Positions 1-64,000 of a stretch of 64,000 bases of DNA are shown in pieces. The position numbers were made by a program, and so were the translations under genes. The stretch lies in the NCBI GenBank assembly GCA_963664225.1, contig OY760937.1, positions 992,001-1,056,000 of the forward strand, written 5' to 3'. Within the stretch, counting starts at the first letter, position 1; every line of letters begins with the position of its first letter. Under the pieces are notes generated by a model. The model saw only the letters and a program-made list of their open reading frames with translations, had not been told where the DNA came from and searched no databases. This stretch comes from Verrucomicrobiia bacterium (lineage in GTDB: Bacteria > Verrucomicrobiota > Verrucomicrobiia > Limisphaerales > UBA1319).

Positions 1-1470
1 GATTTCGACCCCTTCCTTGGCTTCGACGGCCTGATGCAGACCATCGCTCCAGCGGCGACCCGTCATCAGGCGCCCGGTATGCTCATCGACGATGATGACT
101 TTGTTTTCCTGGACAACGTATTCGACATCTTTTTCGTAGAGGCAATACGCCTTGAGCAGTTGGGAAATGACGTGAATCTTCTGCGATTTGGTCTCGTAAT
201 CCGCCTGCATTTTGCTCTTCATTTCCACGCGTTTGCGTGGATCCTGCTCGGGCCCGGTGTCGATCTCATGAAAGGCCGTGGTCAGGTCGGGCAGCACAAA
301 GCCATCCGGATCCTTCGGGTCCATCAAAGCGCGTCCTTTTTCAGTAAGGTCGGCTTCATGGGATTTCTCCTCGATGGCGAAGAACAACTCTTCTTTTTGC
401 GCGTAGAGGGTCTTTTTGCTCTGATCCCCGTGCAACTCCAGTTCCGCGCTGTTCATGAGACGGAGGTTTTCAGGAACCTCCAGCACCTTCATCAGTGCGG
501 TCAATTTGGGCGCGCCCAGCCGGACCTTGTAGAGCAGTAAACCGAGTTCGCGTTCGACTTCTTCGCGATGCGTGGGCTCGGAACCGTCCGTCGGGTGCAG
601 TTTGTCGATGAGCTTCTGCGCTTCACTCAAATACCGGTTGCACAGACGCTCCTGGGTTTTGACGAGATTTTCGATCTCCGGTTTAAACTGCCCGTAAATG
701 GCATTATCCGCGTTAACAACTGCGGGTCCGCTGATGATGAGCGGCGTGCGGGCTTCATCGATCAGGATCGAATCCACTTCGTCCACGATCGCGAAGTAAT
801 GTCCCCGTTGCACTTGTTCCTCGGCGCGCACGGCCATGCCGTTGTCGCGCAGGTAATCGAAGCCAAATTCCGCGTTCGTTCCGTAGGTGATGTCGCAATT
901 GTACTGTTCGCGTCTGACATCCGGCGACTGATCGTGAATGATGCAGCCCACGGTGAGTCCCAAAAATCTGTAAACTGCTCCCATCCATTCGCCGTCGCGG
1001 GCTGCCAGGTAATCGTTGACGGTCACCACATGCACACCCCGGCCGGTTAAGGCGTTCAAATACACCGGCAGCGTGGCCACCAATGTTTTGCCTTCACCGG
1101 TCGCCATTTCAGCAATGTGCCCAGTGTGAAGGGCGATGCCGCCGATCAACTGCACGTCGAATGGCACCATGTCCCAGACAATGGGATGCCCGCGCACAAT
1201 GACTTCCTTGCCCACGAGACGGCGGCAGGTGTCTTTGACCACCGCAAAGGCTTCAGGCAGGATTTCGTCGAGCTTCGCGGACAACTCGGCCAGATCTTCA
1301 ATGGCGCCAAGCTGTTGTTTCCATTCCGCCGTTTTTTGGCGCAAAGCATCGTCCGACAGCGACTTGATTGATTCTTCAAATTGTCGAATCTGCTCCACCC
1401 TCGGGCGGAGACGCTTGACCTCGCGATCGTTTTTAGTGCCGAAAATTTTCTTAAAAATGATTCCTATCAT
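1..1470 (-). CDS. secA: Preprotein translocase ATPase SecA, 5' part; runs off the left edge of the window
   Basis: Not in the ORF track because there is no stop in the window. The minus strand from ATG at 1470 reads [23 protein letters not shown]...FDVQLIGG...[11 protein letters not shown]...[11 protein letters not shown]...[15 protein letters not shown]...[23 protein letters not shown], which are the canonical SecA motifs. Confidence 0.97.
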
Positions 1471-1617
1471 GATAATTTGGGATCACCCAAAGGCCACGCT
1501 AAGGGAATCCGGCAAAAGCGTCAAAGATTTTACAACGAATGAAATATGATGATGAGGAGGTGGGACAAAATGGCGCGTTGACGCATTTCATGCCGATTTT
1601 CCCATTCCTCGGGAGGC

Positions 1618-4600
1618 CTATGGACTGCTTTTGGGGTCCGGCGCCCGCGTGCGGGGTTTGGCTGCGCGATGAATTCGCAGCGAGAAGCCGTGCCCGTTTT
1701 CGTAGGGTTCCACGGTTGCGCTGACCTCAAGCACGGGGTAACGCACGGTGACCAGGCCGTAGCTGCGGTAGGTGGGGGCGAACAATTCCGTTTCCACCAT
1801 CCCGGTCCAATCGGTGAGGGTGAGGAATTTCATCGGTTCCCCGGTGATCTGGTGGTGGAGACGCTGTTCAATGACCAGGCCGCATACGACGACCGTCTCG
1901 CCGGGATAGTTTCCCAGCCGTGAGATGGGACAATAGGTTTCCCAGGCCACGGTGTCATAGATTTCCAGGGGATGGCCGGAAACGGTGAACCCCAGCAGGT
2001 CAGTTTCCCATTCGAGTTTTTCGTGGTGTCCCGGTTCCTGGAGTGGCACGGGAAAAAGTGTCTTTTCATTGTGTGGTTCGGGGAAAAGCCAGCCCTGGCC
2101 GGGTTCTGTGCCTGCCTCAAAAAACCTGCGCAACCGTTGGAACTCCCAGAATTGTGCCGTCCGGGTATCTCCAAAGAGATCAAAGGCGCCCACGCGAATG
2201 AGCGCATCCATTTCCTCGACCAGGGGTTGGACACGCTTGTAGAAGTCCCGCAGGGACGTGAACGGGGTGTGATGCCGCTCATTCAGCAATCGTTCAATCG
2301 TCCGGTTGGTCAGTCCCTTCACGCGGGTGACGGGAACGCGGATCGCCTGTTTTTTGGTTTCCGGATTGGTGGTGCAGACCTGAAACATGGGTCCCGGCTC
2401 ATTGACGAATGGCGGCAGGAGAGGGATGCCCAGTCGGTGGCATTCCAGGACATACACCAGCGGATGGTAAAAACCCTTCCCGTTGGAAAGGACGGCGGCC
2501 ATGAATTCGGCGGGGTAATTTTGTTTGATCCAGGCCGACTGCCAGGCTTCCACACCGTAGGCCACGCTGTGCGCCTTGCAGAAGGCATAACCGGCGAACC
2601 CGGCCACTGATTTCCAGACTTCCTCGATGGCGCTTTCCGGACGACCAAGGCGGCGGGCGGAAACGAAAAATTCTCCTTTGATCTGCTCCATCACGGGCAG
2701 GTTGTATTTGGCCAGCGCGCGGCGGAGAACATCGGCGCGTCCCGGAGGCAATCCGGCAAAGGCCTCGCAGATCTGTAAAATGTGCTCCTCATAAACCACC
2801 AGTCCGTAGGTGTCTTTGAGACAGGGTTCCAATGAGGGGTGGGGATAGGTTACGGGTTCCCGGCCTTGATAGCGGCGGACGAAGTTGAGTTTGTTATTTT
2901 CATTGGCCGCGCCGGGCCGGATCACGCTGACGATGGCGACCAGGCCATCGATTTCATGCACGTTGGATTGGCGGCACAGCCCAATCATGGCCGGGCTTTC
3001 GATGTGATGCACGGCGCGCGCGCCGCCGCTGGCGATCAGTTTCCACACTTGTGGATCAGTCCACGGCTCGAGCTGGTCGAGGTGCAGTTCAATGCCGCGC
3101 GCGGAAAGCATTTCGCGGACATCCCGCATCACGGCCAGTCCGCCTTGGGCAAGAATATCCATTTTGATCAGTCCGATCGCTTCCACGGCATCCATGTCGA
3201 AATGGGTGGTCGGATACCCCTTATTGGAAGGAAACGTCGGCGTGAGTTCGCACATGGGCTGACGGGAGAGAACCACACCGCAGGGGTGCATTTTGGGATG
3301 GCGCGGAAAGCCGTCGAGGAACTCCGCCATGCGCAGGGCGGAGCGGTAGGGTTCCTCGGTCAGCGGGGCATCCTGGCACTCCAGGCTTTGCGTCACGGCA
3401 TTCTCGATGCCCTGCACGCGTCCGAACCAGGGGAAGTGTTCCGTGAAGCGGCGGATTTGGAATTCAGACACGCCAAGCACTTTTCCGACATCCGCCACGG
3501 CGCTGCGGGCTTGAAACGTGGAAAAGCCTCCAACGACCGCAGCATGAGAAGGCCCGTATCTCTTGAAGATCAGGTCAATGACATCGTCTTTGCGGTCATG
3601 CGGAAAATCCAGGTCGATATCGGGCAATTTGTTCAACTGCATCCGTTCCCGGTTGAGGAAACGCCGGAAGTAGAGGTTGAAGCGGATCGGGCAGACCCCG
3701 CTGATTTCCAGGCAATAACAGACCAAAGAATCGGCGGCGCTGCCGCGGGTGATCCACTCGATATTCTGCCGACGGCACTCCTGCAAAAGATCCCAGACGG
3801 CGAGGAAATAGGGTTCGTAGCCGACTTCGGCAATGAGGGCCAGTTCCTCCTCGACCTGGGGCTGGACCTGCGCGAAGCGGCTGGGGTAGCGGCGGCGCAG
3901 ACCCTCCAGGGCAATGCGCCGCAGAAACGCGCGGGCCGACGAGCCGTCCGGCGGCGTGAAATCCGGGAATTGCGGTTTGCCCAGCGGCATTTCAAACGAG
4001 CAGCGTTGCGCGATTTCCCGCGTCTGGTCCAGCAGTCGGGGCTGATTGCCAAAAAGGGCGCGCCATTGCGCCGGGGAATGAAAATGAAAATCTCCAGTCA
4101 ATTGTTTGCCGGGATGTTCCTGGCGCAAAAGGGTGCGCGTGCGGATGCTTTGGACAACATCGTATTTCCAACGGTCTTCCGGTGTCGCGTAATGGATGGG
4201 GACCATGGCGATTTGCGGAATCCCGGTTTGCGGGGCGGGCAGGGAACGGCCGTATGGGGGGGGAACGGCCTGATAGAAACGACCCGGAAAAAGCGGGGCG
4301 AGTTTGAGGTTCGAACTTGCGGCCAGGAGCCCGTTGGTGATGCCATCCAGATCGGTCATGGCGCGCGGACGTTGCTGGCGTTGAATGACGGCGTCGCCAT
4401 CGTCCTCCACGGACTGCGGAATGGCAGAGAGAATCTGGCACAGGTTGCGATAACCTTCCGGGTTTTGCACGTAGAGGCACACGGGCGCGCCATCGACAAT
4501 GATCTCGGAACCGATGATGGGTTGGATCCCGGCTTTTTTGGCGGCGGCATGGAATGAAACCGCCCCGTGGAGGTTGCCCGTGTCGGTGATGGCAATCGCT

Positions 4601-5964
4601 GGCATTTCATGTTTTTGGGCCAGTTCGACAATGGCCCCCACGGACAGCGTGGAGTTTAAAAAGGAATAAAAACTGCGAGCCCGCAGGGGCACGGGTATGG
4701 TGTTTAGACCGGTGCGGATGAGAATTTGGAGACCCGGGGTCGGGGTTTCTTTTGGCGGCAGACGCGAAGCCAGCGTCCGGGTTTGGGCCGGATTCAATCC
4801 AGGGCGCAGAATCAGATCGTGGCCGCGCATCACAATTTCCTGGCAATGTGATTCGCGGCGCAGGGTGTCGATGGCAGCCGCCAGCCGCCGCTGGGCGTCG
4901 AGCTTTTGCGCGGAGCGGTCGAGGCAAAGTTCAATGCGAAAAACACCGTCATACACATTGGAAAACCGCAGACAAACCATGCGCAGGCTGACGCGGCGTT
5001 TCCAGGCCTGGCGGAGCAGGGGAGGAATCCGGCTGTAAAGATCCGTTTCCAGGTCCGTGGGTTCGGGCAGGCTCTCGCCGGACTGGTCTTCGGACATGTC
5101 GTTGTAACGGACTTTGACGGTAACCGTGCGAATGCTTTTGCCCTCGGCGCGAACCGTTGCCATGAGCTGGTCGGCCATGCGTCGCAGGATGGCTTGAATG
5201 TATTCCTCGTCGGTGGTGTCGGCGGAGAAGGTTTCCTGTTTGCTGTAGGACTTGGCCGGGGCGCGGACGGGAATGATGGGCCGCTCGTCCAGGCCGTTGG
5301 CGTATTGATGGAGGGTGTGGGCCGCGCCGTCCATGAGCAGTTCCAGGGCGTCGATCGGGGTGGCGGCGATCTGTCCGATGCGGGTCAAGCCGGCCGCATT
5401 GAGGCGAAGGGCGGTTTTGGGACCCACGCCCGGAAGCCAGTGATTGGCCAGGGGTTGCAGGAATGATTTTTCGCAGCCGGGAAGAACGGAGGTAAACGCA
5501 GCGGGCTTGTTGAGTTTGGAGGCGATCTGGCTGACCAGTTTATTGGAGGCAATGCCTTCGCTGACGGTGATCTTCAGGGATTGCCGGATGGCCTGCCGGA
5601 TGGTTTCGGCGACATCGACCGGCGGTTTGCGTCCGCCACTCAAATCAAAATAGCCCTCGTCAATCGAGCAAATCTCGACGTCGGGGGTGAAGTCGTAGGC
5701 GTAACTGAACATCCAGCGGGAGAACTGCTCGTATTTCTCGAAATCGCCCGGCAGGACGATGAGTTTGGGACAGAGCTTGCGGGCGCGCACCGTGGGCATG
5801 GGAGTGTAAACACCCATCTTCCGCGCTTCATACGAGGCGGAGGCGATGATCCCCCGCTTCTCGCCACCCACCGCCACCGCCTTGCCCCGCAGCCTGGGAT
5901 CGGAGGCTTGCTCGACCGAGGCGAAAAACGCATCGGCATCCAGATGGATGATGTCGCGGGGCAT
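1618..5964 (-). CDS. Fused DNA polymerase: N-terminal Y-family Pol IV/DinB (aa ~1-385) plus C-terminal DnaE (Pol III alpha, DnaE2-like; aa ~425-1448)
   Basis: DinB motifs HLDADAFFASVEQ, SYEARKMGV, SIDEGYFD. DnaE motifs AITDTGNLHGA (PHP), RGSAADSLVCYCL, PDIDLDF, HPCGVV, KMDILA, YAFCKAHS and a C-terminal OB fold. One uninterrupted frame with a Pro-rich linker. Confidence 0.93.
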   Translation of the reverse strand: MPRDIIHLDADAFFASVEQASDPRLRGKAVAVGGEKRGIIASASYEARKMGVYTPMPTVRARKLCPKLIVLPGDFEKYEQFSRWMFSYAYDFTPDVEICSIDEGYFDLSGGRKPPVDVAETIRQAIRQSLKITVSEGIASNKLVSQIASKLNKPAAFTSVLPGCEKSFLQPLANHWLPGVGPKTALRLNAAGLTRIGQIAATPIDALELLMDGAAHTLHQYANGLDERPIIPVRAPAKSYSKQETFSADTTDEEYIQAILRRMADQLMATVRAEGKSIRTVTVKVRYNDMSEDQSGESLPEPTDLETDLYSRIPPLLRQAWKRRVSLRMVCLRFSNVYDGVFRIELCLDRSAQKLDAQRRLAAAIDTLRRESHCQEIVMRGHDLILRPGLNPAQTRTLASRLPPKETPTPGLQILIRTGLNTIPVPLRARSFYSFLNSTLSVGAIVELAQKHEMPAIAITDTGNLHGAVSFHAAAKKAGIQPIIGSEIIVDGAPVCLYVQNPEGYRNLCQILSAIPQSVEDDGDAVIQRQQRPRAMTDLDGITNGLLAASSNLKLAPLFPGRFYQAVPPPYGRSLPAPQTGIPQIAMVPIHYATPEDRWKYDVVQSIRTRTLLRQEHPGKQLTGDFHFHSPAQWRALFGNQPRLLDQTREIAQRCSFEMPLGKPQFPDFTPPDGSSARAFLRRIALEGLRRRYPSRFAQVQPQVEEELALIAEVGYEPYFLAVWDLLQECRRQNIEWITRGSAADSLVCYCLEISGVCPIRFNLYFRRFLNRERMQLNKLPDIDLDFPHDRKDDVIDLIFKRYGPSHAAVVGGFSTFQARSAVADVGKVLGVSEFQIRRFTEHFPWFGRVQGIENAVTQSLECQDAPLTEEPYRSALRMAEFLDGFPRHPKMHPCGVVLSRQPMCELTPTFPSNKGYPTTHFDMDAVEAIGLIKMDILAQGGLAVMRDVREMLSARGIELHLDQLEPWTDPQVWKLIASGGARAVHHIESPAMIGLCRQSNVHEIDGLVAIVSVIRPGAANENNKLNFVRRYQGREPVTYPHPSLEPCLKDTYGLVVYEEHILQICEAFAGLPPGRADVLRRALAKYNLPVMEQIKGEFFVSARRLGRPESAIEEVWKSVAGFAGYAFCKAHSVAYGVEAWQSAWIKQNYPAEFMAAVLSNGKGFYHPLVYVLECHRLGIPLLPPFVNEPGPMFQVCTTNPETKKQAIRVPVTRVKGLTNRTIERLLNERHHTPFTSLRDFYKRVQPLVEEMDALIRVGAFDLFGDTRTAQFWEFQRLRRFFEAGTEPGQGWLFPEPHNEKTLFPVPLQEPGHHEKLEWETDLLGFTVSGHPLEIYDTVAWETYCPISRLGNYPGETVVVCGLVIEQRLHHQITGEPMKFLTLTDWTGMVETELFAPTYRSYGLVTVRYPVLEVSATVEPYENGHGFSLRIHRAAKPRTRAPDPKSSP

Positions 5965-6015
5965 GACTGGGAATTGGAGTGCGCTCGTACAAGACGCTGC
6001 CTGGAATAAGGCGGA

Positions 6016-6636
6016 TTATTTTCGCTTGCGGACCAACGCGATCATCACACCCTGAATGACCAGTTCGCCGACGGGAAAGAGCTTGGGAAAAAGCGGGTTT
6101 TCCGCCCTGAGAAACGGACGTCCATTCTCGATGGCAAAAGTTTTCAGCGTGCTTTCGTTATCGATCAGCGCGGCCACCACATCGCCCGGGCGGGGGGTGA
6201 CCCCGTGTTCGAGAACCACCAGGTCGCCATCCATGATATGACGGCCGATCATCGATTCGCCCCGGACTTCCAGGGCGAAGGTGCGCGCCGTGGGTTTGAT
6301 CCCCAGACTTTCGACATCAATGGACACGCAGCCCGCCGGTTCCTGGCGGCGGTCGGCGGCAAACCCCGCCGGGATGGTGCCATACAGGGGAATGTCGGCA
6401 ATGGGACGGCGCAGGCGTTGGAGCGGAGAGGTGGAGCGCAGGGAACGGGCCTGGCGCGGTTGACCTTCGAGAAAGCCTTTGCGGCGCAGCGCGCGGACAT
6501 GGTCGGCGGCTGCAGTCATGCTGCGAAATCTGAAATGCTCCGCAATCTCCCGCAGCGAGGGCGGGACGCCCTGGGCTTGCTGGCTGGACACAATGAAGTC
6601 CAGCACTTGCTGCTGTCGGCTGGTTAAATCACGCAT
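6016..6636 (-). CDS. lexA: SOS repressor LexA
   Basis: LTSRQQQVLDFI...PPSLREIA wHTH, cleavage site IPAG, catalytic Ser (GESM) and Lys (TLK). ATG at 6636 chosen as the likely start. Confidence 0.96.
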   Translation of the reverse strand: MRDLTSRQQQVLDFIVSSQQAQGVPPSLREIAEHFRFRSMTAAADHVRALRRKGFLEGQPRQARSLRSTSPLQRLRRPIADIPLYGTIPAGFAADRRQEPAGCVSIDVESLGIKPTARTFALEVRGESMIGRHIMDGDLVVLEHGVTPRPGDVVAALIDNESTLKTFAIENGRPFLRAENPLFPKLFPVGELVIQGVMIALVRKRK

Positions 6637-6657
6637 AACACACGGTTTTTGAAACAC

Positions 6658-6671
6658 TGTTCAAATAAACA
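6658..6671. promoter_or_regulatory. Putative LexA operator (SOS box) upstream of lexA
   Basis: TGTTC-AAAT-AAACA inside the near-palindrome ACTGTTCAAATAAACAGT (6656-6673), about 20 bp upstream of the lexA ATG. It has one mismatch to the TGTTC-N4-GAACA motif reported for Verrucomicrobia. Confidence 0.8.
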
Positions 6672-6805
6672 GTATTCCTTTGCCCCTGCCCGTCAACTCA
6701 CAAACAGGGAAAAAACGAAAAGTCGTGTTCTGGGATTCTATAAGCCATCCGGTTAACTTCAGAAGTGATTGGATTGCAGGCGGTCTCGCGATCGTAACGA
6801 AAAAC

Positions 6806-6832
6806 AAAAAAAGCGCCCTTTTCGGGGGCGCT
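6806..6832 (-). terminator. Rho-independent terminator of the CTN-repeat peptide gene
   Basis: The minus strand reads AGCGCCCCCGAAAAGGGCGCT followed by TTTTTTGTTTTT. Confidence 0.85.
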
Positions 6833-6857
6833 GTGCAAATTCGATTAATATCAGCCG

Positions 6858-7148
6858 TTAATTGGCCGCCAGACAGTTGGTACAGCTCGTCAAGTCGATG
6901 GAGGAGAACTGGAACACTCCATTGGTGCATGCAATCGGAACGCCATTGGTGCAGGCGATTGCAAAGGCATTGGTGCATGAAGTCGGCGCTCCATTGGTGC
7001 AGGCCAGCGGAACGGAATTGGTGCACAGAATCGGCGCGGCATTAGTGCAGGCGGTCGGGATCGTGGTGGAATCAGTCTTATTGGCAGCCGCCAGAGAGGC
7101 CGCGCCAATGGCCAGCGCCAAACCGAACATCAGAAACAGATTTTTCAT
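6858..7148 (-). CDS. Small secreted Cys-Thr-Asn repeat peptide (96 aa), function unknown
   Basis: MKNLFLMFGLALAIGAASLAAA looks like a signal peptide. It is followed by six 8-aa repeats xxxxxCTN and a seventh CTN. The gene has its own terminator. Confidence 0.75.
   Translation of the reverse strand: MKNLFLMFGLALAIGAASLAAANKTDSTTIPTACTNAAPILCTNSVPLACTNGAPTSCTNAFAIACTNGVPIACTNGVFQFSSIDLTSCTNCLAAN
6921..7049. repeat. 24-nt period coding tandem repeat (ATTGGTGCA core)
   Basis: ATTGGTGCA at 6921, 6945, 6969, 6993, 7017 and ATTAGTGCA at 7041; it encodes CTN on the minus strand. Confidence 0.9.
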
Positions 7149-7520
7149 AAACGTATAAACACAGTTAATAACTCGCATACAGTCGCCTAATAGTGTCGAG
7201 GTGTCAAATTCCACCTGGCATGCATCCATTCTCATGGGCTTCTACAATCGACATGAGCGACACGAACGGTTTGCAGCCGCGATCCTTAGCGATAAGCACA
7301 AATATTTACCGCCAGGTTGAAAAAGCTTGAAGTCAGCGGGCCCAGTTTCGAGGAGGCCAGGATCAATTGCGAGGGCAATCTGGCCCCGAGCTGGCAGACG
7401 CTCTTTGACCCGATTACCCGCCTCTCAACCCATGCGCCAAGGATTGAGGTTGGGATTTTTTGAGGTCGATCCTCAAAATCGGTCAAAGACCATCCAAGTC
7501 ATGAAAGTCAGGTTTGTGGA

Positions 7521-8351
7521 TCAGACCACGCCGGGAATATCCGGCGGAGGAATGATGGCGGCGTAGCGCCGGAGGTATTTGACGGCGACGGTCAAATCCT
7601 TGGGCCAAGGCGAAGTTATGGTGATGACGGCGTCGGTGACCGGGTGTTTGACCACCAATTGTTCGGCATGCAGGGCCAGACGACCCATTAAAGGATTCTC
7701 GCTCTGATTGCCCTTGTAATGAAACTTGGGTTTGATTTTTGAAAGAAACAGGTGGCGGCCACCGTACTGGCTATCTGCGACGATGGGCAGATCGATGCTG
7801 CGCAGGTGGACGCGAATCTGATGGGTGCGCCCGGTTTTGGGCTGGCATTTCAAGAGTGTGTAATCGAGAAACCGCTCGAGAGTTTCAAAGTGGGTGAAAG
7901 ATTTTTTCCCGTTTTTCGTGTCAATCCGCATCAAGCCGGGTCTTATCGAGTGTGGGGAGAGCGGCAAGTCCACGTCGAAGACGGGTTCAAGCGGGACCCC
8001 TTCAATAAGCGCGAGGTAGGTTTTGAGCGGTTTATCGGAGCCAAATTGATTGGCCAGAGCGATGAGCGCAGGCTTGTTTTTGGCCAGGAGCATGACTCCG
8101 CTGGTTTCAAAATCGAGCCGGTGGGCATTGGCCAGGTAATCGATATGGCGTTCTTTGCACCAGGGGCTGCCTTTTTTGATGGCATCGTGGAGCAAACGCA
8201 TCAAATTTGGGCGCTCAGGATCGTAGCGGTCTGGTGAACTTAACAGGCGGCTCGGTTTGTCCAACGCAAGCAAACTCTCATCCTCATATAACACGGGAAT
8301 CTCCCAATATTCATGAGTCGCGGGCGAGGATAATTTAATGATGTTTGACAT
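7521..8351 (-). CDS. RluA/RluD-family pseudouridine synthase
   Basis: LDKPS, HRLDFETSG (catalytic Asp), TGRTHQIRVHL, LHAEQL motifs. Confidence 0.93.
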   Translation of the reverse strand: MSNIIKLSSPATHEYWEIPVLYEDESLLALDKPSRLLSSPDRYDPERPNLMRLLHDAIKKGSPWCKERHIDYLANAHRLDFETSGVMLLAKNKPALIALANQFGSDKPLKTYLALIEGVPLEPVFDVDLPLSPHSIRPGLMRIDTKNGKKSFTHFETLERFLDYTLLKCQPKTGRTHQIRVHLRSIDLPIVADSQYGGRHLFLSKIKPKFHYKGNQSENPLMGRLALHAEQLVVKHPVTDAVITITSPWPKDLTVAVKYLRRYAAIIPPPDIPGVV

Positions 8352-8391
8352 GGTGGCCTAGCGGCCTTGTGCAATCTCCATAAACTAATAA

Positions 8392-8419
8392 GGGGCAACC
8401 TTGATGACAAGGCTGCCCC
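8392..8419 (-). terminator. Hairpin/terminator after the ppiD-like gene
   Basis: GGGGCAACCTTG-ATGA-CAAGGCTGCCCC inverted repeat, followed by a T-rich tail on the minus strand. Confidence 0.6.
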
Positions 8420-8434
8420 CCGGTGACATTCAAA

Positions 8435-10108
8435 TTAGTTTGCCGCCTCTGTTGTCTTGCCGGTGGGAGGGGCGGTCAACCGGGCTTCCGTGATTTGTTG
8501 GTTCAGCCAAGAACCAAAGGCCTCATACATGCGGCTTTGACGCATGGATTTGACGAATTCGGGCAAATCAGTCTTTACAACGGCATCGCTGACAGGCTGT
8601 GTGCCGCGCATATGGAGGACAAATCCGCCATCCCGGCTGATCATAAAGCTGCCAATTTTTCCCGGCTGCAGTCTGGCCGCCTGTTCCTTGATGGAGGGAA
8701 GGTCCAGACGTTCGTCCAAAGTTGCAAGACTGCGTGTGCTGAGCGAAAAATTAGGGACTGTGACGGGCGTCACTTTAGCGTCCTTGCAGATGTCTGCGAA
8801 AGATTTGCCCTGGGCAATGCTGTTGGTTGCCGTCTCGTAAAACTTCTGCCCCTGCTGGCGGGCAATGGACAAGGCCTGGGAGCGGCGGTAATCCTCGGTG
8901 ACCTTGTCTTTGACCGAATCGAAAGAGGGAAACTCGGCGGCGAGCTTCTTGTGCAAGGCCATGATGAAAACGCCATCCTCACCGTTCATCGGGGGCGCAA
9001 AGGGTTCTTCAGGTGTCAGGCTAAACGCCGCGCGGGTAAAGTTCTCCATGACCAGGAGTCCCTTGGGGCCTTCATACTCGCTGAAAGGCTCGGTAACGAG
9101 GACTGGGTATTGGTTGGAAGCCATAAGAGCCAGATTGGCCTCCTTCTGCGGAGCCATTTTGAACAGTTCCACGGCAAAGGCGCCGGCCTTCTTGCGCGCG
9201 GATTGCAGCGCGAATTCGTGGCGCAACTGCTCCTTGATTTTTATCTTGGCCTCAGCCTCAGGGAGGGGTTTGCCATCGGGGCCTGTGAAGTAATTTTCTC
9301 CCTGCTGCAAATAAAGCCCGTTGATGAGTTGAGTCAGGTTGGTCTGTTTGGCCAATTGCTGATCGGCTTCGGCCAATTGGTTGGTCAGGTCGAACTTGAT
9401 GTAGCTTACCTGGACGCGTTCCGGGATCCGATAGGCGGCCAGGCGATTGGAATAAAACTGGGATAGCGCGGCGGGACTGATCGTGACCGACGAAAGATAA
9501 TTCGTTGCGGAAAACACAGCGGCCTCTGTTTGATACTCGTCGTGTTCGTGACGGAACAGGTTTTCAGCTTCCTGCGGGGCGACCAGACGCCCGTTTAAAC
9601 CATAAATGCTCACGAGTTGCTGAATGGCGACTTCGTGACCGGCAAATCGTTCAAAAGCGCGTTCGCTAATGCCCTTTTCAGCAAGGGTTTTCATGACGAA
9701 TTGATTGTAGGAATCGAGCCGGAAGACTTTTTCACGGCGATCACGGAAGGCGTTGGCAATCCATTCCGCAGCGGCCTCGTTGCTGATATGAATGTTATTC
9801 TGTTTAATCAGATCGATGAGAAGTGTGCGGTTGCGCGATTCCCGCTCCAGGTCGAAGCCTGAGCGGTTGGCATCTTCACGGCCGGGCCAGGTGCCATAGC
9901 TGAACAAGTAGCGCATTTCCGCCTCATGATAGGCCTGGGCGAACTCCTCCTGCGATATGGCGCGACCGTTGATCGTGCCGAAATTGGCCTTGCCGCCACC
10001 GCCGCGCGAGGCCGCGTCGGGCGTAAAAAAGACCACAAAACTGGGGATCACGATCGCAATGATACCCGCAAATACCCATTTCTGGTGACGCCTTAATGTT
10101 GCAAACAT
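8435..10108 (-). CDS. Membrane-anchored periplasmic chaperone, PpiD/SurA-N-like
   Basis: MFATLRRHQKW plus a TM helix, GTINGRAIS, PERVQVSYIKF, and FDSVKDKV near the C-terminus. Size and layout are typical of PpiD-like proteins. Confidence 0.8.
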   Translation of the reverse strand: MFATLRRHQKWVFAGIIAIVIPSFVVFFTPDAASRGGGGKANFGTINGRAISQEEFAQAYHEAEMRYLFSYGTWPGREDANRSGFDLERESRNRTLLIDLIKQNNIHISNEAAAEWIANAFRDRREKVFRLDSYNQFVMKTLAEKGISERAFERFAGHEVAIQQLVSIYGLNGRLVAPQEAENLFRHEHDEYQTEAAVFSATNYLSSVTISPAALSQFYSNRLAAYRIPERVQVSYIKFDLTNQLAEADQQLAKQTNLTQLINGLYLQQGENYFTGPDGKPLPEAEAKIKIKEQLRHEFALQSARKKAGAFAVELFKMAPQKEANLALMASNQYPVLVTEPFSEYEGPKGLLVMENFTRAAFSLTPEEPFAPPMNGEDGVFIMALHKKLAAEFPSFDSVKDKVTEDYRRSQALSIARQQGQKFYETATNSIAQGKSFADICKDAKVTPVTVPNFSLSTRSLATLDERLDLPSIKEQAARLQPGKIGSFMISRDGGFVLHMRGTQPVSDAVVKTDLPEFVKSMRQSRMYEAFGSWLNQQITEARLTAPPTGKTTEAAN

Positions 10109-10221
10109 ATTGTTTGATGCAAAATATTGAGGTCGTAACTTAACCGAAAACAAAACCCCTGGTCAAACCCAAAACGATAATGATTAAAGGCCGGGGTATT
10201 TTCCACAGCCTTTGCAGGCTC

Positions 10222-10857
10222 TCAAGAGGCCGATAGCTGGGTGTCGGATGGAATCGGTTTGTGGTTTGCGTGGTCCATTCCGATGAATTGAAGGGTTTGC
10301 ACAAATTCATCGACCGCCTTGTCGAATTCACCGGTGTTGTTTTGAATGATTCGCAAAAGACAGCCGCTGCGGGCGGAAAAAGCGGCGGCATAGGCCCTGT
10401 TGATGACCTTGTGCTCCGCAATATCGTCATTGGACTCCACGGTGCGCATCGGACGGCTCTTATCGAGCTTGCGACGTCCGCGTATCTCCGCCTCGTGGGC
10501 ATCGACGAGAATGATGGCCTTGGGTGAAAGTCGTTCCAACATGCGCGAGGTCAATCCGGGTAGATAACTGCCTGAACCGGTCTTGATGGCGCAATGGGTG
10601 TCCAACAGAATATTATCCGGCCTCTCGGCGATCCGTTTTGTGGCGCGCCACTGGATTTCCTCCTGCAAGTCCGCGCTAAGATCGCGCATTTCGTCGCGGT
10701 TTTTTACGAGGCTGGCTTCCTGGCAGAGGGTGAGCATTTCGGTTCCAAATGAAACGATGGTGTATTTGAGGTCCTTTTCCACCCTTTTCCAGGCTTCCAC
10801 CAGTATGGTCGATTTGCCCGCCCCTGGCACTCCGGCGACTATGATCAGCTTGCCCAT
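10222..10857 (-). CDS. adkA: Adenylate kinase, archaeal (AdkA) type
   Basis: GVPGAGKST P-loop, SFGTEM, RDEMRDL, LLDTHCAIKT, YLPGL, NRAYAAAFS. These match the archaeal family rather than bacterial Adk. Confidence 0.85.
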   Translation of the reverse strand: MGKLIIVAGVPGAGKSTILVEAWKRVEKDLKYTIVSFGTEMLTLCQEASLVKNRDEMRDLSADLQEEIQWRATKRIAERPDNILLDTHCAIKTGSGSYLPGLTSRMLERLSPKAIILVDAHEAEIRGRRKLDKSRPMRTVESNDDIAEHKVINRAYAAAFSARSGCLLRIIQNNTGEFDKAVDEFVQTLQFIGMDHANHKPIPSDTQLSAS

Positions 10858-11254
10858 GATGAATGAGGGCACCATCGGCTGAATAAGGAGCCAAGTCAAA
10901 CGTCAAAACTGCGGGATGCTCCACAAAATGGACTTGCGGTTTCAAGATTGGGATGCAACGCGCATGGGAGTATTTTACGGGCCTGGCGGAAAATATGAAT
11001 GGCTATCACTGGTTGACGTTGACAGGGGGGGTGGGTGCATCGAATAGTGTGCTGGATGGTTGCAAATTATGGCGAGGCGGCGGTTTGCGGGTGGAACGCG
11101 GGCGATATATTCATGCCGCGCGAATGCGGCCTCCCTTTATTCGCGATTTTTCGCGTGTCCTATTGGGTGGAATCAGGTTTTTTTTCAGGAAGTCGGCATG
11201 CCAGTGGATGTTCTTTGGCGGAGACGAGAAGTTCGGTCTGGATGGGGAGGCCAA

Positions 11255-12094
11255 ATGATATTTAAGGCCCGATCGTTTGAATTTGAGTTTCCGCGTCCGG
11301 CGTTGGTGATGGGTATTATCAATGTTACTCCGGACTCCTTTTCTGACGGAGGCCAATACTTCGATACCGAGGCGGCCGTCAACCACGCCCTGGAATTGTG
11401 GAAGGCCGGAGCGGATATTCTGGACATTGGCGGCGAGTCCACACGGCCATTTTCTCCGCCTGTGGAGGAAGCCGAGGAATTGCGGCGGGTTCTGCCGGTG
11501 ATTGAGCGGTTGGCGGGCCGTGTGCCAGTGCCCCTGTCGATCGACACTCAGAAGCCTGGCGTGGCGCGTGCGGCCGTGGCGGCAGGCGCCAGCATTGTGA
11601 ACGACGTCGGGGCGTGGCGAGTGGATGCTTCCATGGCGGCTTTGGTGGCTGAAACGGGAGCGGGTTATGTGATGATGCACAGCCAGGGAACGCCGCAGAC
11701 CATGCAGATCGCCCCTTCCTACACGGATGTGGTCGCTGAAGTGGAGCTATTTTTCGAGAATCGGCTGCTGGAGTTGGGAAAATCGGGAGTGCGCGCGGAA
11801 CAAGTGATTTTGGATCCGGGCATCGGATTTGGGAAGTCGATGGAGCATAATTTGGAGTTGCTGGCGGCGATGGGCCGTTTTAAAAAGTTTGGGCGGCCAT
11901 TGCTGGTTGGTGTTTCGCGTAAATCTTTCATCGGCAAATTGCTGGGTGTGGAAGTCAATGGGCGGCTTCCGGGCGCGCTTGCCTGCGCGTGTTGGGGGGC
12001 GATGGAAGGCATTCAGATTGTGCGGGCTCATGATGTGGCTGAAACGGTGCAGGTGTTGCGAATGACAGAGGCTTTGATGACCCGGAAGTGTTAA
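11255..12094 (+). CDS. folP: Dihydropteroate synthase
   Basis: MGIINVTPDSFSDGG, DIGGESTRP, LDPGIGFGK, GVSRKSF, VRAHDV. GGGAGG RBS before ATG 11255. Confidence 0.96.
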   Translation: MIFKARSFEFEFPRPALVMGIINVTPDSFSDGGQYFDTEAAVNHALELWKAGADILDIGGESTRPFSPPVEEAEELRRVLPVIERLAGRVPVPLSIDTQKPGVARAAVAAGASIVNDVGAWRVDASMAALVAETGAGYVMMHSQGTPQTMQIAPSYTDVVAEVELFFENRLLELGKSGVRAEQVILDPGIGFGKSMEHNLELLAAMGRFKKFGRPLLVGVSRKSFIGKLLGVEVNGRLPGALACACWGAMEGIQIVRAHDVAETVQVLRMTEALMTRKC

Positions 12095-12939
12095 TGAATT
12101 GGTCCTTGATCATGCAGATCTGGCGACCCCTTTTGGAGATTGGGATTCTCACATTGGGGTATTACTACATTTTTGTATTGCTCCGGGGCACGCGCGGCGC
12201 GGCGGTGGTGACGGGTTTCTTGATTTTGCTTTTAACTCTGACCTTGGTGGCGACTGTTCTGGAGTTGGAGGTGTTGAGCTGGCTGCTGCGGGCTTTTTCG
12301 GCTTTTCTGGCCCTGGCGATCCTGGTCCTGTTTCAACCTGAATTGCGGCATTTGCTGGCCAAGGTGGGGCATCAGCCCTTTCTGAGCAACGCACAGCAGC
12401 AGCGCGAGAACATCGAGGTGGTGATTCAGGCCGCGGCGCGCATGTCGGAAATGCGTATTGGGTCGCTCATTGCGCTGGAGCAATCGCTGCATCTGCAGGA
12501 AACGGTTGAATCGGGCATTGTGGTGGATTGCGAGGCAACGCCGGAGATGCTGGAGTGCATTTTTTTTCCAAATAACGCAATTCATGACGGCGGGGTGATC
12601 ATTCGCGGGAACCGGATCTTGTGCGCGGCGTGTATTTTTCCGCTCACACAGCGGCAGGATTTGCAGAAGTCGATGGGCACGCGGCACCGGGCGGCAATCG
12701 GCATGACCGAGGAGACGGATGCCGTGGTGGTCGTCATCTCGGAAGAAACAGGCTCGATTTCCTGCGCGCATCAAGGGCATCTGGCGCGCGGTTTGACGGA
12801 GGAAGAGCTGCGGTCGTTTTTAACGACGGTGTGTGTGAAACGAGTGCGGTCCAAGTCTTTTTTGGAATGGCTACGGGCCTGGCGGCATGAACAACTTAAA
12901 AAAGCGGAGGCCCGCACGGCTCCGCCCAGCTCCCAATGA
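12094..12939 (+). CDS. cdaA: Diadenylate cyclase CdaA/DacA
   Basis: Three TM helices, LFQPELR, HDGG and GTRHRAA motifs; TAATG coupling to folP. Confidence 0.95.
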   Translation: MNWSLIMQIWRPLLEIGILTLGYYYIFVLLRGTRGAAVVTGFLILLLTLTLVATVLELEVLSWLLRAFSAFLALAILVLFQPELRHLLAKVGHQPFLSNAQQQRENIEVVIQAAARMSEMRIGSLIALEQSLHLQETVESGIVVDCEATPEMLECIFFPNNAIHDGGVIIRGNRILCAACIFPLTQRQDLQKSMGTRHRAAIGMTEETDAVVVVISEETGSISCAHQGHLARGLTEEELRSFLTTVCVKRVRSKSFLEWLRAWRHEQLKKAEARTAPPSSQ

Positions 12940-13376
12940 CCATGTCTGTGCGCCAATTCATCGAACACAACTTCTGGCTGAAGGTTTTTGCACTGATTCT
13001 GGCCTTGCTGACCTGGATTACGGTGCGGTTTGCGATTTCCCGACAAATCGCCTTCGGCTCGGCTCCGATTACGTCGGTGACCCGTGCGTTCCCAAAATCA
13101 CCGGTGCGTCTGCTTACGGGGGCGAATATGGCGGGGCGATTCCATGTGGTTCCCAACGAAGTCACGGTGACCTTAAGCGGGGATGCGACCATTCTTGAAA
13201 AACTTTCTGGAAAGGAAATCACTCCTTTTGTAAACATATCGAAGGGAATCGCGGAGTCTGGTCGTTTGGGCAAGGTGGAAATATTTGCCCCTGCCGGAAT
13301 GTCGATTGTGAAGATCGAACCATCGGAGGTGGCGGTGGAGCGCGCAGAAGCGGAGCCGGACGCTCCAAAATATTAG
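12936..13376 (+). CDS. cdaR: CdaR/YbbR-like regulator with a single YbbR domain
   Basis: HNFWLKVFALILALLTW N-terminal anchor and PNEVTVTLSG; lies between cdaA and glmM. Confidence 0.8.
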   Translation: MTMSVRQFIEHNFWLKVFALILALLTWITVRFAISRQIAFGSAPITSVTRAFPKSPVRLLTGANMAGRFHVVPNEVTVTLSGDATILEKLSGKEITPFVNISKGIAESGRLGKVEIFAPAGMSIVKIEPSEVAVERAEAEPDAPKY

Positions 13377-13386
13377 GAAAAAACTT

Positions 13387-14778
13387 ATGGCTGTGGAAAA
13401 AAAGATATTTGGAACGGACGGGGTCAGGGGTACGGTTAATATTGAACCGGTAACGGCGGAGACGGCACTGAAGCTGGGACGGGCCGCCGCCCATGTGTTC
13501 AAGAACCTGGAGTCCAAGCCGCGGGGCGTTGGGCGCCATAAAATCGTGTTGGGCAAGGACACACGGCTTTCGGGGTATTTGCTTGAGAATGCGATTTCCT
13601 CGGGAATTCTGTCGATGGGCGCGGATGTATTGTTCATTGGGCCGCTGCCCACGCCGGGAGTGGCTTACGTGACGCGCAGCCTGCGCGCCGACGCCGGCAT
13701 TGTCATCACTGCCTCCCACAATCCTTATTCCGACAACGGGATCAAGTTTTTTGGGCCGGACGGGTACAAACTCGACGACGAGATTGAGGGACGGATTGAA
13801 CGGCTCGTTTTTAACGGTGAGATCGAGAGCATTCGTCCGACAGCCGAGGAAATTGGCAAAGCCGTGCGCATCGATGACGCCCTCGGACGCTACATCGAAT
13901 ATGCAAAGTCTTCCTTTCCGCGAGGCATGACCCTGGACGGTTTGCGCATCGTGGTGGATTGCGCGCATGGTGCTGCGTATAAATCGACTCCCTGCGTCTT
14001 GCGGGAACTGGGCGCCGAGGTCTTCGTTTTTGGCAATGCCCCCGACGGGACGAATATCAACAAGGACTGCGGATGCATGCACCCGGAGAGCATGTGCCAG
14101 AAGGTGTGGGAGCATCGGGCGCATATCGGCATTGCCCATGACGGCGACGCCGACCGGGTTCTGCTATGCGACGAGACCGGTCGTTTGATCGACGGGGACG
14201 ATGTCATGGCCATAGCCGCACTGGACATGCTGGAGCAGGGGACTCTGGTGAAAAAGACGCTGGTCAGCACGGTGATGAGTAACGCCGGTCTGGATGCGGC
14301 TTTGACCCAGGCGGGCGGGCGGATGCTTCGCACGCCGGTGGGAGACAAGAATGTCATCGATGAAATGCAGCGCGGGGACTACAACCTCGGCGGCGAACAG
14401 AGCGGGCATTTGATTTTCAGGGATTATACGACGACTGGGGACGGCCTGGTGAGCGCGCTGCAGATTTTGCGGACCATGAAGGCGAAAAATGCGTCCCTTT
14501 CGCAATTGGCCAAATGCTGGACCCGTTTTCCCCAATTAGTGACCAACGTGCGTGTCCGCGAGAAGCGGCCTTTCGAGGAAATGGAAGGTTTGCTTGAGAT
14601 GGTGGCGCAGGCCGAGGCGGCCGTCAAACCTCAGGGCGGACGGGTGTTTCTGCGGTATTCGGGCACGGAACCCAAGGCGCGGTTGCTCATGGAAGGCCGG
14701 GAAATGGCCGTTCTCAAGCATTGGAGCAAAACGATCTGTGACCGAATTCAAAAAGAAGCGGGCGCGCAGGTGTCCTGA
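13387..14778 (+). CDS. glmM: Phosphoglucosamine mutase
   Basis: FGTDGVRG, ITASHNP, DGDADR, GGEQSGH, RYSGTEP motifs. Confidence 0.97.
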   Translation: MAVEKKIFGTDGVRGTVNIEPVTAETALKLGRAAAHVFKNLESKPRGVGRHKIVLGKDTRLSGYLLENAISSGILSMGADVLFIGPLPTPGVAYVTRSLRADAGIVITASHNPYSDNGIKFFGPDGYKLDDEIEGRIERLVFNGEIESIRPTAEEIGKAVRIDDALGRYIEYAKSSFPRGMTLDGLRIVVDCAHGAAYKSTPCVLRELGAEVFVFGNAPDGTNINKDCGCMHPESMCQKVWEHRAHIGIAHDGDADRVLLCDETGRLIDGDDVMAIAALDMLEQGTLVKKTLVSTVMSNAGLDAALTQAGGRMLRTPVGDKNVIDEMQRGDYNLGGEQSGHLIFRDYTTTGDGLVSALQILRTMKAKNASLSQLAKCWTRFPQLVTNVRVREKRPFEEMEGLLEMVAQAEAAVKPQGGRVFLRYSGTEPKARLLMEGREMAVLKHWSKTICDRIQKEAGAQVS

Positions 14779-14827
14779 GTGGGTTGAGCCGGACCACAGG
14801 CGGTGTGCCGTGTGATTTGGCGGAAGA

Positions 14828-15202
14828 TCACTGCATGATTTCAATTTCGTAGCCTTCGGGAGCGTCCACGAAGGCGAATCCGCCGCCTTGCTGATTATAG
14901 TGGGGGCCATCCGAATACTGGAGACCGAGCCTGGCCAGGTGCGCGGCGAATTCTTCAAGGCTGTCCACCTGAAACGCAAGGTGCGTCAAATCGGGTTGGA
15001 CCTTTACTGGTCCGCTGGTGGGATAATGGCAAAGCTCGATTAATTCCTCACTTTCGGGCGCTTTGAGGAAGACCAGTTCCGAGCCGCGCGGGGATTTGTG
15101 TCGGCGTACCTCTTCGAGTCCCAACACGTCCTTGTAAAAGCGCACGGACCGCTCCAAATCGTCGAGCCTGTAACGGGTGTGTAATAATTTACGAACCAAC
15201 AT
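14828..15202 (-). CDS. VOC-family protein (lactoylglutathione lyase-like)
   Basis: LLHTRYR..DLERSVRFY..VLG, HLAFQV, FVDAPEGYEIE. Confidence 0.85.
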   Translation of the reverse strand: MLVRKLLHTRYRLDDLERSVRFYKDVLGLEEVRRHKSPRGSELVFLKAPESEELIELCHYPTSGPVKVQPDLTHLAFQVDSLEEFAAHLARLGLQYSDGPHYNQQGGGFAFVDAPEGYEIEIMQ

Positions 15203-15514
15203 GACACGTCTAATCTGACAGAAATTCGATCGAGTTCAACTGGAGGCGTCGTTTTCATCCTGGCCTTCGCGATTTCGCCAAGGCCGGAATTCATGAAGTC
15301 GGATGAATTCCGACCCGATTGCCTATGGCATAGCGCTACGACGCAATTAAATAACCGTCATGTAAATGGTGGGTCGCTGGTTTTAATTATTCAAAACTTC
15401 TTGATGTTATCGAGGAATGGGCAAAAACTTAAATCAGATGTTTATTGTCACGGATTGGACATTCTAAATTTGAAGCGGCACATTGTGGTGTTGATGAACA
15501 TTGGAGGAAGAAAT

Positions 15515-16756
15515 ATGAGCTGCCGGATGATTTTCGGCGGGCAAAGGATTTGCCTCGCGTTGATGCTGGTTTGTTTCTGTTGCCAAACGTCCAGGGCGCA
15601 ACTGGATCCTGAAAAGCGGCGACTATTGCAATTCGGTTATAACCAGCCGTTGGAAGGCAGAGGACCGACGGCGGGCTATGCTTTTTTCTATTTGAACGAG
15701 CCCGATTTCGGTCGGACGAATCTGGTTTTGCGGTTGGTGCTTGCGCCGGTGTATCTGGACTCGGAGTTGGGGATCCGCCAGGTGCTGGGTCCGAATACGG
15801 ACGTTGGGATTGGTGTCAGTGGAGGTGGATTTGCCGACAGCTACTCCGAGGTCAGGAAGGGCTTTCTGGAGCGTGGAGAATCGTTCACCGGGCATGGTGC
15901 GGAAGTCAACTCGAGCATCTATCATCGCTTTAATCCCGAGGCGCTCGTTCCATTGACCGGCATATTCAGGCTGGGATTGAGGCAAACTTACTATTCGCGC
16001 GATGACAAGACGGGCAACGGATTTGTCCTGCCGGATGACCAGAACCGGGGATTTGTTCGGGCCGGGTTACGCTGGGGTGGGAAGGAGCCTTTGATTTTAC
16101 CGGAGTTGGCCATGGAACTTTCCGTGTGGTACGAGGGGCAGTTTCGTTCTTCACCTGGTTCTTACGGATATGCGAATGACCGGGAATTGAACCAGGATTC
16201 ACATTTGTTTTGGGCGCGGGCCTTGTTTGCTTACACGCTGCCGGAGTCCCGACACAATTTCAGCGTGAGCGTTACCAGCGGCGCCAGCTTGCACGCAGAT
16301 CGGTTGAGTGCCTATCGCATTGGAGGGGTGCTGCCCATGGGGGCGGAATTTCCACTGAGTCTGCCCGGTTATTATTATCAGGAACTGACCGCCGAGCGTT
16401 TTCTGCTCCTGGATGCTCAATACACACTGCCTCTGGACAAGGCCAAATGCTGGAATATCACCAGTTTTGCTGGAACAGGGCTGGTGGACTATCTTTCGGG
16501 ACTGGAGCAACCGGGGCACTGGCATTCGGGATTGGGCGGGGGGATCACTTATGAATCGCCACAACGGTCCTGGATGGTGATCCTGGGCTATGGGTACGGA
16601 TTTGACGCAATCCGCGGCAATGAGCGTGGCGCGCAGTCTGTGGGATTGTTTTGTCAATTCGATTTGGAGGCGCTTTACGGCCATCCGGCAGGGGCAGGCC
16701 AACCCCGGCTGAATCCCACCAGGTTCCGTGGTTTCGACTGGTTGCTGGGACGCTGA
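15515..16756 (+). CDS. Putative outer-membrane beta-barrel protein
   Basis: Signal-like N-terminus, Gly/aromatic-rich alternating strands, and HSGLGGGITY...LGYGYG near the C-terminus. GGAGG RBS before ATG 15515. Confidence 0.6.
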   Translation: MSCRMIFGGQRICLALMLVCFCCQTSRAQLDPEKRRLLQFGYNQPLEGRGPTAGYAFFYLNEPDFGRTNLVLRLVLAPVYLDSELGIRQVLGPNTDVGIGVSGGGFADSYSEVRKGFLERGESFTGHGAEVNSSIYHRFNPEALVPLTGIFRLGLRQTYYSRDDKTGNGFVLPDDQNRGFVRAGLRWGGKEPLILPELAMELSVWYEGQFRSSPGSYGYANDRELNQDSHLFWARALFAYTLPESRHNFSVSVTSGASLHADRLSAYRIGGVLPMGAEFPLSLPGYYYQELTAERFLLLDAQYTLPLDKAKCWNITSFAGTGLVDYLSGLEQPGHWHSGLGGGITYESPQRSWMVILGYGYGFDAIRGNERGAQSVGLFCQFDLEALYGHPAGAGQPRLNPTRFRGFDWLLGR

Positions 16757-16827
16757 GAAACAGACCCCCGGCGAAAGATACGTTGCAAGGAACGCCGACC
16801 TGGGGTTAAAGATACTCTCTGCGTTTT

Positions 16828-17880
16828 ATGACGACGAACACTACTGCCAAACGGCACTTTGCAAGTGACAACTACGCTGGGATTTGTCCTGAGGCGTGGC
16901 TGGCGATGGAACAGGCCAACACGGGCCATGTCCCGGGTTATGGAGAGGATGTCTGGACAAGTCGCGCGTCGGACATGATTCGCGAGGTCTTCGAGAAGGA
17001 TTGTGAGGTGTTCTTTGTTTTCAATGGCACATCGGCCAATTCGCTGGCACTGGCCTCCCTTTGCCAGTCGTACCACAGTATTTTGTGCAGTGAAACTGCG
17101 CATGTGGAAACCGATGAGTGTGGGGCGCCTGAGTTTTTTTCCAACGGCACCAAGGTACTGCTTCTGCCCGGCACCCATGGAAAATTGGATCCAAGGGCGA
17201 TTGCGCCCATGGTAAAACGGCGCACGGATATTCATTTTCCGAAACCCAAAGCACTCAGTGTCACCCAGGCGACAGAATTGGGCACGGTGTATTCAGTGAG
17301 CGAACTGCAGGCGATTGGAGAACAGTGCCGTTCGCTTGGATTAAAATGGCACATGGACGGCGCCCGGTTCGCCAATGCTTTGGTCTCCCTGGGGGTGACT
17401 CCGAAGGAAATCACATGGAAGGTGGGGGTGGATGTCCTCTGCCTGGGCGGCACGAAAAACGGCTGCTCGGTGGGGGAAGCGGTGATTTTCTTTAACCGCG
17501 AATTGGCCCATGAGTTTGACTATCGCTGCAAGCAGGCCGGGCAATTGGCGTCCAAAATGCGTTTTCTTTCGGCTCCGTGGGTGGGCATGCTGGAGAAAGG
17601 CGCCTGGCTGCGCAACGCAACTCATGCGAATGCGATGGCAAAACTGCTTGAAACCGGTATCCGGACATTGCCTCAAATGGAAGTGATGTTTCCCTGTCAG
17701 GCCAACTCGGTGTTTGTGAAAATGCCGCTCAAAATCGCTGATGCTCTTCACGAGCGAGGCTGGCGCTTCTATACGTTCATTGGCGAGGGAGGATGCCGTC
17801 TGATGTGCTCCTGGGATACTCAGGAGTCGGATGTTCACTCATTTGTCACGGATGCGCGTGCCGCGCTGGGGGCGGCCTAA
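16828..17880 (+). CDS. ltaE: Low-specificity L-threonine aldolase
   Basis: [39 protein letters not shown] (PLP Lys). Confidence 0.92.
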
Positions 17881-18653
17881 GGTACGGCGGAAAGCCCCGT
17901 GTTACGCCATGCCGGAGTCACAGCCCATAGATTGATGGGGCTCACGGTCCGGCCAAATTTCACAAAGCGCGCGCTGCCATCGGCGAAGATGTAGTTGGAA
18001 CCTCCGCCTCCGTTCCCTTGCGCATCCTTGCGACCGGTGCCGTGACGGCTCTGGTCGAGCTGAGTGATGTCTTCGGCGGATTCGTAATCGAAATACCAAT
18101 GCATAGATTCGCTGTATTTTTCGCCGAACGTGACCGTGTCTGATGGCAACCGAATATCCTGCTCCTTGATCGAGAATTCGTTGGTGGCGGCAATGGCGCG
18201 CCAACCGGGAATGCCGTAATAAGGGCTATAAAAATCGTTGAAGGCGTTGTAGATGTAACTGCGCGGCGCGGCGTCCGCCGGCCATAGGGAGTTGTTGGAT
18301 TCGCCGGTTTTTGGATTGGCTGTGTCGTTGGGGCACCTTAGCAATTTAAGATCGCGATACCCATAGCGAAGGCGCGTGGGCCAGCGATTGGGGTGGGAGC
18401 GGGGCGGCAGCGAGCCTCGATTGTCGTCCGTATAAAGGATCAGGGAGAGGCCGATTTGACGCATATTGTTCAAGCACTGAATGCGTCGGCCAGCGTCCTT
18501 GGCGCGAGACAGTGAGGGAAGCAACATGCCCGCAAGGATGGCAATGATCGAAATGACCACAAGCAACTCAATGAGAGTGAAGCCTGAGGCTTTCAATGGT
18601 CTTTGCCTGGAAGGCAATGCGCAAATGAGAAACATCTGACCGGTTAGACGCAA
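17877..18653 (-). CDS. Prepilin-type N-terminal cleavage/methylation protein with H-X9-DG-like C-terminus (PVC-type)
   Basis: [34 protein letters not shown]...NYIFADGS. Start uncertain. Confidence 0.88.
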
Positions 18654-18720
18654 AAGGAAGGGGAAAAGTTACAGTCTCCAGAGGTTCGCGCGTTAAGAAC
18701 AACCCGGGTTCAGAACCGCA

Positions 18721-19296
18721 TCAAGCAAGTTCCATGAAGCGCATAATGGAGTCTCCATGCTTGAGCACCTTGCGGTCACGCCATTCGACGGGAATGGTCA
18801 GTGTGTCGCGCTTTGAATGCCCCAGAACAAGCAATCCATCCCTCTTCAACACGGCGCGCAGATCGGCCAGATCGAGCATCTGCTGTGCGAGTGATTCGGA
18901 CCGGCAATTCACGTTTTTTTGTCCGTAGGGCGGATCGGCGAGGATGAGGTCAAATTGTTGTCCAGCATGGGCTAACTGGCTTAACGCGGGAAAGACATCC
19001 TGGGTGCGGATTTCGAGGGCGCCTGCGGGAAGTTTTGTGACGGCCAGGTTTTTGCGAATGAACGTCGAGTGATGAGGATTAAGTTCCACACACACGGCAT
19101 GGGTGGCGCCACGGCTCAGGCTCTCGAGGCCCAGCGCGCCGGAACCGGCGAATAATTCCAGGATGTTCGCGCCAACAACACGCTCCCCGAGGCTGTTAAA
19201 AACGGCCTGCCGAACGATGTCGGGTGTGGGCCTCACGGCCAGGCCTTTTGGAACGAAAATGGTTATACCCGAGGCAAGGCCGCCAATGATGCGCAT
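18721..19296 (-). CDS. rsmD: 16S rRNA m2G966 methyltransferase RsmD family
   Basis: MRIIGG, RPT, LFAGSGALGLESLSRGA, DPPY. The start overlaps the end of the UbiD-family gene. Confidence 0.9.
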   Translation of the reverse strand: MRIIGGLASGITIFVPKGLAVRPTPDIVRQAVFNSLGERVVGANILELFAGSGALGLESLSRGATHAVCVELNPHHSTFIRKNLAVTKLPAGALEIRTQDVFPALSQLAHAGQQFDLILADPPYGQKNVNCRSESLAQQMLDLADLRAVLKRDGLLVLGHSKRDTLTIPVEWRDRKVLKHGDSIMRFMELA

Positions 19297-20771
19297 ATTT
19301 GTTCCACTTTTCTTTCGATGGCCGCATCCATTTTTATGAGCGGCGGCCACTGACGTTTAAAACCTTCACCGGGCATTTTTCTTGTGGCATCAATGCCCAT
19401 TTTTGTTCCGATGGCCAGTTCGCTGGTCGCGTGGTCGAGTACGTCGGCAGGACCCTTTGAAAAAATACAGTCCCGCTGCGGATCGGTATTCGCACACAAG
19501 CGGAAAAGCACTTCACTGGTGTTCTGGACATTCACGTCCTCATCCACAATGACGATGTATTTGGTGAACATCATCTGCCCCATGCCCCAAAGACCATGCA
19601 TGATTTTGTAGGCCTGCATGGGGAAGGTCTTTTTGATGCTGACAAAGACGAGGTTGTGAAAAACGCCTTCAGCGGGAAGGGCGATATCGACGATCTCGGG
19701 GAAATTCATCCGAATGATCGGCATGAACAGGCGCACGCTGGCGCAGCCAATGTAAAAATCCTCCATTGGGGGAATGCCAACAATGGTGGCGGGATAGACG
19801 GCATCCCGGCGGTGTGTGATGCAGGTCAGGTGAAAGGCCGGGTATTGATCGGCCAGGGAGTAATAGCCGGTGTGGTCGCCAAAGGGCCCTTCCGTGCGCA
19901 ACGGCTCGGTGGGGTCCACATAACCTTCGAGAACGAAATCGGCGTTTGCTGGAACTTCCAGATCGCAGGTCTCGCACTTGACGAGTTCGACGGATTTTTT
20001 CCGCAAATAGCCCGCGAGGAGAAATTCATCCAGACCGTCTGGTAGCGGGGCTGTGGCACAAAATGTATAAACCGGATCTCCTCCGAGGAACACGGCCACA
20101 GGCATGCGCTGGCCGGTTTCATAATAGCGGCGTCCATGCCGGGCCCCGACTTTTTGAACCTGCCAATGCATACCTGTGGTCTGGGTATCGAAGACCTGCA
20201 TGCGATACATGCCGACGTTGCGCGCGCCGTTGTCCGGATCGCGGGTGACCACGCAGGGCAGAGTGATGTAGCGTCCTCCATCCATGGGCCAGCATTTGAG
20301 GATGGGCAACTCGAGCAGTGTGGGGAGTTCGCCGGTTGAGGAAATGACCGGCGGAACATCAAACCGGTTTATGACTTCCTTGCAAGGACCGCCTTGAACC
20401 GTTTTGGGCCTGGCGTGGCGCAGATCCAGCGCAGTGCCAAGCAAGCTGACGGCTTCACGCAGGCTGGAAGGGGGTTTCGCCTGAACCAGGCTGGCCAGTT
20501 CGGCGGCAACGTCCTCCACGGATTCGGCTCCCAAACTCAAGGCCATGCGCCGCATGGAGCCGAGGGCATTTATGGCGAGGGGGAATGGGGAAGGCTTGCC
20601 GTTGATGGTCGGATGCTCGAAGAGGAGTGCCCGGCCGCCATTGGGCTTTTTCATTTCCCGGTCGGCGATGGCGGTGATTTCCAGCTCCGTGGCAACCGGT
20701 TCGACAACACGAGCCAGTTCACCCTGTCGCTCGAGTTCTTCCAGAAATTGCCGATACGCCTGAAAAGCCAT
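19263..20771 (-). CDS. UbiD-family decarboxylase, probably of menaquinone (futalosine) biosynthesis
   Basis: RNVGMYRMQ, EGPFGDHTGYYS, GIPPMED, GLWGMGQMMFTK, KMGIDATRK. Confidence 0.9.
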   Translation of the reverse strand: MAFQAYRQFLEELERQGELARVVEPVATELEITAIADREMKKPNGGRALLFEHPTINGKPSPFPLAINALGSMRRMALSLGAESVEDVAAELASLVQAKPPSSLREAVSLLGTALDLRHARPKTVQGGPCKEVINRFDVPPVISSTGELPTLLELPILKCWPMDGGRYITLPCVVTRDPDNGARNVGMYRMQVFDTQTTGMHWQVQKVGARHGRRYYETGQRMPVAVFLGGDPVYTFCATAPLPDGLDEFLLAGYLRKKSVELVKCETCDLEVPANADFVLEGYVDPTEPLRTEGPFGDHTGYYSLADQYPAFHLTCITHRRDAVYPATIVGIPPMEDFYIGCASVRLFMPIIRMNFPEIVDIALPAEGVFHNLVFVSIKKTFPMQAYKIMHGLWGMGQMMFTKYIVIVDEDVNVQNTSEVLFRLCANTDPQRDCIFSKGPADVLDHATSELAIGTKMGIDATRKMPGEGFKRQWPPLIKMDAAIERKVEQICASLAALPRV

Positions 20772-20846
20772 AACGACGGCAGGTTAGCACATAGCCAGCG
20801 ACAGCTCCAAAGAGAAAAACATTTATCTGAGGGCGGCGCCGGGCGA

Positions 20847-21383
20847 TTAGTAATCGTAGAGGCCCGCATCGCGGGTATAACTGCCGCCGCCAGCTCCCAT
20901 TCCTCCCATACCGCCCATGCCCATGCCATCCGGGTCGTCCATGCCATCCATCATGCCTCCGAAGATATCACCCATGTCCTGTTCCACTTTTTCGGGATCC
21001 TCGCCTTTTTCAAGGCGCTTAATGGCGTCATCCATTTCTTTGGGCATGGTGTTGGCGGGCAAAATATCCTTCATTTTGCGCATCATCATGGCCATGTGCC
21101 GGGGGTTGTTTTCGTCCATGTGGGACATGTCCCGCTCGATCTCGCCCATGGCGCGCATGATCCTGGGATCGTCCATATCCGGCATGGCCGGTCCTTCGTC
21201 CTCTCCAGAGGTTTTGGGGGCGGATTCGGCCAGTCCCTTGGGCGTGGCGAAGGCGCTCATTTGCCTGTCCAGTTTTGTGTGGCCGCACTTGGGGCAGACC
21301 GGCGAATGTCCGGGATTCACTTTCTTGGAGAGAAAGCTGAAAACGACCCGGCATTTCGGACAGGCAAATTCGTAGATGGGCAT
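20847..21383 (-). CDS. FmdB-type zinc-ribbon protein with Met-rich C-terminal domain
   Basis: MPIYEFACPKC...CPKCG..KLDRQMS. Confidence 0.85.
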   Translation of the reverse strand: MPIYEFACPKCRVVFSFLSKKVNPGHSPVCPKCGHTKLDRQMSAFATPKGLAESAPKTSGEDEGPAMPDMDDPRIMRAMGEIERDMSHMDENNPRHMAMMMRKMKDILPANTMPKEMDDAIKRLEKGEDPEKVEQDMGDIFGGMMDGMDDPDGMGMGGMGGMGAGGGSYTRDAGLYDY

Positions 21384-21398
21384 AATCAGTTCAGGTGA

Positions 21399-22829
21399 TC
21401 ACCATTGACCCGTAGTCAGGTATTCATCGATGGACCGGGCGGCTTTGCGACCCGCGCCCATGGCGAGAATGACGGTGGCTCCGCCAGTGACGATGTCACC
21501 GCCTGCGAACACTCCGGGCTTGGATGTTTTCATGGTGTTATCATCGGCTACGATGTAACCCCATTGATTGGTTTTAAGATCCGGGGTGGTGGATTGAACG
21601 AGCGGATTTCCTCGGTTGCCCGCCGCAATGACCGCCATGCTGATGGGCAGCACAAATTCGGAGCCGGGGATGGGCATGGGGCGGCGGCGGCCGGAGGCAT
21701 CGGGTTCGCCAAGACCCATTTTAATGCACTTGGCGGCTGTAAGCCGTCCCTTGTCGTCGCCCTGGAATTCCACCGGGTTGGTGAGCATCATGAATTGGAT
21801 GCCTTCCTGTTGGGTGTGGTGGACTTCCTCGCGCCGCGCGGGCATCTCGGTTTCGGAACGCCGGTAGATGAGATAAGCTGTTTTGGCTCCCAGCCGAACG
21901 GCTGTGCGCACGGAATCCAGCGCGGTGTTGCCGCCACCGATGACCGCGACGTCTTTGCCGCGGCAATCATAGACGGGCTGATCGAAATCAGGGAAGCGGT
22001 AGGCCTTCATCAGGTTCACGCGGGTAAGGAATTCGTTGGCGGAATAGACGCCACAGAGATTTTCACCCGGGATGTTCAGGAAATTCGGCAGGCCTGCACC
22101 GGTGCAAACGAGGATGGCGTGGTAACCTTCTTCCTTGAACAATTCATCGACGGTGATCGTGCGCCCAACGACGACATTCGTTTTGAATTCGACACCCATG
22201 CGGCGCAGGTTGTCCACCTCTTCGCGCACGATTTGTTTGGGGAGCCGGAATTCGGGAATGCCGTAAAGCAGCACGCCACCGATATCATGCAGGGCTTCGA
22301 AGACCGTGACCGAATGACCGCGTTGAATGAGGTCTCCGGCGGCGCTCAGGGCGGTGGGGCCGCTGCCGACGATGGCCACCTTTTTGCCGGTGGCAGGGGC
22401 GTTTTTCGGCAGCCCAACCTGACCATGTGCCCGCTCATAATCCGCAACGAAGCGCTCCAGGTAGCCGATGGCGAGGGATTCGCCTTTTTTGGTGAGAATG
22501 CAGACGCCTTCGCATTGTTCTTCCTGGGGACAAACGCGGCCTGTGATGGCGGGCAGGACGTTGTCTTCGCGCATTTTGGCGGCGGCGCCCAAAATGTCGC
22601 CGGCAACGATCAGCTCGACAAATTCACGGATTTTGACTCCAACGGGACAGCCGCTGACACAATGGGCGGCCTTGCATTCGAGGCACCGGGAGGCTTCCTT
22701 TTGGGCGATGGCGATATCCAGCCCCAGGTTGACTTCCTTGAAATTCATGCGTCGCACATCGGGGGCCTGCTCCGGCATGCGCTGCCGGGCGATCTTCATG
22801 CGATCTTTGAGGGGGATGGGATTGGTCAT
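21399..22829 (-). CDS. nfnB: NADH-dependent reduced ferredoxin:NADP+ oxidoreductase large subunit (NfnB/SudA, GltD-like)
   Basis: RCLEC...CVSGCP, GRVCPQEEQCE, GSGP, YGIPEFRLPK, GGGNTALD, GGDIVTGGATV. ATGA overlap with the upstream nfnA. Confidence 0.88.
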   Translation of the reverse strand: MTNPIPLKDRMKIARQRMPEQAPDVRRMNFKEVNLGLDIAIAQKEASRCLECKAAHCVSGCPVGVKIREFVELIVAGDILGAAAKMREDNVLPAITGRVCPQEEQCEGVCILTKKGESLAIGYLERFVADYERAHGQVGLPKNAPATGKKVAIVGSGPTALSAAGDLIQRGHSVTVFEALHDIGGVLLYGIPEFRLPKQIVREEVDNLRRMGVEFKTNVVVGRTITVDELFKEEGYHAILVCTGAGLPNFLNIPGENLCGVYSANEFLTRVNLMKAYRFPDFDQPVYDCRGKDVAVIGGGNTALDSVRTAVRLGAKTAYLIYRRSETEMPARREEVHHTQQEGIQFMMLTNPVEFQGDDKGRLTAAKCIKMGLGEPDASGRRRPMPIPGSEFVLPISMAVIAAGNRGNPLVQSTTPDLKTNQWGYIVADDNTMKTSKPGVFAGGDIVTGGATVILAMGAGRKAARSIDEYLTTGQW

Positions 22830-23731
22830 TTGACTGGAGAGTTGAGATTGGTTAGTGCGGAAACGGCAGCCGTGAGTTTGCATTCTTGCGGCTCACATGG
22901 CTTTTGAAGGGAGTCAGTGAAATGTTTGAGGGACAATTGCTCGGCGTCGCGATACATGGAGTTGCGCGCGATCAGGACCCCAAAGTCCACTTTGTGGCCG
23001 TCGAACTCGGGACCATCGACACAGGCAAACTTGCTTTTATTATCGACCACGACACGGCAGCCGCCGCACATCCCGGTGCCGTCCACCATGATGGGGTTGA
23101 GAGAGACCATGGTTTTAATGCCATAAGGACGTGTGGCTTCGCAAACCGCCCGCATCATGGGGATGGGACCGATGGCCAGGACGAAATCGATCTTGCGGCC
23201 TTGCTGGATGAGACCCTTAAGTTTGTCAGTGACAAAACCTTTTTCGGAGTAGGAGCCGTCGTCCGTGGTGAAAAAGGCTTCGCTGCTGATGGCGCGCATT
23301 TCTTCCTCGAGGATGACGAGGGATTTGGTGCGCGCGCCGACGATTGAAATGACGTGGTTGCCGGCTTCTTTGAGGGCTTTGGCTGTGGGGTAGGCGATTG
23401 CGGTGCCCAAACCTCCGCCAATGACCACGGCGGTGCCATAATTGTGAATTTCGGAGGGCATTCCCAAGGGGCCGACGACGTCGCAGATGAAATCGCCTTT
23501 ATTCATCGTGTTCAGGAGGCGCGTGGTTTTTCCAACGCTCTGCACGATGATGGTGATGGTCTGGTCCGTGAGATCGGAGTCAGCGATGGTCAGAGGGATA
23601 CGCTCACCCTGGTCGTGGACGCGCAGAATGACGAATTGCCCCGCTTTGCGTTTTTTGGCGACTGCCGGGGCCTTGATCTTGAATAGTTTAACATCGGGCG
23701 CCAAGAGTCGCGCTTCCACTATTTCATACAT
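22826..23731 (-). CDS. nfnA: NADH-dependent reduced ferredoxin:NADP+ oxidoreductase small subunit (NfnA/SudB)
   Basis: GQFVILR..GERIPLTIAD, GPLG, MVDGTGMCGGCRV...CVDGPEFDG (2Fe-2S with Asp ligand). Confidence 0.9.
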   Translation of the reverse strand: MYEIVEARLLAPDVKLFKIKAPAVAKKRKAGQFVILRVHDQGERIPLTIADSDLTDQTITIIVQSVGKTTRLLNTMNKGDFICDVVGPLGMPSEIHNYGTAVVIGGGLGTAIAYPTAKALKEAGNHVISIVGARTKSLVILEEEMRAISSEAFFTTDDGSYSEKGFVTDKLKGLIQQGRKIDFVLAIGPIPMMRAVCEATRPYGIKTMVSLNPIMVDGTGMCGGCRVVVDNKSKFACVDGPEFDGHKVDFGVLIARNSMYRDAEQLSLKHFTDSLQKPCEPQECKLTAAVSALTNLNSPVK

Positions 23732-24065
23732 AAATTAGCAAAAAAACTGTTCAATCCGCTGCAGATCAAGCGCTTAATGCTTGATTCACCGCATGCATTC
23801 GTGCCGTTTTCAGATTCCTTTGAAAACTACGAACATATAAATCCTAACGGGAAGCGGGATTTCGTGCAAGAGGGTCGTTTGGGTCGTTGGGCTGATCTCC
23901 CAGCGAAAGAATCAGAATCGAAGCAACCAATTGCAGTTCAGTGTCTTGCTCAGGTATGGGGGGTAATCGATTGAGAATGGGGATTTAACAAGAGATCGAA
24001 GCCACATCAAAGACAGAGACTCTTCCCGATAAATCGTTTTCCATGACGACTTGTTTTTGGCGCAA

Positions 24066-27044
24066 TTAATTGCCTTTCTGGAGTCGGTAAAAGCGGACTG
24101 CGGAGTGGGCCAGGGAGTTGTCTTCGAAATAAAAAGTGTCATTAGCGGAGTTGGTCATCAGAAGTGTAGTCCAGTTGACGAAGTTTTCTGAAATTTGAAT
24201 GAGGCAGTTTATTCCTGCAACGCCCATTGCCATGAGAAGAAAACCGCCGGTGTCCTGGTATCCCAAGGCCTGAAGGCGCATGGGAGCGGGGGCATCGACG
24301 ATGAGCGTGTATGTCTGTTCGAGAGTGTGTCCCTGGGAATCGCTGAGAAGCAGTATGAAAGGGAACGTTCCAGAGCCGGTGGGAATACCTGAGAGGACGC
24401 CATCGGCGCTTAACTGGAGAGCGGGTGGCAGAGGATTTGAAGCGCTGGCGAGCGCCCAGATATATGGGGCATTTCCCCCATAGGCCGTCAGAGTCTGGTT
24501 AAAGGGTAATCCTGAACGCGCCTCATCGAGGAGAGTGGTTGTGATGGTGAGAGGCGTGAAGACTATCCTATAATTTTCGATGACATCCCCATTATCAACG
24601 AGGACTTCACGAGGGTCCGGTGTGATATAAAATAACGGGTCCAGGTCGGGAAATTGCAGGCGCCAGAGACCGCTGCTGACCGTGATGGCATATTGGCCGT
24701 TCGAGTCCGTGACGCCGAGTCCATAGTATGTGGCGTTGGTTTTGGAGTTGTAATTCAGTGTGGCCAGCACATGCATTCCTGTGATGGGTTGATTGAGTCC
24801 ATCGAGAACGGTTCCAGATATTTGTCTAGAAAACCGATGGAGTACCATTTTAATGTCAGATAGGTAATCTCCATCAACCACTTGAAGGGTGAGGAATGGA
24901 GTGGCGTAGTCAACCGCCTGTGGGGCGGAAGAATCGACACGGAGTGTCCACTCGCCCGAAGAAACGCCGATTTGAAAGGCGCCGGTGGCATCCGTGACGG
25001 TGGAGATGGCGTAATGGGAGGAATCAACTGCGTTGACGGCTAGCCCCTGGATGGGGTTGCCGGAATCGTCCACAAATGCACCTGCCAAAAAGGCAGTGGC
25101 TCGAATCGCGCTGTATTGGTAATAGATGGCCTCACCGTGGGTGGGGGAAATAATGGGCCAATCACCCACGACGAAACCATTGCGAAAAAGATCCGTTGGG
25201 TTGGGTCCTGCAGTCCAGTCCCCGGCAGTTATACCAACGGCATAGAAACCGCTGAAATCGCTCCGGACAGAAGCTGAGGACCAGGGAAGGTCGATGGCGG
25301 AGGCATTGATCGTGATTCCAGGGATTGGCTTTAAGAAAGCATCCTTGATGGTTCCAAAGACGACTGCATCGGGTCTGCCGAGGGAGATTGCCAGGCCGGA
25401 GACATCGCCCGTATAGGTGTTCACCACCGGGTTGGATTTCAAGCCAAGGCAGCCGGTCATGCTCAAACCTTTTGAACTTAATTGAAGGGTATTGGTGGCA
25501 GCCAGGACGGAGAGCTTGAAATTTCCCTGTGAGTCCGAGGCCGTGATCGCGGCCCAACCTTCGGGGGATTTCGCAATCAACTGCTGGCCGCCCAGTCCCG
25601 AGGTCGCATCGCCAATGGTTCCCTGTATTAGTCGGTCGGCCGCCAGGAGGCCTGGATTTACGATGGCATTTTGCCCCGGACTGACAAAGGCCATGGGGGG
25701 CCAATCGAGATTGCCAACGAAACCCTCCTTGAAAGCGACTATGGCATAAACACCCGGCTGGCAGGAAATCTCATAATGCCCCGTGGAATCGGTCACCACC
25801 CCGCCAATCCAATTAGTGTTCGGCGGGGAGGAATAAAAAACAAGGGCGTTGCCCACGACAAGGCCTCCGGATGTCACCTGCCCGGAGATTTTCTGCCCCG
25901 ATTCCCGGGGGAGGATATGCATGGGAAGGATGATGGGGCTGAATTGGCCGTAGAAATCGGTGACGCGCGTGATGTAACCCGCAGTCAGTCGGTTTAGATC
26001 GGATTGGGACCTGTAATCGAACGCCGCAAAGATCTGACCGTTGGTCTGGTAATCTTCGTCGCCTGGAACCGCGGGGAACGGGATTCCCGCCACCGAAAAT
26101 GCCGCGCCATCCGTAATTGAAATGCTCTGACAAAGCAGGTCGCCGTCATCGATGACTCCGCTGCCATTGGCATCGAGAAACTTTTCAAATAATACCGGCT
26201 GACCAAAGGCTACGCCATTCACTTTCAATGACAGCAAACCGGCATAATCATCCGTGAAGGTGTTCGGGCTAACGCTCACCGTGTTGGTGTGCGCCAGGTT
26301 GATGACGATGATGTTTGTGATCGTGGTATTGGTGAAGACGTCCGTGGCGCGGATCGAAACCAGGTTCCTGCCGACATTTTTCAAGGTCAACATTGCAGTC
26401 CAAACGCCGCCAGTTCCTTGATAGGTCATATTTTGCAAAGTGGCGTCCCCGCCAATTTGAAGTTTGAGGTGGCTGTCATCTTTGACTGTTCCGGAGATGG
26501 TGGTGTTGGAACTCCAGGAATAAATGGCCTGGAATCCCGGCGTGAGCGGAGTGGCTGGCATTACATCGCTTGTATAATTAACGGAAACAACGGGTGGACG
26601 GTTGTCTCCTGAAACTATTGCTCCCGTTGAAAAAGTAAGGGTTATAGATTCGGAATTCGTCTCCATAGTGGAGTTGGTCACCACGCCGCACACGGATGCA
26701 CAACCAAAGATGTAGGTTGTGCCAGGGTCCAGATCCGAAAAGGTGTAGGTGTAATCCTGATCGGGAGAATGATCTGGTACGAATGTCTGGGTCAAATCGG
26801 GTTTGCCGGGAATGGATCGTGTGAGCAAATACCCTTTATTGAAATAAGGCGGGGGTTGGGGGGGCGCCATTTTCCAGGAAAGAGTGACAGGGATATTGAC
26901 CGGCCCGGGAACCTGGGCCGAGGCGGACCAGGCGCCAAAAGAAAGGCCCAACCAGAATAAAAAACAGCAGAGCCAATCGCTTCGCTGGAATAATCCAAAG
27001 CGTGGCGCACGCAGAGGCTGCATAATGGTGACAAGCCTTTTCAT
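24066..27044 (-). CDS. Large secreted beta-sandwich repeat protein (carboxypeptidase-regulatory-like repeats, Ig-like domain, C-terminal FYR domain)
   Basis: Repeated ISG.V....(T/S)D..G.(Y/F) units; LTAYGGNAPYIW...LPPALQLSADGVLSG; ends RFYRLQKGN. Start uncertain. Confidence 0.75.
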   Translation of the reverse strand: MKRLVTIMQPLRAPRFGLFQRSDWLCCFLFWLGLSFGAWSASAQVPGPVNIPVTLSWKMAPPQPPPYFNKGYLLTRSIPGKPDLTQTFVPDHSPDQDYTYTFSDLDPGTTYIFGCASVCGVVTNSTMETNSESITLTFSTGAIVSGDNRPPVVSVNYTSDVMPATPLTPGFQAIYSWSSNTTISGTVKDDSHLKLQIGGDATLQNMTYQGTGGVWTAMLTLKNVGRNLVSIRATDVFTNTTITNIIVINLAHTNTVSVSPNTFTDDYAGLLSLKVNGVAFGQPVLFEKFLDANGSGVIDDGDLLCQSISITDGAAFSVAGIPFPAVPGDEDYQTNGQIFAAFDYRSQSDLNRLTAGYITRVTDFYGQFSPIILPMHILPRESGQKISGQVTSGGLVVGNALVFYSSPPNTNWIGGVVTDSTGHYEISCQPGVYAIVAFKEGFVGNLDWPPMAFVSPGQNAIVNPGLLAADRLIQGTIGDATSGLGGQQLIAKSPEGWAAITASDSQGNFKLSVLAATNTLQLSSKGLSMTGCLGLKSNPVVNTYTGDVSGLAISLGRPDAVVFGTIKDAFLKPIPGITINASAIDLPWSSASVRSDFSGFYAVGITAGDWTAGPNPTDLFRNGFVVGDWPIISPTHGEAIYYQYSAIRATAFLAGAFVDDSGNPIQGLAVNAVDSSHYAISTVTDATGAFQIGVSSGEWTLRVDSSAPQAVDYATPFLTLQVVDGDYLSDIKMVLHRFSRQISGTVLDGLNQPITGMHVLATLNYNSKTNATYYGLGVTDSNGQYAITVSSGLWRLQFPDLDPLFYITPDPREVLVDNGDVIENYRIVFTPLTITTTLLDEARSGLPFNQTLTAYGGNAPYIWALASASNPLPPALQLSADGVLSGIPTGSGTFPFILLLSDSQGHTLEQTYTLIVDAPAPMRLQALGYQDTGGFLLMAMGVAGINCLIQISENFVNWTTLLMTNSANDTFYFEDNSLAHSAVRFYRLQKGN

Positions 27045-27243
27045 CAACCTTAGATTCAGGTTAAATCCCTGGTCTGGCTGAACCTGATGGGAGCGCAATT
27101 GGTCCCACCTTCCTTAAAGGCAAGCTAACACACGAACGGCGGGCGTCGAGGGACTATTTTTGCGCCCGCTTGTTCAGGAAATCCACCAGTCAAGAAACGG
27201 CGTGCCCGGTTGTGTTTGCGGAGTCGATGTCGATATTCAATGT

Positions 27244-29508
27244 CTATTGGTTTTCGAGCGTGCGCTGGTTCAATAAACGATAACGATAGAGTGATTGCCC
27301 AATGAGACGGCTTCCTTCGATGGTTTCCCGATACGGAGTGTCGGCAACATCGATGAATCCGATCTGGTAATTCTCCTCATCATAGACACGTCCGGTTACC
27401 GGTTCGTCCTGATATTGGAACCAGTGGCAGCCGACAAAGGAGGGGTGATTCAAAACGCCGCGCACATAGCTCGCATAGGCTTCCGCGCGGGCCTTCTGGC
27501 TGGGTGTGGAAACCAGACCTGTATGGAACATGCCCCGATCCAACGCGCCAAAATGGAACTCTCCGATGATGAGCGGGACATCGGCGTTACCATTGAATTT
27601 GAAGTCGGCAACGCTGCGTTGATAAAGGTTGTAGCTCACAACATCGCAAAACTCAGCCGCTGCGGCCGCCGCATTGGAGTTGACCCATGCAAAACGGCAG
27701 CCCAGATAGAGTTGATTGGGCGCGGCTTCCTTGATGGTGTCCCGGACGGTTTTGAAGTATAGCCGGGCGATTCTGGAATAAAAGCTAAGCAGGTCCACTT
27801 TTGCCTTCTCCTTGTCTGGAGTTGTGCGGCCTTCCAGCAAGGCATTCCATGAGTCAAACGTGGTTCCCCAAGTTTCGTTGAGCTTCGCAATTCCAGTGTA
27901 TTTGGTTTTTAGATCCGAGATGAAAGCGATTTTGGCAGGTTGACCGGCCGGACAACGCAGAGTGGCCAGCGCCAGGGAGGACTCATCGCCCCAGGACATT
28001 TCGTTGTCGGCGAAATAGCCCAGGCACCAGGGATCGCCGGCGCTGCCGCCGACCTTCCCGGCCATCGCTTTGCGCAAGCCTTCCTTGAATTGAGACGCGA
28101 ATACGTCCGGGAACTGTCCCCAATAGCCTTCGCTGGCGGCAATTCTTGGGGTGTCGTGCGTGCCTATGGCATCCACGTAGGGTGTGCGTTTCGGCCGATT
28201 TACATCGTTTTGGCCGGAAGTTGCGGAGCGGACCGGCCGGAACAGTGCGCCATCGGACCACATGCCGATGGTGTTCAAACCCCAACTCCGAAGACGGGTG
28301 TGAACGATGGGAATGAGGGCGCTTTTATAGTCGGTTCCGTATTTACGTTGGGAATTGGCTCCAGAGAATGAAAAGCATGCGGGTGTTTTACCTGCATAAT
28401 GTCCTTTGAGCGCATAGCCTTTGCCAAGGAATGCGGTGAATTCCGGCTTGTCGCCCGGAAACTCTTCGAACCAAGAGGCGCGTTCGTCGATGGGTGTGGT
28501 ATCTCTGGACAGCACGCAGTCGATGCCTTGGGAGAAAAAGAGTCGTCCATCGGGATCCACCAGCCACCATTTTTCCTTGTATTTTTCAGTGCGGAAGAAG
28601 CCGGTGCCTTTGAGCTGAGGGCCGGAAATCCATCCGCCGTATTGATCCCAATCCGATGGGCCTGGATTGGCGTTCAATTCCGCGGCTTCACGTTGTCGCC
28701 GTTCGATGAGTTCCTTCTCAGAATGTGTTTTGCCCGGCCAGTCCTTGTGGCGGTATTGTCCAAAAGTATCAATGAAAGGGAAGAATGGCGTCGAGTCGTT
28801 GATCCCTGCCGTGGGCGATGTGTAAACGCCTGAGGCCTGAACGGAAACCACTTCAAAAGTTTGGTTCACGGTCGGGTTTGACACGAAGAGCAGCAACTGG
28901 GTGATGTTGGCCGGATCCACGGTGTCTTCACCGCCATAACCCACAGGGTATCCCCGCATTCCAAAGAGTTTTCCGCCGAGCTTGTCGGAGCTGTTGCGCT
29001 TTAATTCGACATGGATTGCGCCGGTTTTGCCGGGATCCAGGCTGACCGAGTCGGTGCGACAGTTTTTGGTGCCATCTGCGCCGGGATTATCGACACGGCA
29101 ATTCAAAGTGGCCCGGTTCGTGCCAGTGTTCTTCACAGAAACGCTGATTTGTGCAAAGGAGGAGAGGTTCCAGTGGCCTTCAGGAGCCTTGAGTGTGATG
29201 CCCGGCCAGGTGGTCTTATGGCCCAGTTCCATTTTCAAGGCTGTGCCCTGAGCCGATTTTTCCAGTGAATAACCCGCATCATTGGTGAGAATGTTGCCCG
29301 GGCTAATCGAATCAAACGCAAAGAGGTTTGTGACGCTGATGGCGCGGGACGAGGATGTTTCATTGGCTTGCTCGCTTTGTGCCTGTGCCGTCCCGGACCA
29401 CAGCGCGGCTGTCAACGTTCCCATGACGAGTATTCGGGCAGGCCGGGTGTGAAGTCGGGGGGGCACGGAATCAAGCCAGGACCGGGCGACGGAAACGAGG
29501 ATGTTCAT
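27244..29508 (-). CDS. GH50-like (beta-agarase-like) glycoside hydrolase with N-terminal CBM-like domain
   Basis: FIDTFGQY, DQYGGW, GFFRTEK..KWWLVDPDG, RLRSWGLNTIG, ADNEMSWG, IIGEFHFGALDRG, VGCHWFQY. Confidence 0.85.
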   Translation of the reverse strand: MNILVSVARSWLDSVPPRLHTRPARILVMGTLTAALWSGTAQAQSEQANETSSSRAISVTNLFAFDSISPGNILTNDAGYSLEKSAQGTALKMELGHKTTWPGITLKAPEGHWNLSSFAQISVSVKNTGTNRATLNCRVDNPGADGTKNCRTDSVSLDPGKTGAIHVELKRNSSDKLGGKLFGMRGYPVGYGGEDTVDPANITQLLLFVSNPTVNQTFEVVSVQASGVYTSPTAGINDSTPFFPFIDTFGQYRHKDWPGKTHSEKELIERRQREAAELNANPGPSDWDQYGGWISGPQLKGTGFFRTEKYKEKWWLVDPDGRLFFSQGIDCVLSRDTTPIDERASWFEEFPGDKPEFTAFLGKGYALKGHYAGKTPACFSFSGANSQRKYGTDYKSALIPIVHTRLRSWGLNTIGMWSDGALFRPVRSATSGQNDVNRPKRTPYVDAIGTHDTPRIAASEGYWGQFPDVFASQFKEGLRKAMAGKVGGSAGDPWCLGYFADNEMSWGDESSLALATLRCPAGQPAKIAFISDLKTKYTGIAKLNETWGTTFDSWNALLEGRTTPDKEKAKVDLLSFYSRIARLYFKTVRDTIKEAAPNQLYLGCRFAWVNSNAAAAAAEFCDVVSYNLYQRSVADFKFNGNADVPLIIGEFHFGALDRGMFHTGLVSTPSQKARAEAYASYVRGVLNHPSFVGCHWFQYQDEPVTGRVYDEENYQIGFIDVADTPYRETIEGSRLIGQSLYRYRLLNQRTLENQ

Positions 29509-29605
29509 GGAACTCAGAGTAATATTCCAACTGGCGGGGGAACAGTCCAAAATTTGTCTGACGGAACTTTTTTGACACCCGGGCTGTGGTATCTATGGTG
29601 TGTTC

Positions 29606-30709
29606 ATGCGCAGTGTTAAAGTGCCCTTGGGGAAACGCAGTTATTCCATAGAAATCGGACCGGACCTCCTGGCGGGGTTGGGTGCGGAGTGTGTTCACCT
29701 TGGAATGGGTCGGCGCTGCGCCATTATCGCCGATGCACATGTGGCTCCGCTTTACGGTGAATTGGCGCGCACTTCGCTGTTTAAGGTGGGATTTGAGGTT
29801 GAATCCATTGATATACCGGCAGGGGAAACGGCCAAACAGTTGAAGACCGTTCATGCGTGTTATGACCGTCTGGCCGAACACCGGATCGAGCGCAAATCTT
29901 TCATCGTGGCCTTGGGCGGTGGGGTTACGGGGGACATGGCGGGCTTTGTTGCGGCCACCTATTTGCGCGGTATCGATTTTGTGCAAGTCCCCACGACGCT
30001 GCTGGCCCAGGTGGATAGCTCAGTGGGTGGAAAAGTGGGTGTCAATCTCAAGGCCGGGAAAAATCTCGTGGGTGCCTTTTACCAGCCGCGCCTGGTGCTG
30101 TGCGATTTGTCCACTCTGAAAACTCTGCCGGAACGCGAGTTTCGGGCTGGCATGGCCGAGGTGATCAAATACGGGGTGATTTACGACGCGGCCTTTTTTG
30201 AACGGCTGGAAAAGTCGCTACCACAAATCATGGCCCATGAACCGGCGATCATGGCCGAAGTCATCGCGCGCTGCTGCGAAATCAAGGCTGAGGTGGTGGG
30301 GCAGGATGAAACGGAGAGCGGGTTGCGGGCCGTTTTGAATTTCGGTCACACCGTGGGACACGCCCTGGAGGCGATCACCGGTTACGGCACCTATCTTCAC
30401 GGGGAGGCGCTATCCATCGGCCTCGTTGCCGCCTCTAAAATATCAGAAAAGCTGACCGGTTTTTCGTCGGCGGATACCGCACGTCTTGCCCGTTTATTGC
30501 AGCAAGTTGGACTGCCGGTTTCAGTGAGGCTGACTGCCGCGCGACAAAACCGCCTGTTGGCGGCAATGCAACTCGACAAGAAGGTCAGCGGTGGCGAGGT
30601 GAAGTTTGTTCTGGCGCAGAAAATCGGCCAGGTCAGTCATGGACAGCGCGTTCCCCAGGATGTGTTGATCGAAGTTCTCAAAAACATCAGTGCGAGCGCG
30701 GGACGATAA
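29606..30709 (+). CDS. aroB: 3-dehydroquinate synthase
   Basis: ALGGGVTGDMAGFVAATYLRG, PTTLLAQVDSSVGGK, LNFGHTVGHALE, HGEA. Confidence 0.97.
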   Translation: MRSVKVPLGKRSYSIEIGPDLLAGLGAECVHLGMGRRCAIIADAHVAPLYGELARTSLFKVGFEVESIDIPAGETAKQLKTVHACYDRLAEHRIERKSFIVALGGGVTGDMAGFVAATYLRGIDFVQVPTTLLAQVDSSVGGKVGVNLKAGKNLVGAFYQPRLVLCDLSTLKTLPEREFRAGMAEVIKYGVIYDAAFFERLEKSLPQIMAHEPAIMAEVIARCCEIKAEVVGQDETESGLRAVLNFGHTVGHALEAITGYGTYLHGEALSIGLVAASKISEKLTGFSSADTARLARLLQQVGLPVSVRLTAARQNRLLAAMQLDKKVSGGEVKFVLAQKIGQVSHGQRVPQDVLIEVLKNISASAGR

Positions 30710-30782
30710 TGGCGGACACTTTGACGATGCAAAGTTTTTGGATTGCAGTTGGGCATTTAATAAAAAACTCAAAAGGATGACA

Positions 30783-32252
30783 ATGAGAGGCATGAATATA
30801 CTGAGGATTGTTGCAGTGCTGCAACTGGGTTGGATGGCGGTGACTCAGACGATGGCGGCGGACGCACCGCTCTACAAGGAAATCTACCGTCCGCAATTTC
30901 ATTTTACCGCGCAGTCGAACTGGCTCAACGATCCCAATGGGCTGGTGTTTTACAAGGGCGAGTATCATTTGTTTTTTCAACACAATCCCAAAAGCACGGA
31001 GTGGGGGAACATGACCTGGGGCCATGCGATCAGCCCTGATCTCGTGCATTGGAAGCAGCTCGATCACGCGCTCATGCCCGACCGGTTGGGGACCATGTTT
31101 TCAGGTTCCGGCGCTGTGGATGTGAACAACAGCGCCGGATACCAGACCGGGCGCGAGAAGACCCTTGTTTTTCTTTATACTGCGGCGGGTGGCACATCGC
31201 CCGAGTCTCAAGGACAGCCATTCAGCCAATGTCTGGCTTATAGCACCGACCGGGGTCGCACCCTTGTGAAGTATGAGGGCAATCCAGTTCTGACGGTGCG
31301 CGCGGATCATCGCGATCCCAAGGTGTTCTGGCATCAACCCACAAAAAAATGGATCATGGCGCTGTATGTCCCGATGCCGGATGAGAGCCGGAAAAATGCC
31401 AAGGGCGAGCCTGAAACCGTTCACACACTCCAGTATTTCTCATCCGATAATTTGAAGCATTGGACCTTTTTGAGCCGGATGGATGGAATTTTTGAGTGTC
31501 CGGATACCTTTGAGCTGGCTGTGGATGGCAAGAAGAGCAACACCCGCTGGGTGGCGTTTGGGGCCGATGGCGAATACGTGGTTGGCACCTTCAACGGCCG
31601 GGAGTTTATCCGTGAAGGCGGAAAATACATTGGCGATTACGGCGCGAATTTCTACGCCGCCCAGACTTACAGCGATATTCCCGCGCGCGATGGACGACGC
31701 GTCCTTGTCGGCTGGATGCGCGGTGGGAGGTATCCCGGAATGCCGTTCAACCAGCAGATGGCTTTTCCAAGCACATTGACATTGCGCACGACGCCAGAAG
31801 GCATCCGCCTATGCAAGTGGCCAGTCAAGGAGATCTCAAACCTCGTTACAAAGAAGCATGACTGGAAGAACCTGAACCTGGAGGGAACCGTCAATCCATT
31901 GGAGAAAATCCAGGGCGATTGTTTCGATATCGAGGCTGTCATCGAGCCGGGCAAAGCGAGCGAAGTGTGGTTTGACGTTCGCGGCACTCCAGTTGTCTGG
32001 TCTGCCGCAAAACAGGAATTGACCACTCTGGGACGCACGGGTCCGCTGCCTTTGCGTGATGGGCGTATTGCCTTGCGCCTGTTGGTGGACAGGACTTCGG
32101 TGGAAATTTTCGGCAACCATGGGGAAATGGTCATGTCCTCCTGCTTTGTTCCTCCGGTTGAAAATCAGAGCCTGGGTCTGAGCGCGCAAGGCGGAACAGC
32201 CCGCGTGGTATCAATGACCGTGCGTGAATTGAAAAGCGCGTGGGAACCCTGA
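30783..32252 (+). CDS. GH32 beta-fructosidase/levanase-like, secreted
   Basis: WLNDPNG, WGHAIS, FSGS, RDP, ECPD, DRTSVEIF motifs and a signal-like N-terminus. Confidence 0.93.
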   Translation: MRGMNILRIVAVLQLGWMAVTQTMAADAPLYKEIYRPQFHFTAQSNWLNDPNGLVFYKGEYHLFFQHNPKSTEWGNMTWGHAISPDLVHWKQLDHALMPDRLGTMFSGSGAVDVNNSAGYQTGREKTLVFLYTAAGGTSPESQGQPFSQCLAYSTDRGRTLVKYEGNPVLTVRADHRDPKVFWHQPTKKWIMALYVPMPDESRKNAKGEPETVHTLQYFSSDNLKHWTFLSRMDGIFECPDTFELAVDGKKSNTRWVAFGADGEYVVGTFNGREFIREGGKYIGDYGANFYAAQTYSDIPARDGRRVLVGWMRGGRYPGMPFNQQMAFPSTLTLRTTPEGIRLCKWPVKEISNLVTKKHDWKNLNLEGTVNPLEKIQGDCFDIEAVIEPGKASEVWFDVRGTPVVWSAAKQELTTLGRTGPLPLRDGRIALRLLVDRTSVEIFGNHGEMVMSSCFVPPVENQSLGLSAQGGTARVVSMTVRELKSAWEP

Positions 32253-32267
32253 AGGTGAACGGGGCAA

Positions 32268-33233
32268 TCAGCCTGCAAGATGGCAGGCGACATGGTGATT
32301 GGGAGCTAACTCGCGCAACGCTGGGAGCTCCACCCGGCAGCGTTCGACGGCCATTGGGCAGCGGGGATGGAAGGGACATCCGGCGGGCGGATTGAGAGGT
32401 GAGGGCACATCCCCCTGCAGTACGATGCGTTTTCGTTGGGTCTCTGGATCCAGAACGGGAATGGCGGATATCAAGGCCTGCGTGTAAGGGTGGAGAGGCT
32501 GCGCGATGAGCGTCTTTGCATCCGCAATTTCCATGATTCTTCCCAGATACATCACCAGCACCCGGTCGCACAAATGTTCAACCACCGCCAGGTCGTGCGC
32601 AATGAACAGGCAGGCCAGACCCAGCTTCCCGCTGAGGTCCTGGAGCAGGTTGATGATTTGAGCCTGCACCGAGACATCCAGCGCGCTGACCGGTTCGTCA
32701 CAGATCAGGAGTCGGGGCTCGACCGCAAGAGCGCGTGCGATGCCAATGCGCTGTCGCTGGCCGCCGCTGAACTCATGCGGATAACGGGCCATGTGTTCCC
32801 CGCCCAAGCCGACGCTGTGCAATAAATCCGCGATTCTCTCGTTGCGATTCTCTTTTACTGGAGTCAGCCGATGGATGTCCAGACCCTCGCCCACGATATT
32901 TTCCACGGTCATGCGCGGGTTCAGGGAGCCGTAGGGATCCTGAAAAATCATTTGAATGCTTTTGCACTGGGCGCGTGTGCGTTTGCCTGCGGCGGCGGTC
33001 AGATTCACTCCATCGAAATGAATCGTTCCTGAGGCCGGTTTAATCAAGCCCACCAGTGCGCGGCCAAGGGTTGATTTTCCACAACCGCTTTCGCCCACGA
33101 GTCCGAGTGTCTCGCCGGCATTAAGCTCGAAGGAGACGCCATCCACCGCCCGCACAACGTTGTGTCCTGACGCGTTCGTGCCGTCCCGAACGTGGTACCG
33201 CACTTTTAGATTCTGGACTTCCAGCAACGACAT
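32268..33233 (-). CDS. oppF: Oligopeptide/dipeptide ABC transporter ATPase (OppF-like)
   Basis: GESGCGKS, FSGGQRQR, DEPVSALD, GCPFHPRC. Confidence 0.92.
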   Translation of the reverse strand: MSLLEVQNLKVRYHVRDGTNASGHNVVRAVDGVSFELNAGETLGLVGESGCGKSTLGRALVGLIKPASGTIHFDGVNLTAAAGKRTRAQCKSIQMIFQDPYGSLNPRMTVENIVGEGLDIHRLTPVKENRNERIADLLHSVGLGGEHMARYPHEFSGGQRQRIGIARALAVEPRLLICDEPVSALDVSVQAQIINLLQDLSGKLGLACLFIAHDLAVVEHLCDRVLVMYLGRIMEIADAKTLIAQPLHPYTQALISAIPVLDPETQRKRIVLQGDVPSPLNPPAGCPFHPRCPMAVERCRVELPALRELAPNHHVACHLAG

Positions 33234-33240
33234 AAGGTTC

Positions 33241-34242
33241 TCAATGATTTGAATTCAGTCCCGCCGGTCCATTCAGGTTCGGGCCGCCATCCCAAAAGGG
33301 GCAGCGCACGCGATGAGTTGGGCTGATGGAAAGCAATTCGGGGATCGTATGGCGACAGGACTCCTGGGCTTTTCCACAACGCGGGTGAAACCGGCATCCG
33401 CCAGGAAGCGCGTTCATCCGGGGAACCTGTCCGGGAATGGCCGGGAGGCGTTCGGCGTTCGCGCTGAGCTGGGGCATCGACTCGATCAGGCCCTGCGTAT
33501 AGGGATGACGTGGATTTTTCAACAGTTCCCTGGCTGGGGCCATTTCGAGGATTTGACCCGCGTACATCACTGCGGCGTCATCGGCCATCTGGCGGACGAT
33601 CCCCAGGTTATGCGTGATCAGGAGCATGCTCATGTCCGAGCTTTTTTTCAGGTCACCCAGTAGATCGAGGATCTGGGCCTGAATGGTGACATCGAGCGCG
33701 GTGGTGGGTTCGTCGGCGATCAATAATTTGGGCGCGGAGGCCAGGGCCATGGCGATCATCACCCGCTGCTGCATTCCACCGGATAGCTGGCCTGGATAGT
33801 CCCGCAACCTCTGTTCAGGCGCGGCGATGCCGACATACTGTAGCAGGCGAATGACCTCGGAATCCTGGGCGGCCTCCGGACGATGGAGCTTGAGCGATTC
33901 CATTATTTGATCGCGGACGCGCATCACGGGGTTCAGAGAGACGGCGGGTTCTTGAAAAATGTAACTGACCATGCCGCCGCGGATTTGTCGCAGCGGTCCG
34001 GGGGCCATCGACAGAACGTCCTGGCCCTCCAACAGGATTTTGCCGCCCGCGTAATGCGCGGGAGGGCAGGGCAGCAGCCGGGCAATGGACAATGCGGTGA
34101 CACTTTTTCCCGATCCGCTTTCGCCCACCAGACAAAAAGTTTTGCCCCGGTCCACGGAGAAGGACACGTCATCGACTGCGGGCGTTCTTTCGGACGGCCG
34201 GTCAAATGCGACGCTTAAATTTTGGATTTCCAGCAGTGCCAT
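33241..34242 (-). CDS. oppD: Oligopeptide/dipeptide ABC transporter ATPase (OppD-like)
   Basis: [36 protein letters not shown]. Confidence 0.92.
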
Positions 34243-34245
34243 GGA

Positions 34246-35550
34246 TCAGCGTGAGGCGGTCTTTAGAGATTTCTTTTGCGCCGGAGTTGGGGCTTTTGAA
34301 GGGGTAGCCGTAACATCCTGACCGTAACCCGGAATCAAATATTTTTGGCGGCGCGCGCGGAATTGCGATTCACCATTTTTCCATGCGGCCACGATGAATG
34401 CCGAGCTTTGCCCTCTCTCCATGGATCGCCGCACCTGGTCTGTGCCAATAACCTTGTCGAACATGCCAAAGGAATGCCCGGATTTCTGCGCCTCACGAAA
34501 CAGATCGCGACCGGAGGTTCGTTTGATGGCATCCCAGATATGAAGGTTCAGGCACATCAAGGGGGATTGGCTCGTGTTTGTGATGTCGATTTTGACGCCT
34601 TGCACCCATTCGCCGGAAGTTTTCTGGTAACGCATGGGTCGAAAAGCGACGCCTGGAAGCTGATAATTGTTGAGGGTTTTGCTCGTGGTGGCCGCATTGA
34701 GCCAGGGAGCGGAAAAGCATTGAAACCGATATGGCGTGCCTCCGCCCAGGTTCAAACCGCCCAGTTCACCCAATATGCCCGTTGACGCTAGATACATGGG
34801 GGTATCGCCGTTGGGAACATTGGGCGACGTGGGAACCCACTTTAGACCCGTGCGATTCCAAACCATGGAGCGCTGCCAGCCTGTCATGGGGATGACCGCG
34901 AGGCGGCAGCGGTTGGTGATCCAGCCCTCGCCATTGATCATCCGGGCCAGTTCGCCGCAGGTCAGGCCGTAGATGTAAGGCACGGACCATTGGCCGACGA
35001 AGGAGCGGAAATTGTTGTCGAGCATCGGCCCTTCCGCGCGCAATCCGCCCAGAGGATTGGGACGATCGAGCACCATGAATTCCACGTTCGCCGCGCCGCA
35101 AGCCTCCATGGCCAGTCCCATGGTGCTGATGTAGGTGTAGGAGCGGATGCCTGTGTCTTGTATGTCGTAAACCAGCGTGTCGATTCCCTGGAGCATGGCG
35201 GGCGTGGGACGGCGAATGGGTCCGGGCCCATAGAGCGAATAGATGGGCAGGCGTGTGCGTGCATCGATGGAACTGGTAAATTCGCGACCCGCCGGGATCG
35301 TTCCGTAAATGCCGTGCTCGGCCGCGAAAAGGGCGACGAGTTGCACGCCTTTGGCCTTTCGCAGTTCATCGATCATGGAGTTGCCGCGCCGGTTGATGCC
35401 GGAGGGATTGGTCAGCAAGCCGACGCGCTTGCCCTTGAGTGGGGCAAAGTTCATCTGGGCCAGCACATCGCTGCCCAGCATTACTTCGGCTCGGGTCTGT
35501 GGCGCCATCAGCCAGCCAGCCAGCACCAGCCATGCAATCCATTTTGCCAT
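34246..35550 (-). CDS. namZ: Exo-beta-N-acetylmuramidase NamZ family (DUF1343)
   Basis: RVGLLTNPS, LFAAEHG, YSLYG, DIQDTGIRSYTY, LDRPNP, GLTCGELA, WVPTSPN; signal peptide. Confidence 0.88.
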   Translation of the reverse strand: MAKWIAWLVLAGWLMAPQTRAEVMLGSDVLAQMNFAPLKGKRVGLLTNPSGINRRGNSMIDELRKAKGVQLVALFAAEHGIYGTIPAGREFTSSIDARTRLPIYSLYGPGPIRRPTPAMLQGIDTLVYDIQDTGIRSYTYISTMGLAMEACGAANVEFMVLDRPNPLGGLRAEGPMLDNNFRSFVGQWSVPYIYGLTCGELARMINGEGWITNRCRLAVIPMTGWQRSMVWNRTGLKWVPTSPNVPNGDTPMYLASTGILGELGGLNLGGGTPYRFQCFSAPWLNAATTSKTLNNYQLPGVAFRPMRYQKTSGEWVQGVKIDITNTSQSPLMCLNLHIWDAIKRTSGRDLFREAQKSGHSFGMFDKVIGTDQVRRSMERGQSSAFIVAAWKNGESQFRARRQKYLIPGYGQDVTATPSKAPTPAQKKSLKTASR

Positions 35551-35651
35551 GGCCGCCAGATTAGTGGAGTGCTCCGAAAATCACCATCGATTTGTTGATG
35601 CTCGAAAGCCCAGGATTGCCCGCATGGCGTTTCGTGGCGTAAACTGAACCT

Positions 35652-37061
35652 GTGAAAACGGTCGTCCACTGGTATCGCCGCGATTTGCGCGTGTCTGACA
35701 ATACCGCGCTGGCCGATGCTTCGCGGCGCGCGGAAGTGGTGCGCCCGCTTTTCATATTGGATGACGAGATTCTTGGCGCTCCGGACATGGGTGCGGCACG
35801 CGTCAGTTTTCTGCTCGGCACGTTGCGTTCGCTTCAACGCAACCTCGCGGCGCTGGGTTATGACTTGATCATTTGCCGTGGAAAGCCCGAGGAGGAACTC
35901 TTGAAGGTGTGCCGTGAAATCCATGCTGAGGCGGTGTTCTGCAATCGGGATTACGAGCCCTGGTGTCAGTCGAGGGATTCGCGGATTTTCAATCTGCTCA
36001 ATGCCGAAGGAATTGGATTTGAGATTTTCAAGGACGCCGTCATTTGGGAGGAAAACGAAATCCTGACCAAGTCCGGCACGCCCTACACCGTTTTTACCCC
36101 GTATTCGAAGGCGTGGAAGACCAAGGCCGTGCCACCAACCAGGTCTGCGCTCAAACCCGCATCAGCCAAGCCCAAAAAGATTCCCTCCCTGGGACTCCCA
36201 GCGACTTCCGATGCGTTGGGCTTTCCCCTGAATCAGTCCATTCCGGAGGCGGGGGAACAGGTCGCACGGGAAGCATTGAGGAAGTTCATGGCCGGGTCGG
36301 TTTTGTCCTACGGAAAACTGAGGGACTTTCCCGCCGTGGACGCCACATCGCATTTGTCGGCTCATCTCCATTTTGGCGCGGTGAATATCCGGACAATTCT
36401 ATCTTTATTGGCGGAAGCCATGAACGGAGCCGATCCACTATCCAGAACCCAGGCCGATGTGTTTCTCAACGAACTGATATGGCGCGAGTTTTATATTCAG
36501 ATCATGACGAATTTCCCGCATGTCATGAAAGGATCGTTTCGCCGTGAATGTGATGCGCTGGTCTGGAGCGAAAACAAGGCGCATTTTCAAAGATGGTGCG
36601 AGGGGCGGACGGGTTATCCGATCATCGACGCGGCGATGCGATGTCTCAATGCTACCGGCTGGATGCATAATCGTCTGCGGATGATCGTCGCCATGTTCCT
36701 GACCAAGGATCTCCTGATTTCGTGGCAATGGGGGGAACGCCATTTCATGCAGAAGCTCGTGGATGGCGATGCGGCGGCCAACAACGGCGGTTGGCAATGG
36801 AGCGCGGGTACGGGCACGGACGCCGCACCGTATTTCAGGATATTCAATCCCACCGCACAGGCCATGAAATTCGATTCCGACGGCGCGTTCGTCCGGAAGT
36901 GGGTTCCTGAACTAAGCCATCTCGAAGGGGCGCGCATTCATGAGCCGTGGGAGGAATCCGTTCCAGTGAAGTATCCCAGCCGCATCGTTCTGCACGCGGA
37001 CCAGCGATCCCGGTGGCTGGCGATGTTCCAGAAGGTCAAGGGCACTAAAATCACGGAATAG
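35652..37061 (+). CDS. phrB: Class I CPD DNA photolyase
   Basis: WYRRDLRVSDN, ELIWREFY, GRTGYPIIDAAMR, GWMHNRLRM, NNGGWQWSAG, RIFNP. Confidence 0.95.
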   Translation: MKTVVHWYRRDLRVSDNTALADASRRAEVVRPLFILDDEILGAPDMGAARVSFLLGTLRSLQRNLAALGYDLIICRGKPEEELLKVCREIHAEAVFCNRDYEPWCQSRDSRIFNLLNAEGIGFEIFKDAVIWEENEILTKSGTPYTVFTPYSKAWKTKAVPPTRSALKPASAKPKKIPSLGLPATSDALGFPLNQSIPEAGEQVAREALRKFMAGSVLSYGKLRDFPAVDATSHLSAHLHFGAVNIRTILSLLAEAMNGADPLSRTQADVFLNELIWREFYIQIMTNFPHVMKGSFRRECDALVWSENKAHFQRWCEGRTGYPIIDAAMRCLNATGWMHNRLRMIVAMFLTKDLLISWQWGERHFMQKLVDGDAAANNGGWQWSAGTGTDAAPYFRIFNPTAQAMKFDSDGAFVRKWVPELSHLEGARIHEPWEESVPVKYPSRIVLHADQRSRWLAMFQKVKGTKITE

Positions 37062-37117
37062 CGACCTACGTGGTTTTCATTGATTTGCGCATCCAGAACC
37101 GGTAGTTCAATGGCCCC

Positions 37118-39856
37118 ATGAAAGCCACCCATCAGCCCGTGACCACGGCGCGACGCTCCATCGCGCGTTTGAAACATCTTCTACAAATGCGAACCATGGC
37201 CTTATGGGTGCTTGCTGGGCTGTTCTGCATGCCGTGTGCCCGGGCCGTTGGGGCGTATGTGTGGGTGGAGGGGGAAAGCGCCACGGAAAAAACGGTAACG
37301 CGTAATGCTTGGTATGAAACGGTACCCAAGACGGCCTTTTCTGGAGGTGCATTTCTAGCGCATTTTGACGAGACCAAACCGGGCCAGGCCACCTATGTAT
37401 TTGAGGCGCCCGCCGCCGGTGAGTATTCATTATGGCTGCGCGCCAATCCCAATGAGACGCGCATTGACTATGCCTTGAACGGGGCGGAATGGCAGCCGGT
37501 TTCCGTGACCAACGCGATGCAGAAATTCACACTCTCGGGTTGGGACATGCGCTTTATGGCTTGGATCGACGCGGGCAAGGCGGTTCTGAAGGCGGGGCGC
37601 AACGAAATGAAAATCCGGCTGGATGGCAAACCCAAACCTCACGGCATCCTGGATTGCTTTGTCTTCACGCAGAAACCTTTCAGCCCCTGGGGCATCGAGA
37701 AGCCCGAAGGAGCCGCCGCTGCGCGAAAACAGGCTGCGGACGATGAGGCAAACTGGTTTGATTTCGCGGCCAAAATCGATTCTTCGGCTACGAATACGCC
37801 GATTGATCTGCGTCATCTGAACGAGCGTTTTGCCGGGGAAATGGGCCGCATCGTGGTTCGAGATGGAAAATTCCAGCATGAAAATGCAATGGGCGGCAAG
37901 AGCGTTCGGTTCTGGGCTGTGAACGGTCCGCCGCATGATTTGAAAGGGGCGAAACTGGCCGCGTGCGCGAAAACTCTCGCCCGGTATGGCGTGAATATGG
38001 TCCGCATTCATGGCGCGGTGGCCGATGAAAAAACCGGGGAGGTTCGTCTGGAGTCCGTGCAGCACCTCGTCGAGATGATTGAAGCGATGCGTGCGGAGGG
38101 AATTTACACTCACCTTTCGATCTATTTTCCGCTTTGGTTTCGACCTGCCGGGGGTTCGGAATTTCTGGAGGGCTATGATGGCGGCAAGAATCCGTTTGCC
38201 ACGCTGATGTTCAATCCGACTTTCCAGAAACGCTACGAGGAATGGTGGCACGCGGTCATGACCGCGAAGATGTCCAATGGCAAACCGCTATTTTCCGAAG
38301 CCGCTGTCATGAGTGTGGAATTGCAGAATGAGGACTCGCTGTTTTTCTGGACCTTCAATGAAGGGAACCTGCCTGATCCGCAGATGCGCATGTTCGAGAA
38401 GCAGTTCGGGGATTGGCTGGCGCGCAAATATGGCTCTCTCGAAAAAGCCTTCGAAGCCTGGGGTGGAGGCAAACTGGCCCGTGATAATGCCGCGGAAGGG
38501 CGTGTCGCTTTCCGTCCATTATATGAAATATTCTCCAAGAAGACCGCACGCGACCGCGACACTGCGGCCTTCCTGCTCGAAACGCAGAGGGCGTTTTACA
38601 CCCGTGCCAGCAAGTTTATTCACAGTTTGGGTTTCGAGGGCCTCATCACCTGTTCGAATTGGAATACCGCAAGCCCGGAAGTATTCGGGCCGCTGGAAAA
38701 ATACAGCTACACCATCGGCGACTTTATCGACCGCCACGGTTATTTCGGTTGTCGCAATGCGGGCTTGTTCTCTGAGTGGTCGATCCGAAATGATCATACC
38801 TATCTGAATCGCAGCGCGCTGCGATTCGACCCCGAGGAACCGGGTGCGGCGCGCCAGTTCAATCATCCGGTGATCGATATCAAATACGATCACAAGCCAT
38901 CCGTGATTTCCGAAACCACCTGGAATCGCCCCAACCGCTACCGGGGTGAGGCACCGCTGTTTTTTGCCGCTTATGGCGCATTGCAGGACAGCGATGGCGT
39001 TGTTCATTTTGCGCTGGATGGCGCCCAGTGGTCCGTGAAGCCCGGATACTTCATGCAACCCTGGACACTCATGGCGCCGACCCAGGTGGGGCAATTTCCA
39101 GCCGCAGCGCTGATTTATCGAGAGGTCTTGATCACCCCCGGCGCGATGCTTGCCGATCTGCAACTCGGGATTGAGGACATTAAGAACCTCAAGGGAACGC
39201 CCCTGCCTCAGGATGCCGCGTTCGATGAATTACGGTTGAAGGATGTTCCCGCAGGCACGGAACTCAAGCCCGGCAACCGGATCGATCCCCTCATTCATTT
39301 TGCGGGACGCACGCAGGTCCGTTTTGCGGATACCGCGCGCCCGGCGAAGCTCGTCGATTTGAAGCCCTATGTGAATCGCGAGCGCCAAACCGTGACCAGC
39401 ACGACTGGAGAATTGATGCTCGATTATGGCAAAGGTTTTTTCACGATGAACGCCCCCGGCGCACAAGGAGCGAGCGGCAATCTCAAGGCGGCGGGCGAAT
39501 TGGTTCTGAAGAACATCGTGGTTCAATCTGGTCTGGATTCGGTGCACATTGTCCTGGTGGCGCTGGATGGCAAACCGCTGAGAACATCGCAGCGCATGCT
39601 GTTGCAGGTCATGTCCGAGGAAAAGGCCAGCGGATTTAAGGAGATTCCGCAGGGAGATATTCATCTCATCGAAAACATCGGCCAGGATCCCTGGCGTATT
39701 CGAAAGATGGACGGCTCGGTGCGTGTGACCCGCCCGGACGCGGCGCAACTGAAAGTCACGGCGCTGGATTTCAATGGCATGCCGGTCAGGGAACTCGGCT
39801 CTGCCGCGCGCATCACGCTGCTCCCGGATTGTTTGTATTATTTGATCAGCAAATAA
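37118..39856 (+). CDS. Secreted clan GH-A-like glycoside hydrolase with N-terminal CBM-like domain
   Basis: WVEGE N-terminal domain, RFWAVN, GVNMVRIH, ELQNED (acid/base), DRHGY, ISET (nucleophile). Family not resolved and start uncertain. Confidence 0.7.
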   Translation: MKATHQPVTTARRSIARLKHLLQMRTMALWVLAGLFCMPCARAVGAYVWVEGESATEKTVTRNAWYETVPKTAFSGGAFLAHFDETKPGQATYVFEAPAAGEYSLWLRANPNETRIDYALNGAEWQPVSVTNAMQKFTLSGWDMRFMAWIDAGKAVLKAGRNEMKIRLDGKPKPHGILDCFVFTQKPFSPWGIEKPEGAAAARKQAADDEANWFDFAAKIDSSATNTPIDLRHLNERFAGEMGRIVVRDGKFQHENAMGGKSVRFWAVNGPPHDLKGAKLAACAKTLARYGVNMVRIHGAVADEKTGEVRLESVQHLVEMIEAMRAEGIYTHLSIYFPLWFRPAGGSEFLEGYDGGKNPFATLMFNPTFQKRYEEWWHAVMTAKMSNGKPLFSEAAVMSVELQNEDSLFFWTFNEGNLPDPQMRMFEKQFGDWLARKYGSLEKAFEAWGGGKLARDNAAEGRVAFRPLYEIFSKKTARDRDTAAFLLETQRAFYTRASKFIHSLGFEGLITCSNWNTASPEVFGPLEKYSYTIGDFIDRHGYFGCRNAGLFSEWSIRNDHTYLNRSALRFDPEEPGAARQFNHPVIDIKYDHKPSVISETTWNRPNRYRGEAPLFFAAYGALQDSDGVVHFALDGAQWSVKPGYFMQPWTLMAPTQVGQFPAAALIYREVLITPGAMLADLQLGIEDIKNLKGTPLPQDAAFDELRLKDVPAGTELKPGNRIDPLIHFAGRTQVRFADTARPAKLVDLKPYVNRERQTVTSTTGELMLDYGKGFFTMNAPGAQGASGNLKAAGELVLKNIVVQSGLDSVHIVLVALDGKPLRTSQRMLLQVMSEEKASGFKEIPQGDIHLIENIGQDPWRIRKMDGSVRVTRPDAAQLKVTALDFNGMPVRELGSAARITLLPDCLYYLISK

Positions 39857-39865
39857 CGCGGCGCT

Positions 39866-41587
39866 TCACTGCCTTTGCGCATTGATGCGGTAAAACGCCC
39901 GGTCCGTCGGTGGATCCGTATCCATGAGCGTGGCCGGGTTTCCGTCACCGGTAAACACCGGGGTCAGCGGTGTCCAGTTGGTGAAATTAATCGAGCGTTC
40001 CAATTGGTAGAGCCAGTTGGTCACGCTGGGGAATTCCACCCGCATGATCGATCCATTGGTGAATCCTGCCTGCATCGTGAATACAGGAGGTTCAGCAATC
40101 TCCATTAACACCAATGAAAGATCATCCGCGCTGGCGTAGTTGTTCGTGGAGGTGGTTGAATTGGATTTGGCCTCCAGGAGCAACTCGATCCGGCGCGTGC
40201 CCAAGGGTAGCTGACCGGTTGTGGTTTGTTCCACCAAACTGATTCCATTGGTGGCACCGTCGGTGATCATTCCACCCACGCTATTGGTGGCCAGCATCTG
40301 CCCGTTTTCAGATAGAAAACGAGCGGTCAGCGTCATGCGTTGATTCCGGTTGGTGGATCCACTAAGAAACCCAGAGAGTTGATACTGGACGCCCCGACCG
40401 TCGATTTGGGACGAAAACCCGGTTACATCGAGCGTTTGCGAGATGCTGTTGCTGAGGCCCACTCCGCCCAGGAAACAATTCACTCCGCGATTCGTGGGAC
40501 CCGGACTCGCGAACGAAGGAAAATTCGTGTTCGCTCCATAACGGCCCAGTGTCAGGCCGGTCACATCCCACCACCAGGCTATGCCGCGGTTGGGAGTCAG
40601 GTTGTTCGTGCCGCTGTTGGATTCCGCGTCGCCATTAAAGATGAGATTCGTGCCAAAGCGGGCAGGGGGCCTCGCCAACCCTTCCACCCGCGCGTCGAGG
40701 TTCCATGCGGGATCGATGGGCACTTCCATGTGGGTGAGAACCGTCGCGCAAACGTCCACAATGCTGGGTGTTGGATACATGATTCCCGGTGCCACGGATG
40801 GACCGCTGAGTATGTGAAAAGTGACGCGCGACTGTTCCACCGTGCTGTCATGTTGCCCGTGGTCGGTCAGGATGATGACGAGCCAATTCTCCTGCGCATA
40901 GGTCGTGCGGTGGGTCATCGCATCGATGATTTGCCCCACGCGTCCGTCCGCAAGTTCGATCTCATGCACATACTGTGGAACCGTCGGTCCCCAGCCGTAA
41001 GTGTGCCCGGCTGAATCCACATCGAGCAAGATGGTGTAAAACACGTCGGGATTTCCATTCGTGAGGAGTTTGCACGTGGCGGTTGTAATGGCGGCATCCG
41101 AACTGAAATTGGTGACCCCATCGGTTCCCTTAAGGACGTTGGACAGGTCAGCCCAGCGGGTGAACGCCACAGTGGTGAGATTGCTGTTCACCGACTCCAG
41201 GCGCTGCATGAAGCTCGGGTATAAATCAAACCGGTTTCCCGCAAAGCTGTTGCCCGGGTCGTTGACGCCGTGCCTATCGCCCCACACTCCGGTGAACATG
41301 CTCGACCAGCAGGCCGCGCTGTGGGTGACGGGATGCGTCACCACGCGATCGGAGAAGGCCCCATTCGTCCTGAGGGCATCGAGATTGGGCGTGTGCGCCA
41401 CTGCGAGGGAGTCGGGACGCGTTCCATCGATGCCGATAATGAGAACCTTCTTCTTTAAGGGTTCGGCCAGGGTGGTGCCCAGAGAAAGGGTGAGAATGCA
41501 GGCCACACCGATCCGCCAAAGCACCGATGTGAAAGGCGGCTTTAAAAGACCACGGGTCATGGTGAATGTTTTTTTATATTTCCCCAT
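39866..41587 (-). CDS. Secreted alkaline-phosphatase-superfamily (nucleotide pyrophosphatase-like) protein with a beta-sandwich domain and C-terminal FYR domain
   Basis: KVLIIGIDG, THSAACWSSMFTG, DSAGH, TDHG metal-binding motifs; ends AFYRINAQRQ. Confidence 0.85.
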   Translation of the reverse strand: MGKYKKTFTMTRGLLKPPFTSVLWRIGVACILTLSLGTTLAEPLKKKVLIIGIDGTRPDSLAVAHTPNLDALRTNGAFSDRVVTHPVTHSAACWSSMFTGVWGDRHGVNDPGNSFAGNRFDLYPSFMQRLESVNSNLTTVAFTRWADLSNVLKGTDGVTNFSSDAAITTATCKLLTNGNPDVFYTILLDVDSAGHTYGWGPTVPQYVHEIELADGRVGQIIDAMTHRTTYAQENWLVIILTDHGQHDSTVEQSRVTFHILSGPSVAPGIMYPTPSIVDVCATVLTHMEVPIDPAWNLDARVEGLARPPARFGTNLIFNGDAESNSGTNNLTPNRGIAWWWDVTGLTLGRYGANTNFPSFASPGPTNRGVNCFLGGVGLSNSISQTLDVTGFSSQIDGRGVQYQLSGFLSGSTNRNQRMTLTARFLSENGQMLATNSVGGMITDGATNGISLVEQTTTGQLPLGTRRIELLLEAKSNSTTSTNNYASADDLSLVLMEIAEPPVFTMQAGFTNGSIMRVEFPSVTNWLYQLERSINFTNWTPLTPVFTGDGNPATLMDTDPPTDRAFYRINAQRQ

Positions 41588-41676
41588 GTCCCGGAGACTA
41601 TTCCTCCGGCGCGCTTCGTCAATCGTGCATTGCGCCTGGACTTCGAGGGGTTGACAGGAGCATCCCGCGAAAAAGA

Positions 41677-41705
41677 AAAATGCTGGCGGAGTACGCCAGC
41701 ATTTT
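41677..41705. terminator. Bidirectional-looking intrinsic terminator downstream of the 1234-aa gene
   Basis: AAAATGCTGGCG-GAGTA-CGCCAGCATTTT perfect stem with A/T tracts on both sides. Confidence 0.8.
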
Positions 41706-41804
41706 GTCGTTTTTATTATTTATCGGACTGCTGGCAGCACTCGCGGGGAGGCTGCCAGCGCCTTGGAAAATCGATCATGAATTCATGATCGGAATCTATC
41801 TTGC

Positions 41805-44800
41805 TCAACGCAGACGATAGAACTTCTGGGTGCCTTGAGAGGCCTTCGGCAAAACCACAGGATTGGTCGGCGAGGGCACATCGGTCCAGGTGCCCGGGAT
41901 CGTATCAGCCGATTGGAGGGTGCCTGCTCCGGTCCACGAGATGGAGACATCGGTGCCTTGTTTGGTGGCGGTCAATTTACCCGCAGGCTGCGAAGGTTTC
42001 GATCCCGTGATCTTGATGTTATCGAAGGCGCCCGTGATGCTGTCGCCTTCAGCGCGCGTATAAACGCCGACCGCGAATTGGATTCCCGAAGAGAACGGGA
42101 AGGCCACTTCAGCGCCAAGCACACCATCCAGATAGATCTTCACTGTCGATCCATCGGCGAGGAGCTTGATGTGATGCAGACCAAGGTCGTCAAACGTGCC
42201 GCCATTGAAGGCCGCGATATCCGTGCCGCCACCGTTGACGTTGTCTCCAGCCTGGCCGATGTACCGGTTATAGGTCCAGCCCAAGCCGCCTTCGGTCAAA
42301 TCGGAAAAGAACACGAAGTTCGTTCCGCTCGTAATCCACACGCTAGTGCGTAGACCAGTGGCTCCGCCTACGTTATCGGTCAGAGAAACGCGATCCACTT
42401 CATAGATGATCGGATCAATTACCGAGGCGATATAGGTGTTCGTGGTTGCGACGCTGATGCCGCCCCAATAATTGCTTGTGCAAGTGGCGGTGAATTCGAG
42501 TTGTCCGTTCACCACTGTGGCTGTCCCGTCCACCATGCCCGTCTCAAACGGAGCAATCCTGGTCGCCCATACATTGGTGTCCAGAACGGCTGAATCGAAG
42601 TTTTCTGTAAACAACGTTTCGGGCGTGGCCATCGATGTGACGGCAACGGTGGTCGAGGCGGTCAACCCGGCCGGATTGGCGATCGTCAGGGTGGTTGTAC
42701 CTTTGGCCACGCGAACGACTTCGAAGGTCTGGGCGTTCGGCGCGCCTGCGGCGAAGTTGAGGGTCAACGTGCCGGCAGTAGCTCCCACCGGAATGGCAAT
42801 CGCCGGGTTGGCGCTGGTGACTGTCACTTGAACCGCATTACTCTGATTGAGAATGCGTGGGATGGACACGGTCACCACAGGATTGGTTTGACCGGCCTCG
42901 AGCAGTACCGTCGTGGGTTGCGCCACGATGGCAGGCATGGCCCCGACAATCTTCACGTTGTCGAAGACGCCGACGATCGTGTCAGGGTAGGTGCGGGCAT
43001 ACGCGCCGAAGCCAAAACGAATTCCATTGGTCACGGCGAACGGAACTTCGACTCCGAAGACGTCGTCCAGATAGAATTTCACCGATGTGCCGTTGGCCAG
43101 CAATTTGGCGTGGTGGTTGCCGTGGTCGTTGAATTGCACCGCGTCAAACGGGGCGATGTTATTGCCGACGCGGAAATCACCGCCGGGCAGATTATACGTC
43201 CAGCCGCCTTCGTTCGGGTTTTCAGAAAACAGGACGAATTTCGCGCCTGTGAGGTCGGTGATCCAGAAACTGGTGCGGGTTGCCGCGCCTGTTTCGGCGT
43301 GCGAGACGCGATCCATCTCGAAGCTCACCGGAGCCGTTTGCGAGGCAGAGAACGCATCCACGGTATCCAGGGTCAATCCGCCCCACCAGATGTTGGCCGC
43401 GTCGCTCAAGGCGCCAGAGGTCACTGTGAATTTGACCGCGCCGTTGGCCAATACCACCGACGAATTGGTGGTTGTGCCGAGTGACTCAAGCGTGGTTGGG
43501 CCGCTACGCCACTTGGAGGAGTCAATGGTTGCGCCACTGAAATCGTCCGTGAACAGCGTCGGCAAAACCACCGTTGCGGTGACATTGACGCCGCTGGCCA
43601 CAGCGACTCCCTGGACATTGGTGATGTCGAGCGTGGTGGTGCCAGGCCCGGTCAGATCAATATTGAAGGTCTTGTTGGTGGGACCGCCTGCGGCAAAGTC
43701 CAGATTATAGACACCTGCTGTTGCGCCTTCCACCGTTGCCACTGCTGTGTTGCGGCTGGTTATTACAACGCGTGCCGGACTGCTTTCGACGAGCAAACGC
43801 GGAACGCTGACATTCACAACCAGGCCTGTTTGGCCCACATTCCCGGTTACGTCCGGAGGATTCACCGTAATTGGAGGAAGGACCGTCGAAATTTTGGCGT
43901 TGTCGTAAACGGCCGTGACTGTGTCATTCAGGGCGCGAGAGAAGGTTCCCAATTCGAAATAGATTCCAGTCTGCTGAGCAAACGCGTAGCGCCCACCCGA
44001 GATTCCGTCCACAAATACGTCCACGCCTTGACCATCGGCAACCACTTTGATGTGGTGATTACCCAGAGTGTTGAGCGAGGCATTCAGCGCCGGGATCAAG
44101 GTTCCGCCACCGGTGGGATTGCCGGGATTGACGTTGATCATCCAGCCACCTTCATCCGTATTATGAGATACCGAGACGAATTGAGACCGGTCAGCATTTG
44201 CAATTAAAATGCCTGTCCGCGCTGCTGTGCCTGATTCCACAACGGACACGCGATCCACTTCGCAGACGAGGTTGAGTTCCCTGGTCGCCACGAAGCTGTT
44301 TACCGTCTTGACCCTGGTTCCACCCCAATACTGCGCGATGTCCAGCGCGCCATTGACCACCAGGGTTCCGCCGGTCTGGTTCACCGTGAAGGTGCCGGAG
44401 CCTGTCTCAAATGCCGCGTTATCGACCTGCCACTTGGCGGTGTCGAGGGTTGCACCTGAAAAGTCATCCTGCATGAGCGTGCCGATGGGAGGCAGAACAA
44501 TCACATTAATAAGATTATTACCTATTGGGAATGATCCATCCCCAGTCAGGGTGATCTGGGCCGCACCCGAACCGATCGATTGAACGGCAAAGGTCTGGAC
44601 TGTCGGCCCGCCCGCTGCAAAGGTCATGGTCAGGGTTCCGGCAACTGCGCCAACAGGGGTGGCGATTGTCGGATCGCTGCTCACCAATTGCACCTGGACC
44701 GGCGTGGTGGCGTTGAGACCTGTCGGAATATGAACCGACAGATTCGTCGCGGTTTGATTCGGACTCAACGTGAGTGCGCCGGTCGTCAGATAGGCCACTT

Positions 44801-45509
44801 CGACCGCTTCAACGCTGAAATTATCATAGGCGTCATTGACTACATCGGGGGGGGTGCCTGTAGCCCGGCCATAGCTGCCGACCTGAAAGACAATTCCGTT
44901 CGAGAATGGGAAATCCACCTCGGCTCCGAATATGCCGTCCAGATAGAGTTTGACGGTTTTTCCATTGGCAATCGCCTTCATCTGGTGCTGGCCGCCGTCA
45001 TCAAATGCCGCGCCATCGAACGCGTTGATATTAACGCCACTGCCCAATGCAACATCGTCGCTTCGCCCGATCTTGCGGTTGTAACGCCATCCGCCCTCTT
45101 TATAAACCTCCGCGAACAAGACGTAATAGGTCCTTGTGGCATCGGTGATCCACAATGCGCTGCGGGATGCCGTGCCCGTGCTGTAGTCGTAGAGGCGATC
45201 CACGGTGCATACGAGGTTCGTTTCATTTGACGCTGTAAACGTGGGGATGGTTGCCAGGGCAGTCCCCGGCCAGTAATTGCCCGTCACAGTTCCGCCAAAT
45301 GTGAGTATTCCGCCGCCCTCGGTGGCAGTGATGTCACTCGAACCGCTTTCGAATGGGCGTCCATCGATCCTCCACTTGGCAGTATCGATGGAAGACCCAT
45401 CGAATGTATCACTGAATAGAACCTGCGATGCACTAGCTCGAATGCCGAAGATTCCCGCGGCTACGCCGAGGGCGGCCAAGCGACCGAACCAACGATTTGA
45501 TATAAACAT
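41805..45509 (-). CDS. Large secreted repeat protein: four lectin/ConA-like domains alternating with three Ig-like domains, C-terminal FYR domain
   Basis: Signal peptide. Repeats begin LFSDTFDG/LMQDDFSG/LFTDDFSG/LFTENFDS and share WxG, GW and DxxxG motifs. Ends KFYRLR. Confidence 0.8.
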   Translation of the reverse strand: MFISNRWFGRLAALGVAAGIFGIRASASQVLFSDTFDGSSIDTAKWRIDGRPFESGSSDITATEGGGILTFGGTVTGNYWPGTALATIPTFTASNETNLVCTVDRLYDYSTGTASRSALWITDATRTYYVLFAEVYKEGGWRYNRKIGRSDDVALGSGVNINAFDGAAFDDGGQHQMKAIANGKTVKLYLDGIFGAEVDFPFSNGIVFQVGSYGRATGTPPDVVNDAYDNFSVEAVEVAYLTTGALTLSPNQTATNLSVHIPTGLNATTPVQVQLVSSDPTIATPVGAVAGTLTMTFAAGGPTVQTFAVQSIGSGAAQITLTGDGSFPIGNNLINVIVLPPIGTLMQDDFSGATLDTAKWQVDNAAFETGSGTFTVNQTGGTLVVNGALDIAQYWGGTRVKTVNSFVATRELNLVCEVDRVSVVESGTAARTGILIANADRSQFVSVSHNTDEGGWMINVNPGNPTGGGTLIPALNASLNTLGNHHIKVVADGQGVDVFVDGISGGRYAFAQQTGIYFELGTFSRALNDTVTAVYDNAKISTVLPPITVNPPDVTGNVGQTGLVVNVSVPRLLVESSPARVVITSRNTAVATVEGATAGVYNLDFAAGGPTNKTFNIDLTGPGTTTLDITNVQGVAVASGVNVTATVVLPTLFTDDFSGATIDSSKWRSGPTTLESLGTTTNSSVVLANGAVKFTVTSGALSDAANIWWGGLTLDTVDAFSASQTAPVSFEMDRVSHAETGAATRTSFWITDLTGAKFVLFSENPNEGGWTYNLPGGDFRVGNNIAPFDAVQFNDHGNHHAKLLANGTSVKFYLDDVFGVEVPFAVTNGIRFGFGAYARTYPDTIVGVFDNVKIVGAMPAIVAQPTTVLLEAGQTNPVVTVSIPRILNQSNAVQVTVTSANPAIAIPVGATAGTLTLNFAAGAPNAQTFEVVRVAKGTTTLTIANPAGLTASTTVAVTSMATPETLFTENFDSAVLDTNVWATRIAPFETGMVDGTATVVNGQLEFTATCTSNYWGGISVATTNTYIASVIDPIIYEVDRVSLTDNVGGATGLRTSVWITSGTNFVFFSDLTEGGLGWTYNRYIGQAGDNVNGGGTDIAAFNGGTFDDLGLHHIKLLADGSTVKIYLDGVLGAEVAFPFSSGIQFAVGVYTRAEGDSITGAFDNIKITGSKPSQPAGKLTATKQGTDVSISWTGAGTLQSADTIPGTWTDVPSPTNPVVLPKASQGTQKFYRLR

Positions 45510-45879
45510 GCGACTCCTAGGTTGATGTTTGCTGTTATTTCTGGGTTGTCACTGCCAAGACTAAGGCATGTGCCTTGATCGATCAAGTGTCTTTTTCGTC
45601 TGTTTTGCAATTTATTTGCCCTGCATTAACCTTGAAAACATATGCGTAACATATTAATATGTAGTATGTTATGGTCTTTCAAACAGGGTTGTTGCAATAT
45701 AGTGCTAATTTTTGCTGTTTTTATGCTAGTTTTCGTTGTCCAGGATGTTTTCCGGGTGGTCTGTGCTGGTTTGAACGGTGTTGGTTTTCCAAACGAGAAC
45801 GGGCTTGTGAGGGTTGCTTTGGCCTTGCGGCAGCGAATGACGGCCACTAGTTTACGACTGCATTGGTGAAAAATCGATC

Positions 45880-47238
45880 ATGCCGAAGGTTTTCTTAAAG
45901 ACATACGGTTGTCAGATGAATGAGCGCGACTCGGAAGCGGTCGCGGCTCAATTGGTGTCCCGTGGTTATGCGCTGACCGAGTCCGAGTCGGACGCGGATG
46001 TCGTGCTCTTAAATACTTGCAGCGTGAGGGACGCCGCGGAGTTAAAGGCGGTGGGGAAAATGAAATTCCTGGCGGCTGATTTCCGAAAGCAGAAGCGGAA
46101 GGTGGTCCTTGGATTCATGGGTTGCATGGCCCAGGCCCGAGGCCGGGGGCTTTTGGAGGAGATGCCGCAGGTAAATCTCGTCATCGGCACTCAGAAGTCT
46201 CATAAAATGGCGGATTATCTGGACGCGGCCCTGGCGGGCAAGGCTTTGCAAGTTTGCGATATCGCCGAGGAAGTCGGCAGCCAGTCCAAGGTGCATGAGC
46301 ATCTGAGTGTATTGCCCGGAGGTGAGGCGCCGGTTTCCGCCTTCGTGAGCATCATGCAGGGGTGCAACCAGTACTGCACTTTTTGTATTGTGCCGCAAAC
46401 GCGCGGCATGGAGCGCAGCCGGTCGATTGAGGAAATCGTGGCTGAGGCGCGTGCGCTGGTCGCGCAGGGAATACGGGAAATCACCTTGTTGGGTCAGATT
46501 GTCACCAGTTTCGGACGGCGTGAGATACCGGAAAAGGATGGCAAATCGGCCTTCGTGCAGTTGATAGAAGCGGTGCATGATATCGAGGGATTGGAGCGCA
46601 TCCGATTCACTGCGCCGCATCCCAAGGGCTTCGGCGAGGACTTGATCGAGGCGTATGGGAGATTGGCCAAGTTGTGTCCCAGCGCGCACATTCCCATTCA
46701 AAGCGGCAGTGACCGGATACTCAAGCTCATGCATCGGGGTTATACCGCGGAACGCTGCCTGGAAATCATTGCAAAATTGCGTCGCGTTCATCCCTCATTG
46801 GGTTTGACCACAGATATCATTGCGGGATTCCCCGGGGAAACCGAAGAGGATTTCGAGCAAACCCTTGCCTTGGTCAGAGCGGCGGAGTTCGACAACGCCT
46901 ATCTCTTCAAGTATTCCCCACGCCAGGGAACGCCTGCGGCGGAAATGCCCGGGCAAGTGTCCCAGGAGGATAAGGAATCGCGACACGCACGAATGTTGGA
47001 ATTAGTGAACGCCATTGCGGCGCGCCGTTACGAACAATTGGTCGGCACGGAGGTTCAGGTGCTGGTCGAGGGACCGAGCAAAAGGAATTCCGCACGATTG
47101 ACGGGACGCACGCGATGCAACAAGATTGTGGTCTTTGAAGGTTCGGACCGGCATCGGGGCCAAGTGCTGGACCTGAAGATAGACAGGGCGGGGGCATTCA
47201 CCCTTTATGGGGACCCGGCCTGGGTGAATTTGGAATAA
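45880..47238 (+). CDS. miaB: tRNA-2-methylthio-N6-isopentenyladenosine synthase
   Basis: TYGCQMNERDSE, NTCSVR, GCNQYCTFCIVP radical-SAM motif, C-terminal TRAM domain. Confidence 0.96.
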   Translation: MPKVFLKTYGCQMNERDSEAVAAQLVSRGYALTESESDADVVLLNTCSVRDAAELKAVGKMKFLAADFRKQKRKVVLGFMGCMAQARGRGLLEEMPQVNLVIGTQKSHKMADYLDAALAGKALQVCDIAEEVGSQSKVHEHLSVLPGGEAPVSAFVSIMQGCNQYCTFCIVPQTRGMERSRSIEEIVAEARALVAQGIREITLLGQIVTSFGRREIPEKDGKSAFVQLIEAVHDIEGLERIRFTAPHPKGFGEDLIEAYGRLAKLCPSAHIPIQSGSDRILKLMHRGYTAERCLEIIAKLRRVHPSLGLTTDIIAGFPGETEEDFEQTLALVRAAEFDNAYLFKYSPRQGTPAAEMPGQVSQEDKESRHARMLELVNAIAARRYEQLVGTEVQVLVEGPSKRNSARLTGRTRCNKIVVFEGSDRHRGQVLDLKIDRAGAFTLYGDPAWVNLE

Positions 47239-47258
47239 CCATTGTCCCATTGGGCTGA

Positions 47259-47798
47259 ATGAAATTATCGACGTTGGCGGTGATATTAGGCGTGGTGGTA
47301 TCCCTTGTGCAATTGATCGGATTGTCGCGTCCAGTCGCATTTGGCGCGGCGGCGCGCAAGTTTCCGCGCTCGCTGACCTGGGGTTACGCGCTGGTGGCTG
47401 CGGCCACCTTCTGGTTTTTATACAACCTGAGTTTGGAGTCGGTGGCGGATTTTGCCTCCTACAAGCCGATGATGTTTGGCGGATTTGCACTGGTGGGGGC
47501 GCTGGTCTGCATCTTCATCCCTGATTTTTTGGCGGTGCGCGGCCTGGCGCTGATTCTAATGCTGGTTGGAAAACTGATGCTGGACAGCGCGCGATGGAAT
47601 GTCTCCCCGTGGCGCGTGGTCATCGTAATCTGGGCTTACCTGATGATTTGTGTTGGGATGTGGTTTACGGTTTCCCCGTGGCGCTGCCGCGATCTCATCA
47701 ATTGGGGTACCGCCAACGAGCAACGCATAAGAATCACCAGTGGACTGCGACTGGCCTTCGGCCTGTTCATCATTGTGCTGGGATTGATCGCGTTTTAA
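47259..47798 (+). CDS. Integral membrane protein, function unknown
   Basis: About six hydrophobic helices; starts 20 bp downstream of miaB. Confidence 0.75.
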   Translation: MKLSTLAVILGVVVSLVQLIGLSRPVAFGAAARKFPRSLTWGYALVAAATFWFLYNLSLESVADFASYKPMMFGGFALVGALVCIFIPDFLAVRGLALILMLVGKLMLDSARWNVSPWRVVIVIWAYLMICVGMWFTVSPWRCRDLINWGTANEQRIRITSGLRLAFGLFIIVLGLIAF

Positions 47799-47841
47799 GC
47801 GTTGGGGCTCCCGGTTTCCAAAGCGGTTTTTCAACCGACTC

Positions 47842-48414
47842 TTAAACATCCATGGCCATGCTATCGAGCTGCACGGCGTAAAGGATGCGTTTCTCAGCTT
47901 CAAGATTCAGCAGCGCAGGCAGCCACATTTTGGAAAGTTCTGCATTTTGTGTTTCACCAAAACGTTGTTGCCAGGCGGCTTCAAAAACCCTGACCAGGCA
48001 TTGACGAATCAATACCCGGTTTTGACGCCGGAACTGCCGCAAAGTCGATTCTGTGGGATAAGTCCTCGCGCAAAGATAGCGGAAGGTGGAGTCCTTCTCA
48101 GTCTCTCCTTCGATTTGCTCGGAAGGGAGCGTTCCAGAGGCGTAAGCGTAGGTCAGAAGCGTCAGAAGAACCTGTGGCCGTGGCGCATCTGAATTGCCAA
48201 AGCCCAAGCCTTGCTTCCAATGTGCCGGCTCGACCGCTTGCTGTGCTTCCAACACCACGCAGGCCAGTGTCCGCTCGTCAATCCACGTTCGCAAATCTGC
48301 GGGCATCATCTGTTTGCCTTCGTCCTGGCTGTTGTTTGGTACTGGCATAAGTCGATCACTTTCGATTTCCTGTTTATCCACGTTCCAAAGGTCGCTTATG
48401 AAAGTGACAAACAT
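47842..48414 (-). CDS. Stand-alone transposase N-terminal (DUF772 / IS1182-IS5-like) domain protein with no DDE domain
   Basis: PADLRTWI, LLTLLTYAYASG..PSEQIE, FRYLC...P...TLRQFRRQN. The true start may be 48348 or 48309. Confidence 0.7.
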   Translation of the reverse strand: MFVTFISDLWNVDKQEIESDRLMPVPNNSQDEGKQMMPADLRTWIDERTLACVVLEAQQAVEPAHWKQGLGFGNSDAPRPQVLLTLLTYAYASGTLPSEQIEGETEKDSTFRYLCARTYPTESTLRQFRRQNRVLIRQCLVRVFEAAWQQRFGETQNAELSKMWLPALLNLEAEKRILYAVQLDSMAMDV

Positions 48415-48557
48415 GTTACAATCATGAAAAAAGGGCGCGGTATTTCACGGTATATGTATAAACAATTGAATGCCAAATAATTACGTCAACATTAATTGTC
48501 GCCGATCGTAGTGGTGGAACCTGAAAAACGGGGGGTATCAGCCCGGAAGCGTCTGTC

Positions 48558-50567
48558 TCAGGACTTTTTTTTGATAGGTGCCGCGCTCAGGTTGCCTGAT
48601 TGCGCGAGCCATTGGAGGGCGTGGTTTCGGAGGCTCTGACGTTCCTTATCGTTAAGGCCGGCAGGATCGAATCGATATCGGTAATGGAGTGCAAGGATGG
48701 ATTCCAAGCTTTCAGTGACGGGCCGTGCTGGCGATTGAATACGGGAGAGCCAGATTGCCGCGGTTTCGCCGGGATCGCGTGAGGCATGCAGTTGTGCCAA
48801 ACGGCGTTCGATCTCGTAGAATTCGGAGTCCTGACCCGGGAATTCCTTTTTCAATGCATTGGCCACGGGCAACATTTTGTTTTTTGCCCGGCGACTGGCA
48901 AAGGCAATCCGCCAGGCGAGCACTGAAGCCAGAACACAGGCCAGACCGATGGAATACTCGCGCAAATAGGATTTGGAATAGCGCCACTTGTCGAATTCGA
49001 ATTTCAGCCGCGACCAAAAATCGGACCATTTTTGATACCACGGCGCCCGGCCAGCCTCGATGGCGTTCCATCCGGACGGGGTGGTGTCAAAGTCCTCCCA
49101 CAACTGTGTATCCTCATTCCAGACCATGCACCATGCATGGGCATGGCGATTCCGTATGATGCGGTGCCGGGCATCGGGGGCCTCGATGACGGCAAACCCG
49201 GTGGCGTAGCGGGTTGGTATGCGGGCCTGGCGCAGCAATAGAACAGTGGCCGTGGCGAAGTATTCACAATGGCCTGAACGTGTTTGGAGGAGGAATCTGG
49301 ACAGGGGCGTGATCTCCTGTCGGCGAAATTTATAACCGGGATTCTCGAGAAACGTGGTGTATTTGAATGTGCTTTGAAGAAAATCCTCGATCACGCGCAT
49401 GCATTGGATGCGGTTTCCGGGCGTCAGATTTAAATTGCTGGCGACCTGGCTGATGGCCTGGAATTCGGTTTCTGGAATACGGAGGTCTTCGATGGCAGGC
49501 GGGCCGTCGATGGATTTGCCGGGGCCATAGAGAACGCCATATTGAACGAACGCAGGGGATTGGCCCGCCCGGACGTCTCCGAAGAGGTTGGTTTCCAATT
49601 CCTGCGAGGGCATGTTTTCAATGCGAGCGGCGCCCGGTGGCATTGGCAGCACGCTTTTGTTGCGTGAGATGTTGCCGCTGATGGTGATGTGCGCGGGCGC
49701 GTGTTTATCCGGGACCAGAGTCCAGGTGTCATTGGTTTCAGCAGTGACCGAAGAGAAGGCATTATTGAAAGCGTACCAGGTATTGGCGCGGAAGGAGTTA
49801 TAACTGGTCTCATGCAAAAGCGCTGGGGCTGTGTTGAGCCCGCCTGTATCGAGCCGGTAGAGGATGTGGCTCGAGAGTTGGAGACGGCCAATGCGTCCCA
49901 TGGAGGTCTGGCTTTCCCGCACGTCGATGTCGCGCCTGGCCCAGCGGAAAATCCAATTGCTGAGTTGGTATTCCATGAGGGCCTGAAGGTCGCGCAAGCG
50001 GCTCTGGGTTTGGTAACCGGCAACGGCAACGACAGCCAGAAGGGGGATCCAGATCCAGATTGGAGCACGCTGCGGCCGAGTGGCCAGCAGTGCCCATAGC
50101 ATGAGAGCCGAAAACCCAAAGTAGAACCAGGCGTTCTGCGGGCTGACGGCGCTTGCGGCCAGGATGCAATTCGCCCAATAAAGGTAGGATATATCCAGAC
50201 CCCTGTCGTTCGCGTCAGTTGGGCGTCGCCGCAAAATCCACGAGAAGACCCGGTAAGGGAGTTTTTCACGGTCTCCGAGCCATTGCGCGGTAATCATGGG
50301 CAGGAAGATCAACGGCAGCCATTGCATGAAGGCGAAGGCGGACGTGGTGATTTCCCGCGAGGCGTAGAAATATATGAACAAGGCCGCGAATACGACCATG
50401 CAAAAATCCCAGACGTGGTAGTAATCCTTTTCGCTCAATTCCCACTGGGTGTCGATGAATCGCACGCCCTCCAGGAACACCGCAGCCAGCAATCCCAGCA
50501 CATAATGGCCGGTGAGTGCGCCCCAAAAGAGCAGTGCGGCTCCTATCAGCAGAGGAGGGGTTTTCAT
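48558..50567 (-). CDS. Membrane protein with transglutaminase-like domain (TgpA-like)
   Basis: N-terminal TM helices, GHCEYFA, HAHAW, DTTP triad; ATGA overlap with the DUF58 gene. Confidence 0.9.
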   Translation of the reverse strand: MKTPPLLIGAALLFWGALTGHYVLGLLAAVFLEGVRFIDTQWELSEKDYYHVWDFCMVVFAALFIYFYASREITTSAFAFMQWLPLIFLPMITAQWLGDREKLPYRVFSWILRRRPTDANDRGLDISYLYWANCILAASAVSPQNAWFYFGFSALMLWALLATRPQRAPIWIWIPLLAVVAVAGYQTQSRLRDLQALMEYQLSNWIFRWARRDIDVRESQTSMGRIGRLQLSSHILYRLDTGGLNTAPALLHETSYNSFRANTWYAFNNAFSSVTAETNDTWTLVPDKHAPAHITISGNISRNKSVLPMPPGAARIENMPSQELETNLFGDVRAGQSPAFVQYGVLYGPGKSIDGPPAIEDLRIPETEFQAISQVASNLNLTPGNRIQCMRVIEDFLQSTFKYTTFLENPGYKFRRQEITPLSRFLLQTRSGHCEYFATATVLLLRQARIPTRYATGFAVIEAPDARHRIIRNRHAHAWCMVWNEDTQLWEDFDTTPSGWNAIEAGRAPWYQKWSDFWSRLKFEFDKWRYSKSYLREYSIGLACVLASVLAWRIAFASRRAKNKMLPVANALKKEFPGQDSEFYEIERRLAQLHASRDPGETAAIWLSRIQSPARPVTESLESILALHYRYRFDPAGLNDKERQSLRNHALQWLAQSGNLSAAPIKKKS

Positions 50568-52000
50568 AACGCGGCCAACCCCTGTTCGATCCGGGTCTTC
50601 TCCAGAACATGGAAGCACTCGGGACAGTCTTTTAGTGGTCCGGGTTCAAGCATTGCGCCGAGGCCATCCGCCACGACCACGAGAACCAGTAATGGAATGC
50701 CCATGGCGTGCAATTGCCGCACCAGATTCTGTCGGGCATCGTCCCACTGGATGAAAATGCAAATGCAGCCGCTGACCGCCCGGCTATGTTCCAGGACCAG
50801 TTGATGCAGGGCTTCAAACGGTTTTTCAGTGCATGGCGTGACCACAGCCAGAATTTCAAGCAGTTGGTCGATGTGCGCAACCCCCCGCCCGACGGTGAAG
50901 CAGTAGGCCTGCGGTCCGGCGAATAGCAGGTCCAGAAGCGAATCCTGTGTTTGAATGGTGCAGGCAAAAGAGGCGGCGACCGACACGGCTTCCTCGAAAA
51001 TCGCGCTATGCGCGTCACGACAGAAAGTGTCCAGGATCAGCGCGTGTCGCACGAAGAATTCATCCTGGAATTCTTTGACGATAGGCTTTCCGGATTTGGC
51101 CCAGCTTCTCCAGTGGATATGGCGCAAGGGATCGCCGGGACGGTAATCGCGCAGGGAGATGAATTCCTCGGATTCACCCACGGCGGCTGCCAACGCCACG
51201 CCGCCCGGTTGATAACGCATGGAGCCGGGCAGTGGCACTGCGGCGATTGGATAGCGTTTGGGCAGGATCAGCAATGACTGGGGCAGCGGACGTTCGGTCA
51301 GGCGTCGGAAGAGGCCGAAGATATCCGGACAGGCTATGGCCACACCCTGAAATTGCAGCATGCCCCGATGTTGCGGGATCAATTCGAGCATGGCCTCCGC
51401 ATGGCCGCGTCCAGGCACCGGCGGTAGCGGTTTCTCTGGAATATCAGCCTTTTGTTGGCAGGCAACCAGCCACTGCCATCGGTAATAGGCGTATTTGCGA
51501 TCGAACCAATTGCGGCGTTCCTCGCCCGGTTCAGGTGTGGTGATGAATTCGGCCAGGGTCGGACGTGGATCCCTCAGGCGTTCCAGGATGGCAAGATCGC
51601 GATAGGGGCGGCGTGAGTCGTTATGAACCACCACGCGATATTTCAATGGCGTGCCCACGGATGCGATGCGCGGCATGAACCGCTCCACACGCACCCGGGT
51701 GCGGATGAACAGGCAGGCCGTCAGCGCGGCGATGATCAGCCAGAGCAGGAAACTGAATGCTTGATAACCGACGGATAGATTGGTGTCCGCACGGGTGAGG
51801 GCAAACACAAAACCGATCAACACTAATATGCCGGTGCGCGTAATTCGCGGACGCAGCCAGTACTGCATGACCGATGCCAGGTGATAATTGTGATAAAGAT
51901 AGCGTTGAAACACGGTGTTCAGGTGGCAATGGTGGCGCTGTTTGAGCGCACAATCCACGATTGACGCCTTTGGACGACTCGCGCCGGGAACAATGGCCAC
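50564..52000 (-). CDS. DUF58 family protein
   Basis: EFISLRDYRPGDPLRHIHWRSWAK..KPIVKEF motif, in moxR operon context. Start uncertain. Confidence 0.9.
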   Translation of the reverse strand: MAIVPGASRPKASIVDCALKQRHHCHLNTVFQRYLYHNYHLASVMQYWLRPRITRTGILVLIGFVFALTRADTNLSVGYQAFSFLLWLIIAALTACLFIRTRVRVERFMPRIASVGTPLKYRVVVHNDSRRPYRDLAILERLRDPRPTLAEFITTPEPGEERRNWFDRKYAYYRWQWLVACQQKADIPEKPLPPVPGRGHAEAMLELIPQHRGMLQFQGVAIACPDIFGLFRRLTERPLPQSLLILPKRYPIAAVPLPGSMRYQPGGVALAAAVGESEEFISLRDYRPGDPLRHIHWRSWAKSGKPIVKEFQDEFFVRHALILDTFCRDAHSAIFEEAVSVAASFACTIQTQDSLLDLLFAGPQAYCFTVGRGVAHIDQLLEILAVVTPCTEKPFEALHQLVLEHSRAVSGCICIFIQWDDARQNLVRQLHAMGIPLLVLVVVADGLGAMLEPGPLKDCPECFHVLEKTRIEQGLAAL

Positions 52001-52016
52001 AAGCGCGGTTTCTTAC

Positions 52017-52967
52017 TCATGATGGCACGGGCAGTTTTTTCAACAATTCCTCCACAACGCCTCGGGCGGTGATTCCCGAGAAACGTGCCTGGGGCTCCAT
52101 CACCATACGGTGGGCCATGACCGGAACCGCGATCTCCTGGATCAGGTCCGGCGTTACAAAATCGACCCCGTCAAACAGGGCCAGTGCCTGGGCGGTTTTC
52201 ATCAGTGACAGGGAGGCGCGCGGGCTGGCTCCCAATTGCACGCCGGGAAACTTGCGGGTGGCGCCCGTCAAATCCACGATATACCGGCGCAGTTCTTCGC
52301 TGACCCGGATGCTTTTCACGGCCCGCTTCAGAGCCGAGACCTCGTCCGCAGTGGCGCATGGGGCGAGTGTCTCGATGGGTGGCTGATTTTCATGGGAATC
52401 AAGGATGCCCACCTCCTGTTCCGGTGAAACATAACCGAGGCTGAATTGCATGGCAAAACGGTCCATCTGGGCCTCGGGCAGGGGATAGGTGCCCCGAAAT
52501 TCGATCGGATTCTGCGTGGCGATGACCAGGAAGAGGGGTGGCAAGGGACGGCGCTCGCCATCCACGCTGACCTGGTTTTCGCCCATGGCCTCCAGCAATG
52601 CGGACTGGGTTCGTGGTGAGGCGCGATTGATTTCGTCGGCCAGCAGGATGTTGGTGAAGATGGGGCCTTCGTGAAAATAAAAAACCTGCTCTTTTTGATT
52701 GAACGTGGAAACGCCCAGGATATCCGAGGGCAGCAAATCGGGCGTGAACTGCAGGCGTTTGAAACCCGCATCGATGGATCGGGCAAGCGCCTTTGCCAGT
52801 GTTGTTTTGCCCGTTCCAGGAAAATCCTCCAGCAAAACGTGGCCATCACTGGCAAAGGCGGCCAGCAGACGGCGAATGGAGGCCGACTGGCCGCGCATGA
52901 CCCGTGCGATATTGGCGCTGATTCTCGTATGGATTTCCCGGGCGTGCGCAATATGTTCCTGCAGCAT
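52017..52967 (-). CDS. moxR: MoxR-family AAA+ ATPase
   Basis: HVLLEDFPGTGKT, FTPDLLPSD, LADEINRA, ATQNPIE, LPEAQMDRF. Likely start ATG 52967 (MLQEH). Confidence 0.95.
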   Translation of the reverse strand: MLQEHIAHAREIHTRISANIARVMRGQSASIRRLLAAFASDGHVLLEDFPGTGKTTLAKALARSIDAGFKRLQFTPDLLPSDILGVSTFNQKEQVFYFHEGPIFTNILLADEINRASPRTQSALLEAMGENQVSVDGERRPLPPLFLVIATQNPIEFRGTYPLPEAQMDRFAMQFSLGYVSPEQEVGILDSHENQPPIETLAPCATADEVSALKRAVKSIRVSEELRRYIVDLTGATRKFPGVQLGASPRASLSLMKTAQALALFDGVDFVTPDLIQEIAVPVMAHRMVMEPQARFSGITARGVVEELLKKLPVPS

Positions 52968-52982
52968 GTGTGCTGCCAATCT

Positions 52983-52993
52983 TGCCTGAATTG
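52983..52993 (+). repeat. Left attachment-site core
   Basis: TGCCTGAATTG at the GC-to-AT boundary; 10/11 identical to 59582-59592. Confidence 0.75.
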
Positions 52994-53181
52994 TCATTTT
53001 TATAAACACTTGTCATTACAATGGATACAAAATCCATGAAAGACTTCCCGACTCCGTTCATCCTTATGGTTCAAGTCAAAAGTGTCAACACTCCACACCA
53101 TCCAAAACTTGACCGTGTTTATGGGGTCAATATTCGTCTGGGGATACGAACACACAGACCACACACCAAAACGTCGCCACA

Positions 53182-53199
53182 GACCGTTTAAACGCAAAG
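53182..53199 (+). repeat. 18-bp direct repeat, copy 1 (GACCGTTTAAACGCAAAG)
   Basis: Identical copy at 56053-56070; contains the palindrome CGTTTAAACG. Confidence 0.85.
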
Positions 53200-53277
53200 A
53201 ATCCACACCATAGGATTTACATTGAACGTGTGTTTGGTATATCTCCTACAAAATCAGACAACATAAAAGGAAATCGT

Positions 53278-53679
53278 ATGAATGAAACATCACTCAAAAA
53301 CATTGAAGGATTGGAAGAAAAGATAAGAAAGGAATTGGAACCACTGAAGAAAGATTTGGAAAACATATTTAAAGACGGGGTGTCATTATACACCACGATA
53401 AAGAAATACGAACCCGATTTTGACATTAAGGGTTTATTGAAACGTTTTGACAAGAAAGCTGGAAGTGGAAACACCAAATCCGAAAAGATTACAGTGTCAA
53501 TCTCAAGGATACTTCCATCCAAAGGAATGAAGGAATCGGAAATCATATCTTCATTGAAACACTTAAAAGACAAAACTCCAGAAGATATATCCAAAGCATT
53601 GAACAAAGTGAAAACAAAAGCTGGTTCAAAGGATTCGTTTATTTATAAAGATGGGTTGTTCTTTTCCAAACCGAAGTGA
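53278..53679 (+). CDS. Small Lys-rich protein with N-terminal coiled coil and possible C-terminal winged helix
   Basis: AAAGGA RBS before ATG 53278; 133 aa. The fold is inferred only. Confidence 0.7.
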   Translation: MNETSLKNIEGLEEKIRKELEPLKKDLENIFKDGVSLYTTIKKYEPDFDIKGLLKRFDKKAGSGNTKSEKITVSISRILPSKGMKESEIISSLKHLKDKTPEDISKALNKVKTKAGSKDSFIYKDGLFFSKPK

Positions 53680-53859
53680 TATTATAAAATACAATACGTA
53701 TCCCCATATATACATTTTGTCCACATAATCCACCACTATATGGAAGGGATAAAGAAGTATAGGAATAGAATTACTATGTTTGGATAAAGATAATACCACG
53801 TTTAGACCACTTTATTGATATGTATAAAGTGTAAATGTAGTGATTTACAAAGTGCTCAA

Positions 53860-53895
53860 ACCCTTCATCAGATTATACTGATGAAGGGTCTTTTT
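53860..53895 (+). terminator. Intrinsic terminator
   Basis: Perfect 12-bp stem ACCCTTCATCAG / CTGATGAAGGGT followed by CTTTTT. Confidence 0.85.
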
Positions 53896-53984
53896 ATGTC
53901 ATAATAAGAACATAGAATAACCCCTTTAATTATATTTCGTTTAATTCAGTCGTTTATACTTCTACACGTATATGTATTGTGTAT

Positions 53985-54161
53985 ATGACAAATACAAATC
54001 ATAAACTAAAGTGGACACAAACCTATAGACGGAAACTTTCTGGAATGGGTTATAAGTGGTTGACGATTCAATTACCCCCTGAAGTCAGATTAAAGATAAT
54101 GGAATATAAAGACAATCTGATGTTAGAATATTTCCTCAAACACCCCGACAAGAAAATATAA
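53985..54161 (+). CDS. Small basic protein, possibly ribbon-helix-helix-like
   Basis: YRRKLSGMGYKWLTIQLPPEVRLKI pattern; ends 5 bp before the polymerase-like gene. Confidence 0.55.
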   Translation: MTNTNHKLKWTQTYRRKLSGMGYKWLTIQLPPEVRLKIMEYKDNLMLEYFLKHPDKKI

Positions 54162-54166
54162 TCACT

Positions 54167-55396
54167 ATGACAAATCACTACTTTTACTACAAAGAACAAA
54201 CCCCGTGTGGTTTAAATACCATTCTTATTTCAAATCCATTCCTCAAGGAAAACTTCAAATGTATTCCTTCGGTTATTAATCTACTTAGAATAATCGGATT
54301 TTGGAACAACATGGATAAAGATAAAGACAACTGGTCATCCATAACATCCAATTATTTTAAAAATCGGTTCGGTAATCTTTACACTCAAATCATTCATTCG
54401 TTGGTTGAATTGGAATTATTGAAAGTGTCTTATTATTGTAGAAAGAAACACACATACGGAAAAGACGATAATGGGGAATGTTTTTCCTATAAGATAACCG
54501 ATAAATGTTATTCGTTGTTATCTCAAAATGAAACTGAATACCTTTACAGATTATTTACAGACCCAAAGGAAATCAGAAAAAACCAAAAAAGAATTAGTCG
54601 AAGTGGATTTAATAAAGTCATCTATGACGACATAAGAAACGACATTAAACAAATGTTGGATGGTATTGATTTGGATTTTAACGAACTATTGGACACTCTG
54701 ACAACGTTGACAAATGGGAAAAGATTTACTGCGTTGTATTGTATTCGGAATATAAAAGAAAAACGATACACTGAATTAAAACACAACACTTCAGACAATC
54801 GAATTGCTACCCCATATACCGCACTTCCAAAGGAAATCAGACATCTTCTAACAGTCAATGGAAAGAAACCCGTCATCACTATAGACGTTCGGTCATGTCA
54901 TCCATCCTTATTCGCAAAGTATATCTCAGAACTATTCCCCACAGATGAAACCTTAAACGCTGAAGTGGAAAAGTGGAATGGTATATTCTTATCTCAAAAC
55001 GACCCAAAAACGTATTTATCAAATCTATTGAATATTCCCAGAACAGAAATCAAAGAAATAATGTTAGAATACTTCAATGGTCAATGGTTAAAGAATAAAC
55101 ACTTCAGAAAGTTTAATTATTGGTTATCTTCTAACTTTCCACAATTGTATAAAAGATGGAAGACAACGAATATAAAACAAACTGGGGTGAATCTATCAAA
55201 GAAATATGAAACCAAGATTATGTTGGACCCGTTGTTGTTCAAACAATGTAAAGTATTAGGATTTACAATAGGACAAGAATACGATGGGTTTACGTTGTTC
55301 GGTGATAACTCAAAGAATGTGGATGAAGTCATTTCATTTCTCAAACAAAGAACAAATGAACTATTAGATATGGATTTAATATATTCAGTGAATTAA
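54167..55396 (+). CDS. Minimal family-A-like (TV-Pol-like) nucleic acid polymerase with putative N-terminal wHTH
   Basis: NRIAT...LPKEIR, motif A-like TIDVRSCHP, motif B-like RTEIKEIMLEYFNG, motif C-like QEYDGF, in the expected order. Confidence 0.65.
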   Translation: MTNHYFYYKEQTPCGLNTILISNPFLKENFKCIPSVINLLRIIGFWNNMDKDKDNWSSITSNYFKNRFGNLYTQIIHSLVELELLKVSYYCRKKHTYGKDDNGECFSYKITDKCYSLLSQNETEYLYRLFTDPKEIRKNQKRISRSGFNKVIYDDIRNDIKQMLDGIDLDFNELLDTLTTLTNGKRFTALYCIRNIKEKRYTELKHNTSDNRIATPYTALPKEIRHLLTVNGKKPVITIDVRSCHPSLFAKYISELFPTDETLNAEVEKWNGIFLSQNDPKTYLSNLLNIPRTEIKEIMLEYFNGQWLKNKHFRKFNYWLSSNFPQLYKRWKTTNIKQTGVNLSKKYETKIMLDPLLFKQCKVLGFTIGQEYDGFTLFGDNSKNVDEVISFLKQRTNELLDMDLIYSVN

Positions 55397-55654
55397 AGTT
55401 TTCGGTATTCCTTCTTTTCTTCTATTCACTTATTTTATTTAAAAGGTTTCTTGTGTACACTAATAAATTAAAAAACAATAAAAAAGCATTTATATAACTT
55501 TGAATGTAATGAAAAGCAATACGAAGTATTAGTGAATATAGATATACTATCTTATAATAATTCCAAGTCAACATATAAATAATATAATCAGTTATTTTAA
55601 TTTACCCCGAATATATTTCATCGCTTGGATATTGGTATCGGTATTTATTCTATT

Positions 55655-55852
55655 ATGACAAAAGAACAAATCATAGAACGACTGATAGAACGGGCAAAAC
55701 ACGACAATATTGATACATCCTTAATGTTCTCCACGCTAAATAATGTTGTGTCATTAAGACAAATTATAAAAATGACAGACCAATACGAAGTCGTATTAGA
55801 TAACGGTCATTTAGGATATATCTGTGGGGATATGATAATGATAACAGATTAG
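55655..55852 (+). CDS. Small hypothetical protein
   Basis: 65-aa ORF in AT-rich DNA, co-oriented with its neighbours. Confidence 0.5.
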   Translation: MTKEQIIERLIERAKHDNIDTSLMFSTLNNVVSLRQIIKMTDQYEVVLDNGHLGYICGDMIMITD

Positions 55853-55876
55853 ATAAGACAAAGGATTATATAAAAT

Positions 55877-56011
55877 ATGAATGATACCACACAATCAGAT
55901 ACAATCAGTCAAACGATAACAGACACAATCCATTCATTTTATCAATCGCTCCAAAGGATTAGACAACACAGACGATTTATAGAAAGTCTTTACGACAACA
56001 CAGACCCTTAA
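55877..56011 (+). CDS. Very small hypothetical protein (44 aa)
   Basis: AAGGA upstream; reads MNDTTQSDTISQTITDTIHSFYQSLQRIRQHRRFIESLYDNTDP. Below the ORF-track cut-off. Confidence 0.35.
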   Translation: MNDTTQSDTISQTITDTIHSFYQSLQRIRQHRRFIESLYDNTDP

Positions 56012-56052
56012 AGACCCACAATGTATCCATTCAATCGTCATCATTCGCCTAC

Positions 56053-56070
56053 GACCGTTTAAACGCAAAG
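56053..56070 (+). repeat. 18-bp direct repeat, copy 2
   Basis: Identical to 53182-53199. Confidence 0.85.
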
Positions 56071-56606
56071 GGGATGTATTCTATTGTGTCTATATACCCC
56101 AACGCAGAAAGTATCCTTACGTATATACGTTGACCGCAGGGTTCCGTTATTCCGACCCGTAGATATTTGTAAGGTTTCCCGACACTTCACAAACATATAC
56201 GTTAGTATTCATCCAAATACTGACCGTTTTAGTGGATATTTGACCACGTATTCACGTCTTTTATAACAAATAGAACCCATTTAAACACGTTATCCACCCC
56301 ATACCCTTTGTTATTTGGTCATTTATTCTATTATTTGATTTTATATTCTGTGATGAAAATGGATAATATCACACACAATTTATAATTTATCACAGACTCC
56401 GCCGTTAAATGTAATTAGATAATATTTATAAAGTGTATATTACACATTCCCCCTTTCATACCGTTTGACCGGGGGATTTTTATTTTCGATATTCGTGTAG
56501 TATTTCCGTTGTATTGTCTAATGACTTCATATTTATACAATGATGATAATAACGTCATCATAAATCGGTACAACAAAATCCGATAGTAATAGAAAGAATA
56601 CATTTT

Positions 56607-57653
56607 ATGTCAATCTCCACAACGTTCAAAAGGGTCGGTTCAAGAATCAAAGAATCATTTATTTCAAAACCAAGACAGTGTGATGCTGTGGTTAAAGTAA
56701 ATAAAATGGTGGATAGAATAAATGAATTACAGTCAAGTGATTTACCAAAATCCACATTAGAAGGAACATTTCAGAAAAACATTACTTTAGTAAAACGTAA
56801 AATAGTTGAATTAGAAAATGACCCAAGTATAACGATGGATAATGTTATTGAAAAAACGTTAAATCGGTATGGATATAAAACCCCTAACGTCAATTCAAAC
56901 ATAACCGTTCAAGATGTTATTTCAAATGTTCAATCAAAGGAACAAGCTATGAATATAATTCAATCTCCACACAATATAATTTCCAATGAAGAAAAGACTG
57001 AAGCTATCAATGTTATAAATAATTCAGACCTTCCCGATAAAGTGTCAATTCAGAAGGAACAAACAAAGAAAACATTCATCTTTAAAACCTCCCCGTATTC
57101 TAATAAAGAAAACGCATTATACGATTTAAGAAAACAACTGTTCACTCAAACAATTACATGGGATGAATTTGAACAAGGGAAAACTCAGATTGATAACAGT
57201 AATCTTCCAAGTCGTAATTCAATCGCAACTGATATGGTGGAAGTGAAACAAGACGACACACCAAAGTTTAGTTCGGTTCAACCCCATTACTTCGTCAAAT
57301 ACGGTTATTATTTATTATATGATGGTGGGGTATGTTATTTACAGACCGATTTAAATTATAACATCCCAGTTGAATTGATTAAATTGACCGAATCTTTACC
57401 TTCGCCGTGTTCAATATCAATGATTAACGACACACAAGGAACAAGTCGGACAAATCAAAACTGCTTCTCAAAATACAGACACATGACACAAACGGAATAC
57501 AACGATTTGGTTAAACAAAATCTTCCAATTGATGATATTCTAAAAGTGTATCAAAGACGACAAAGCCCGACAACGGGTTTTGGTGGTGGATTAGGTGATA
57601 ACAGACTTAAAAAGGTATTGTTAAATATTACGAATTCAATCCCAGTATTTTAA
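56607..57653 (+). CDS. Hypothetical protein (348 aa), element cargo
   Basis: Long ORF in AT-rich DNA where chance ORFs are short; no motif recognised. Confidence 0.75.
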   Translation: MSISTTFKRVGSRIKESFISKPRQCDAVVKVNKMVDRINELQSSDLPKSTLEGTFQKNITLVKRKIVELENDPSITMDNVIEKTLNRYGYKTPNVNSNITVQDVISNVQSKEQAMNIIQSPHNIISNEEKTEAINVINNSDLPDKVSIQKEQTKKTFIFKTSPYSNKENALYDLRKQLFTQTITWDEFEQGKTQIDNSNLPSRNSIATDMVEVKQDDTPKFSSVQPHYFVKYGYYLLYDGGVCYLQTDLNYNIPVELIKLTESLPSPCSISMINDTQGTSRTNQNCFSKYRHMTQTEYNDLVKQNLPIDDILKVYQRRQSPTTGFGGGLGDNRLKKVLLNITNSIPVF

Positions 57654-57657
57654 TCTT

Positions 57658-57858
57658 ATGGATATTATAACTGATAGACGATTACGAAGTTTCTTAAATG
57701 GTATGGGTATATCCCGTTCTCAGATGTTAAGAAAGGGTATATCTTTTGACACTGTGATTATATTATATAATCAAATGAATCAATATCCAACGAATTCAGT
57801 TGAATATTACAATATGGAACGACACATTAGAAATTATTGTAATACTGGATTGACTTAA
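57658..57858 (+). CDS. Small hypothetical protein
   Basis: 66-aa ORF starting 4 bp after the previous stop. Confidence 0.55.
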   Translation: MDIITDRRLRSFLNGMGISRSQMLRKGISFDTVIILYNQMNQYPTNSVEYYNMERHIRNYCNTGLT

Positions 57859-57902
57859 AACAATTTCCTCAAATAGGTCACGACCAAACTGTTTTTGGTA
57901 TG

Positions 57903-57931
57903 TTGACATCACATTTAAAGATGTGAATAAT
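57903..57931 (+). promoter_or_regulatory. Sigma70-type promoter with palindromic spacer
   Basis: TTGACA-17 bp-AATAAT; the spacer region is TCACAT-TTAAAG-ATGTGA. Confidence 0.6.
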
Positions 57932-57935
57932 TCAT

Positions 57936-58015
57936 ACCGTAGGTTCTTCGACGTTATCTCCTACGGTTATATAAAGAAAAGGACCGTGGGTCTTGTTCCC
58001 TACGGTCTTTTTTTT
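57936..58015 (+). ncRNA. Candidate ~80-nt two-hairpin sRNA ending in an intrinsic terminator, which is probably shared with the convergent recombinase gene
   Basis: ACCGTAGG/CCTACGGT stem, then GGACCGTGGG/CCTACGGTCT stem and a T run; no ORF. Confidence 0.45.
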
Positions 58016-58048
58016 GTTGGATTGGATTGGATGGATTAGAACACCAAT

Positions 58049-59545
58049 TTAGTCTCCAACATAGATTTTATTAGATGTTTTCCCATTTGTCAGTTCAACC
58101 CAATATTCGTTTGAATTGAAATCGCAGACAATTCGTTTGATTAAAAAGTTAATTGGTTCCAATAGTTGTTTCCTCACGTCATCATTCTTTAGTTTGGTCT
58201 CCATGTCAGACAGACAGTCAGTCAACGCTCCATCGTCATCACCCTTTAGAACGGTCTGTAGAATGTTTAAACCGTGCTTTAATTGGTTTGGTGAATGTAT
58301 GGAAGATTGTTTAATCAATAGTTCATCGTCAATTTCCTTCATTCGTTTCTGTGCCTTGGTCAATTTGGTTCTCAATACATCCATTCCGATATCCTGAAGT
58401 GATAATAACTTTTCAACCTCCATGTGAAGGGTAAAGTGTTCGGCCTGTAAGTGTCTAACAGATTCAACCAATGATTTATCCATGTCAGAAATCAAATCGT
58501 CTGTGGTGGATTCAAGAACCATTGATAACAATGTCTCCTCAAACAACTTCGCCCGAAAGTGGGTTACTTGGTCACAACTCCCTTGGTGTTTCCCTTTACA
58601 ATAGAAATACCGTGTGAAAATCTTATTCGATGTCGTTACGACTGATTTACCACAATGGGAACAAAATAATTTACCACGTAGAAAGTTTGTCAGTAGTGGT
58701 CTTTTACCTTGTTTGGGGGCATTTTTAATTAGAAGAAATTGAACACGGTTGAATTGAACGTCTGAAATAATCCTTGGGAAATACCCTTTCACCCCTTTAA
58801 ACTCGCCCATCGTCTGTCTGGCCGTAAGAAGATTCTTAACATACGCTGGGGCCCAAAACTTCGCACGGGCAAATGTCTTATAACCCTTTAGATTTAGTTG
58901 TTGTGTCGTCTGATAAATCGATTTCAGTTTTTCGTATTCGTCAAAAACATATTTAACTGTCTTGGAATTATCGTTCAAAACATAACGTTCGTTTTCCTTA
59001 TCCCAATCAAAATAGTGTGGGCAACAATCATACATCCAAACTTGTTTTCCACTCAACGCACTTTCACGTTTCCTTTTCTTCGCTGACGCAACCCTTGAAC
59101 CAAGTGTTTTTGAATATTGATTCGCTCCAACAAACGCCATTAACATTTTCAAGATTGTGGTTATGGGGTCTGATTTGACCTTTTCAGTGGTATAAAAGTC
59201 ATTCTCAAGAAACGAATAAACTTGAACCCCTTTTTTTAATAATGACAAGAAAATGGGTAAAACATCATCCACGTCATTACGACTGAATCGGTCTAATTTT
59301 TCCACAATCAAAACACAAGGGGTTTGAATGAAACCCATATCCACCTTTTTTATAAACCCACCAAGGATTGACGAATGGTTTAGGTTTTTTCCGTGATACG
59401 CAGAAACACCACGTTCGGGGGGTAAATCGATAAGATTCCATCCCCTATCCCTACAGATGGTTCTCGCCAGTTCCGTTTGACGTAAAAAGGAATCACCATC
59501 CGTTTGTTTTTTCGAACTCCAACGAACATAAGAATAAGCATTCAT
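58049..59545 (-). CDS. Large serine recombinase (integrase)
   Basis: YSYVRWSSKKQ (catalytic Ser), VEKLDRFSR, recombinase domain, zinc ribbon CSHCG...YFYC...C, coiled coil. Confidence 0.93.
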   Translation of the reverse strand: MNAYSYVRWSSKKQTDGDSFLRQTELARTICRDRGWNLIDLPPERGVSAYHGKNLNHSSILGGFIKKVDMGFIQTPCVLIVEKLDRFSRNDVDDVLPIFLSLLKKGVQVYSFLENDFYTTEKVKSDPITTILKMLMAFVGANQYSKTLGSRVASAKKRKRESALSGKQVWMYDCCPHYFDWDKENERYVLNDNSKTVKYVFDEYEKLKSIYQTTQQLNLKGYKTFARAKFWAPAYVKNLLTARQTMGEFKGVKGYFPRIISDVQFNRVQFLLIKNAPKQGKRPLLTNFLRGKLFCSHCGKSVVTTSNKIFTRYFYCKGKHQGSCDQVTHFRAKLFEETLLSMVLESTTDDLISDMDKSLVESVRHLQAEHFTLHMEVEKLLSLQDIGMDVLRTKLTKAQKRMKEIDDELLIKQSSIHSPNQLKHGLNILQTVLKGDDDGALTDCLSDMETKLKNDDVRKQLLEPINFLIKRIVCDFNSNEYWVELTNGKTSNKIYVGD

Positions 59546-59581
59546 AAGTCGTTATCTTACAGTGTAGGATGAAAAATACAA

Positions 59582-59592
59582 TGCCTGATTTG
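59582..59592 (+). repeat. Right attachment-site core
   Basis: TGCCTGATTTG, 36 bp upstream of the recombinase ATG, at the AT-to-GC boundary. Confidence 0.75.
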
Positions 59593-59657
59593 ATTTACGG
59601 CTCAACAGTTAAAATTAGCTCGCCCGGAACCATGGTTCCTCTTTAGGCTGGTCTTGC

Positions 59658-60539
59658 ATGAAATCAATGACGGGTTACGGGCGTGGTGAAAATGCCCAGG
59701 CAGGCTTCAAAGTCACGGTCGAGTTGAGTTCCATCAACCGCAAACAGTCGGAAATCTCCGTGTTCATGCCTCGTGAAATCGAGGCGCTCGAACCCCGGAT
59801 TCGTGACGCCATCAACCATGGCGTCGCCCGCGGACGTGTCACGTCCCGCGTTTCCCTGCACGCCGCTGAAAATGACGCCACTCCATCGGTCCGATTGAAT
59901 GGCGCGCTGGCCCGGGCGTACGCCCATGAATTGAAACGGCTGGCCGACGAGTTGGGCATGCCGGGTAGTGTCAGCCTGGATTTGATTGTCCGTTCACCGG
60001 GCGTCATCGTCACCGATCAGGAAGCGCTCGATCCCGAGACCTTCTGGCCCGCCACCGAAAAGGCCCTCCGTCAGGCCTTGACGGCTCTGGTTGGAATGCG
60101 CAAGCGGGAAGGCGAGCATCTGGAGAAGGACCTGACCGCGCGCATTTCCACGATGGCCAAAGCGGTGGCGCGTGTGGCCAAACGGGCGCCCCTGGCCGTT
60201 AAGAACTGTGAAAAGCATCTGGCAGCCCGGTTAAAAAAAGCCGGTTTGGAGAACTCGGATATTCCGGAGCAACGCTGGCTCCAGGAGATTCTCTTGTTTG
60301 CGGACAAGATGGATATCACCGAGGAGTTGACCCGTCTGCAAAGCCATTTTCAGCAATACGAGGATTGCCGTAAATCCACCGCGCCGGTTGGGCGCACCCT
60401 GGACTTTCTGGCCCAGGAAATGAACCGCGAGATTAATACCATTGGCTCGAAAGCCAACGACAGCGTAATTTCGAAGGAAGTCGTTCTTTTGAAAACCGAA
60501 CTGGAAAAATTCCGCGAGCAGGTTCAGAACGTGGAATAA
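59658..60539 (+). CDS. yicC: YicC/YloC family endoribonuclease
   Basis: MKSMTGYGR, DITEELTRLQSH, GRTLDFLAQEMNREINTIGSK, REQVQNVE. Confidence 0.95.
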   Translation: MKSMTGYGRGENAQAGFKVTVELSSINRKQSEISVFMPREIEALEPRIRDAINHGVARGRVTSRVSLHAAENDATPSVRLNGALARAYAHELKRLADELGMPGSVSLDLIVRSPGVIVTDQEALDPETFWPATEKALRQALTALVGMRKREGEHLEKDLTARISTMAKAVARVAKRAPLAVKNCEKHLAARLKKAGLENSDIPEQRWLQEILLFADKMDITEELTRLQSHFQQYEDCRKSTAPVGRTLDFLAQEMNREINTIGSKANDSVISKEVVLLKTELEKFREQVQNVE

Positions 60540-60591
60540 TCGTCATTTTACAGTTCTACACGGAATCAAAACGCTTAATTTCAAGAGCACA

Positions 60592-61221
60592 ATGCCCGCT
60601 AAAATTTCCAACTCCATATTATTGGTGATTTCGGCGCCTTCGGGTGGCGGAAAAACCACTGTTTGCCAGGAACTGCTGGCGTCCAATCCCAATCTGCATC
60701 GGGTGGTTACTTGCACCACACGCGCTCCGCGCCCGGGTGAGAAGGACGGTGTGGATTACCAGTTTCTAACGGCGGAAGATTTCTTGAAACGCGTTCAAGC
60801 CGGAGAATTTCTCGAGTATGCCACCGTTTATGGAAACAGCTATGGCACATTAAAATCGGACGTGCTTGCCAAATTGCGACAGGGCAGGGATTTGCTGTTG
60901 GCTATTGATGTTCAGGGGGTCGCCGCCATTCGGGCAAAAGCCGCGGAGGTGCCGGAATTGCAGCGTTCCCTGGTGACGGTGTTTCTGACGCCGCCCAGTC
61001 TTGATATCCTGGCGAAACGTTTGAGCCAAAGAGCCACCGATTCTGAAGCGGTCCAGCGCAAGCGATTGAGTGTGGCCAGACAGGAAATCAGCCAGTGGGT
61101 GCATTATGAATATCTGGTTTTGAGCGGCTCAATCGCCGAGGACCTGCGCCGTATGCAGATCATCATCGAGGCTGAAAAGATGCGCCAGTTTCGTTCGGTC
61201 GCCCCCATTACGGAATTCTAG
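60592..61221 (+). CDS. gmk: Guanylate kinase
   Basis: SAPSGGGKTT, TTRAPRPGEKDGVDYQF, EFLEYA.VYGNSYGT. Confidence 0.96.
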   Translation: MPAKISNSILLVISAPSGGGKTTVCQELLASNPNLHRVVTCTTRAPRPGEKDGVDYQFLTAEDFLKRVQAGEFLEYATVYGNSYGTLKSDVLAKLRQGRDLLLAIDVQGVAAIRAKAAEVPELQRSLVTVFLTPPSLDILAKRLSQRATDSEAVQRKRLSVARQEISQWVHYEYLVLSGSIAEDLRRMQIIIEAEKMRQFRSVAPITEF

Positions 61222-61375
61222 GCGGGAACTCCATTCCCAGGCTCCGTAATCTTCCGGCACGTAATTGAGACACGATTTTGCATTGAGAAATGCAAAAAGT
61301 TCGCTACTATAGATAGCTGTAGGCGCAGTAAAAACAGGAGTTTTCTAATTAAACGTTTTTGCCGCCTATTCAATT

Positions 61376-61648
61376 ATGGCAAAGCAAATTAAGAAGAAGG
61401 TCGAATTCACTCTGGACGCTCCCGAAGCCAAAACCGTTGTTCTGGCGGGCGATTTTACCGGATGGCAGCAAAAGCCTCTGGCTTTTTCGCGCCAAAAAAC
61501 CGGTATTTGGAAAGTCGCGGTCACGCTCCCGGCCGGGGCTTATCAATACCGTTTTCTGGTCGATGGCCAGTGGCAGGATGATCCAGCCTGCAAAACGCAT
61601 TGCCTCAATGAGTTCGGAGGCCAGAATTGCGTTTGCAAAGTGGCCTGA
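61376..61648 (+). CDS. Stand-alone glycogen-binding (CBM48/AMPK-type) domain protein
   Basis: APEAKTVVLAGDFTGW, GAYQYRFLVDGQWQDDP, NEFGGQN. Confidence 0.88.
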   Translation: MAKQIKKKVEFTLDAPEAKTVVLAGDFTGWQQKPLAFSRQKTGIWKVAVTLPAGAYQYRFLVDGQWQDDPACKTHCLNEFGGQNCVCKVA

Positions 61649-61678
61649 ACCCGCTGCGAAGGCCGGAGTATCGGCCGT

Positions 61679-62947
61679 TCATTTTACGATGCGATAGAGC
61701 GCGGTCTTGGTTCTTAAAACCAGGGAATTGCCATCGACAGCGGGCGACGCCATAAAGCCGTCCTCCAAGCTGCTCTCGGCCAATATTTTAAAAGGCGGCT
61801 GGTCTGCCAGAACAGTGGCTTTGCCTTCCTCGCTGAAACAATAGATGCGACCGTCGGCATGCAGTGGGGATGCGGTAAAATGGCCGCCCAATTTCTGGCG
61901 CCCGGCGATTCCACCGTTTTCGGCGCGGATAAAGGTCGCGGTTCCGTTGTCATCGACCATGAAGAGATAGTCTCCGACCAGCAGGATAGATGGTTTCAGG
62001 GAGACGTCCTTTTTAATCCGCCACAGGATGTGACTCTCGTTGACGATGCCGCTACCGCCTGGTTTGACCGCCAAAAGCTGGCCCGAGGAAAATCCTGCAC
62101 AATAATAAATGCGGTCTTTCCCAATCACCGGTCTCGCGCTGCCAGAGAAGCATTGGCGTTCTTCCAAACGCCACAATTCCTTGCCGTCATTCGGTTGATA
62201 GGCATAGAGCGCCTTGGATCCCAGGCTCAGGAGGATGGGCGGTTGACCATCAAAAGCGGCAATCAGGGGGGTTGAAAAGGCTTTCCGAAAATCCCCGCTG
62301 TCCTTTGGTTTACCTTCGGCATTGAGGTCCTGCCAATCGATGGAACGATCCACTTTCCAGAGGGTTTTCCCGGTCTTTTTATCCAGCGCAACCACGTATT
62401 GGAAATCGCTGCCATCGAAATGCATGATCAACTTGTCCTCGAAAACAATGGGTGAGGAGCCGGCGCTGCGGTAATGGTTGCATTCCAAATCACGGCGCTC
62501 CCATAGCACCGCCCCGGTTTTCGTATCCAGACAGGCGGTTCCGGGCGCGCCAAAAGTGACATACACCCGTCCCTCTTCAATCACCGGGGAGGGGGAGGCA
62601 TAAGTGTTAAAAGGAATGCAATATTGGGGCTTGGCGACATCGAAAATCTTTAAATCACGTATGACGGCCCCGGTTTCACTATCCACGCAAACGGCGAATA
62701 ATTCTTTGCCATCCTCAGGGGCTGTTGTGAACCAGATCTGGCGGTCCCAGATTACCGGTGAAGACCAGGCGCGACCATGAATGGGGGTTTTCCATTGCAC
62801 ATTATTCGTTTCCGACCAGGACAACGGCAGGCTTTTGGCGTCTGAATTACCCTGTCCATCCGGGCCGCGAAATTGAGGCCAGCGATCTGCTCCCGACGCG
62901 GCCGATGAACATAATGCGGCCAGAAATATCCACGGTTTCCAATTCAT
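61679..62947 (-). CDS. PQQ-like beta-propeller repeat protein, secreted
   Basis: WPQFRGP, WSSPVI, repeated LDxxTG..LW units, ASPAV near the C-terminus. Confidence 0.88.
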   Translation of the reverse strand: MNWKPWIFLAALCSSAASGADRWPQFRGPDGQGNSDAKSLPLSWSETNNVQWKTPIHGRAWSSPVIWDRQIWFTTAPEDGKELFAVCVDSETGAVIRDLKIFDVAKPQYCIPFNTYASPSPVIEEGRVYVTFGAPGTACLDTKTGAVLWERRDLECNHYRSAGSSPIVFEDKLIMHFDGSDFQYVVALDKKTGKTLWKVDRSIDWQDLNAEGKPKDSGDFRKAFSTPLIAAFDGQPPILLSLGSKALYAYQPNDGKELWRLEERQCFSGSARPVIGKDRIYYCAGFSSGQLLAVKPGGSGIVNESHILWRIKKDVSLKPSILLVGDYLFMVDDNGTATFIRAENGGIAGRQKLGGHFTASPLHADGRIYCFSEEGKATVLADQPPFKILAESSLEDGFMASPAVDGNSLVLRTKTALYRIVK

Positions 62948-63157
62948 AATGTCCGGCAGCCTAACTAGCGCGTCTTTGTGAGGCCAGCCAGAAAAGATGA
63001 TGAAAACCAGTTAAATCGCCAGGCTGGTGAAAACGTCGCCTCCCGGAGAACGGCCCGAAGATTGATTTACTTTCTGTCCCCTCACATGTCAGTATGGCGC
63101 GAAGCTAATTTGTGCATAAACGGCCAGTCGAAAACCATGCCGATTTAGGATTTTGGT

Positions 63158-64000
63158 ATGAAATTAATCAAGAAACTGTCTCCAGCCAGCTTTTGTGGAA
63201 AAATCAGTGTGGTCCTCTGTCTGCTGGGCTTTGGCGGGCTGCCGTTTGTTAACGGACTTTTTGGCGGTGAATTGTCCGGCCGCAACGAAGCCGAGGTTGC
63301 GATTTCGAAGCTGCCAACCTTGCACAAGTCTTCCAAATTGCCCACAAAAGACTGGCTCATTGATGGAAATTCCTACAAGGCCCGTGTGTATCGCGGGGAG
63401 TATCCCAATGAAATCGTTCTGGCCAATGGTCTGGTGGCCCGCACATTTCGCCTCACTCCGAACGCGGCCACGGTGGGCCTCGATAATCTGGTGACTGGCG
63501 AAACCATCCTGCGCGGTGTGAAGCCGGAGGCTGTTGTCGAATTGGACGGCAAGCGCTACGAAGTCGGTGGATTGAAAGGCCAGCCCAACTATGCTTTTCT
63601 GCGGCCGGAGTGGTTGGAGAGAATGAGCGACGATCCTGCGGCGTTTCGATTCGTCGGTTTTGAAGTGGGCCAGCCGAAAGAGCGACTCGCCTGGAAGCAA
63701 GTGCGACATCACGCGCCCAATGTGCAATGGCCGCCTGCGGGTGTTTCTCTAAGGCTTGATTTTGCACAGCCTGAAGGGACTTATGCTCCGCCCAACTCCG
63801 CCATTCGCGTTTCCGTTCACTATGAGCTCTACGACGGCATTCCCTGCTACAGCAAGTGGATCACGATTCGCAACGACTCCGGGCGTTCGATTCGTGTGGA
63901 CCGTTTTTCCAGCGAGGTGCTTGCGGTGGTGGAACGAACTGCCGAAGTGGATGAACTCACCAATGGCCTTAATCCTCCCAATCTCCATATTGAGACCGAT
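63158..64000 (+). CDS. Secreted glycoside hydrolase, alpha-galactosidase-like N-terminal region; runs off the right edge
   Basis: Open frame from ATG 63158 reading DWLID...LANGLVARTF...RGVKPEA...VGGLKGQPNYAFL...VHYELYDGIPCYSKW. The catalytic domain is not in the window. Confidence 0.6.
   Translation, partial: MKLIKKLSPASFCGKISVVLCLLGFGGLPFVNGLFGGELSGRNEAEVAISKLPTLHKSSKLPTKDWLIDGNSYKARVYRGEYPNEIVLANGLVARTFRLTPNAATVGLDNLVTGETILRGVKPEAVVELDGKRYEVGGLKGQPNYAFLRPEWLERMSDDPAAFRFVGFEVGQPKERLAWKQVRHHAPNVQWPPAGVSLRLDFAQPEGTYAPPNSAIRVSVHYELYDGIPCYSKWITIRNDSGRSIRVDRFSSEVLAVVERTAEVDELTNGLNPPNLHIETD

Follow-up and report, generated by a model that had tools for sequence, protein, structure and literature searches.

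A natural covalent fusion of a Y-family and a DnaE2-like DNA polymerase, encoded in a lexA operon of Verrucomicrobiota

What is the product of a gene in which the reading frame of one DNA polymerase runs on into that of another, and what might such a protein do beside lexA? The question is raised by a locus in the window, that is, the whole stretch of 64,000 nucleotides analysed here, where a first-pass annotation had described a DinB-like and a DnaE-like polymerase in one chain. The product of this gene of the lexA operon joins two polymerases covalently, as a natural fusion. With a probability of roughly 0.7, the locus represents a LexA-repressed two-gene operon whose fused, catalytically intact polymerases act in lesion bypass, by a mechanism that we infer.

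The fusion is encoded by a single open reading frame (1618..5964, minus strand, 1448 amino acids), in which a Y-family and a C-family polymerase share one frame. Pfam places IMS at residues 8-150, IMS_C at 238-337, PHP at 427-549, DNA_pol3_alpha at 680-939, the finger domain at 943-1104 and HHH_6 at 1179-1269. From the N- to the C-terminus, the protein consists of the following parts and motifs:

4945..5964, minus strand, Y-family polymerase core and little finger, residues 1-340 (Pfam, NCBIfam, solved-structure match, alignment)
4807..4896, minus strand, RecA-N-terminus-like motif RRLAAAIDTLRRESHCQEIVMRGHDLIL, residues 357-386 (alignment, RecA comparison, complex prediction)
4693..4806, minus strand, variable Pro/Arg/Thr-rich linker, residues 387-424 (alignment of 24 relatives)
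1618..4692, minus strand, DnaE2-like C-family polymerase, residues 425-1448 and stop codon (Pfam, NCBIfam, solved-structure match, alignment, tree)
3607..3624, minus strand, PDIDLD, residues 781-786, with catalytic Asp 782 and 784 and also D786 (invariant in 42 sequences)
3151..3165, minus strand, KMDIL, residues 934-938, with the third catalytic Asp 936 (invariant in 42 sequences)
2083..2097, minus strand, QGWLF, residues 1290-1294, clamp-binding-motif-like, between HhH and OB fold (alignment)

All the motifs that the first-pass annotation had read in this frame (HLDAD, SIDE, PDIDLD, KMDIL, LRARS, QGWLF and the RecA-like end) lie where it had put them, and the Pro-rich linker of about 40 residues that it described indeed has 8 Pro in 40, as counted in the translation. 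Among the 24 aligned relatives, the linker varies in length from about 20 to more than 100 residues and has no conserved columns.

The fusion is natural and conserved, and no stop codon has been lost. The genome is one closed contig. The first-pass annotation had pointed to positions 4690-4810 as the place to look for an assembly error; here, contigs cross the linker without differences, those of sequencing runs X1 and X3 (from two studies) over 4300-6700, although they are possibly the source of the OY760937.1 DNA itself, and that of run X5 over 4501-4794. Out of 8000 scored candidates, 1367 matched residues 1-420 of the query, and all of the best 120 long proteins among these carry both IMS and DNA_pol3_alpha. 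An uninterrupted frame of at least 1400 amino acids is present in 17 of the 23 related loci that hold the Y-family part. The search for homologues in Verrucomicrobiota, also suggested at first pass, covered a sample of 401 genomes of the class; of 57 close matches, 38 are in open frames no shorter than 1300 amino acids, and 37 of the genomes hold this long frame. The fusion thus recurs in many Verrucomicrobiota genomes. The literature search found no paper describing a fusion of a Y-family and a DnaE2-like polymerase.

The suspicion that relatives might all carry two separate genes turned out to be justified for some of them: in these, the polymerases have a gene each, or only a Y-family gene is present, while many have the one frame. 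At locus L078, the Y-family gene and dnaE are separate and about 570 nt apart, and in genome G004 they are separate genes as well. At G005/L036, L062 and L069, the frame is broken in or near the linker, and close relatives of the Y-family half stand without an adjoining DnaE at L053, L077, L079 and L080; the Y-family half can therefore presumably work alone. In the outer members of the fusion's clade, a Y-family gene and dnaE2 are separate neighbours. The fusion arose inside this clade with unfused outer members, and on the tree the relatives with two genes or a lone Y-family gene look like a pre-fusion state or later breaks.

As to the Y-family half, it is recognized by PF00817 (E 5.8e-45) and PF11799 (E 6.6e-19), and its best solved-structure match is a DNA polymerase IV (PDB 7yll, E 2e-58). 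It lies barely above the cut-off of the DNA polymerase IV equivalog NF002677 (257.7 against 256 bits) and under the cut-offs of the other NCBIfam Pol IV models. HLDAD is found at residues 7-11 and SIDE at 100-103; D9, D11, D102 and E103, along with the aromatic F13 and F14, do not vary among 42 fused relatives, and going by DinB and Dpo4 we take them to be the catalytic Asp/Asp/Glu and the aromatic steric gate. A clear QLxLxL clamp motif was not found in this half, only a conserved ELxL (residues 345-348) after the little finger.

The C-family half comprises a degenerate PHP domain, palm, thumb and fingers, HhH and OB fold. At the HxH position of its PHP domain stands LRARS (residues 427-431), and the first His, the position scored, is absent from all 24 aligned sequences. 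The match to the solved chains of Pol III alpha stops at about residue 1090 of 1220; hence this half is devoid of the tau-binding C-terminal domain. The chain ends in ...RAAKPRTRAPDPKSSP. The SRDF[H/R] tail is absent from the fusion, and all 24 aligned sequences have a RAGKPR-like tail instead; according to the available text of PMC3919608, SRDF[H/R] is the C-terminal motif of about 77% of DnaE2 proteins. The error-prone polymerase model NF004225 gives this half 540.9 bits, under its cut-off of 939, as is also the case for the stand-alone relatives; the DnaE1 model gives a higher score of 655 bits, still under its cut-off of 1002. Elsewhere, the genome contains a second DnaE, a 1215-aa frame with an intact HLHLH that groups with DnaE1. 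On the tree, a split with SH-aLRT 100 sets the 4 DnaE1 rows apart from the remaining 49, among them 3 imuA/imuB-linked DnaE2, and the fused clade of 27 rows has support 100, in what was a quick LG+G4 search with few references, rooted on one E. coli sequence. With its degenerate PHP motif, the missing tau-binding end, a separate DnaE1 in the genome and this position outside DnaE1, the C-terminal half is judged to be non-replicative and DnaE2-like.

Retention of the catalytic residues in both halves, as asserted at first pass, holds across the 42 fused proteins, which share 63-92% overall identity with the query: in addition to those of the Y-family half, D782, D784, D786 and D936 are invariant. 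Both polymerase halves thus look active. At least 90% of these sequences retain Q1290 and L1293 of QGWLF, and several of the 24 aligned relatives have a degenerate version of the motif or none (for example L040, L041, L049 and L061).

Between the two enzymes, the motif of residues 357-386 resembles the N-terminus of the genome's own RecA, with LAAAIDTLRR...IVMRG at residues 361-381. Its first-pass assignment is upheld by conservation: L368, R369, R380, G381, H382, D383 and L386 are invariant in the 42 sequences. When the motif was paired with the genome's own RecA, complex prediction scored 0.44, where the best of 3 controls reached 0.04; in this range, a pass is false more frequently than true, except for a pairing that was already probable. 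Of 157 solved complexes, 116 passed the mark, as did 2 of 215 mismatched pairs, and the passes at scores of at most 0.60 comprise 18 of the 157 and both mismatches. The runs share at least 59% of contacts, with a partner pLDDT of at least 46. The prediction lends weak support to the idea that the fusion may bind RecA through this motif.

Upstream of the fusion, the elements that could control it are as follows:

6016..6636, minus strand, lexA, with LexA DNA-binding domain and S24 peptidase (Pfam; TIGR00498, 141.9 bits against a cut-off of 110.95)
6655..6674, no strand assigned, SOS-box-like 20-bp palindrome TACTGTTTATTTGAACAGTG, putative LexA operator (pattern scan, comparison of loci)
6691..6696, minus strand, putative -35 hexamer TTGACG (read from the sequence)
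6812..6832, minus strand, terminator-like stem-loop (7 pairs, of which 6 are G-C) with the T-run TTTTTTGTTT after it

The LexA translation contains GESM and TLK, the cleavage-site Ser and Lys motifs. Translation probably starts at the ATG at 6636 rather than at the GTG at 6657, since relatives begin with MRxLTSRQ. As lexA ends at 6016, 51 nt (5965-6015) separate it from the polymerase gene, exactly the spacing noted at first pass. The palindrome reported there was found at 6674-6655 on the minus strand, 18 nt before the lexA ATG, where it overlaps the -10. A spacer of 16 nt lies between TTGACG and TACTGT, which is at once a weak -10 and the palindrome's left arm; because TACTGT matches just 3 of the 6 positions of TATAAT, the promoter was missed by the consensus scan. 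In relatives, TTGACA is followed after 16-17 nt by TACTAT or TACTGT. TACTGTTTATTTGAACAGTG is the sole match to TACYRT-N8-AYRGTA with at most 1 mismatch in the window. A like palindrome is present at 11 of 19 related lexA loci and was not found at the other 8, and the background rate (3 matches in 160,802 positions) predicts about 0.1 such loci of 19. The stem-loop may close the upstream gene and insulate the lexA promoter, while secA lies downstream of the fused gene, in keeping with the two-gene unit proposed at first pass. At 19 of 25 fused loci, lexA is upstream on the same strand. To judge from these sequence features, SOS control of the lexA-polymerase operon is likely.

Neither imuA nor imuB, whose absence was initially noted for the stretch alone, was detected anywhere in the complete genome. 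With the imuA model NF033429, RecA is the sole match, its 49.4 bits falling short of the cut-off of 150. For ImuB-C (DUF6504, PF20114, which has been shown to mark ImuB C-termini), the best score is 18.6 bits and stops inside the match. A catalytically dead ImuB was not found either, the genome holding two IMS genes only, the fusion and a separate DinB.

Several other explanations have to be weighed against a tethered pair of working polymerases. It could be imagined that only one half synthesizes DNA in vivo, the other acting as a scaffold for clamp or RecA recruitment, like the dead ImuB. The Y-family member of the known mutasome is indeed purely structural, according to the available text of PMC6511836. 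Moreover, the sole well-conserved clamp motif belongs to the DnaE half, and the RecA motif to its Y-family partner; each half would thus give a docking site that the other lacks. Scaffold-only homologues such as ImuB have, however, lost their catalytic residues, whereas here all catalytic carboxylates as well as F13 and F14 are invariant in sequences as far apart as 63% identity to the query, which makes this explanation unlikely. Less probable still is a polyprotein, cut in the linker after translation into two polymerases that act like the products of unfused PolY and DnaE2 genes. An unconserved linker of variable length and the existence of relatives with separate genes (L078, G004) would suit it, but the linker is without a conserved cleavage motif, the operon is without a protease gene, and the frame is kept in 37 of the 401 genomes, although separation of the products would leave little need for a fusion.

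About as improbable as the polyprotein is an operon that is not damage-inducible, the palindrome being a chance site or one for another factor and the enzyme a constitutive repair or gap-filling polymerase. There are 28 genome-wide matches to the palindrome pattern at up to 1 mismatch, 6 of the 25 fused loci have no adjoining lexA, and no like box was seen upstream of recA or of the stand-alone dinB in the same genome, so that a classical SOS regulon is not evident. Against this, the box lies across the -10 immediately ahead of lexA, it recurs at far more lexA loci than the background predicts, and the LexA protein is above its equivalog cut-off with visible Ser and Lys motifs. An artefact, whether a lost stop, a misassembly or a decaying gene, is hardly conceivable: frames do break in or near the linker of some relatives, but the closed contig, the identical contigs of two studies (their possible origin in the same DNA notwithstanding), the uninterrupted frame in 17 related loci and 37 sampled genomes, and strong conservation along the full length of the fusion all speak for an intact gene.

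Comparison with known systems helps to place the fusion. Like the ImuA-ImuB-DnaE2 (ImuC) system of Proteobacteria and Actinobacteria, the operon pairs a Y-family with a DnaE2-type polymerase under LexA, and the ImuB order of core, clamp motif, RecA-N-terminal motif and DnaE2-PHP-contacting element is matched by the fusion's core, RecA-N-terminal motif, linker and PHP. It differs in that no ImuA or ImuB-C domain was detected in its genome, in that its Y-family part is catalytically intact where ImuB is dead, in the covalent contact and in the missing SRDF tail. On the Desulfosarcina ovata plasmid NZ_AP021877.1, a lexA-DUF72-PolY-DnaE operon runs in one direction, like the fusion locus, but with separate genes (a Y-family one of 376 aa, carrying IMS and IMS_C, and a DnaE-like one of 1033 aa) and an extra DUF72 gene; the DnaE-like gene is the best plasmid match to the DnaE half among the matches listed (32% identity), and its protein falls in another tree group, that of short DnaE-like proteins. 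Pol V of E. coli (UmuD'2C-RecA-ATP) shares the Y-family core, the RecA-N-terminus-like and clamp motifs and LexA control, going by the available part of PMC12926913; it has no C-family partner, and its UmuD' subunits are absent from the fusion system. Binding to the end of the RecA filament has been proposed for UmuC and ImuB.

In the LexA-repressed operon with its fused polymerases, DNA damage would activate RecA, LexA would cleave itself and the operon would be derepressed. The RecA-like motif, on the end of a RecA filament, and the clamp motif of the DnaE half might then recruit the fusion to a stalled primer end, where the Y-family site would insert across from the lesion and, after a hand-off inside the one polypeptide, the DnaE2-like site tethered to it would extend. 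The linker peptide may replace the ImuB-C/PHP contact within the mutasome formed by ImuA, ImuB and DnaE2.

In the available texts of PMC6511836 and PMC12926913, operons of an active PolY and DnaE2 without imuA/imuB are described, with RecA as proposed partner. This Bacteroidetes-type DnaE2B-PolY-RecA module (for example in Cellulophaga algicola), often with lexA in the operon like the fusion locus, consists of two separate polymerases whose complex is a prediction, in contrast to the one polypeptide described here (same sources). As far as the available part of PMC12926913 goes, this predicted, unfused module is the closest known system. The fusion likewise has an active-looking PolY with a RecA-N-terminal motif, linked, here covalently, to a DnaE2-like polymerase in a genome without detected imuA/imuB. 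It is therefore read as a covalent form of the DnaE2B-PolY-RecA module, with a DnaE half placed as DnaE2-like, at a coarser level than the DnaE2A/B/X scheme of those authors.

The gene behind lexA encodes a single chain in which a Y-family polymerase half precedes a DnaE2-like C-family half. Every motif that the first-pass annotation had named is present in the translation at the position given for it. Over the operon (window 1501-6500) G+C is 0.57-0.63, compared to 0.52-0.56 in the flanks on both sides.

Features of the lexA-polymerase operon (nucleotide positions are those of the window; residues are those of the fused protein)
1618..5964, minus strand: fused polymerase ORF, 1448 codons, single open frame
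residues 8-150: IMS (Pfam)
residues 238-337: IMS_C (Pfam)
residues 427-549: PHP (Pfam)
residues 680-939: DNA_pol3_alpha (Pfam)
residues 943-1104: finger domain (Pfam)
residues 1179-1269: HHH_6 (Pfam)
residues 1290-1294: QGWLF, between the HhH domain and the OB fold
likely start ATG 6636, minus strand: lexA (TIGR00498, 141.9 bits against a cut-off of 110.95)
6674-6655: palindrome TACTGTTTATTTGAACAGTG, 16 nt past TTGACG, its left arm being also a weak -10
6832-6812: terminator-like hairpin, closing the upstream gene

The fused frame is real and conserved, and not an artefact. This genome is a single closed contig of 5.78 Mb. Across the linker, where a coverage check had been proposed for 4690-4810, run contigs of two studies span 4300-6700 with no differences and no gaps, although these contigs may themselves be the source of the assembly; the contig of a third run spans 4501-4794, inside the linker region. 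With residues 1-420 as a query against proteins of 796-2534 aa only, 1367 matches were obtained among 8000 candidates scored; the best 120 of these, which share 65-96% identity with the query, all have Pfam domains of the Y family as well as of Pol III alpha. Species-representative genomes contain 26 related loci, of which 23 include the Y-family part. One unbroken frame of at least 1400 aa is found in 17 of these 23, three end at contig ends, two have frame breaks (L062 and L069) and one (L053) has the Y-family gene alone. The first-pass annotation had considered that all relatives might turn out to carry two genes. This is so for some of them, such as the separate genes of locus L078, but not for all, and the search for full-length homologues in Verrucomicrobiota that it had suggested finds the fusion recurring, in the 17 loci as well as in 37 of 401 class genomes. 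In this even sample of the class, close matches (E up to 1e-100) come from 55 genomes and number 57 in all; 38 of them, spread over the 37 genomes, sit in open frames of 1300 aa or more. Of 401 genomes sampled across the phylum, 4 have such a long-frame match. Automatic annotation gives these fused proteins the name "DNA polymerase III subunit alpha" and similar ones.

Other arrangements exist as well. Three loci (L053, L079 and L080) have close relatives of the Y-family half and no DnaE within 3-5 kb downstream, and in L081 the Y-family gene is alone on a contig that stops about 0.9 kb further on. Together with L077, these lone relatives share 52-69% identity with the Y-family half, and some are still located behind lexA. 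A single genus displays two states, a Y-family gene and a DnaE gene about 570 nt apart (L078) and a Y-family gene alone (L077). The fused gene, or else its Y-family part, is present twice in the genomes G582 (contigs C41 and C31) and G548 (C1 and C6) and in one MAG (L059 and L060); the copies may be true paralogues or the result of mixed bins.

Judged from their conserved residues, the two polymerase halves both appear to be active. D9, D11, F13, F14, D102 and E103 of the Y-family half and D782, D784, D786 and D936 of the C-family half are invariant (42 of 42) among fused proteins with 63-92% whole-length identity to the query. The Y-family half exceeds the cut-off of one NCBIfam Pol IV equivalog by a narrow margin (257.7 versus 256 bits), and among solved structures it matches a Pol IV best (7yll, E 2e-58). 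After the little finger, the same 42 proteins have a conserved stretch with the consensus RRRLAxAVDELRxxxGxxVILRGHDFxLR, which resembles the N-terminus of this genome's RecA, DLESAIASITKTYGEGSIMRLGD. For a complex of RecA residues 53-340 with fusion residues 338-395, the prediction score is 0.44 versus 0.04 for the best of three controls. Of 157 solved complexes, 116 pass the mark, as do 2 of 215 mismatches; passes at scores of 0.60 or lower account for only 18 of the 157 and for both of the mismatches. The runs share at least 59% of contacts, with a partner pLDDT of at least 46. The modelling thus hints that this RecA-N-terminus-like (RecA-NT) motif may bind RecA. The linker that follows it varies from about 20 to more than 100 residues and has no conserved columns. 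The QGWLF sequence, presumably at the position where E. coli alpha has its internal clamp motif, retains its Q and L in 90% or more of the 42 proteins and is degenerate in several relatives.

In this genome no imuA, ImuB-C or third Y-family gene was found, PF20114 having been shown to mark ImuB C-termini, in agreement with the lack of imuA and imuB first read from the window. Two surveys describe operons with an active, RecA-NT-bearing Y-family polymerase and an active DnaE2 in genomes without imuA and imuB, and their authors predict a DnaE2B-PolY-RecA complex (PMC6511836, PMC12926913). The components are those of the present gene, which has them joined in one chain. In the surveys' ImuA-ImuB-DnaE2 model, ImuB-C follows the RecA-NT motif and binds the PHP domain of DnaE2 (PMC6511836, PMC12926913), whereas in the present protein the RecA-NT motif is connected by the linker straight to PHP. 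By analogy, the covalent tether could stand in for the ImuB-C/PHP interface. Full-text literature searches retrieved no paper that describes a Y-family polymerase and a DnaE fused in one protein. Term searches of the main texts of PMC6511836, PMC12926913 and PMC3919608 gave no fused form either; in that of PMC12926913, "fusion" is not used and "fused" occurs twice, both times unrelated. On its sequence, the fusion represents a new form of a mutasome type that has been predicted, one in which the partners are linked covalently. An analogue that is not fused, and that could pass between hosts, lies on the mobilizable Desulfosarcina ovata plasmid NZ_AP021877.1 (L070, 56609-66572), where lexA is followed, all in one direction, by genes for a DUF72 protein, a Y-family protein of 376 aa and a DnaE-like protein of 1033 aa.

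Elsewhere in the genome, a frame of 1215 aa encodes a second DnaE, in which the HxH motif of the PHP domain is intact; the first His of this motif is absent in all 24 aligned fused proteins. The fused chain stops soon after the OB fold, and its matches to solved Pol III alpha end at about residue 1090 of 1220. The SRDF tail, which is usual for DnaE2 (PMC3919608), is absent from the fused proteins, which have a conserved RAGKPR-like end instead. Classification by NCBIfam was abandoned, as the DnaE half scores below the cut-offs of both the DnaE1 model (655 bits) and the error-prone model (541 bits). The query and 19 of 20 relatives scanned, including stand-alone relatives of about 1000 aa, stay below both; the sole relative that passes is a 1200-aa DnaE1. 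Since the cut-offs gave no class, a tree was used (quick maximum likelihood, LG+G4, 53 rows, 1013 columns). Four DnaE1 rows are set apart from all others with SH-aLRT 100, the other side taking in three plasmid DnaE2 genes that adjoin imuA and imuB. A clade with support 100 unites 27 rows, those of the fused sequences. Closest to it among the outgroups are stand-alone proteins about 1000 aa long, including the product of a gene of genome G004 that adjoins a separate Y-family gene; by cluster names, almost none of the nearest stand-alone relatives carries a name. Three rows inside the clade are unfused (G005, P0125 and P0127), and in G005 the two frames overlap within the linker, a pattern expected from a single frameshift. 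The simplest history suggested by these sequences would be that adjacent polY and dnaE2 genes were fused once, with sporadic breaks or loss of the DnaE part thereafter.

The polymerase ATG follows the end of lexA after 51 nt, and an SOS-box-like palindrome lies in the lexA promoter, both as first annotated. As the hairpin bounds the upstream side and secA follows after a gap of 147 nt, the unit consists of lexA and one polymerase gene. Of 25 loci that are fused or related, 19 have lexA upstream on the same strand. The pattern TACYRT-N8-AYRGTA (at most one mismatch) occurs at -220 to +40 of the lexA start in 11 of these 19, against a background of 3 matches per 160,802 positions in the rest of those loci. 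The operon is therefore probably SOS-controlled. A TGTTC-N4-GAACA motif was reportedly described for Verrucomicrobia LexA by Erill et al. in 2016; this stricter motif occurs in just 3 of the 25 loci, and the TACYRT form, which is visible in alignments, was preferred for this reason.

The operator at window 6655-6674 is of the CTGT-N8-ACAG type. No like box was found before recA (contig G000:C1 of this genome, about 3390155-3390400) or the stand-alone dinB (about 2399384-2399700), the only further strict ACTGT-N8-ACAGT site genome-wide is within a GTPase-like coding ORF, and a genome-wide search for an SOS regulon gave nothing clear. LexA may therefore control little here beyond its own polymerase operon. 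Outside the window, an exact CTGTTCAAGTAAACAG is located at G000:C1:879735-879750, directly before a 306-aa ORF and about 700 nt past a frame judged by eye to be an integrase; this may be another site of the LexA type, carried by a mobile element. In locus L040 (1560-2818, genome G342), a 262-aa frame with MCGR near its start, which by its look we take to be an SOS-response-associated peptidase, is directly upstream of lexA and overlaps it. The match of this LexA is limited to residues 69-210 of that of the window, and a TGTTCTAAAGAACA palindrome is present at 2341.

In the mechanism that we propose, RecA and the clamp would guide the recruitment of the fused enzyme, the Y-family site would then insert opposite the lesion and the DnaE2-like site would extend. 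On the fullest reading, the single chain would be a translesion machine complete in itself, with both active sites working, in which the primer end is passed intramolecularly from inserter to extender at one RecA-filament or clamp docking, the tether replacing the ImuB-C/PHP interface. We consider this full reading possible rather than likely, with a probability of roughly 0.3. If it is true, the fusion would show the inserter-extender scheme of eukaryotes to have a covalent counterpart in bacteria, and it would be Rosetta-stone proof that a Y-family polymerase and DnaE2 act as a single physical unit, from which it would follow that ancestral mutasomes had two active polymerases and that ImuB lost its catalysis later.

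There is still dispute over how DnaE2-type mutasomes are assembled and over which of their subunits is the catalytic one. Structural work on the known complex has not succeeded so far, and unfused PolY-DnaE2 modules are predictions only. A natural fusion is direct genetic evidence for two polymerases working as one unit, and it sets their order and a 1:1 stoichiometry. As a single chain, the protein could be taken through purification and imaging with no need to reconstitute a complex, and single active-site mutants in one polypeptide could cleanly separate one-site from two-site bypass. Furthermore, the fusion indicates that a large part of the Verrucomicrobiota, and one that has been little studied, relies on a mutagenesis system that is not that of the textbooks.

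Follow-up and report, generated by a model that had tools for sequence, protein, structure and literature searches.

A small integrative element in a Verrucomicrobiia genome that pairs a large serine recombinase with a predicted minimal family-A polymerase

When examining a 64,000-nucleotide stretch of DNA from a Verrucomicrobiia bacterium (the window, meaning the whole stretch analysed), we found a compact, ~6.6-kb element in which a gene for a 409-aa protein, predicted to consist of a winged helix and a minimal family-A polymerase core, is accompanied by the gene of a large serine recombinase. The interpretation that we favor, with moderate confidence, is that this is an integrative element with a TV-Pol-type polymerase, which was inserted by its recombinase into the spacer between the genes moxR and yicC, and which would excise and replicate by priming its own DNA synthesis.

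The island is a mobile element of foreign origin with a defined insertion site. It is located between moxR and yicC, which are divergent genes, and is bounded by an imperfect direct repeat, with a repeat-to-repeat distance of 6,599 bp:

52983-52993 (no strand): left imperfect 11-bp direct repeat, TGCCTGAATTG, in the moxR-yicC spacer at the G+C break, with CCTGAA found in the empty site of genome G001; probable attL crossover region
59582-59592 (no strand): right imperfect 11-bp direct repeat, TGCCTGATTTG, from the comparison of the flanks with G001; probable attR crossover region

In the composition profile, the G+C content of the island (52995-59582) is 33.9%, compared with 56.2% in the left flank (40000-52983) and 53.8% in the right flank (59594-64000). 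Thus, the AT-rich 6.6-kb insert with seven co-oriented ORFs and a convergent integrase that had been claimed from the letters alone is confirmed by the composition and the ORF list, and the ends then proposed turned out to be the outer bases of the 11-bp repeat. By itself, this repeat is not statistically significant because 32 of 500 shuffled sequences score equally well; its position is that of the composition break and also that at which the flanks rejoin the uninterrupted moxR-yicC spacer of G001. In G001, which belongs to the same genus, moxR and yicC are on one contig and the gap between them is only ~150 bp, so the island is absent from that genome, and this empty site bears out the proposed mobile nature of the island.

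The minus-strand gene next to the right-hand repeat, with a start codon 37 nt inward of it, encodes what is, judging by the sequence, a large serine recombinase with all three domains present:

58049-59545 (-): large serine recombinase, 498 aa, convergent to the seven plus-strand ORFs (Pfam domains, phrog_95)

The Pfam matches are Resolvase (2.1e-13, residues 3-161), Recombinase (6.7e-10, residues 192-270) and Zn_ribbon_recom (1.2e-7, residues 289-343); among PHROGs, the protein matches the phrog_95 integrase (2.2e-58), and residues 184-423 match the C-terminal domains of the A118 integrase (E 3e-5), with sub-threshold matches to CcrB, XisF and CcrC. The original prediction of a polymerase-like ORF of 409 aa paired with a large serine recombinase is therefore real as regards the recombinase partner, by both the Pfam and the phrog_95 matches.

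For the partner itself, structure prediction indicates a minimal polymerase fold of family A, preceded by a winged helix:

54167-55396 (+): 409-aa protein with a winged helix at residues ~5-125 and a minimal family-A polymerase core at residues ~130-409 (AlphaFold model, structural searches, alignment); the gene is present in one copy in the 5.78-Mb genome

The 409-aa ORF has no sequence match in Pfam, NCBIfam, PHROG, PADLOC or PDB. Its AlphaFold model (pLDDT 93.8, pTM 0.89) has the right-hand fold of family-A polymerases, on which the original prediction had staked itself beforehand, along with the conservation of two aspartates. The best match in a wide structural search is Klenow (Z 11.9, rmsd 3.2 A, 241 residues aligned), followed by Aquifex Pol I and the apicoplast Pol (both Z 11.7), Pol theta (11.3), T7 DNA polymerase (10.9), Pol nu (10.8), a Taq variant (9.3) and M. 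smegmatis Pol1 (9.2); the eight best chains all are family-A DNA polymerases, with ~241-247 aligned residues that span residues 146-409 of the model. A Foldseek search of the PDB yielded 21 matches at E <= 1e-3 and, among the matches listed, all are family-A DNA polymerases. In BFVD, the best matches are phage proteins of ~400 aa, among them one (E 1.6e-12, TM 0.55) that bears the name putative DNA polymerase I, and there is a further structural match (E 1.1e-4) to the replication protein of the Zamilon virophage, which we take to be of the TV-Pol type. The N-terminal residues 5-125 resemble winged-helix proteins in the wide structural search (TubR, Z 8.1; MarR, 7.8; MotA, 7.7), and searches of Pfam, PHROGs, NCBIfam and PADLOC produced no match to an exonuclease family in this protein.

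The segments resembling motifs A, B and C that had been quoted in support of the prediction (DVRSCHP; RxxxK...YFNG; EYDG) are present in the translation of the 409-aa ORF, at residues 240-246, 292-305 (RTEIK...YFNG) and 371-374, respectively. Five residues, R212, D240, K296, E348 and D373, are each invariant in 52/52 aligned homologs and include the two aspartates in question. In the predicted model, D240 ends the strand 233-241 and D373 is at the turn of the hairpin 367-379; in the Pol I topology, motifs A and C presumably sit likewise, at a strand end and a hairpin turn. Positions 372-374 of the family read [YH]-D-[GE], resembling HDE of Pol I, and D240 and D373 are the putative catalytic, or metal-binding, aspartates of the palm. 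R212, which occurs in a D/T-G/N-R context 28 residues ahead of D240, with DSSP beta bridges at ~206 and 213, may be equivalent to the Pol I arginine. The assignment of K296 as the motif B lysine is tentative because a local, non-significant hhalign alignment paired the helix that contains RTEIK with the one that comes after the O-helix in Pol I. At position 279, 33 of the 52 sequences have D and 13 have H, and the 409-aa protein itself has D279. The subfamily includes at least 175 clusters at 50% identity and goes unannotated at present because there is no Pfam, NCBIfam or PHROG model for it.

The fold is shared with single-subunit RNA polymerases, and the original prediction had named such an enzyme as an alternative; under this interpretation, a minimal T7-like polymerase would transcribe the genes of the element, and the winged helix would recognize promoters. 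In the structural comparison, the yeast mitochondrial RNA polymerase reaches Z 8.9 (252 residues), N4 RNAPII 7.8 and T7 RNA polymerase 6.9. Compatible with this alternative, motif C reads HDS in two distant relatives from the same phylum (loci L059 and L061), as it presumably does in T7 RNA polymerase, and the position five residues past D240 is His or Tyr in the family, not Glu, whereas the corresponding position of Pol I holds what we take to be the steric-gate Glu. However, the DNA polymerases score higher (Z 9.2-11.9), filling the top eight ranks and all Foldseek matches listed, and a bulky His or Tyr at the steric gate would tend to exclude the 2'-OH. Moreover, CCPol of SCCmec, the only one among the TV-Pols that has been biochemically tested, strongly prefers dNTPs, according to the portion of PMC7581432 available to us. 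Judging by the predicted structure, the RNA polymerase alternative is the less likely one and, in our view, improbable.

The element indeed fits the recombinase-linked form of the TV-Pol family that carries an N-terminal domain. TV-Pols linked to resolvases have been predicted to function as primase-polymerases of replicative elements, and members have been reported in Verrucomicrobia, Planctomycetes and Bacteroidetes (Iyer, Abhiman and Aravind 2008, PMC2579912). The family is described there as having an absolutely conserved arginine, contributed by a beta-hairpin that precedes the palm, and fingers with a conserved Asp and an RxxxK motif. Both these proteins and the one described here, at 400-600 residues, consist of a family-A core that is minimal and devoid of nuclease domains; in both, an Arg ahead of the palm and two Asp are invariant, and a helix that carries a Lys is assigned, tentatively in our case, to the fingers; and both contain an extra N-terminal domain and adjoin a serine recombinase in a small, compositionally distinct element. 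There are differences as well. In the subfamily of the 409-aa protein, the RxxxK arginine is not conserved (at position 292, 8 of the 52 sequences have R and 15 have K); the N-terminal domain is a winged helix in our model but was predicted to be all-helical in PMC2579912; the recombinase belongs to the large serine integrases, not to the small resolvases of the gamma-delta type; and the flanking repeat is 11 bp long, as opposed to the ~200-nt repeats of the Brucella element. Furthermore, no profile link to Pol I or to one named TV-Pol record could be reproduced: hhalign comparison of the polymerase family with 16 Pol I polymerase domains gave a probability of only 1.8-3.2% (E 0.014-0.027) and failed in the global mode, and the family profile found nothing in the record of phage Ma-LMM01, a TV-Pol holder according to PMC2579912.

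The tested member of the family, CCPol, acts in complex with MP as a DNA primase that uses dNTPs and does not depend on a primer (PMC7581432; PMC10061031); it needs a partner protein and adjoins a helicase (PMC7581432). CCPol-MP and the Bacillota PolA-SSB primase resemble the present case in that an A-family domain resides on an element moved by large serine recombinases. Primases of the CCPol-MP type have a small OB-fold ssDNA-binding partner encoded next to them and a helicase gene in their operon. By contrast, the element has no helicase-family match among its eight ORFs in four libraries, and the small ORFs near the polymerase gene have no family match in the same four libraries, with no OB-fold or SSB-like partner identified beside the polymerase.

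The linkage between homologs of the polymerase and recombinases is recurrent. Of the 16 related loci scanned, 10 also contain a recombinase gene; it is of the serine type in 6 loci and of the tyrosine type, with a score over the Pfam cut-off, in 3, whereas the match in the remaining locus is sub-threshold. Locus L014 shows the same gene order, that is, a small ORF, the polymerase, other genes and a convergent large serine recombinase, and the two ends of the related contig L038 overlap by 127 bp, as expected of a circular molecule. Helicase or primase families were not found in the 16 loci, except for one helicase-associated (HA) domain protein in L035. Two genome relatives are a Verrucomicrobiota MAG and an Akkermansia MAG. 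The family is sporadic: among 301 genomes of the phylum, a strong match was found only here, the other 8 being weak.

These observations bear on the alternative that the polymerase is involved not in replication of the element but in gap filling or repair at integration or excision, in anti-phage or addiction synthesis, or in a function that benefits a host devoid of Pol I. In accord with such roles, the element has no helicase match and no replication origin recognized within it; the host genome lacks the polymerase domain of Pol I (no match to PF00476; E 0.46 for the protein that matches best), yet has a stand-alone 5'-3' exonuclease; and several related loci contain restriction-modification or HNH genes. 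However, serine recombinases leave no gaps that need filling; no PADLOC defense model matches; the distribution of the family is sporadic; and there are many relatives that lack Pol I and also lack the polymerase gene. The companion recombinase, in turn, fits a role in maintenance of the element. We therefore regard the non-replicative roles as unlikely; the polymerase probably starts the element's own replication.

The rest of the element consists of small or orphan ORFs and non-coding features:

53182-53199 (+): exact 18-nt box GACCGTTTAAACGCAAAG, first copy, near the left end (repeat family D4; within a 26-nt box of 88% identity)
53230-53679 (+): lysine-rich ORF of 149 aa, or 133 aa if the ATG at 53278 is the start (ORF list)
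53860-53889 (+): terminator-like hairpin 3' of the first ORF, a 12-bp stem followed by a T-run (terminator consensus scan)
53979-54161 (+): ORF of 60 aa, or 58 aa if the ATG at 53985 is the start, that stops 5 nt ahead of the polymerase gene (ORF list)
55397-55624 (no strand): AT-rich spacer, 22.4% G+C, directly 3' of the polymerase gene (composition)
55625-55852 (+): ORF of 75 aa (ORF list)
55877-56011 (+): ORF of 44 aa, a doubtful gene (ORF list)
56012-56606 (no strand): 595-bp non-coding stretch with the second 18-nt box and a C5/G5 hairpin with a T-run (~56449-56486)
56053-56070 (no strand): exact 18-nt box, second copy, inside the 595-bp stretch
56607-57653 (+): Asn/Ser/Gln-rich ORF of 348 aa with recurring [SN][DN]LP motifs (ORF list)
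57658-57858 (+): ORF of 66 aa (ORF list)
57937-58016 (no strand): two hairpins where the gene sets converge, with a T8 run after the second one (detected by eye, not listed by the consensus scan)

In agreement with the original prediction, the eight island ORFs show no match to exonuclease, helicase, relaxase, capsid or conjugation families in Pfam, PHROGs, NCBIfam and PADLOC, although the lack of a match is not equivalent to absence; the ORFs of 149 and 75 aa have no family match in these four libraries, and those of 60, 44 and 66 aa likewise have none. An Atlas feature search with the 149-aa ORF returned hypothetical proteins (0.90) and a Rok-like winged-helix cluster (0.88), a weak lead that this protein is perhaps related to winged-helix DNA-binding proteins. 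The 60-aa ORF is similar to an ORF in L014 (2657-2851) and L015 (blastp E 2.3e-4) that ends 4 nt before the polymerase gene; an LPPE/D motif is common to the 60-aa ORF and its relatives, and the position is kept in the closest ones. Possibly, the protein is a regulator or partner of the polymerase. The 66-aa ORF is one candidate for the recombination directionality factor. The 348-aa ORF is its own sole match among 5.8 billion clusters, with no usable Atlas match and an uninformative structure model (pLDDT 37); L013 encodes a weak relative 3' of its polymerase gene (E 8e-7, with a database of small size).

That most of the ORFs are orphans might indicate that the island is a decaying remnant with a non-functional polymerase-like gene, as might the contigs of four public runs, in which no excised circle, circular junction or empty site was seen (contigs cannot reveal rare forms). 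Such decay appears highly improbable given that all eight ORFs are intact, every family-invariant residue is kept in the polymerase, the recombinase retains its three domains, and the sequence is identical, with 0 differences across 7,401 bases, in contigs that come from the runs of two studies.

Among the non-coding features, the 18-nt box, with two exact copies in the window and 3 matches at <=3 mismatches, a count attained in 0/100 shuffles, is a candidate protein-binding site. The spacer at 55397-55624 is a candidate replication origin or unwinding region, by analogy with the SCCmec origin, which is downstream of the CCPol operon (PMC7581432). The stretch 56012-56606 yields an RNA fold with z -2.61, with equally good folding in 0/100 shuffles and no match in Rfam; it could be a regulatory region, an origin region or a small RNA. 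Terminator-like sites in the region are no more numerous than in shuffles; the paired hairpins at 57937-58016 probably form a bidirectional terminator.

Under the scenario of self-primed replication, the large serine recombinase would excise the element as a circle; the winged helix would then bring the polymerase to the origin of the element, for which the AT-rich 3' spacer and the two 18-nt boxes are the candidates; and the polymerase core would make a primer de novo and extend it. Host replication proteins would continue from there, a takeover that is proposed because the element encodes no recognizable helicase. The activities that we infer are, then, excision, origin binding, primase activity, dNTP use and autonomous replication. 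The same self-priming logic presumably applies to piPolB, which we take to be the family-B DNA polymerase of a small integrative element that makes its own primers; the difference is in the fold, family B there and family A here. The self-priming piPolB of pipolins is mentioned in PMC10061031.

Conceivably, the 409-aa protein is a one-chain replication starter that recognizes the boxes or the spacer, makes primers without an SSB partner or an element-encoded helicase, and copies much of the circle in a host without Pol I, possibly yielding concatemers packaged by a helper phage, as in VEIMEs; this bolder version seems to us rather doubtful. VEIMEs are capsid-less marine phage satellites, and their module 3, which is 91% serine-recombinase-bearing, is tied to Verrucomicrobia and Cyanobacteria (PMC9618062). 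Compared by gene content alone, the element is similar in being a small integrative element with no capsid genes. By contrast, the VEIME class is defined by packaging into virions, as concatemers in particles of a helper phage, and the available part of the VEIME description mentions no TV-Pol-like gene (PMC9618062).

Recombinase-linked TV-Pol elements were predicted in 2008 and have hardly been studied since. The element described here is an unusually clean, small test case, with a length of 6.6 kb, junctions that are defined and a relative in which the site is empty, and an economical one, with a single recombinase, a single polymerase with a predicted fused DNA-binding domain, two candidate boxes and no helicase match. 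The host has no other family-A polymerase, and therefore background activity is removed. If the ~280-residue Pol A core primes alone, this would define the minimum that the fold requires for primase activity, and if self-priming is true, it would explain the self-maintenance of many small islands.

The AT-rich insert of the original prediction is a sharp composition island, with a G+C content of 33.9% at 52995-59582 against 56.2% in the left flank (40000-52983) and 53.8% in the right flank (59594-64000), and it encodes seven co-oriented ORFs on the + strand (149, 60, 409, 75, 44, 348 and 66 aa) and a convergent 498-aa ORF on the - strand. The ends originally proposed for the element coincide with the outermost positions of an 11-bp imperfect direct repeat, the two copies of which lie 6,599 bp apart.

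Imperfect direct repeat at the ends of the island (window coordinates)
52983-52993, left copy, 11 bp, TGCCTGAATTG
59582-59592, right copy, 11 bp, TGCCTGATTTG

The island is flanked by moxR (AAA_3, 3.4e-62) and yicC, and in the same-genus genome G001, which does not carry the island, these two genes are found on one contig with ~150 bp between them. Alignment of both junctions with the G001 spacer showed that the window flanks realign at the repeat, where G001 has CCTGAA followed by GGCTCAA..TTAAAATT, matching the right flank of the window. On its own, the repeat falls short of significance (32 of 500 shuffles score equally) and moxR of G001 is only ~73% identical to that of the window, so the junctions are accurate to roughly ten bases. 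The element has no significant terminal inverted repeats (41 of 500 shuffles scored as high), and no tRNA gene was found near the island. The G001 alignment indicates that the true start of moxR is the ATG at 52967, which would place the insertion in the spacer, where it adds an in-frame upstream extension. The longest moxR ORF, starting with the GTG at 53009, is such an extension, reaching into the island over 52968-53009.

The convergent gene encodes a large serine recombinase, as had been proposed: the 498-aa protein contains all three of the Resolvase, Recombinase and Zn_ribbon_recom domains, matches the phrog_95 integrase family at 2.2e-58, and is matched over residues 184-423 by the C-terminal domains of the A118 serine integrase, along with sub-threshold NCBIfam matches to CcrB, XisF and CcrC. 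Its start codon is located 37 nt inside the right repeat.

The 409-aa protein, in which the original prediction had seen a minimal family-A-like polymerase, showed nothing significant when compared with Pfam, PHROGs, NCBIfam and PADLOC, and searches of PDB sequences with the single protein and with the family profile retrieved no relative. Likewise, there was no match in a tblastn search of 50,697 phage records and 72,556 plasmid records, or when genome contigs were scanned with the single protein. Relatives nevertheless exist: phmmer, run exhaustively on 1.84 billion cluster representatives, yielded 175 proteins at E <= 1e-3, 136 of them at E <= 1e-10 and 38 at E <= 1e-30, and a word-indexed search returned four relatives besides the protein itself, with 59%, 43%, 41% and 31% identity, the two closest being encoded on contigs of 6,923 bp and 6,720 bp. 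The family alignment comprises 52 sequences, namely, the query, the four word-search relatives and 47 of the 150 listed phmmer matches, chosen for one match over most of the query, with fragments and split matches left out; none of the 52 showed anything significant in Pfam.

The segments resembling polymerase motifs A, B and C that had been noticed by eye map to residues 240-246, 292-305 and 371-374, respectively. Five residues are invariant in the family (R212, D240, K296, E348 and D373, each in 52 of 52 sequences), so that both aspartates singled out originally are fully conserved, and R242 (49), C244 (47), N304 (51) and G305 (49) are nearly so. Positions 372-374 form a [YH]-D-[GE] signature (Y in 20 sequences, H in 20, G in 42 and E in 9), and the arginine of the RxxxK motif, present in the 409-aa protein, is not conserved in the subfamily (8 R and 15 K among 52). 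In the structural model, D240 lies at the end of a strand that is followed by a helix, and D373 at a hairpin turn. From the invariance of these residues and their secondary-structure context, we infer that D240 belongs to motif A and D373 to motif C, that K296 is the motif B lysine and that R212 is the hairpin arginine.

The AlphaFold2 model of the 409-aa protein, built with the 52-sequence alignment, has a pLDDT of 93.8 and a pTM of 0.89, and resembles family-A DNA polymerases, in agreement with the right-hand palm fold that had been anticipated. A Foldseek search of the PDB gave 21 matches at E <= 1e-3, and those listed are all family-A DNA polymerases (Taq, Klenow, the apicoplast polymerase, Bst, Aquifex, M. 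smegmatis Pol1 and DpoZ). In a structural search independent of Foldseek (48,161 chains), the top eight ranks are again family-A DNA polymerases, led by Klenow with a Z of 11.9 (rmsd 3.2 A, 241 residues aligned) and followed by Aquifex Pol I (11.7), the apicoplast polymerase (11.7), Pol theta (11.3), T7 DNA polymerase (10.9), Pol nu (10.8), a Taq variant (9.3) and M. smegmatis Pol1 (9.2); lower ranks include yeast mitochondrial RNA polymerase (8.9), DpoZ (8.6), N4 RNAPII (7.8) and T7 RNA polymerase (6.9). Many of the remaining rows are winged-helix proteins, which residues 5-125 of the model resemble (TubR 8.1, MarR-type 7.8 and MotA 7.7, a Z near 8 being only middling by the tool's own scale), and the N-terminal secondary structure, helix-helix-helix-hairpin, is consistent with a winged helix. 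Among predicted viral structures, the best matches were phage proteins of roughly 400 aa, one of them named putative DNA polymerase I (E 1.6e-12, TM 0.55), and the replication protein of the virophage Zamilon was matched as well (E 1.1e-4). The Zamilon protein belongs to the Sputnik V13 type, for which TV-Pol was originally reported.

At the sequence level, the profile-profile comparison of the 409-aa family with 16 Pol I polymerase domains from the phylum of the host was not significant (probability 1.8%, E 0.027), and the addition of six distant relatives to the family profile raised the probability to only 3.2%. The non-significant local alignment places D373 on the Asp of the Pol I HDE motif and the RTEIK helix on the Pol I helix that follows the O-helix. 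The Ma-LMM01 phage has been named as a TV-Pol carrier (PMC2579912); the family profile found nothing in its genome, in a search run without a positive control.

In the host genome, a single contig of 5.78 Mb in which the island polymerase gene is single-copy, no Pol I polymerase domain (PF00476) was found, and the best match to the Pol I domain of a relative had an E of 0.46, so no family-A polymerase fold other than that of the island enzyme was detected there. The host has a stand-alone 5'-3' exonuclease ORF of 347 aa. One site, G000:C1:64294-64788, is cited for these host-genome findings as a whole. PF00476 was found in only 2 of 13 close genomes, a count that includes the host; among 41 high-quality genomes of the phylum, 18 have it.

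Related elements had been worth looking for, and pattern scans, which used a 10-row alignment since the 52-row one was too divergent, recovered 29 loci encoding homologues of the 409-aa protein, two of them from genomes (a Verrucomicrobiota MAG and an Akkermansia MAG) and 27 from metagenomes; the same scan of IMG/VR found no relative. Neighbours were scanned in 16 of these loci, leaving out 11 short contigs without room for neighbours and two near-duplicates (L015 of L014 and L018 of L019). A site-specific recombinase is encoded at the polymerase locus in 10 of the 16, of the serine type in L011, L014, L016, L019, L026 and L038 and of the tyrosine type in L024, L028 and L029 (above the Pfam cut-off) and L035 (sub-threshold); none was found in L010, L013, L025, L031, L033 and L036. 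No helicase or primase family was detected in the 16 loci, L035 having one protein with helicase-associated (HA) domains. The layout of the element recurs in L014. There, the ORF that stops 4 nt ahead of the polymerase gene encodes 64 aa and is homologous to the 60-aa ORF (E 2.3e-4), and several unknown genes downstream are followed by a convergent large serine recombinase of 610 aa with 25% identity to the 498-aa protein. The two ends of the metagenome contig L038 (L038:1-8282; 8,282 bp) overlap by 127 bp, suggestive of a circular molecule of about 8.2 kb that may be an extrachromosomal form of a related element; terminal overlaps were found in none of the other loci. L038 encodes a polymerase homologue of 25% identity, a protein with a resolvase domain and a weak match to tyrosine recombinases.

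Within the phylum of the host, the polymerase family is sporadic: 9 of 301 genomes match at E <= 1e-3, including the host, and the other eight matches are weak and partial (E 2.8e-9 to 6.7e-4). More distant relatives in the phylum show RDE[AI]K...NG and HD[GS] motifs. Four loci in other genomes of the phylum (L059, L061, L063 and L064; genomes G156, G276, G317 and G127) harbor ORFs of 394-530 aa with weak family-profile matches (E 9e-9 to 4e-4), no Pfam match, and the motifs D-x-x-x-[AC]-x-P, RDE[AI]K or R-x-K-I-K, and HD[SG]; they probably represent further unannotated TV-Pol-like lineages. A more distant branch of the family has another conserved protein, of ~100 aa, encoded upstream of the polymerase gene.

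Upstream ~100-aa protein, sharing the motif KKIRIRK...LQP.T..AL..LL.AAR..K
L011:7034-7489
L024:4060-4380
L027:104-403
L034:6-224

This protein may be the stand-alone N-terminal-domain protein mentioned previously (PMC2579912).

The remaining ORFs of the island have no family match in Pfam, PHROGs, NCBIfam or PADLOC. For the first ORF (149 aa), Atlas pointed only weakly to winged-helix proteins of the Rok-like kind (0.88). For the 348-aa ORF, the sequence search returned only the protein itself, Atlas gave no usable match and the structure model is uninformative (pLDDT 37); it has one weak relative, encoded downstream of the polymerase gene in locus L013. Several non-coding features, namely, an exact 18-nt box that occurs twice (53182 and 56053; 0 of 100 shuffles reach the observed count), a spacer of 22.4% G+C after the polymerase gene and a 595-bp non-coding stretch that folds somewhat better than shuffles (56012-56606, z -2.61), are candidate origin or regulatory sites. 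The last of these contains the following feature, which may mark the end of a small transcript.

Hairpin in the non-coding stretch
56449-56486, + strand, C5/G5 hairpin followed by a T-run

There was no Rfam match in the island, promoter-like and terminator-like sites are no commoner than in shuffles, and no meaningful tandem repeats or iterons were found in the element.

Five public sequencing runs from two studies contain the island stretch or part of it, and none of the five is on record as an RNA run. Four runs were compared; in two of them, one contig each (31,463 and 55,980 nt) spans all 7,401 bases with 0 differences and in the integrated form, and the window may itself derive from these contigs. 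No contig with a circle junction, a joint or an empty site was seen in the four runs, where contigs cannot show rare molecules. Runs X4 and X5 contain about half of the sampled words of window positions 52600-60000, as contigs of 200-1,100 nt only, many of which run on into unlike, G+C-rich sequence at scattered internal positions, a pattern that could reflect fragmented assembly or variant contexts.

Four traits have been used to define TV-Pols: the thumb is reduced, a hairpin supplies an arginine, the palm has two aspartates, and the fingers module carries an Asp and RxxxK; members were reported in Verrucomicrobia, Planctomycetes and Bacteroidetes (PMC2579912; Iyer, Abhiman and Aravind). Some TV-Pols have an extra N-terminal domain and occur together with gamma-delta resolvases, lambda-type integrases or transposases in small mobile elements; such elements have been suggested to replicate, with priming by the TV-Pol (PMC2579912). 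The protein and element described here fit this description in their features, except in the fingers RxxxK motif, whose arginine is variable, and in the sequence link, which is not reproduced. As described by its authors, CCPol of SCCmec, the only characterised TV-Pol, performs primer extension with dNTPs, synthesizes DNA primers solely in complex with the OB-fold protein MP, and works next to a helicase (PMC7581432; PMC10061031). Our literature search on TV-Pol and on A-family polymerase/primase with serine recombinase found no later biochemical study among the papers listed.

Overall, the original observation is real, and its identification of the genes is supported. A plausible mechanism is that the serine recombinase would excise the element, the winged helix would recognise an origin, and the minimal Pol A core would prime de novo, with replication then handed over to host enzymes. 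The island adds another, very compact case to the TV-Pol-type integrative elements.
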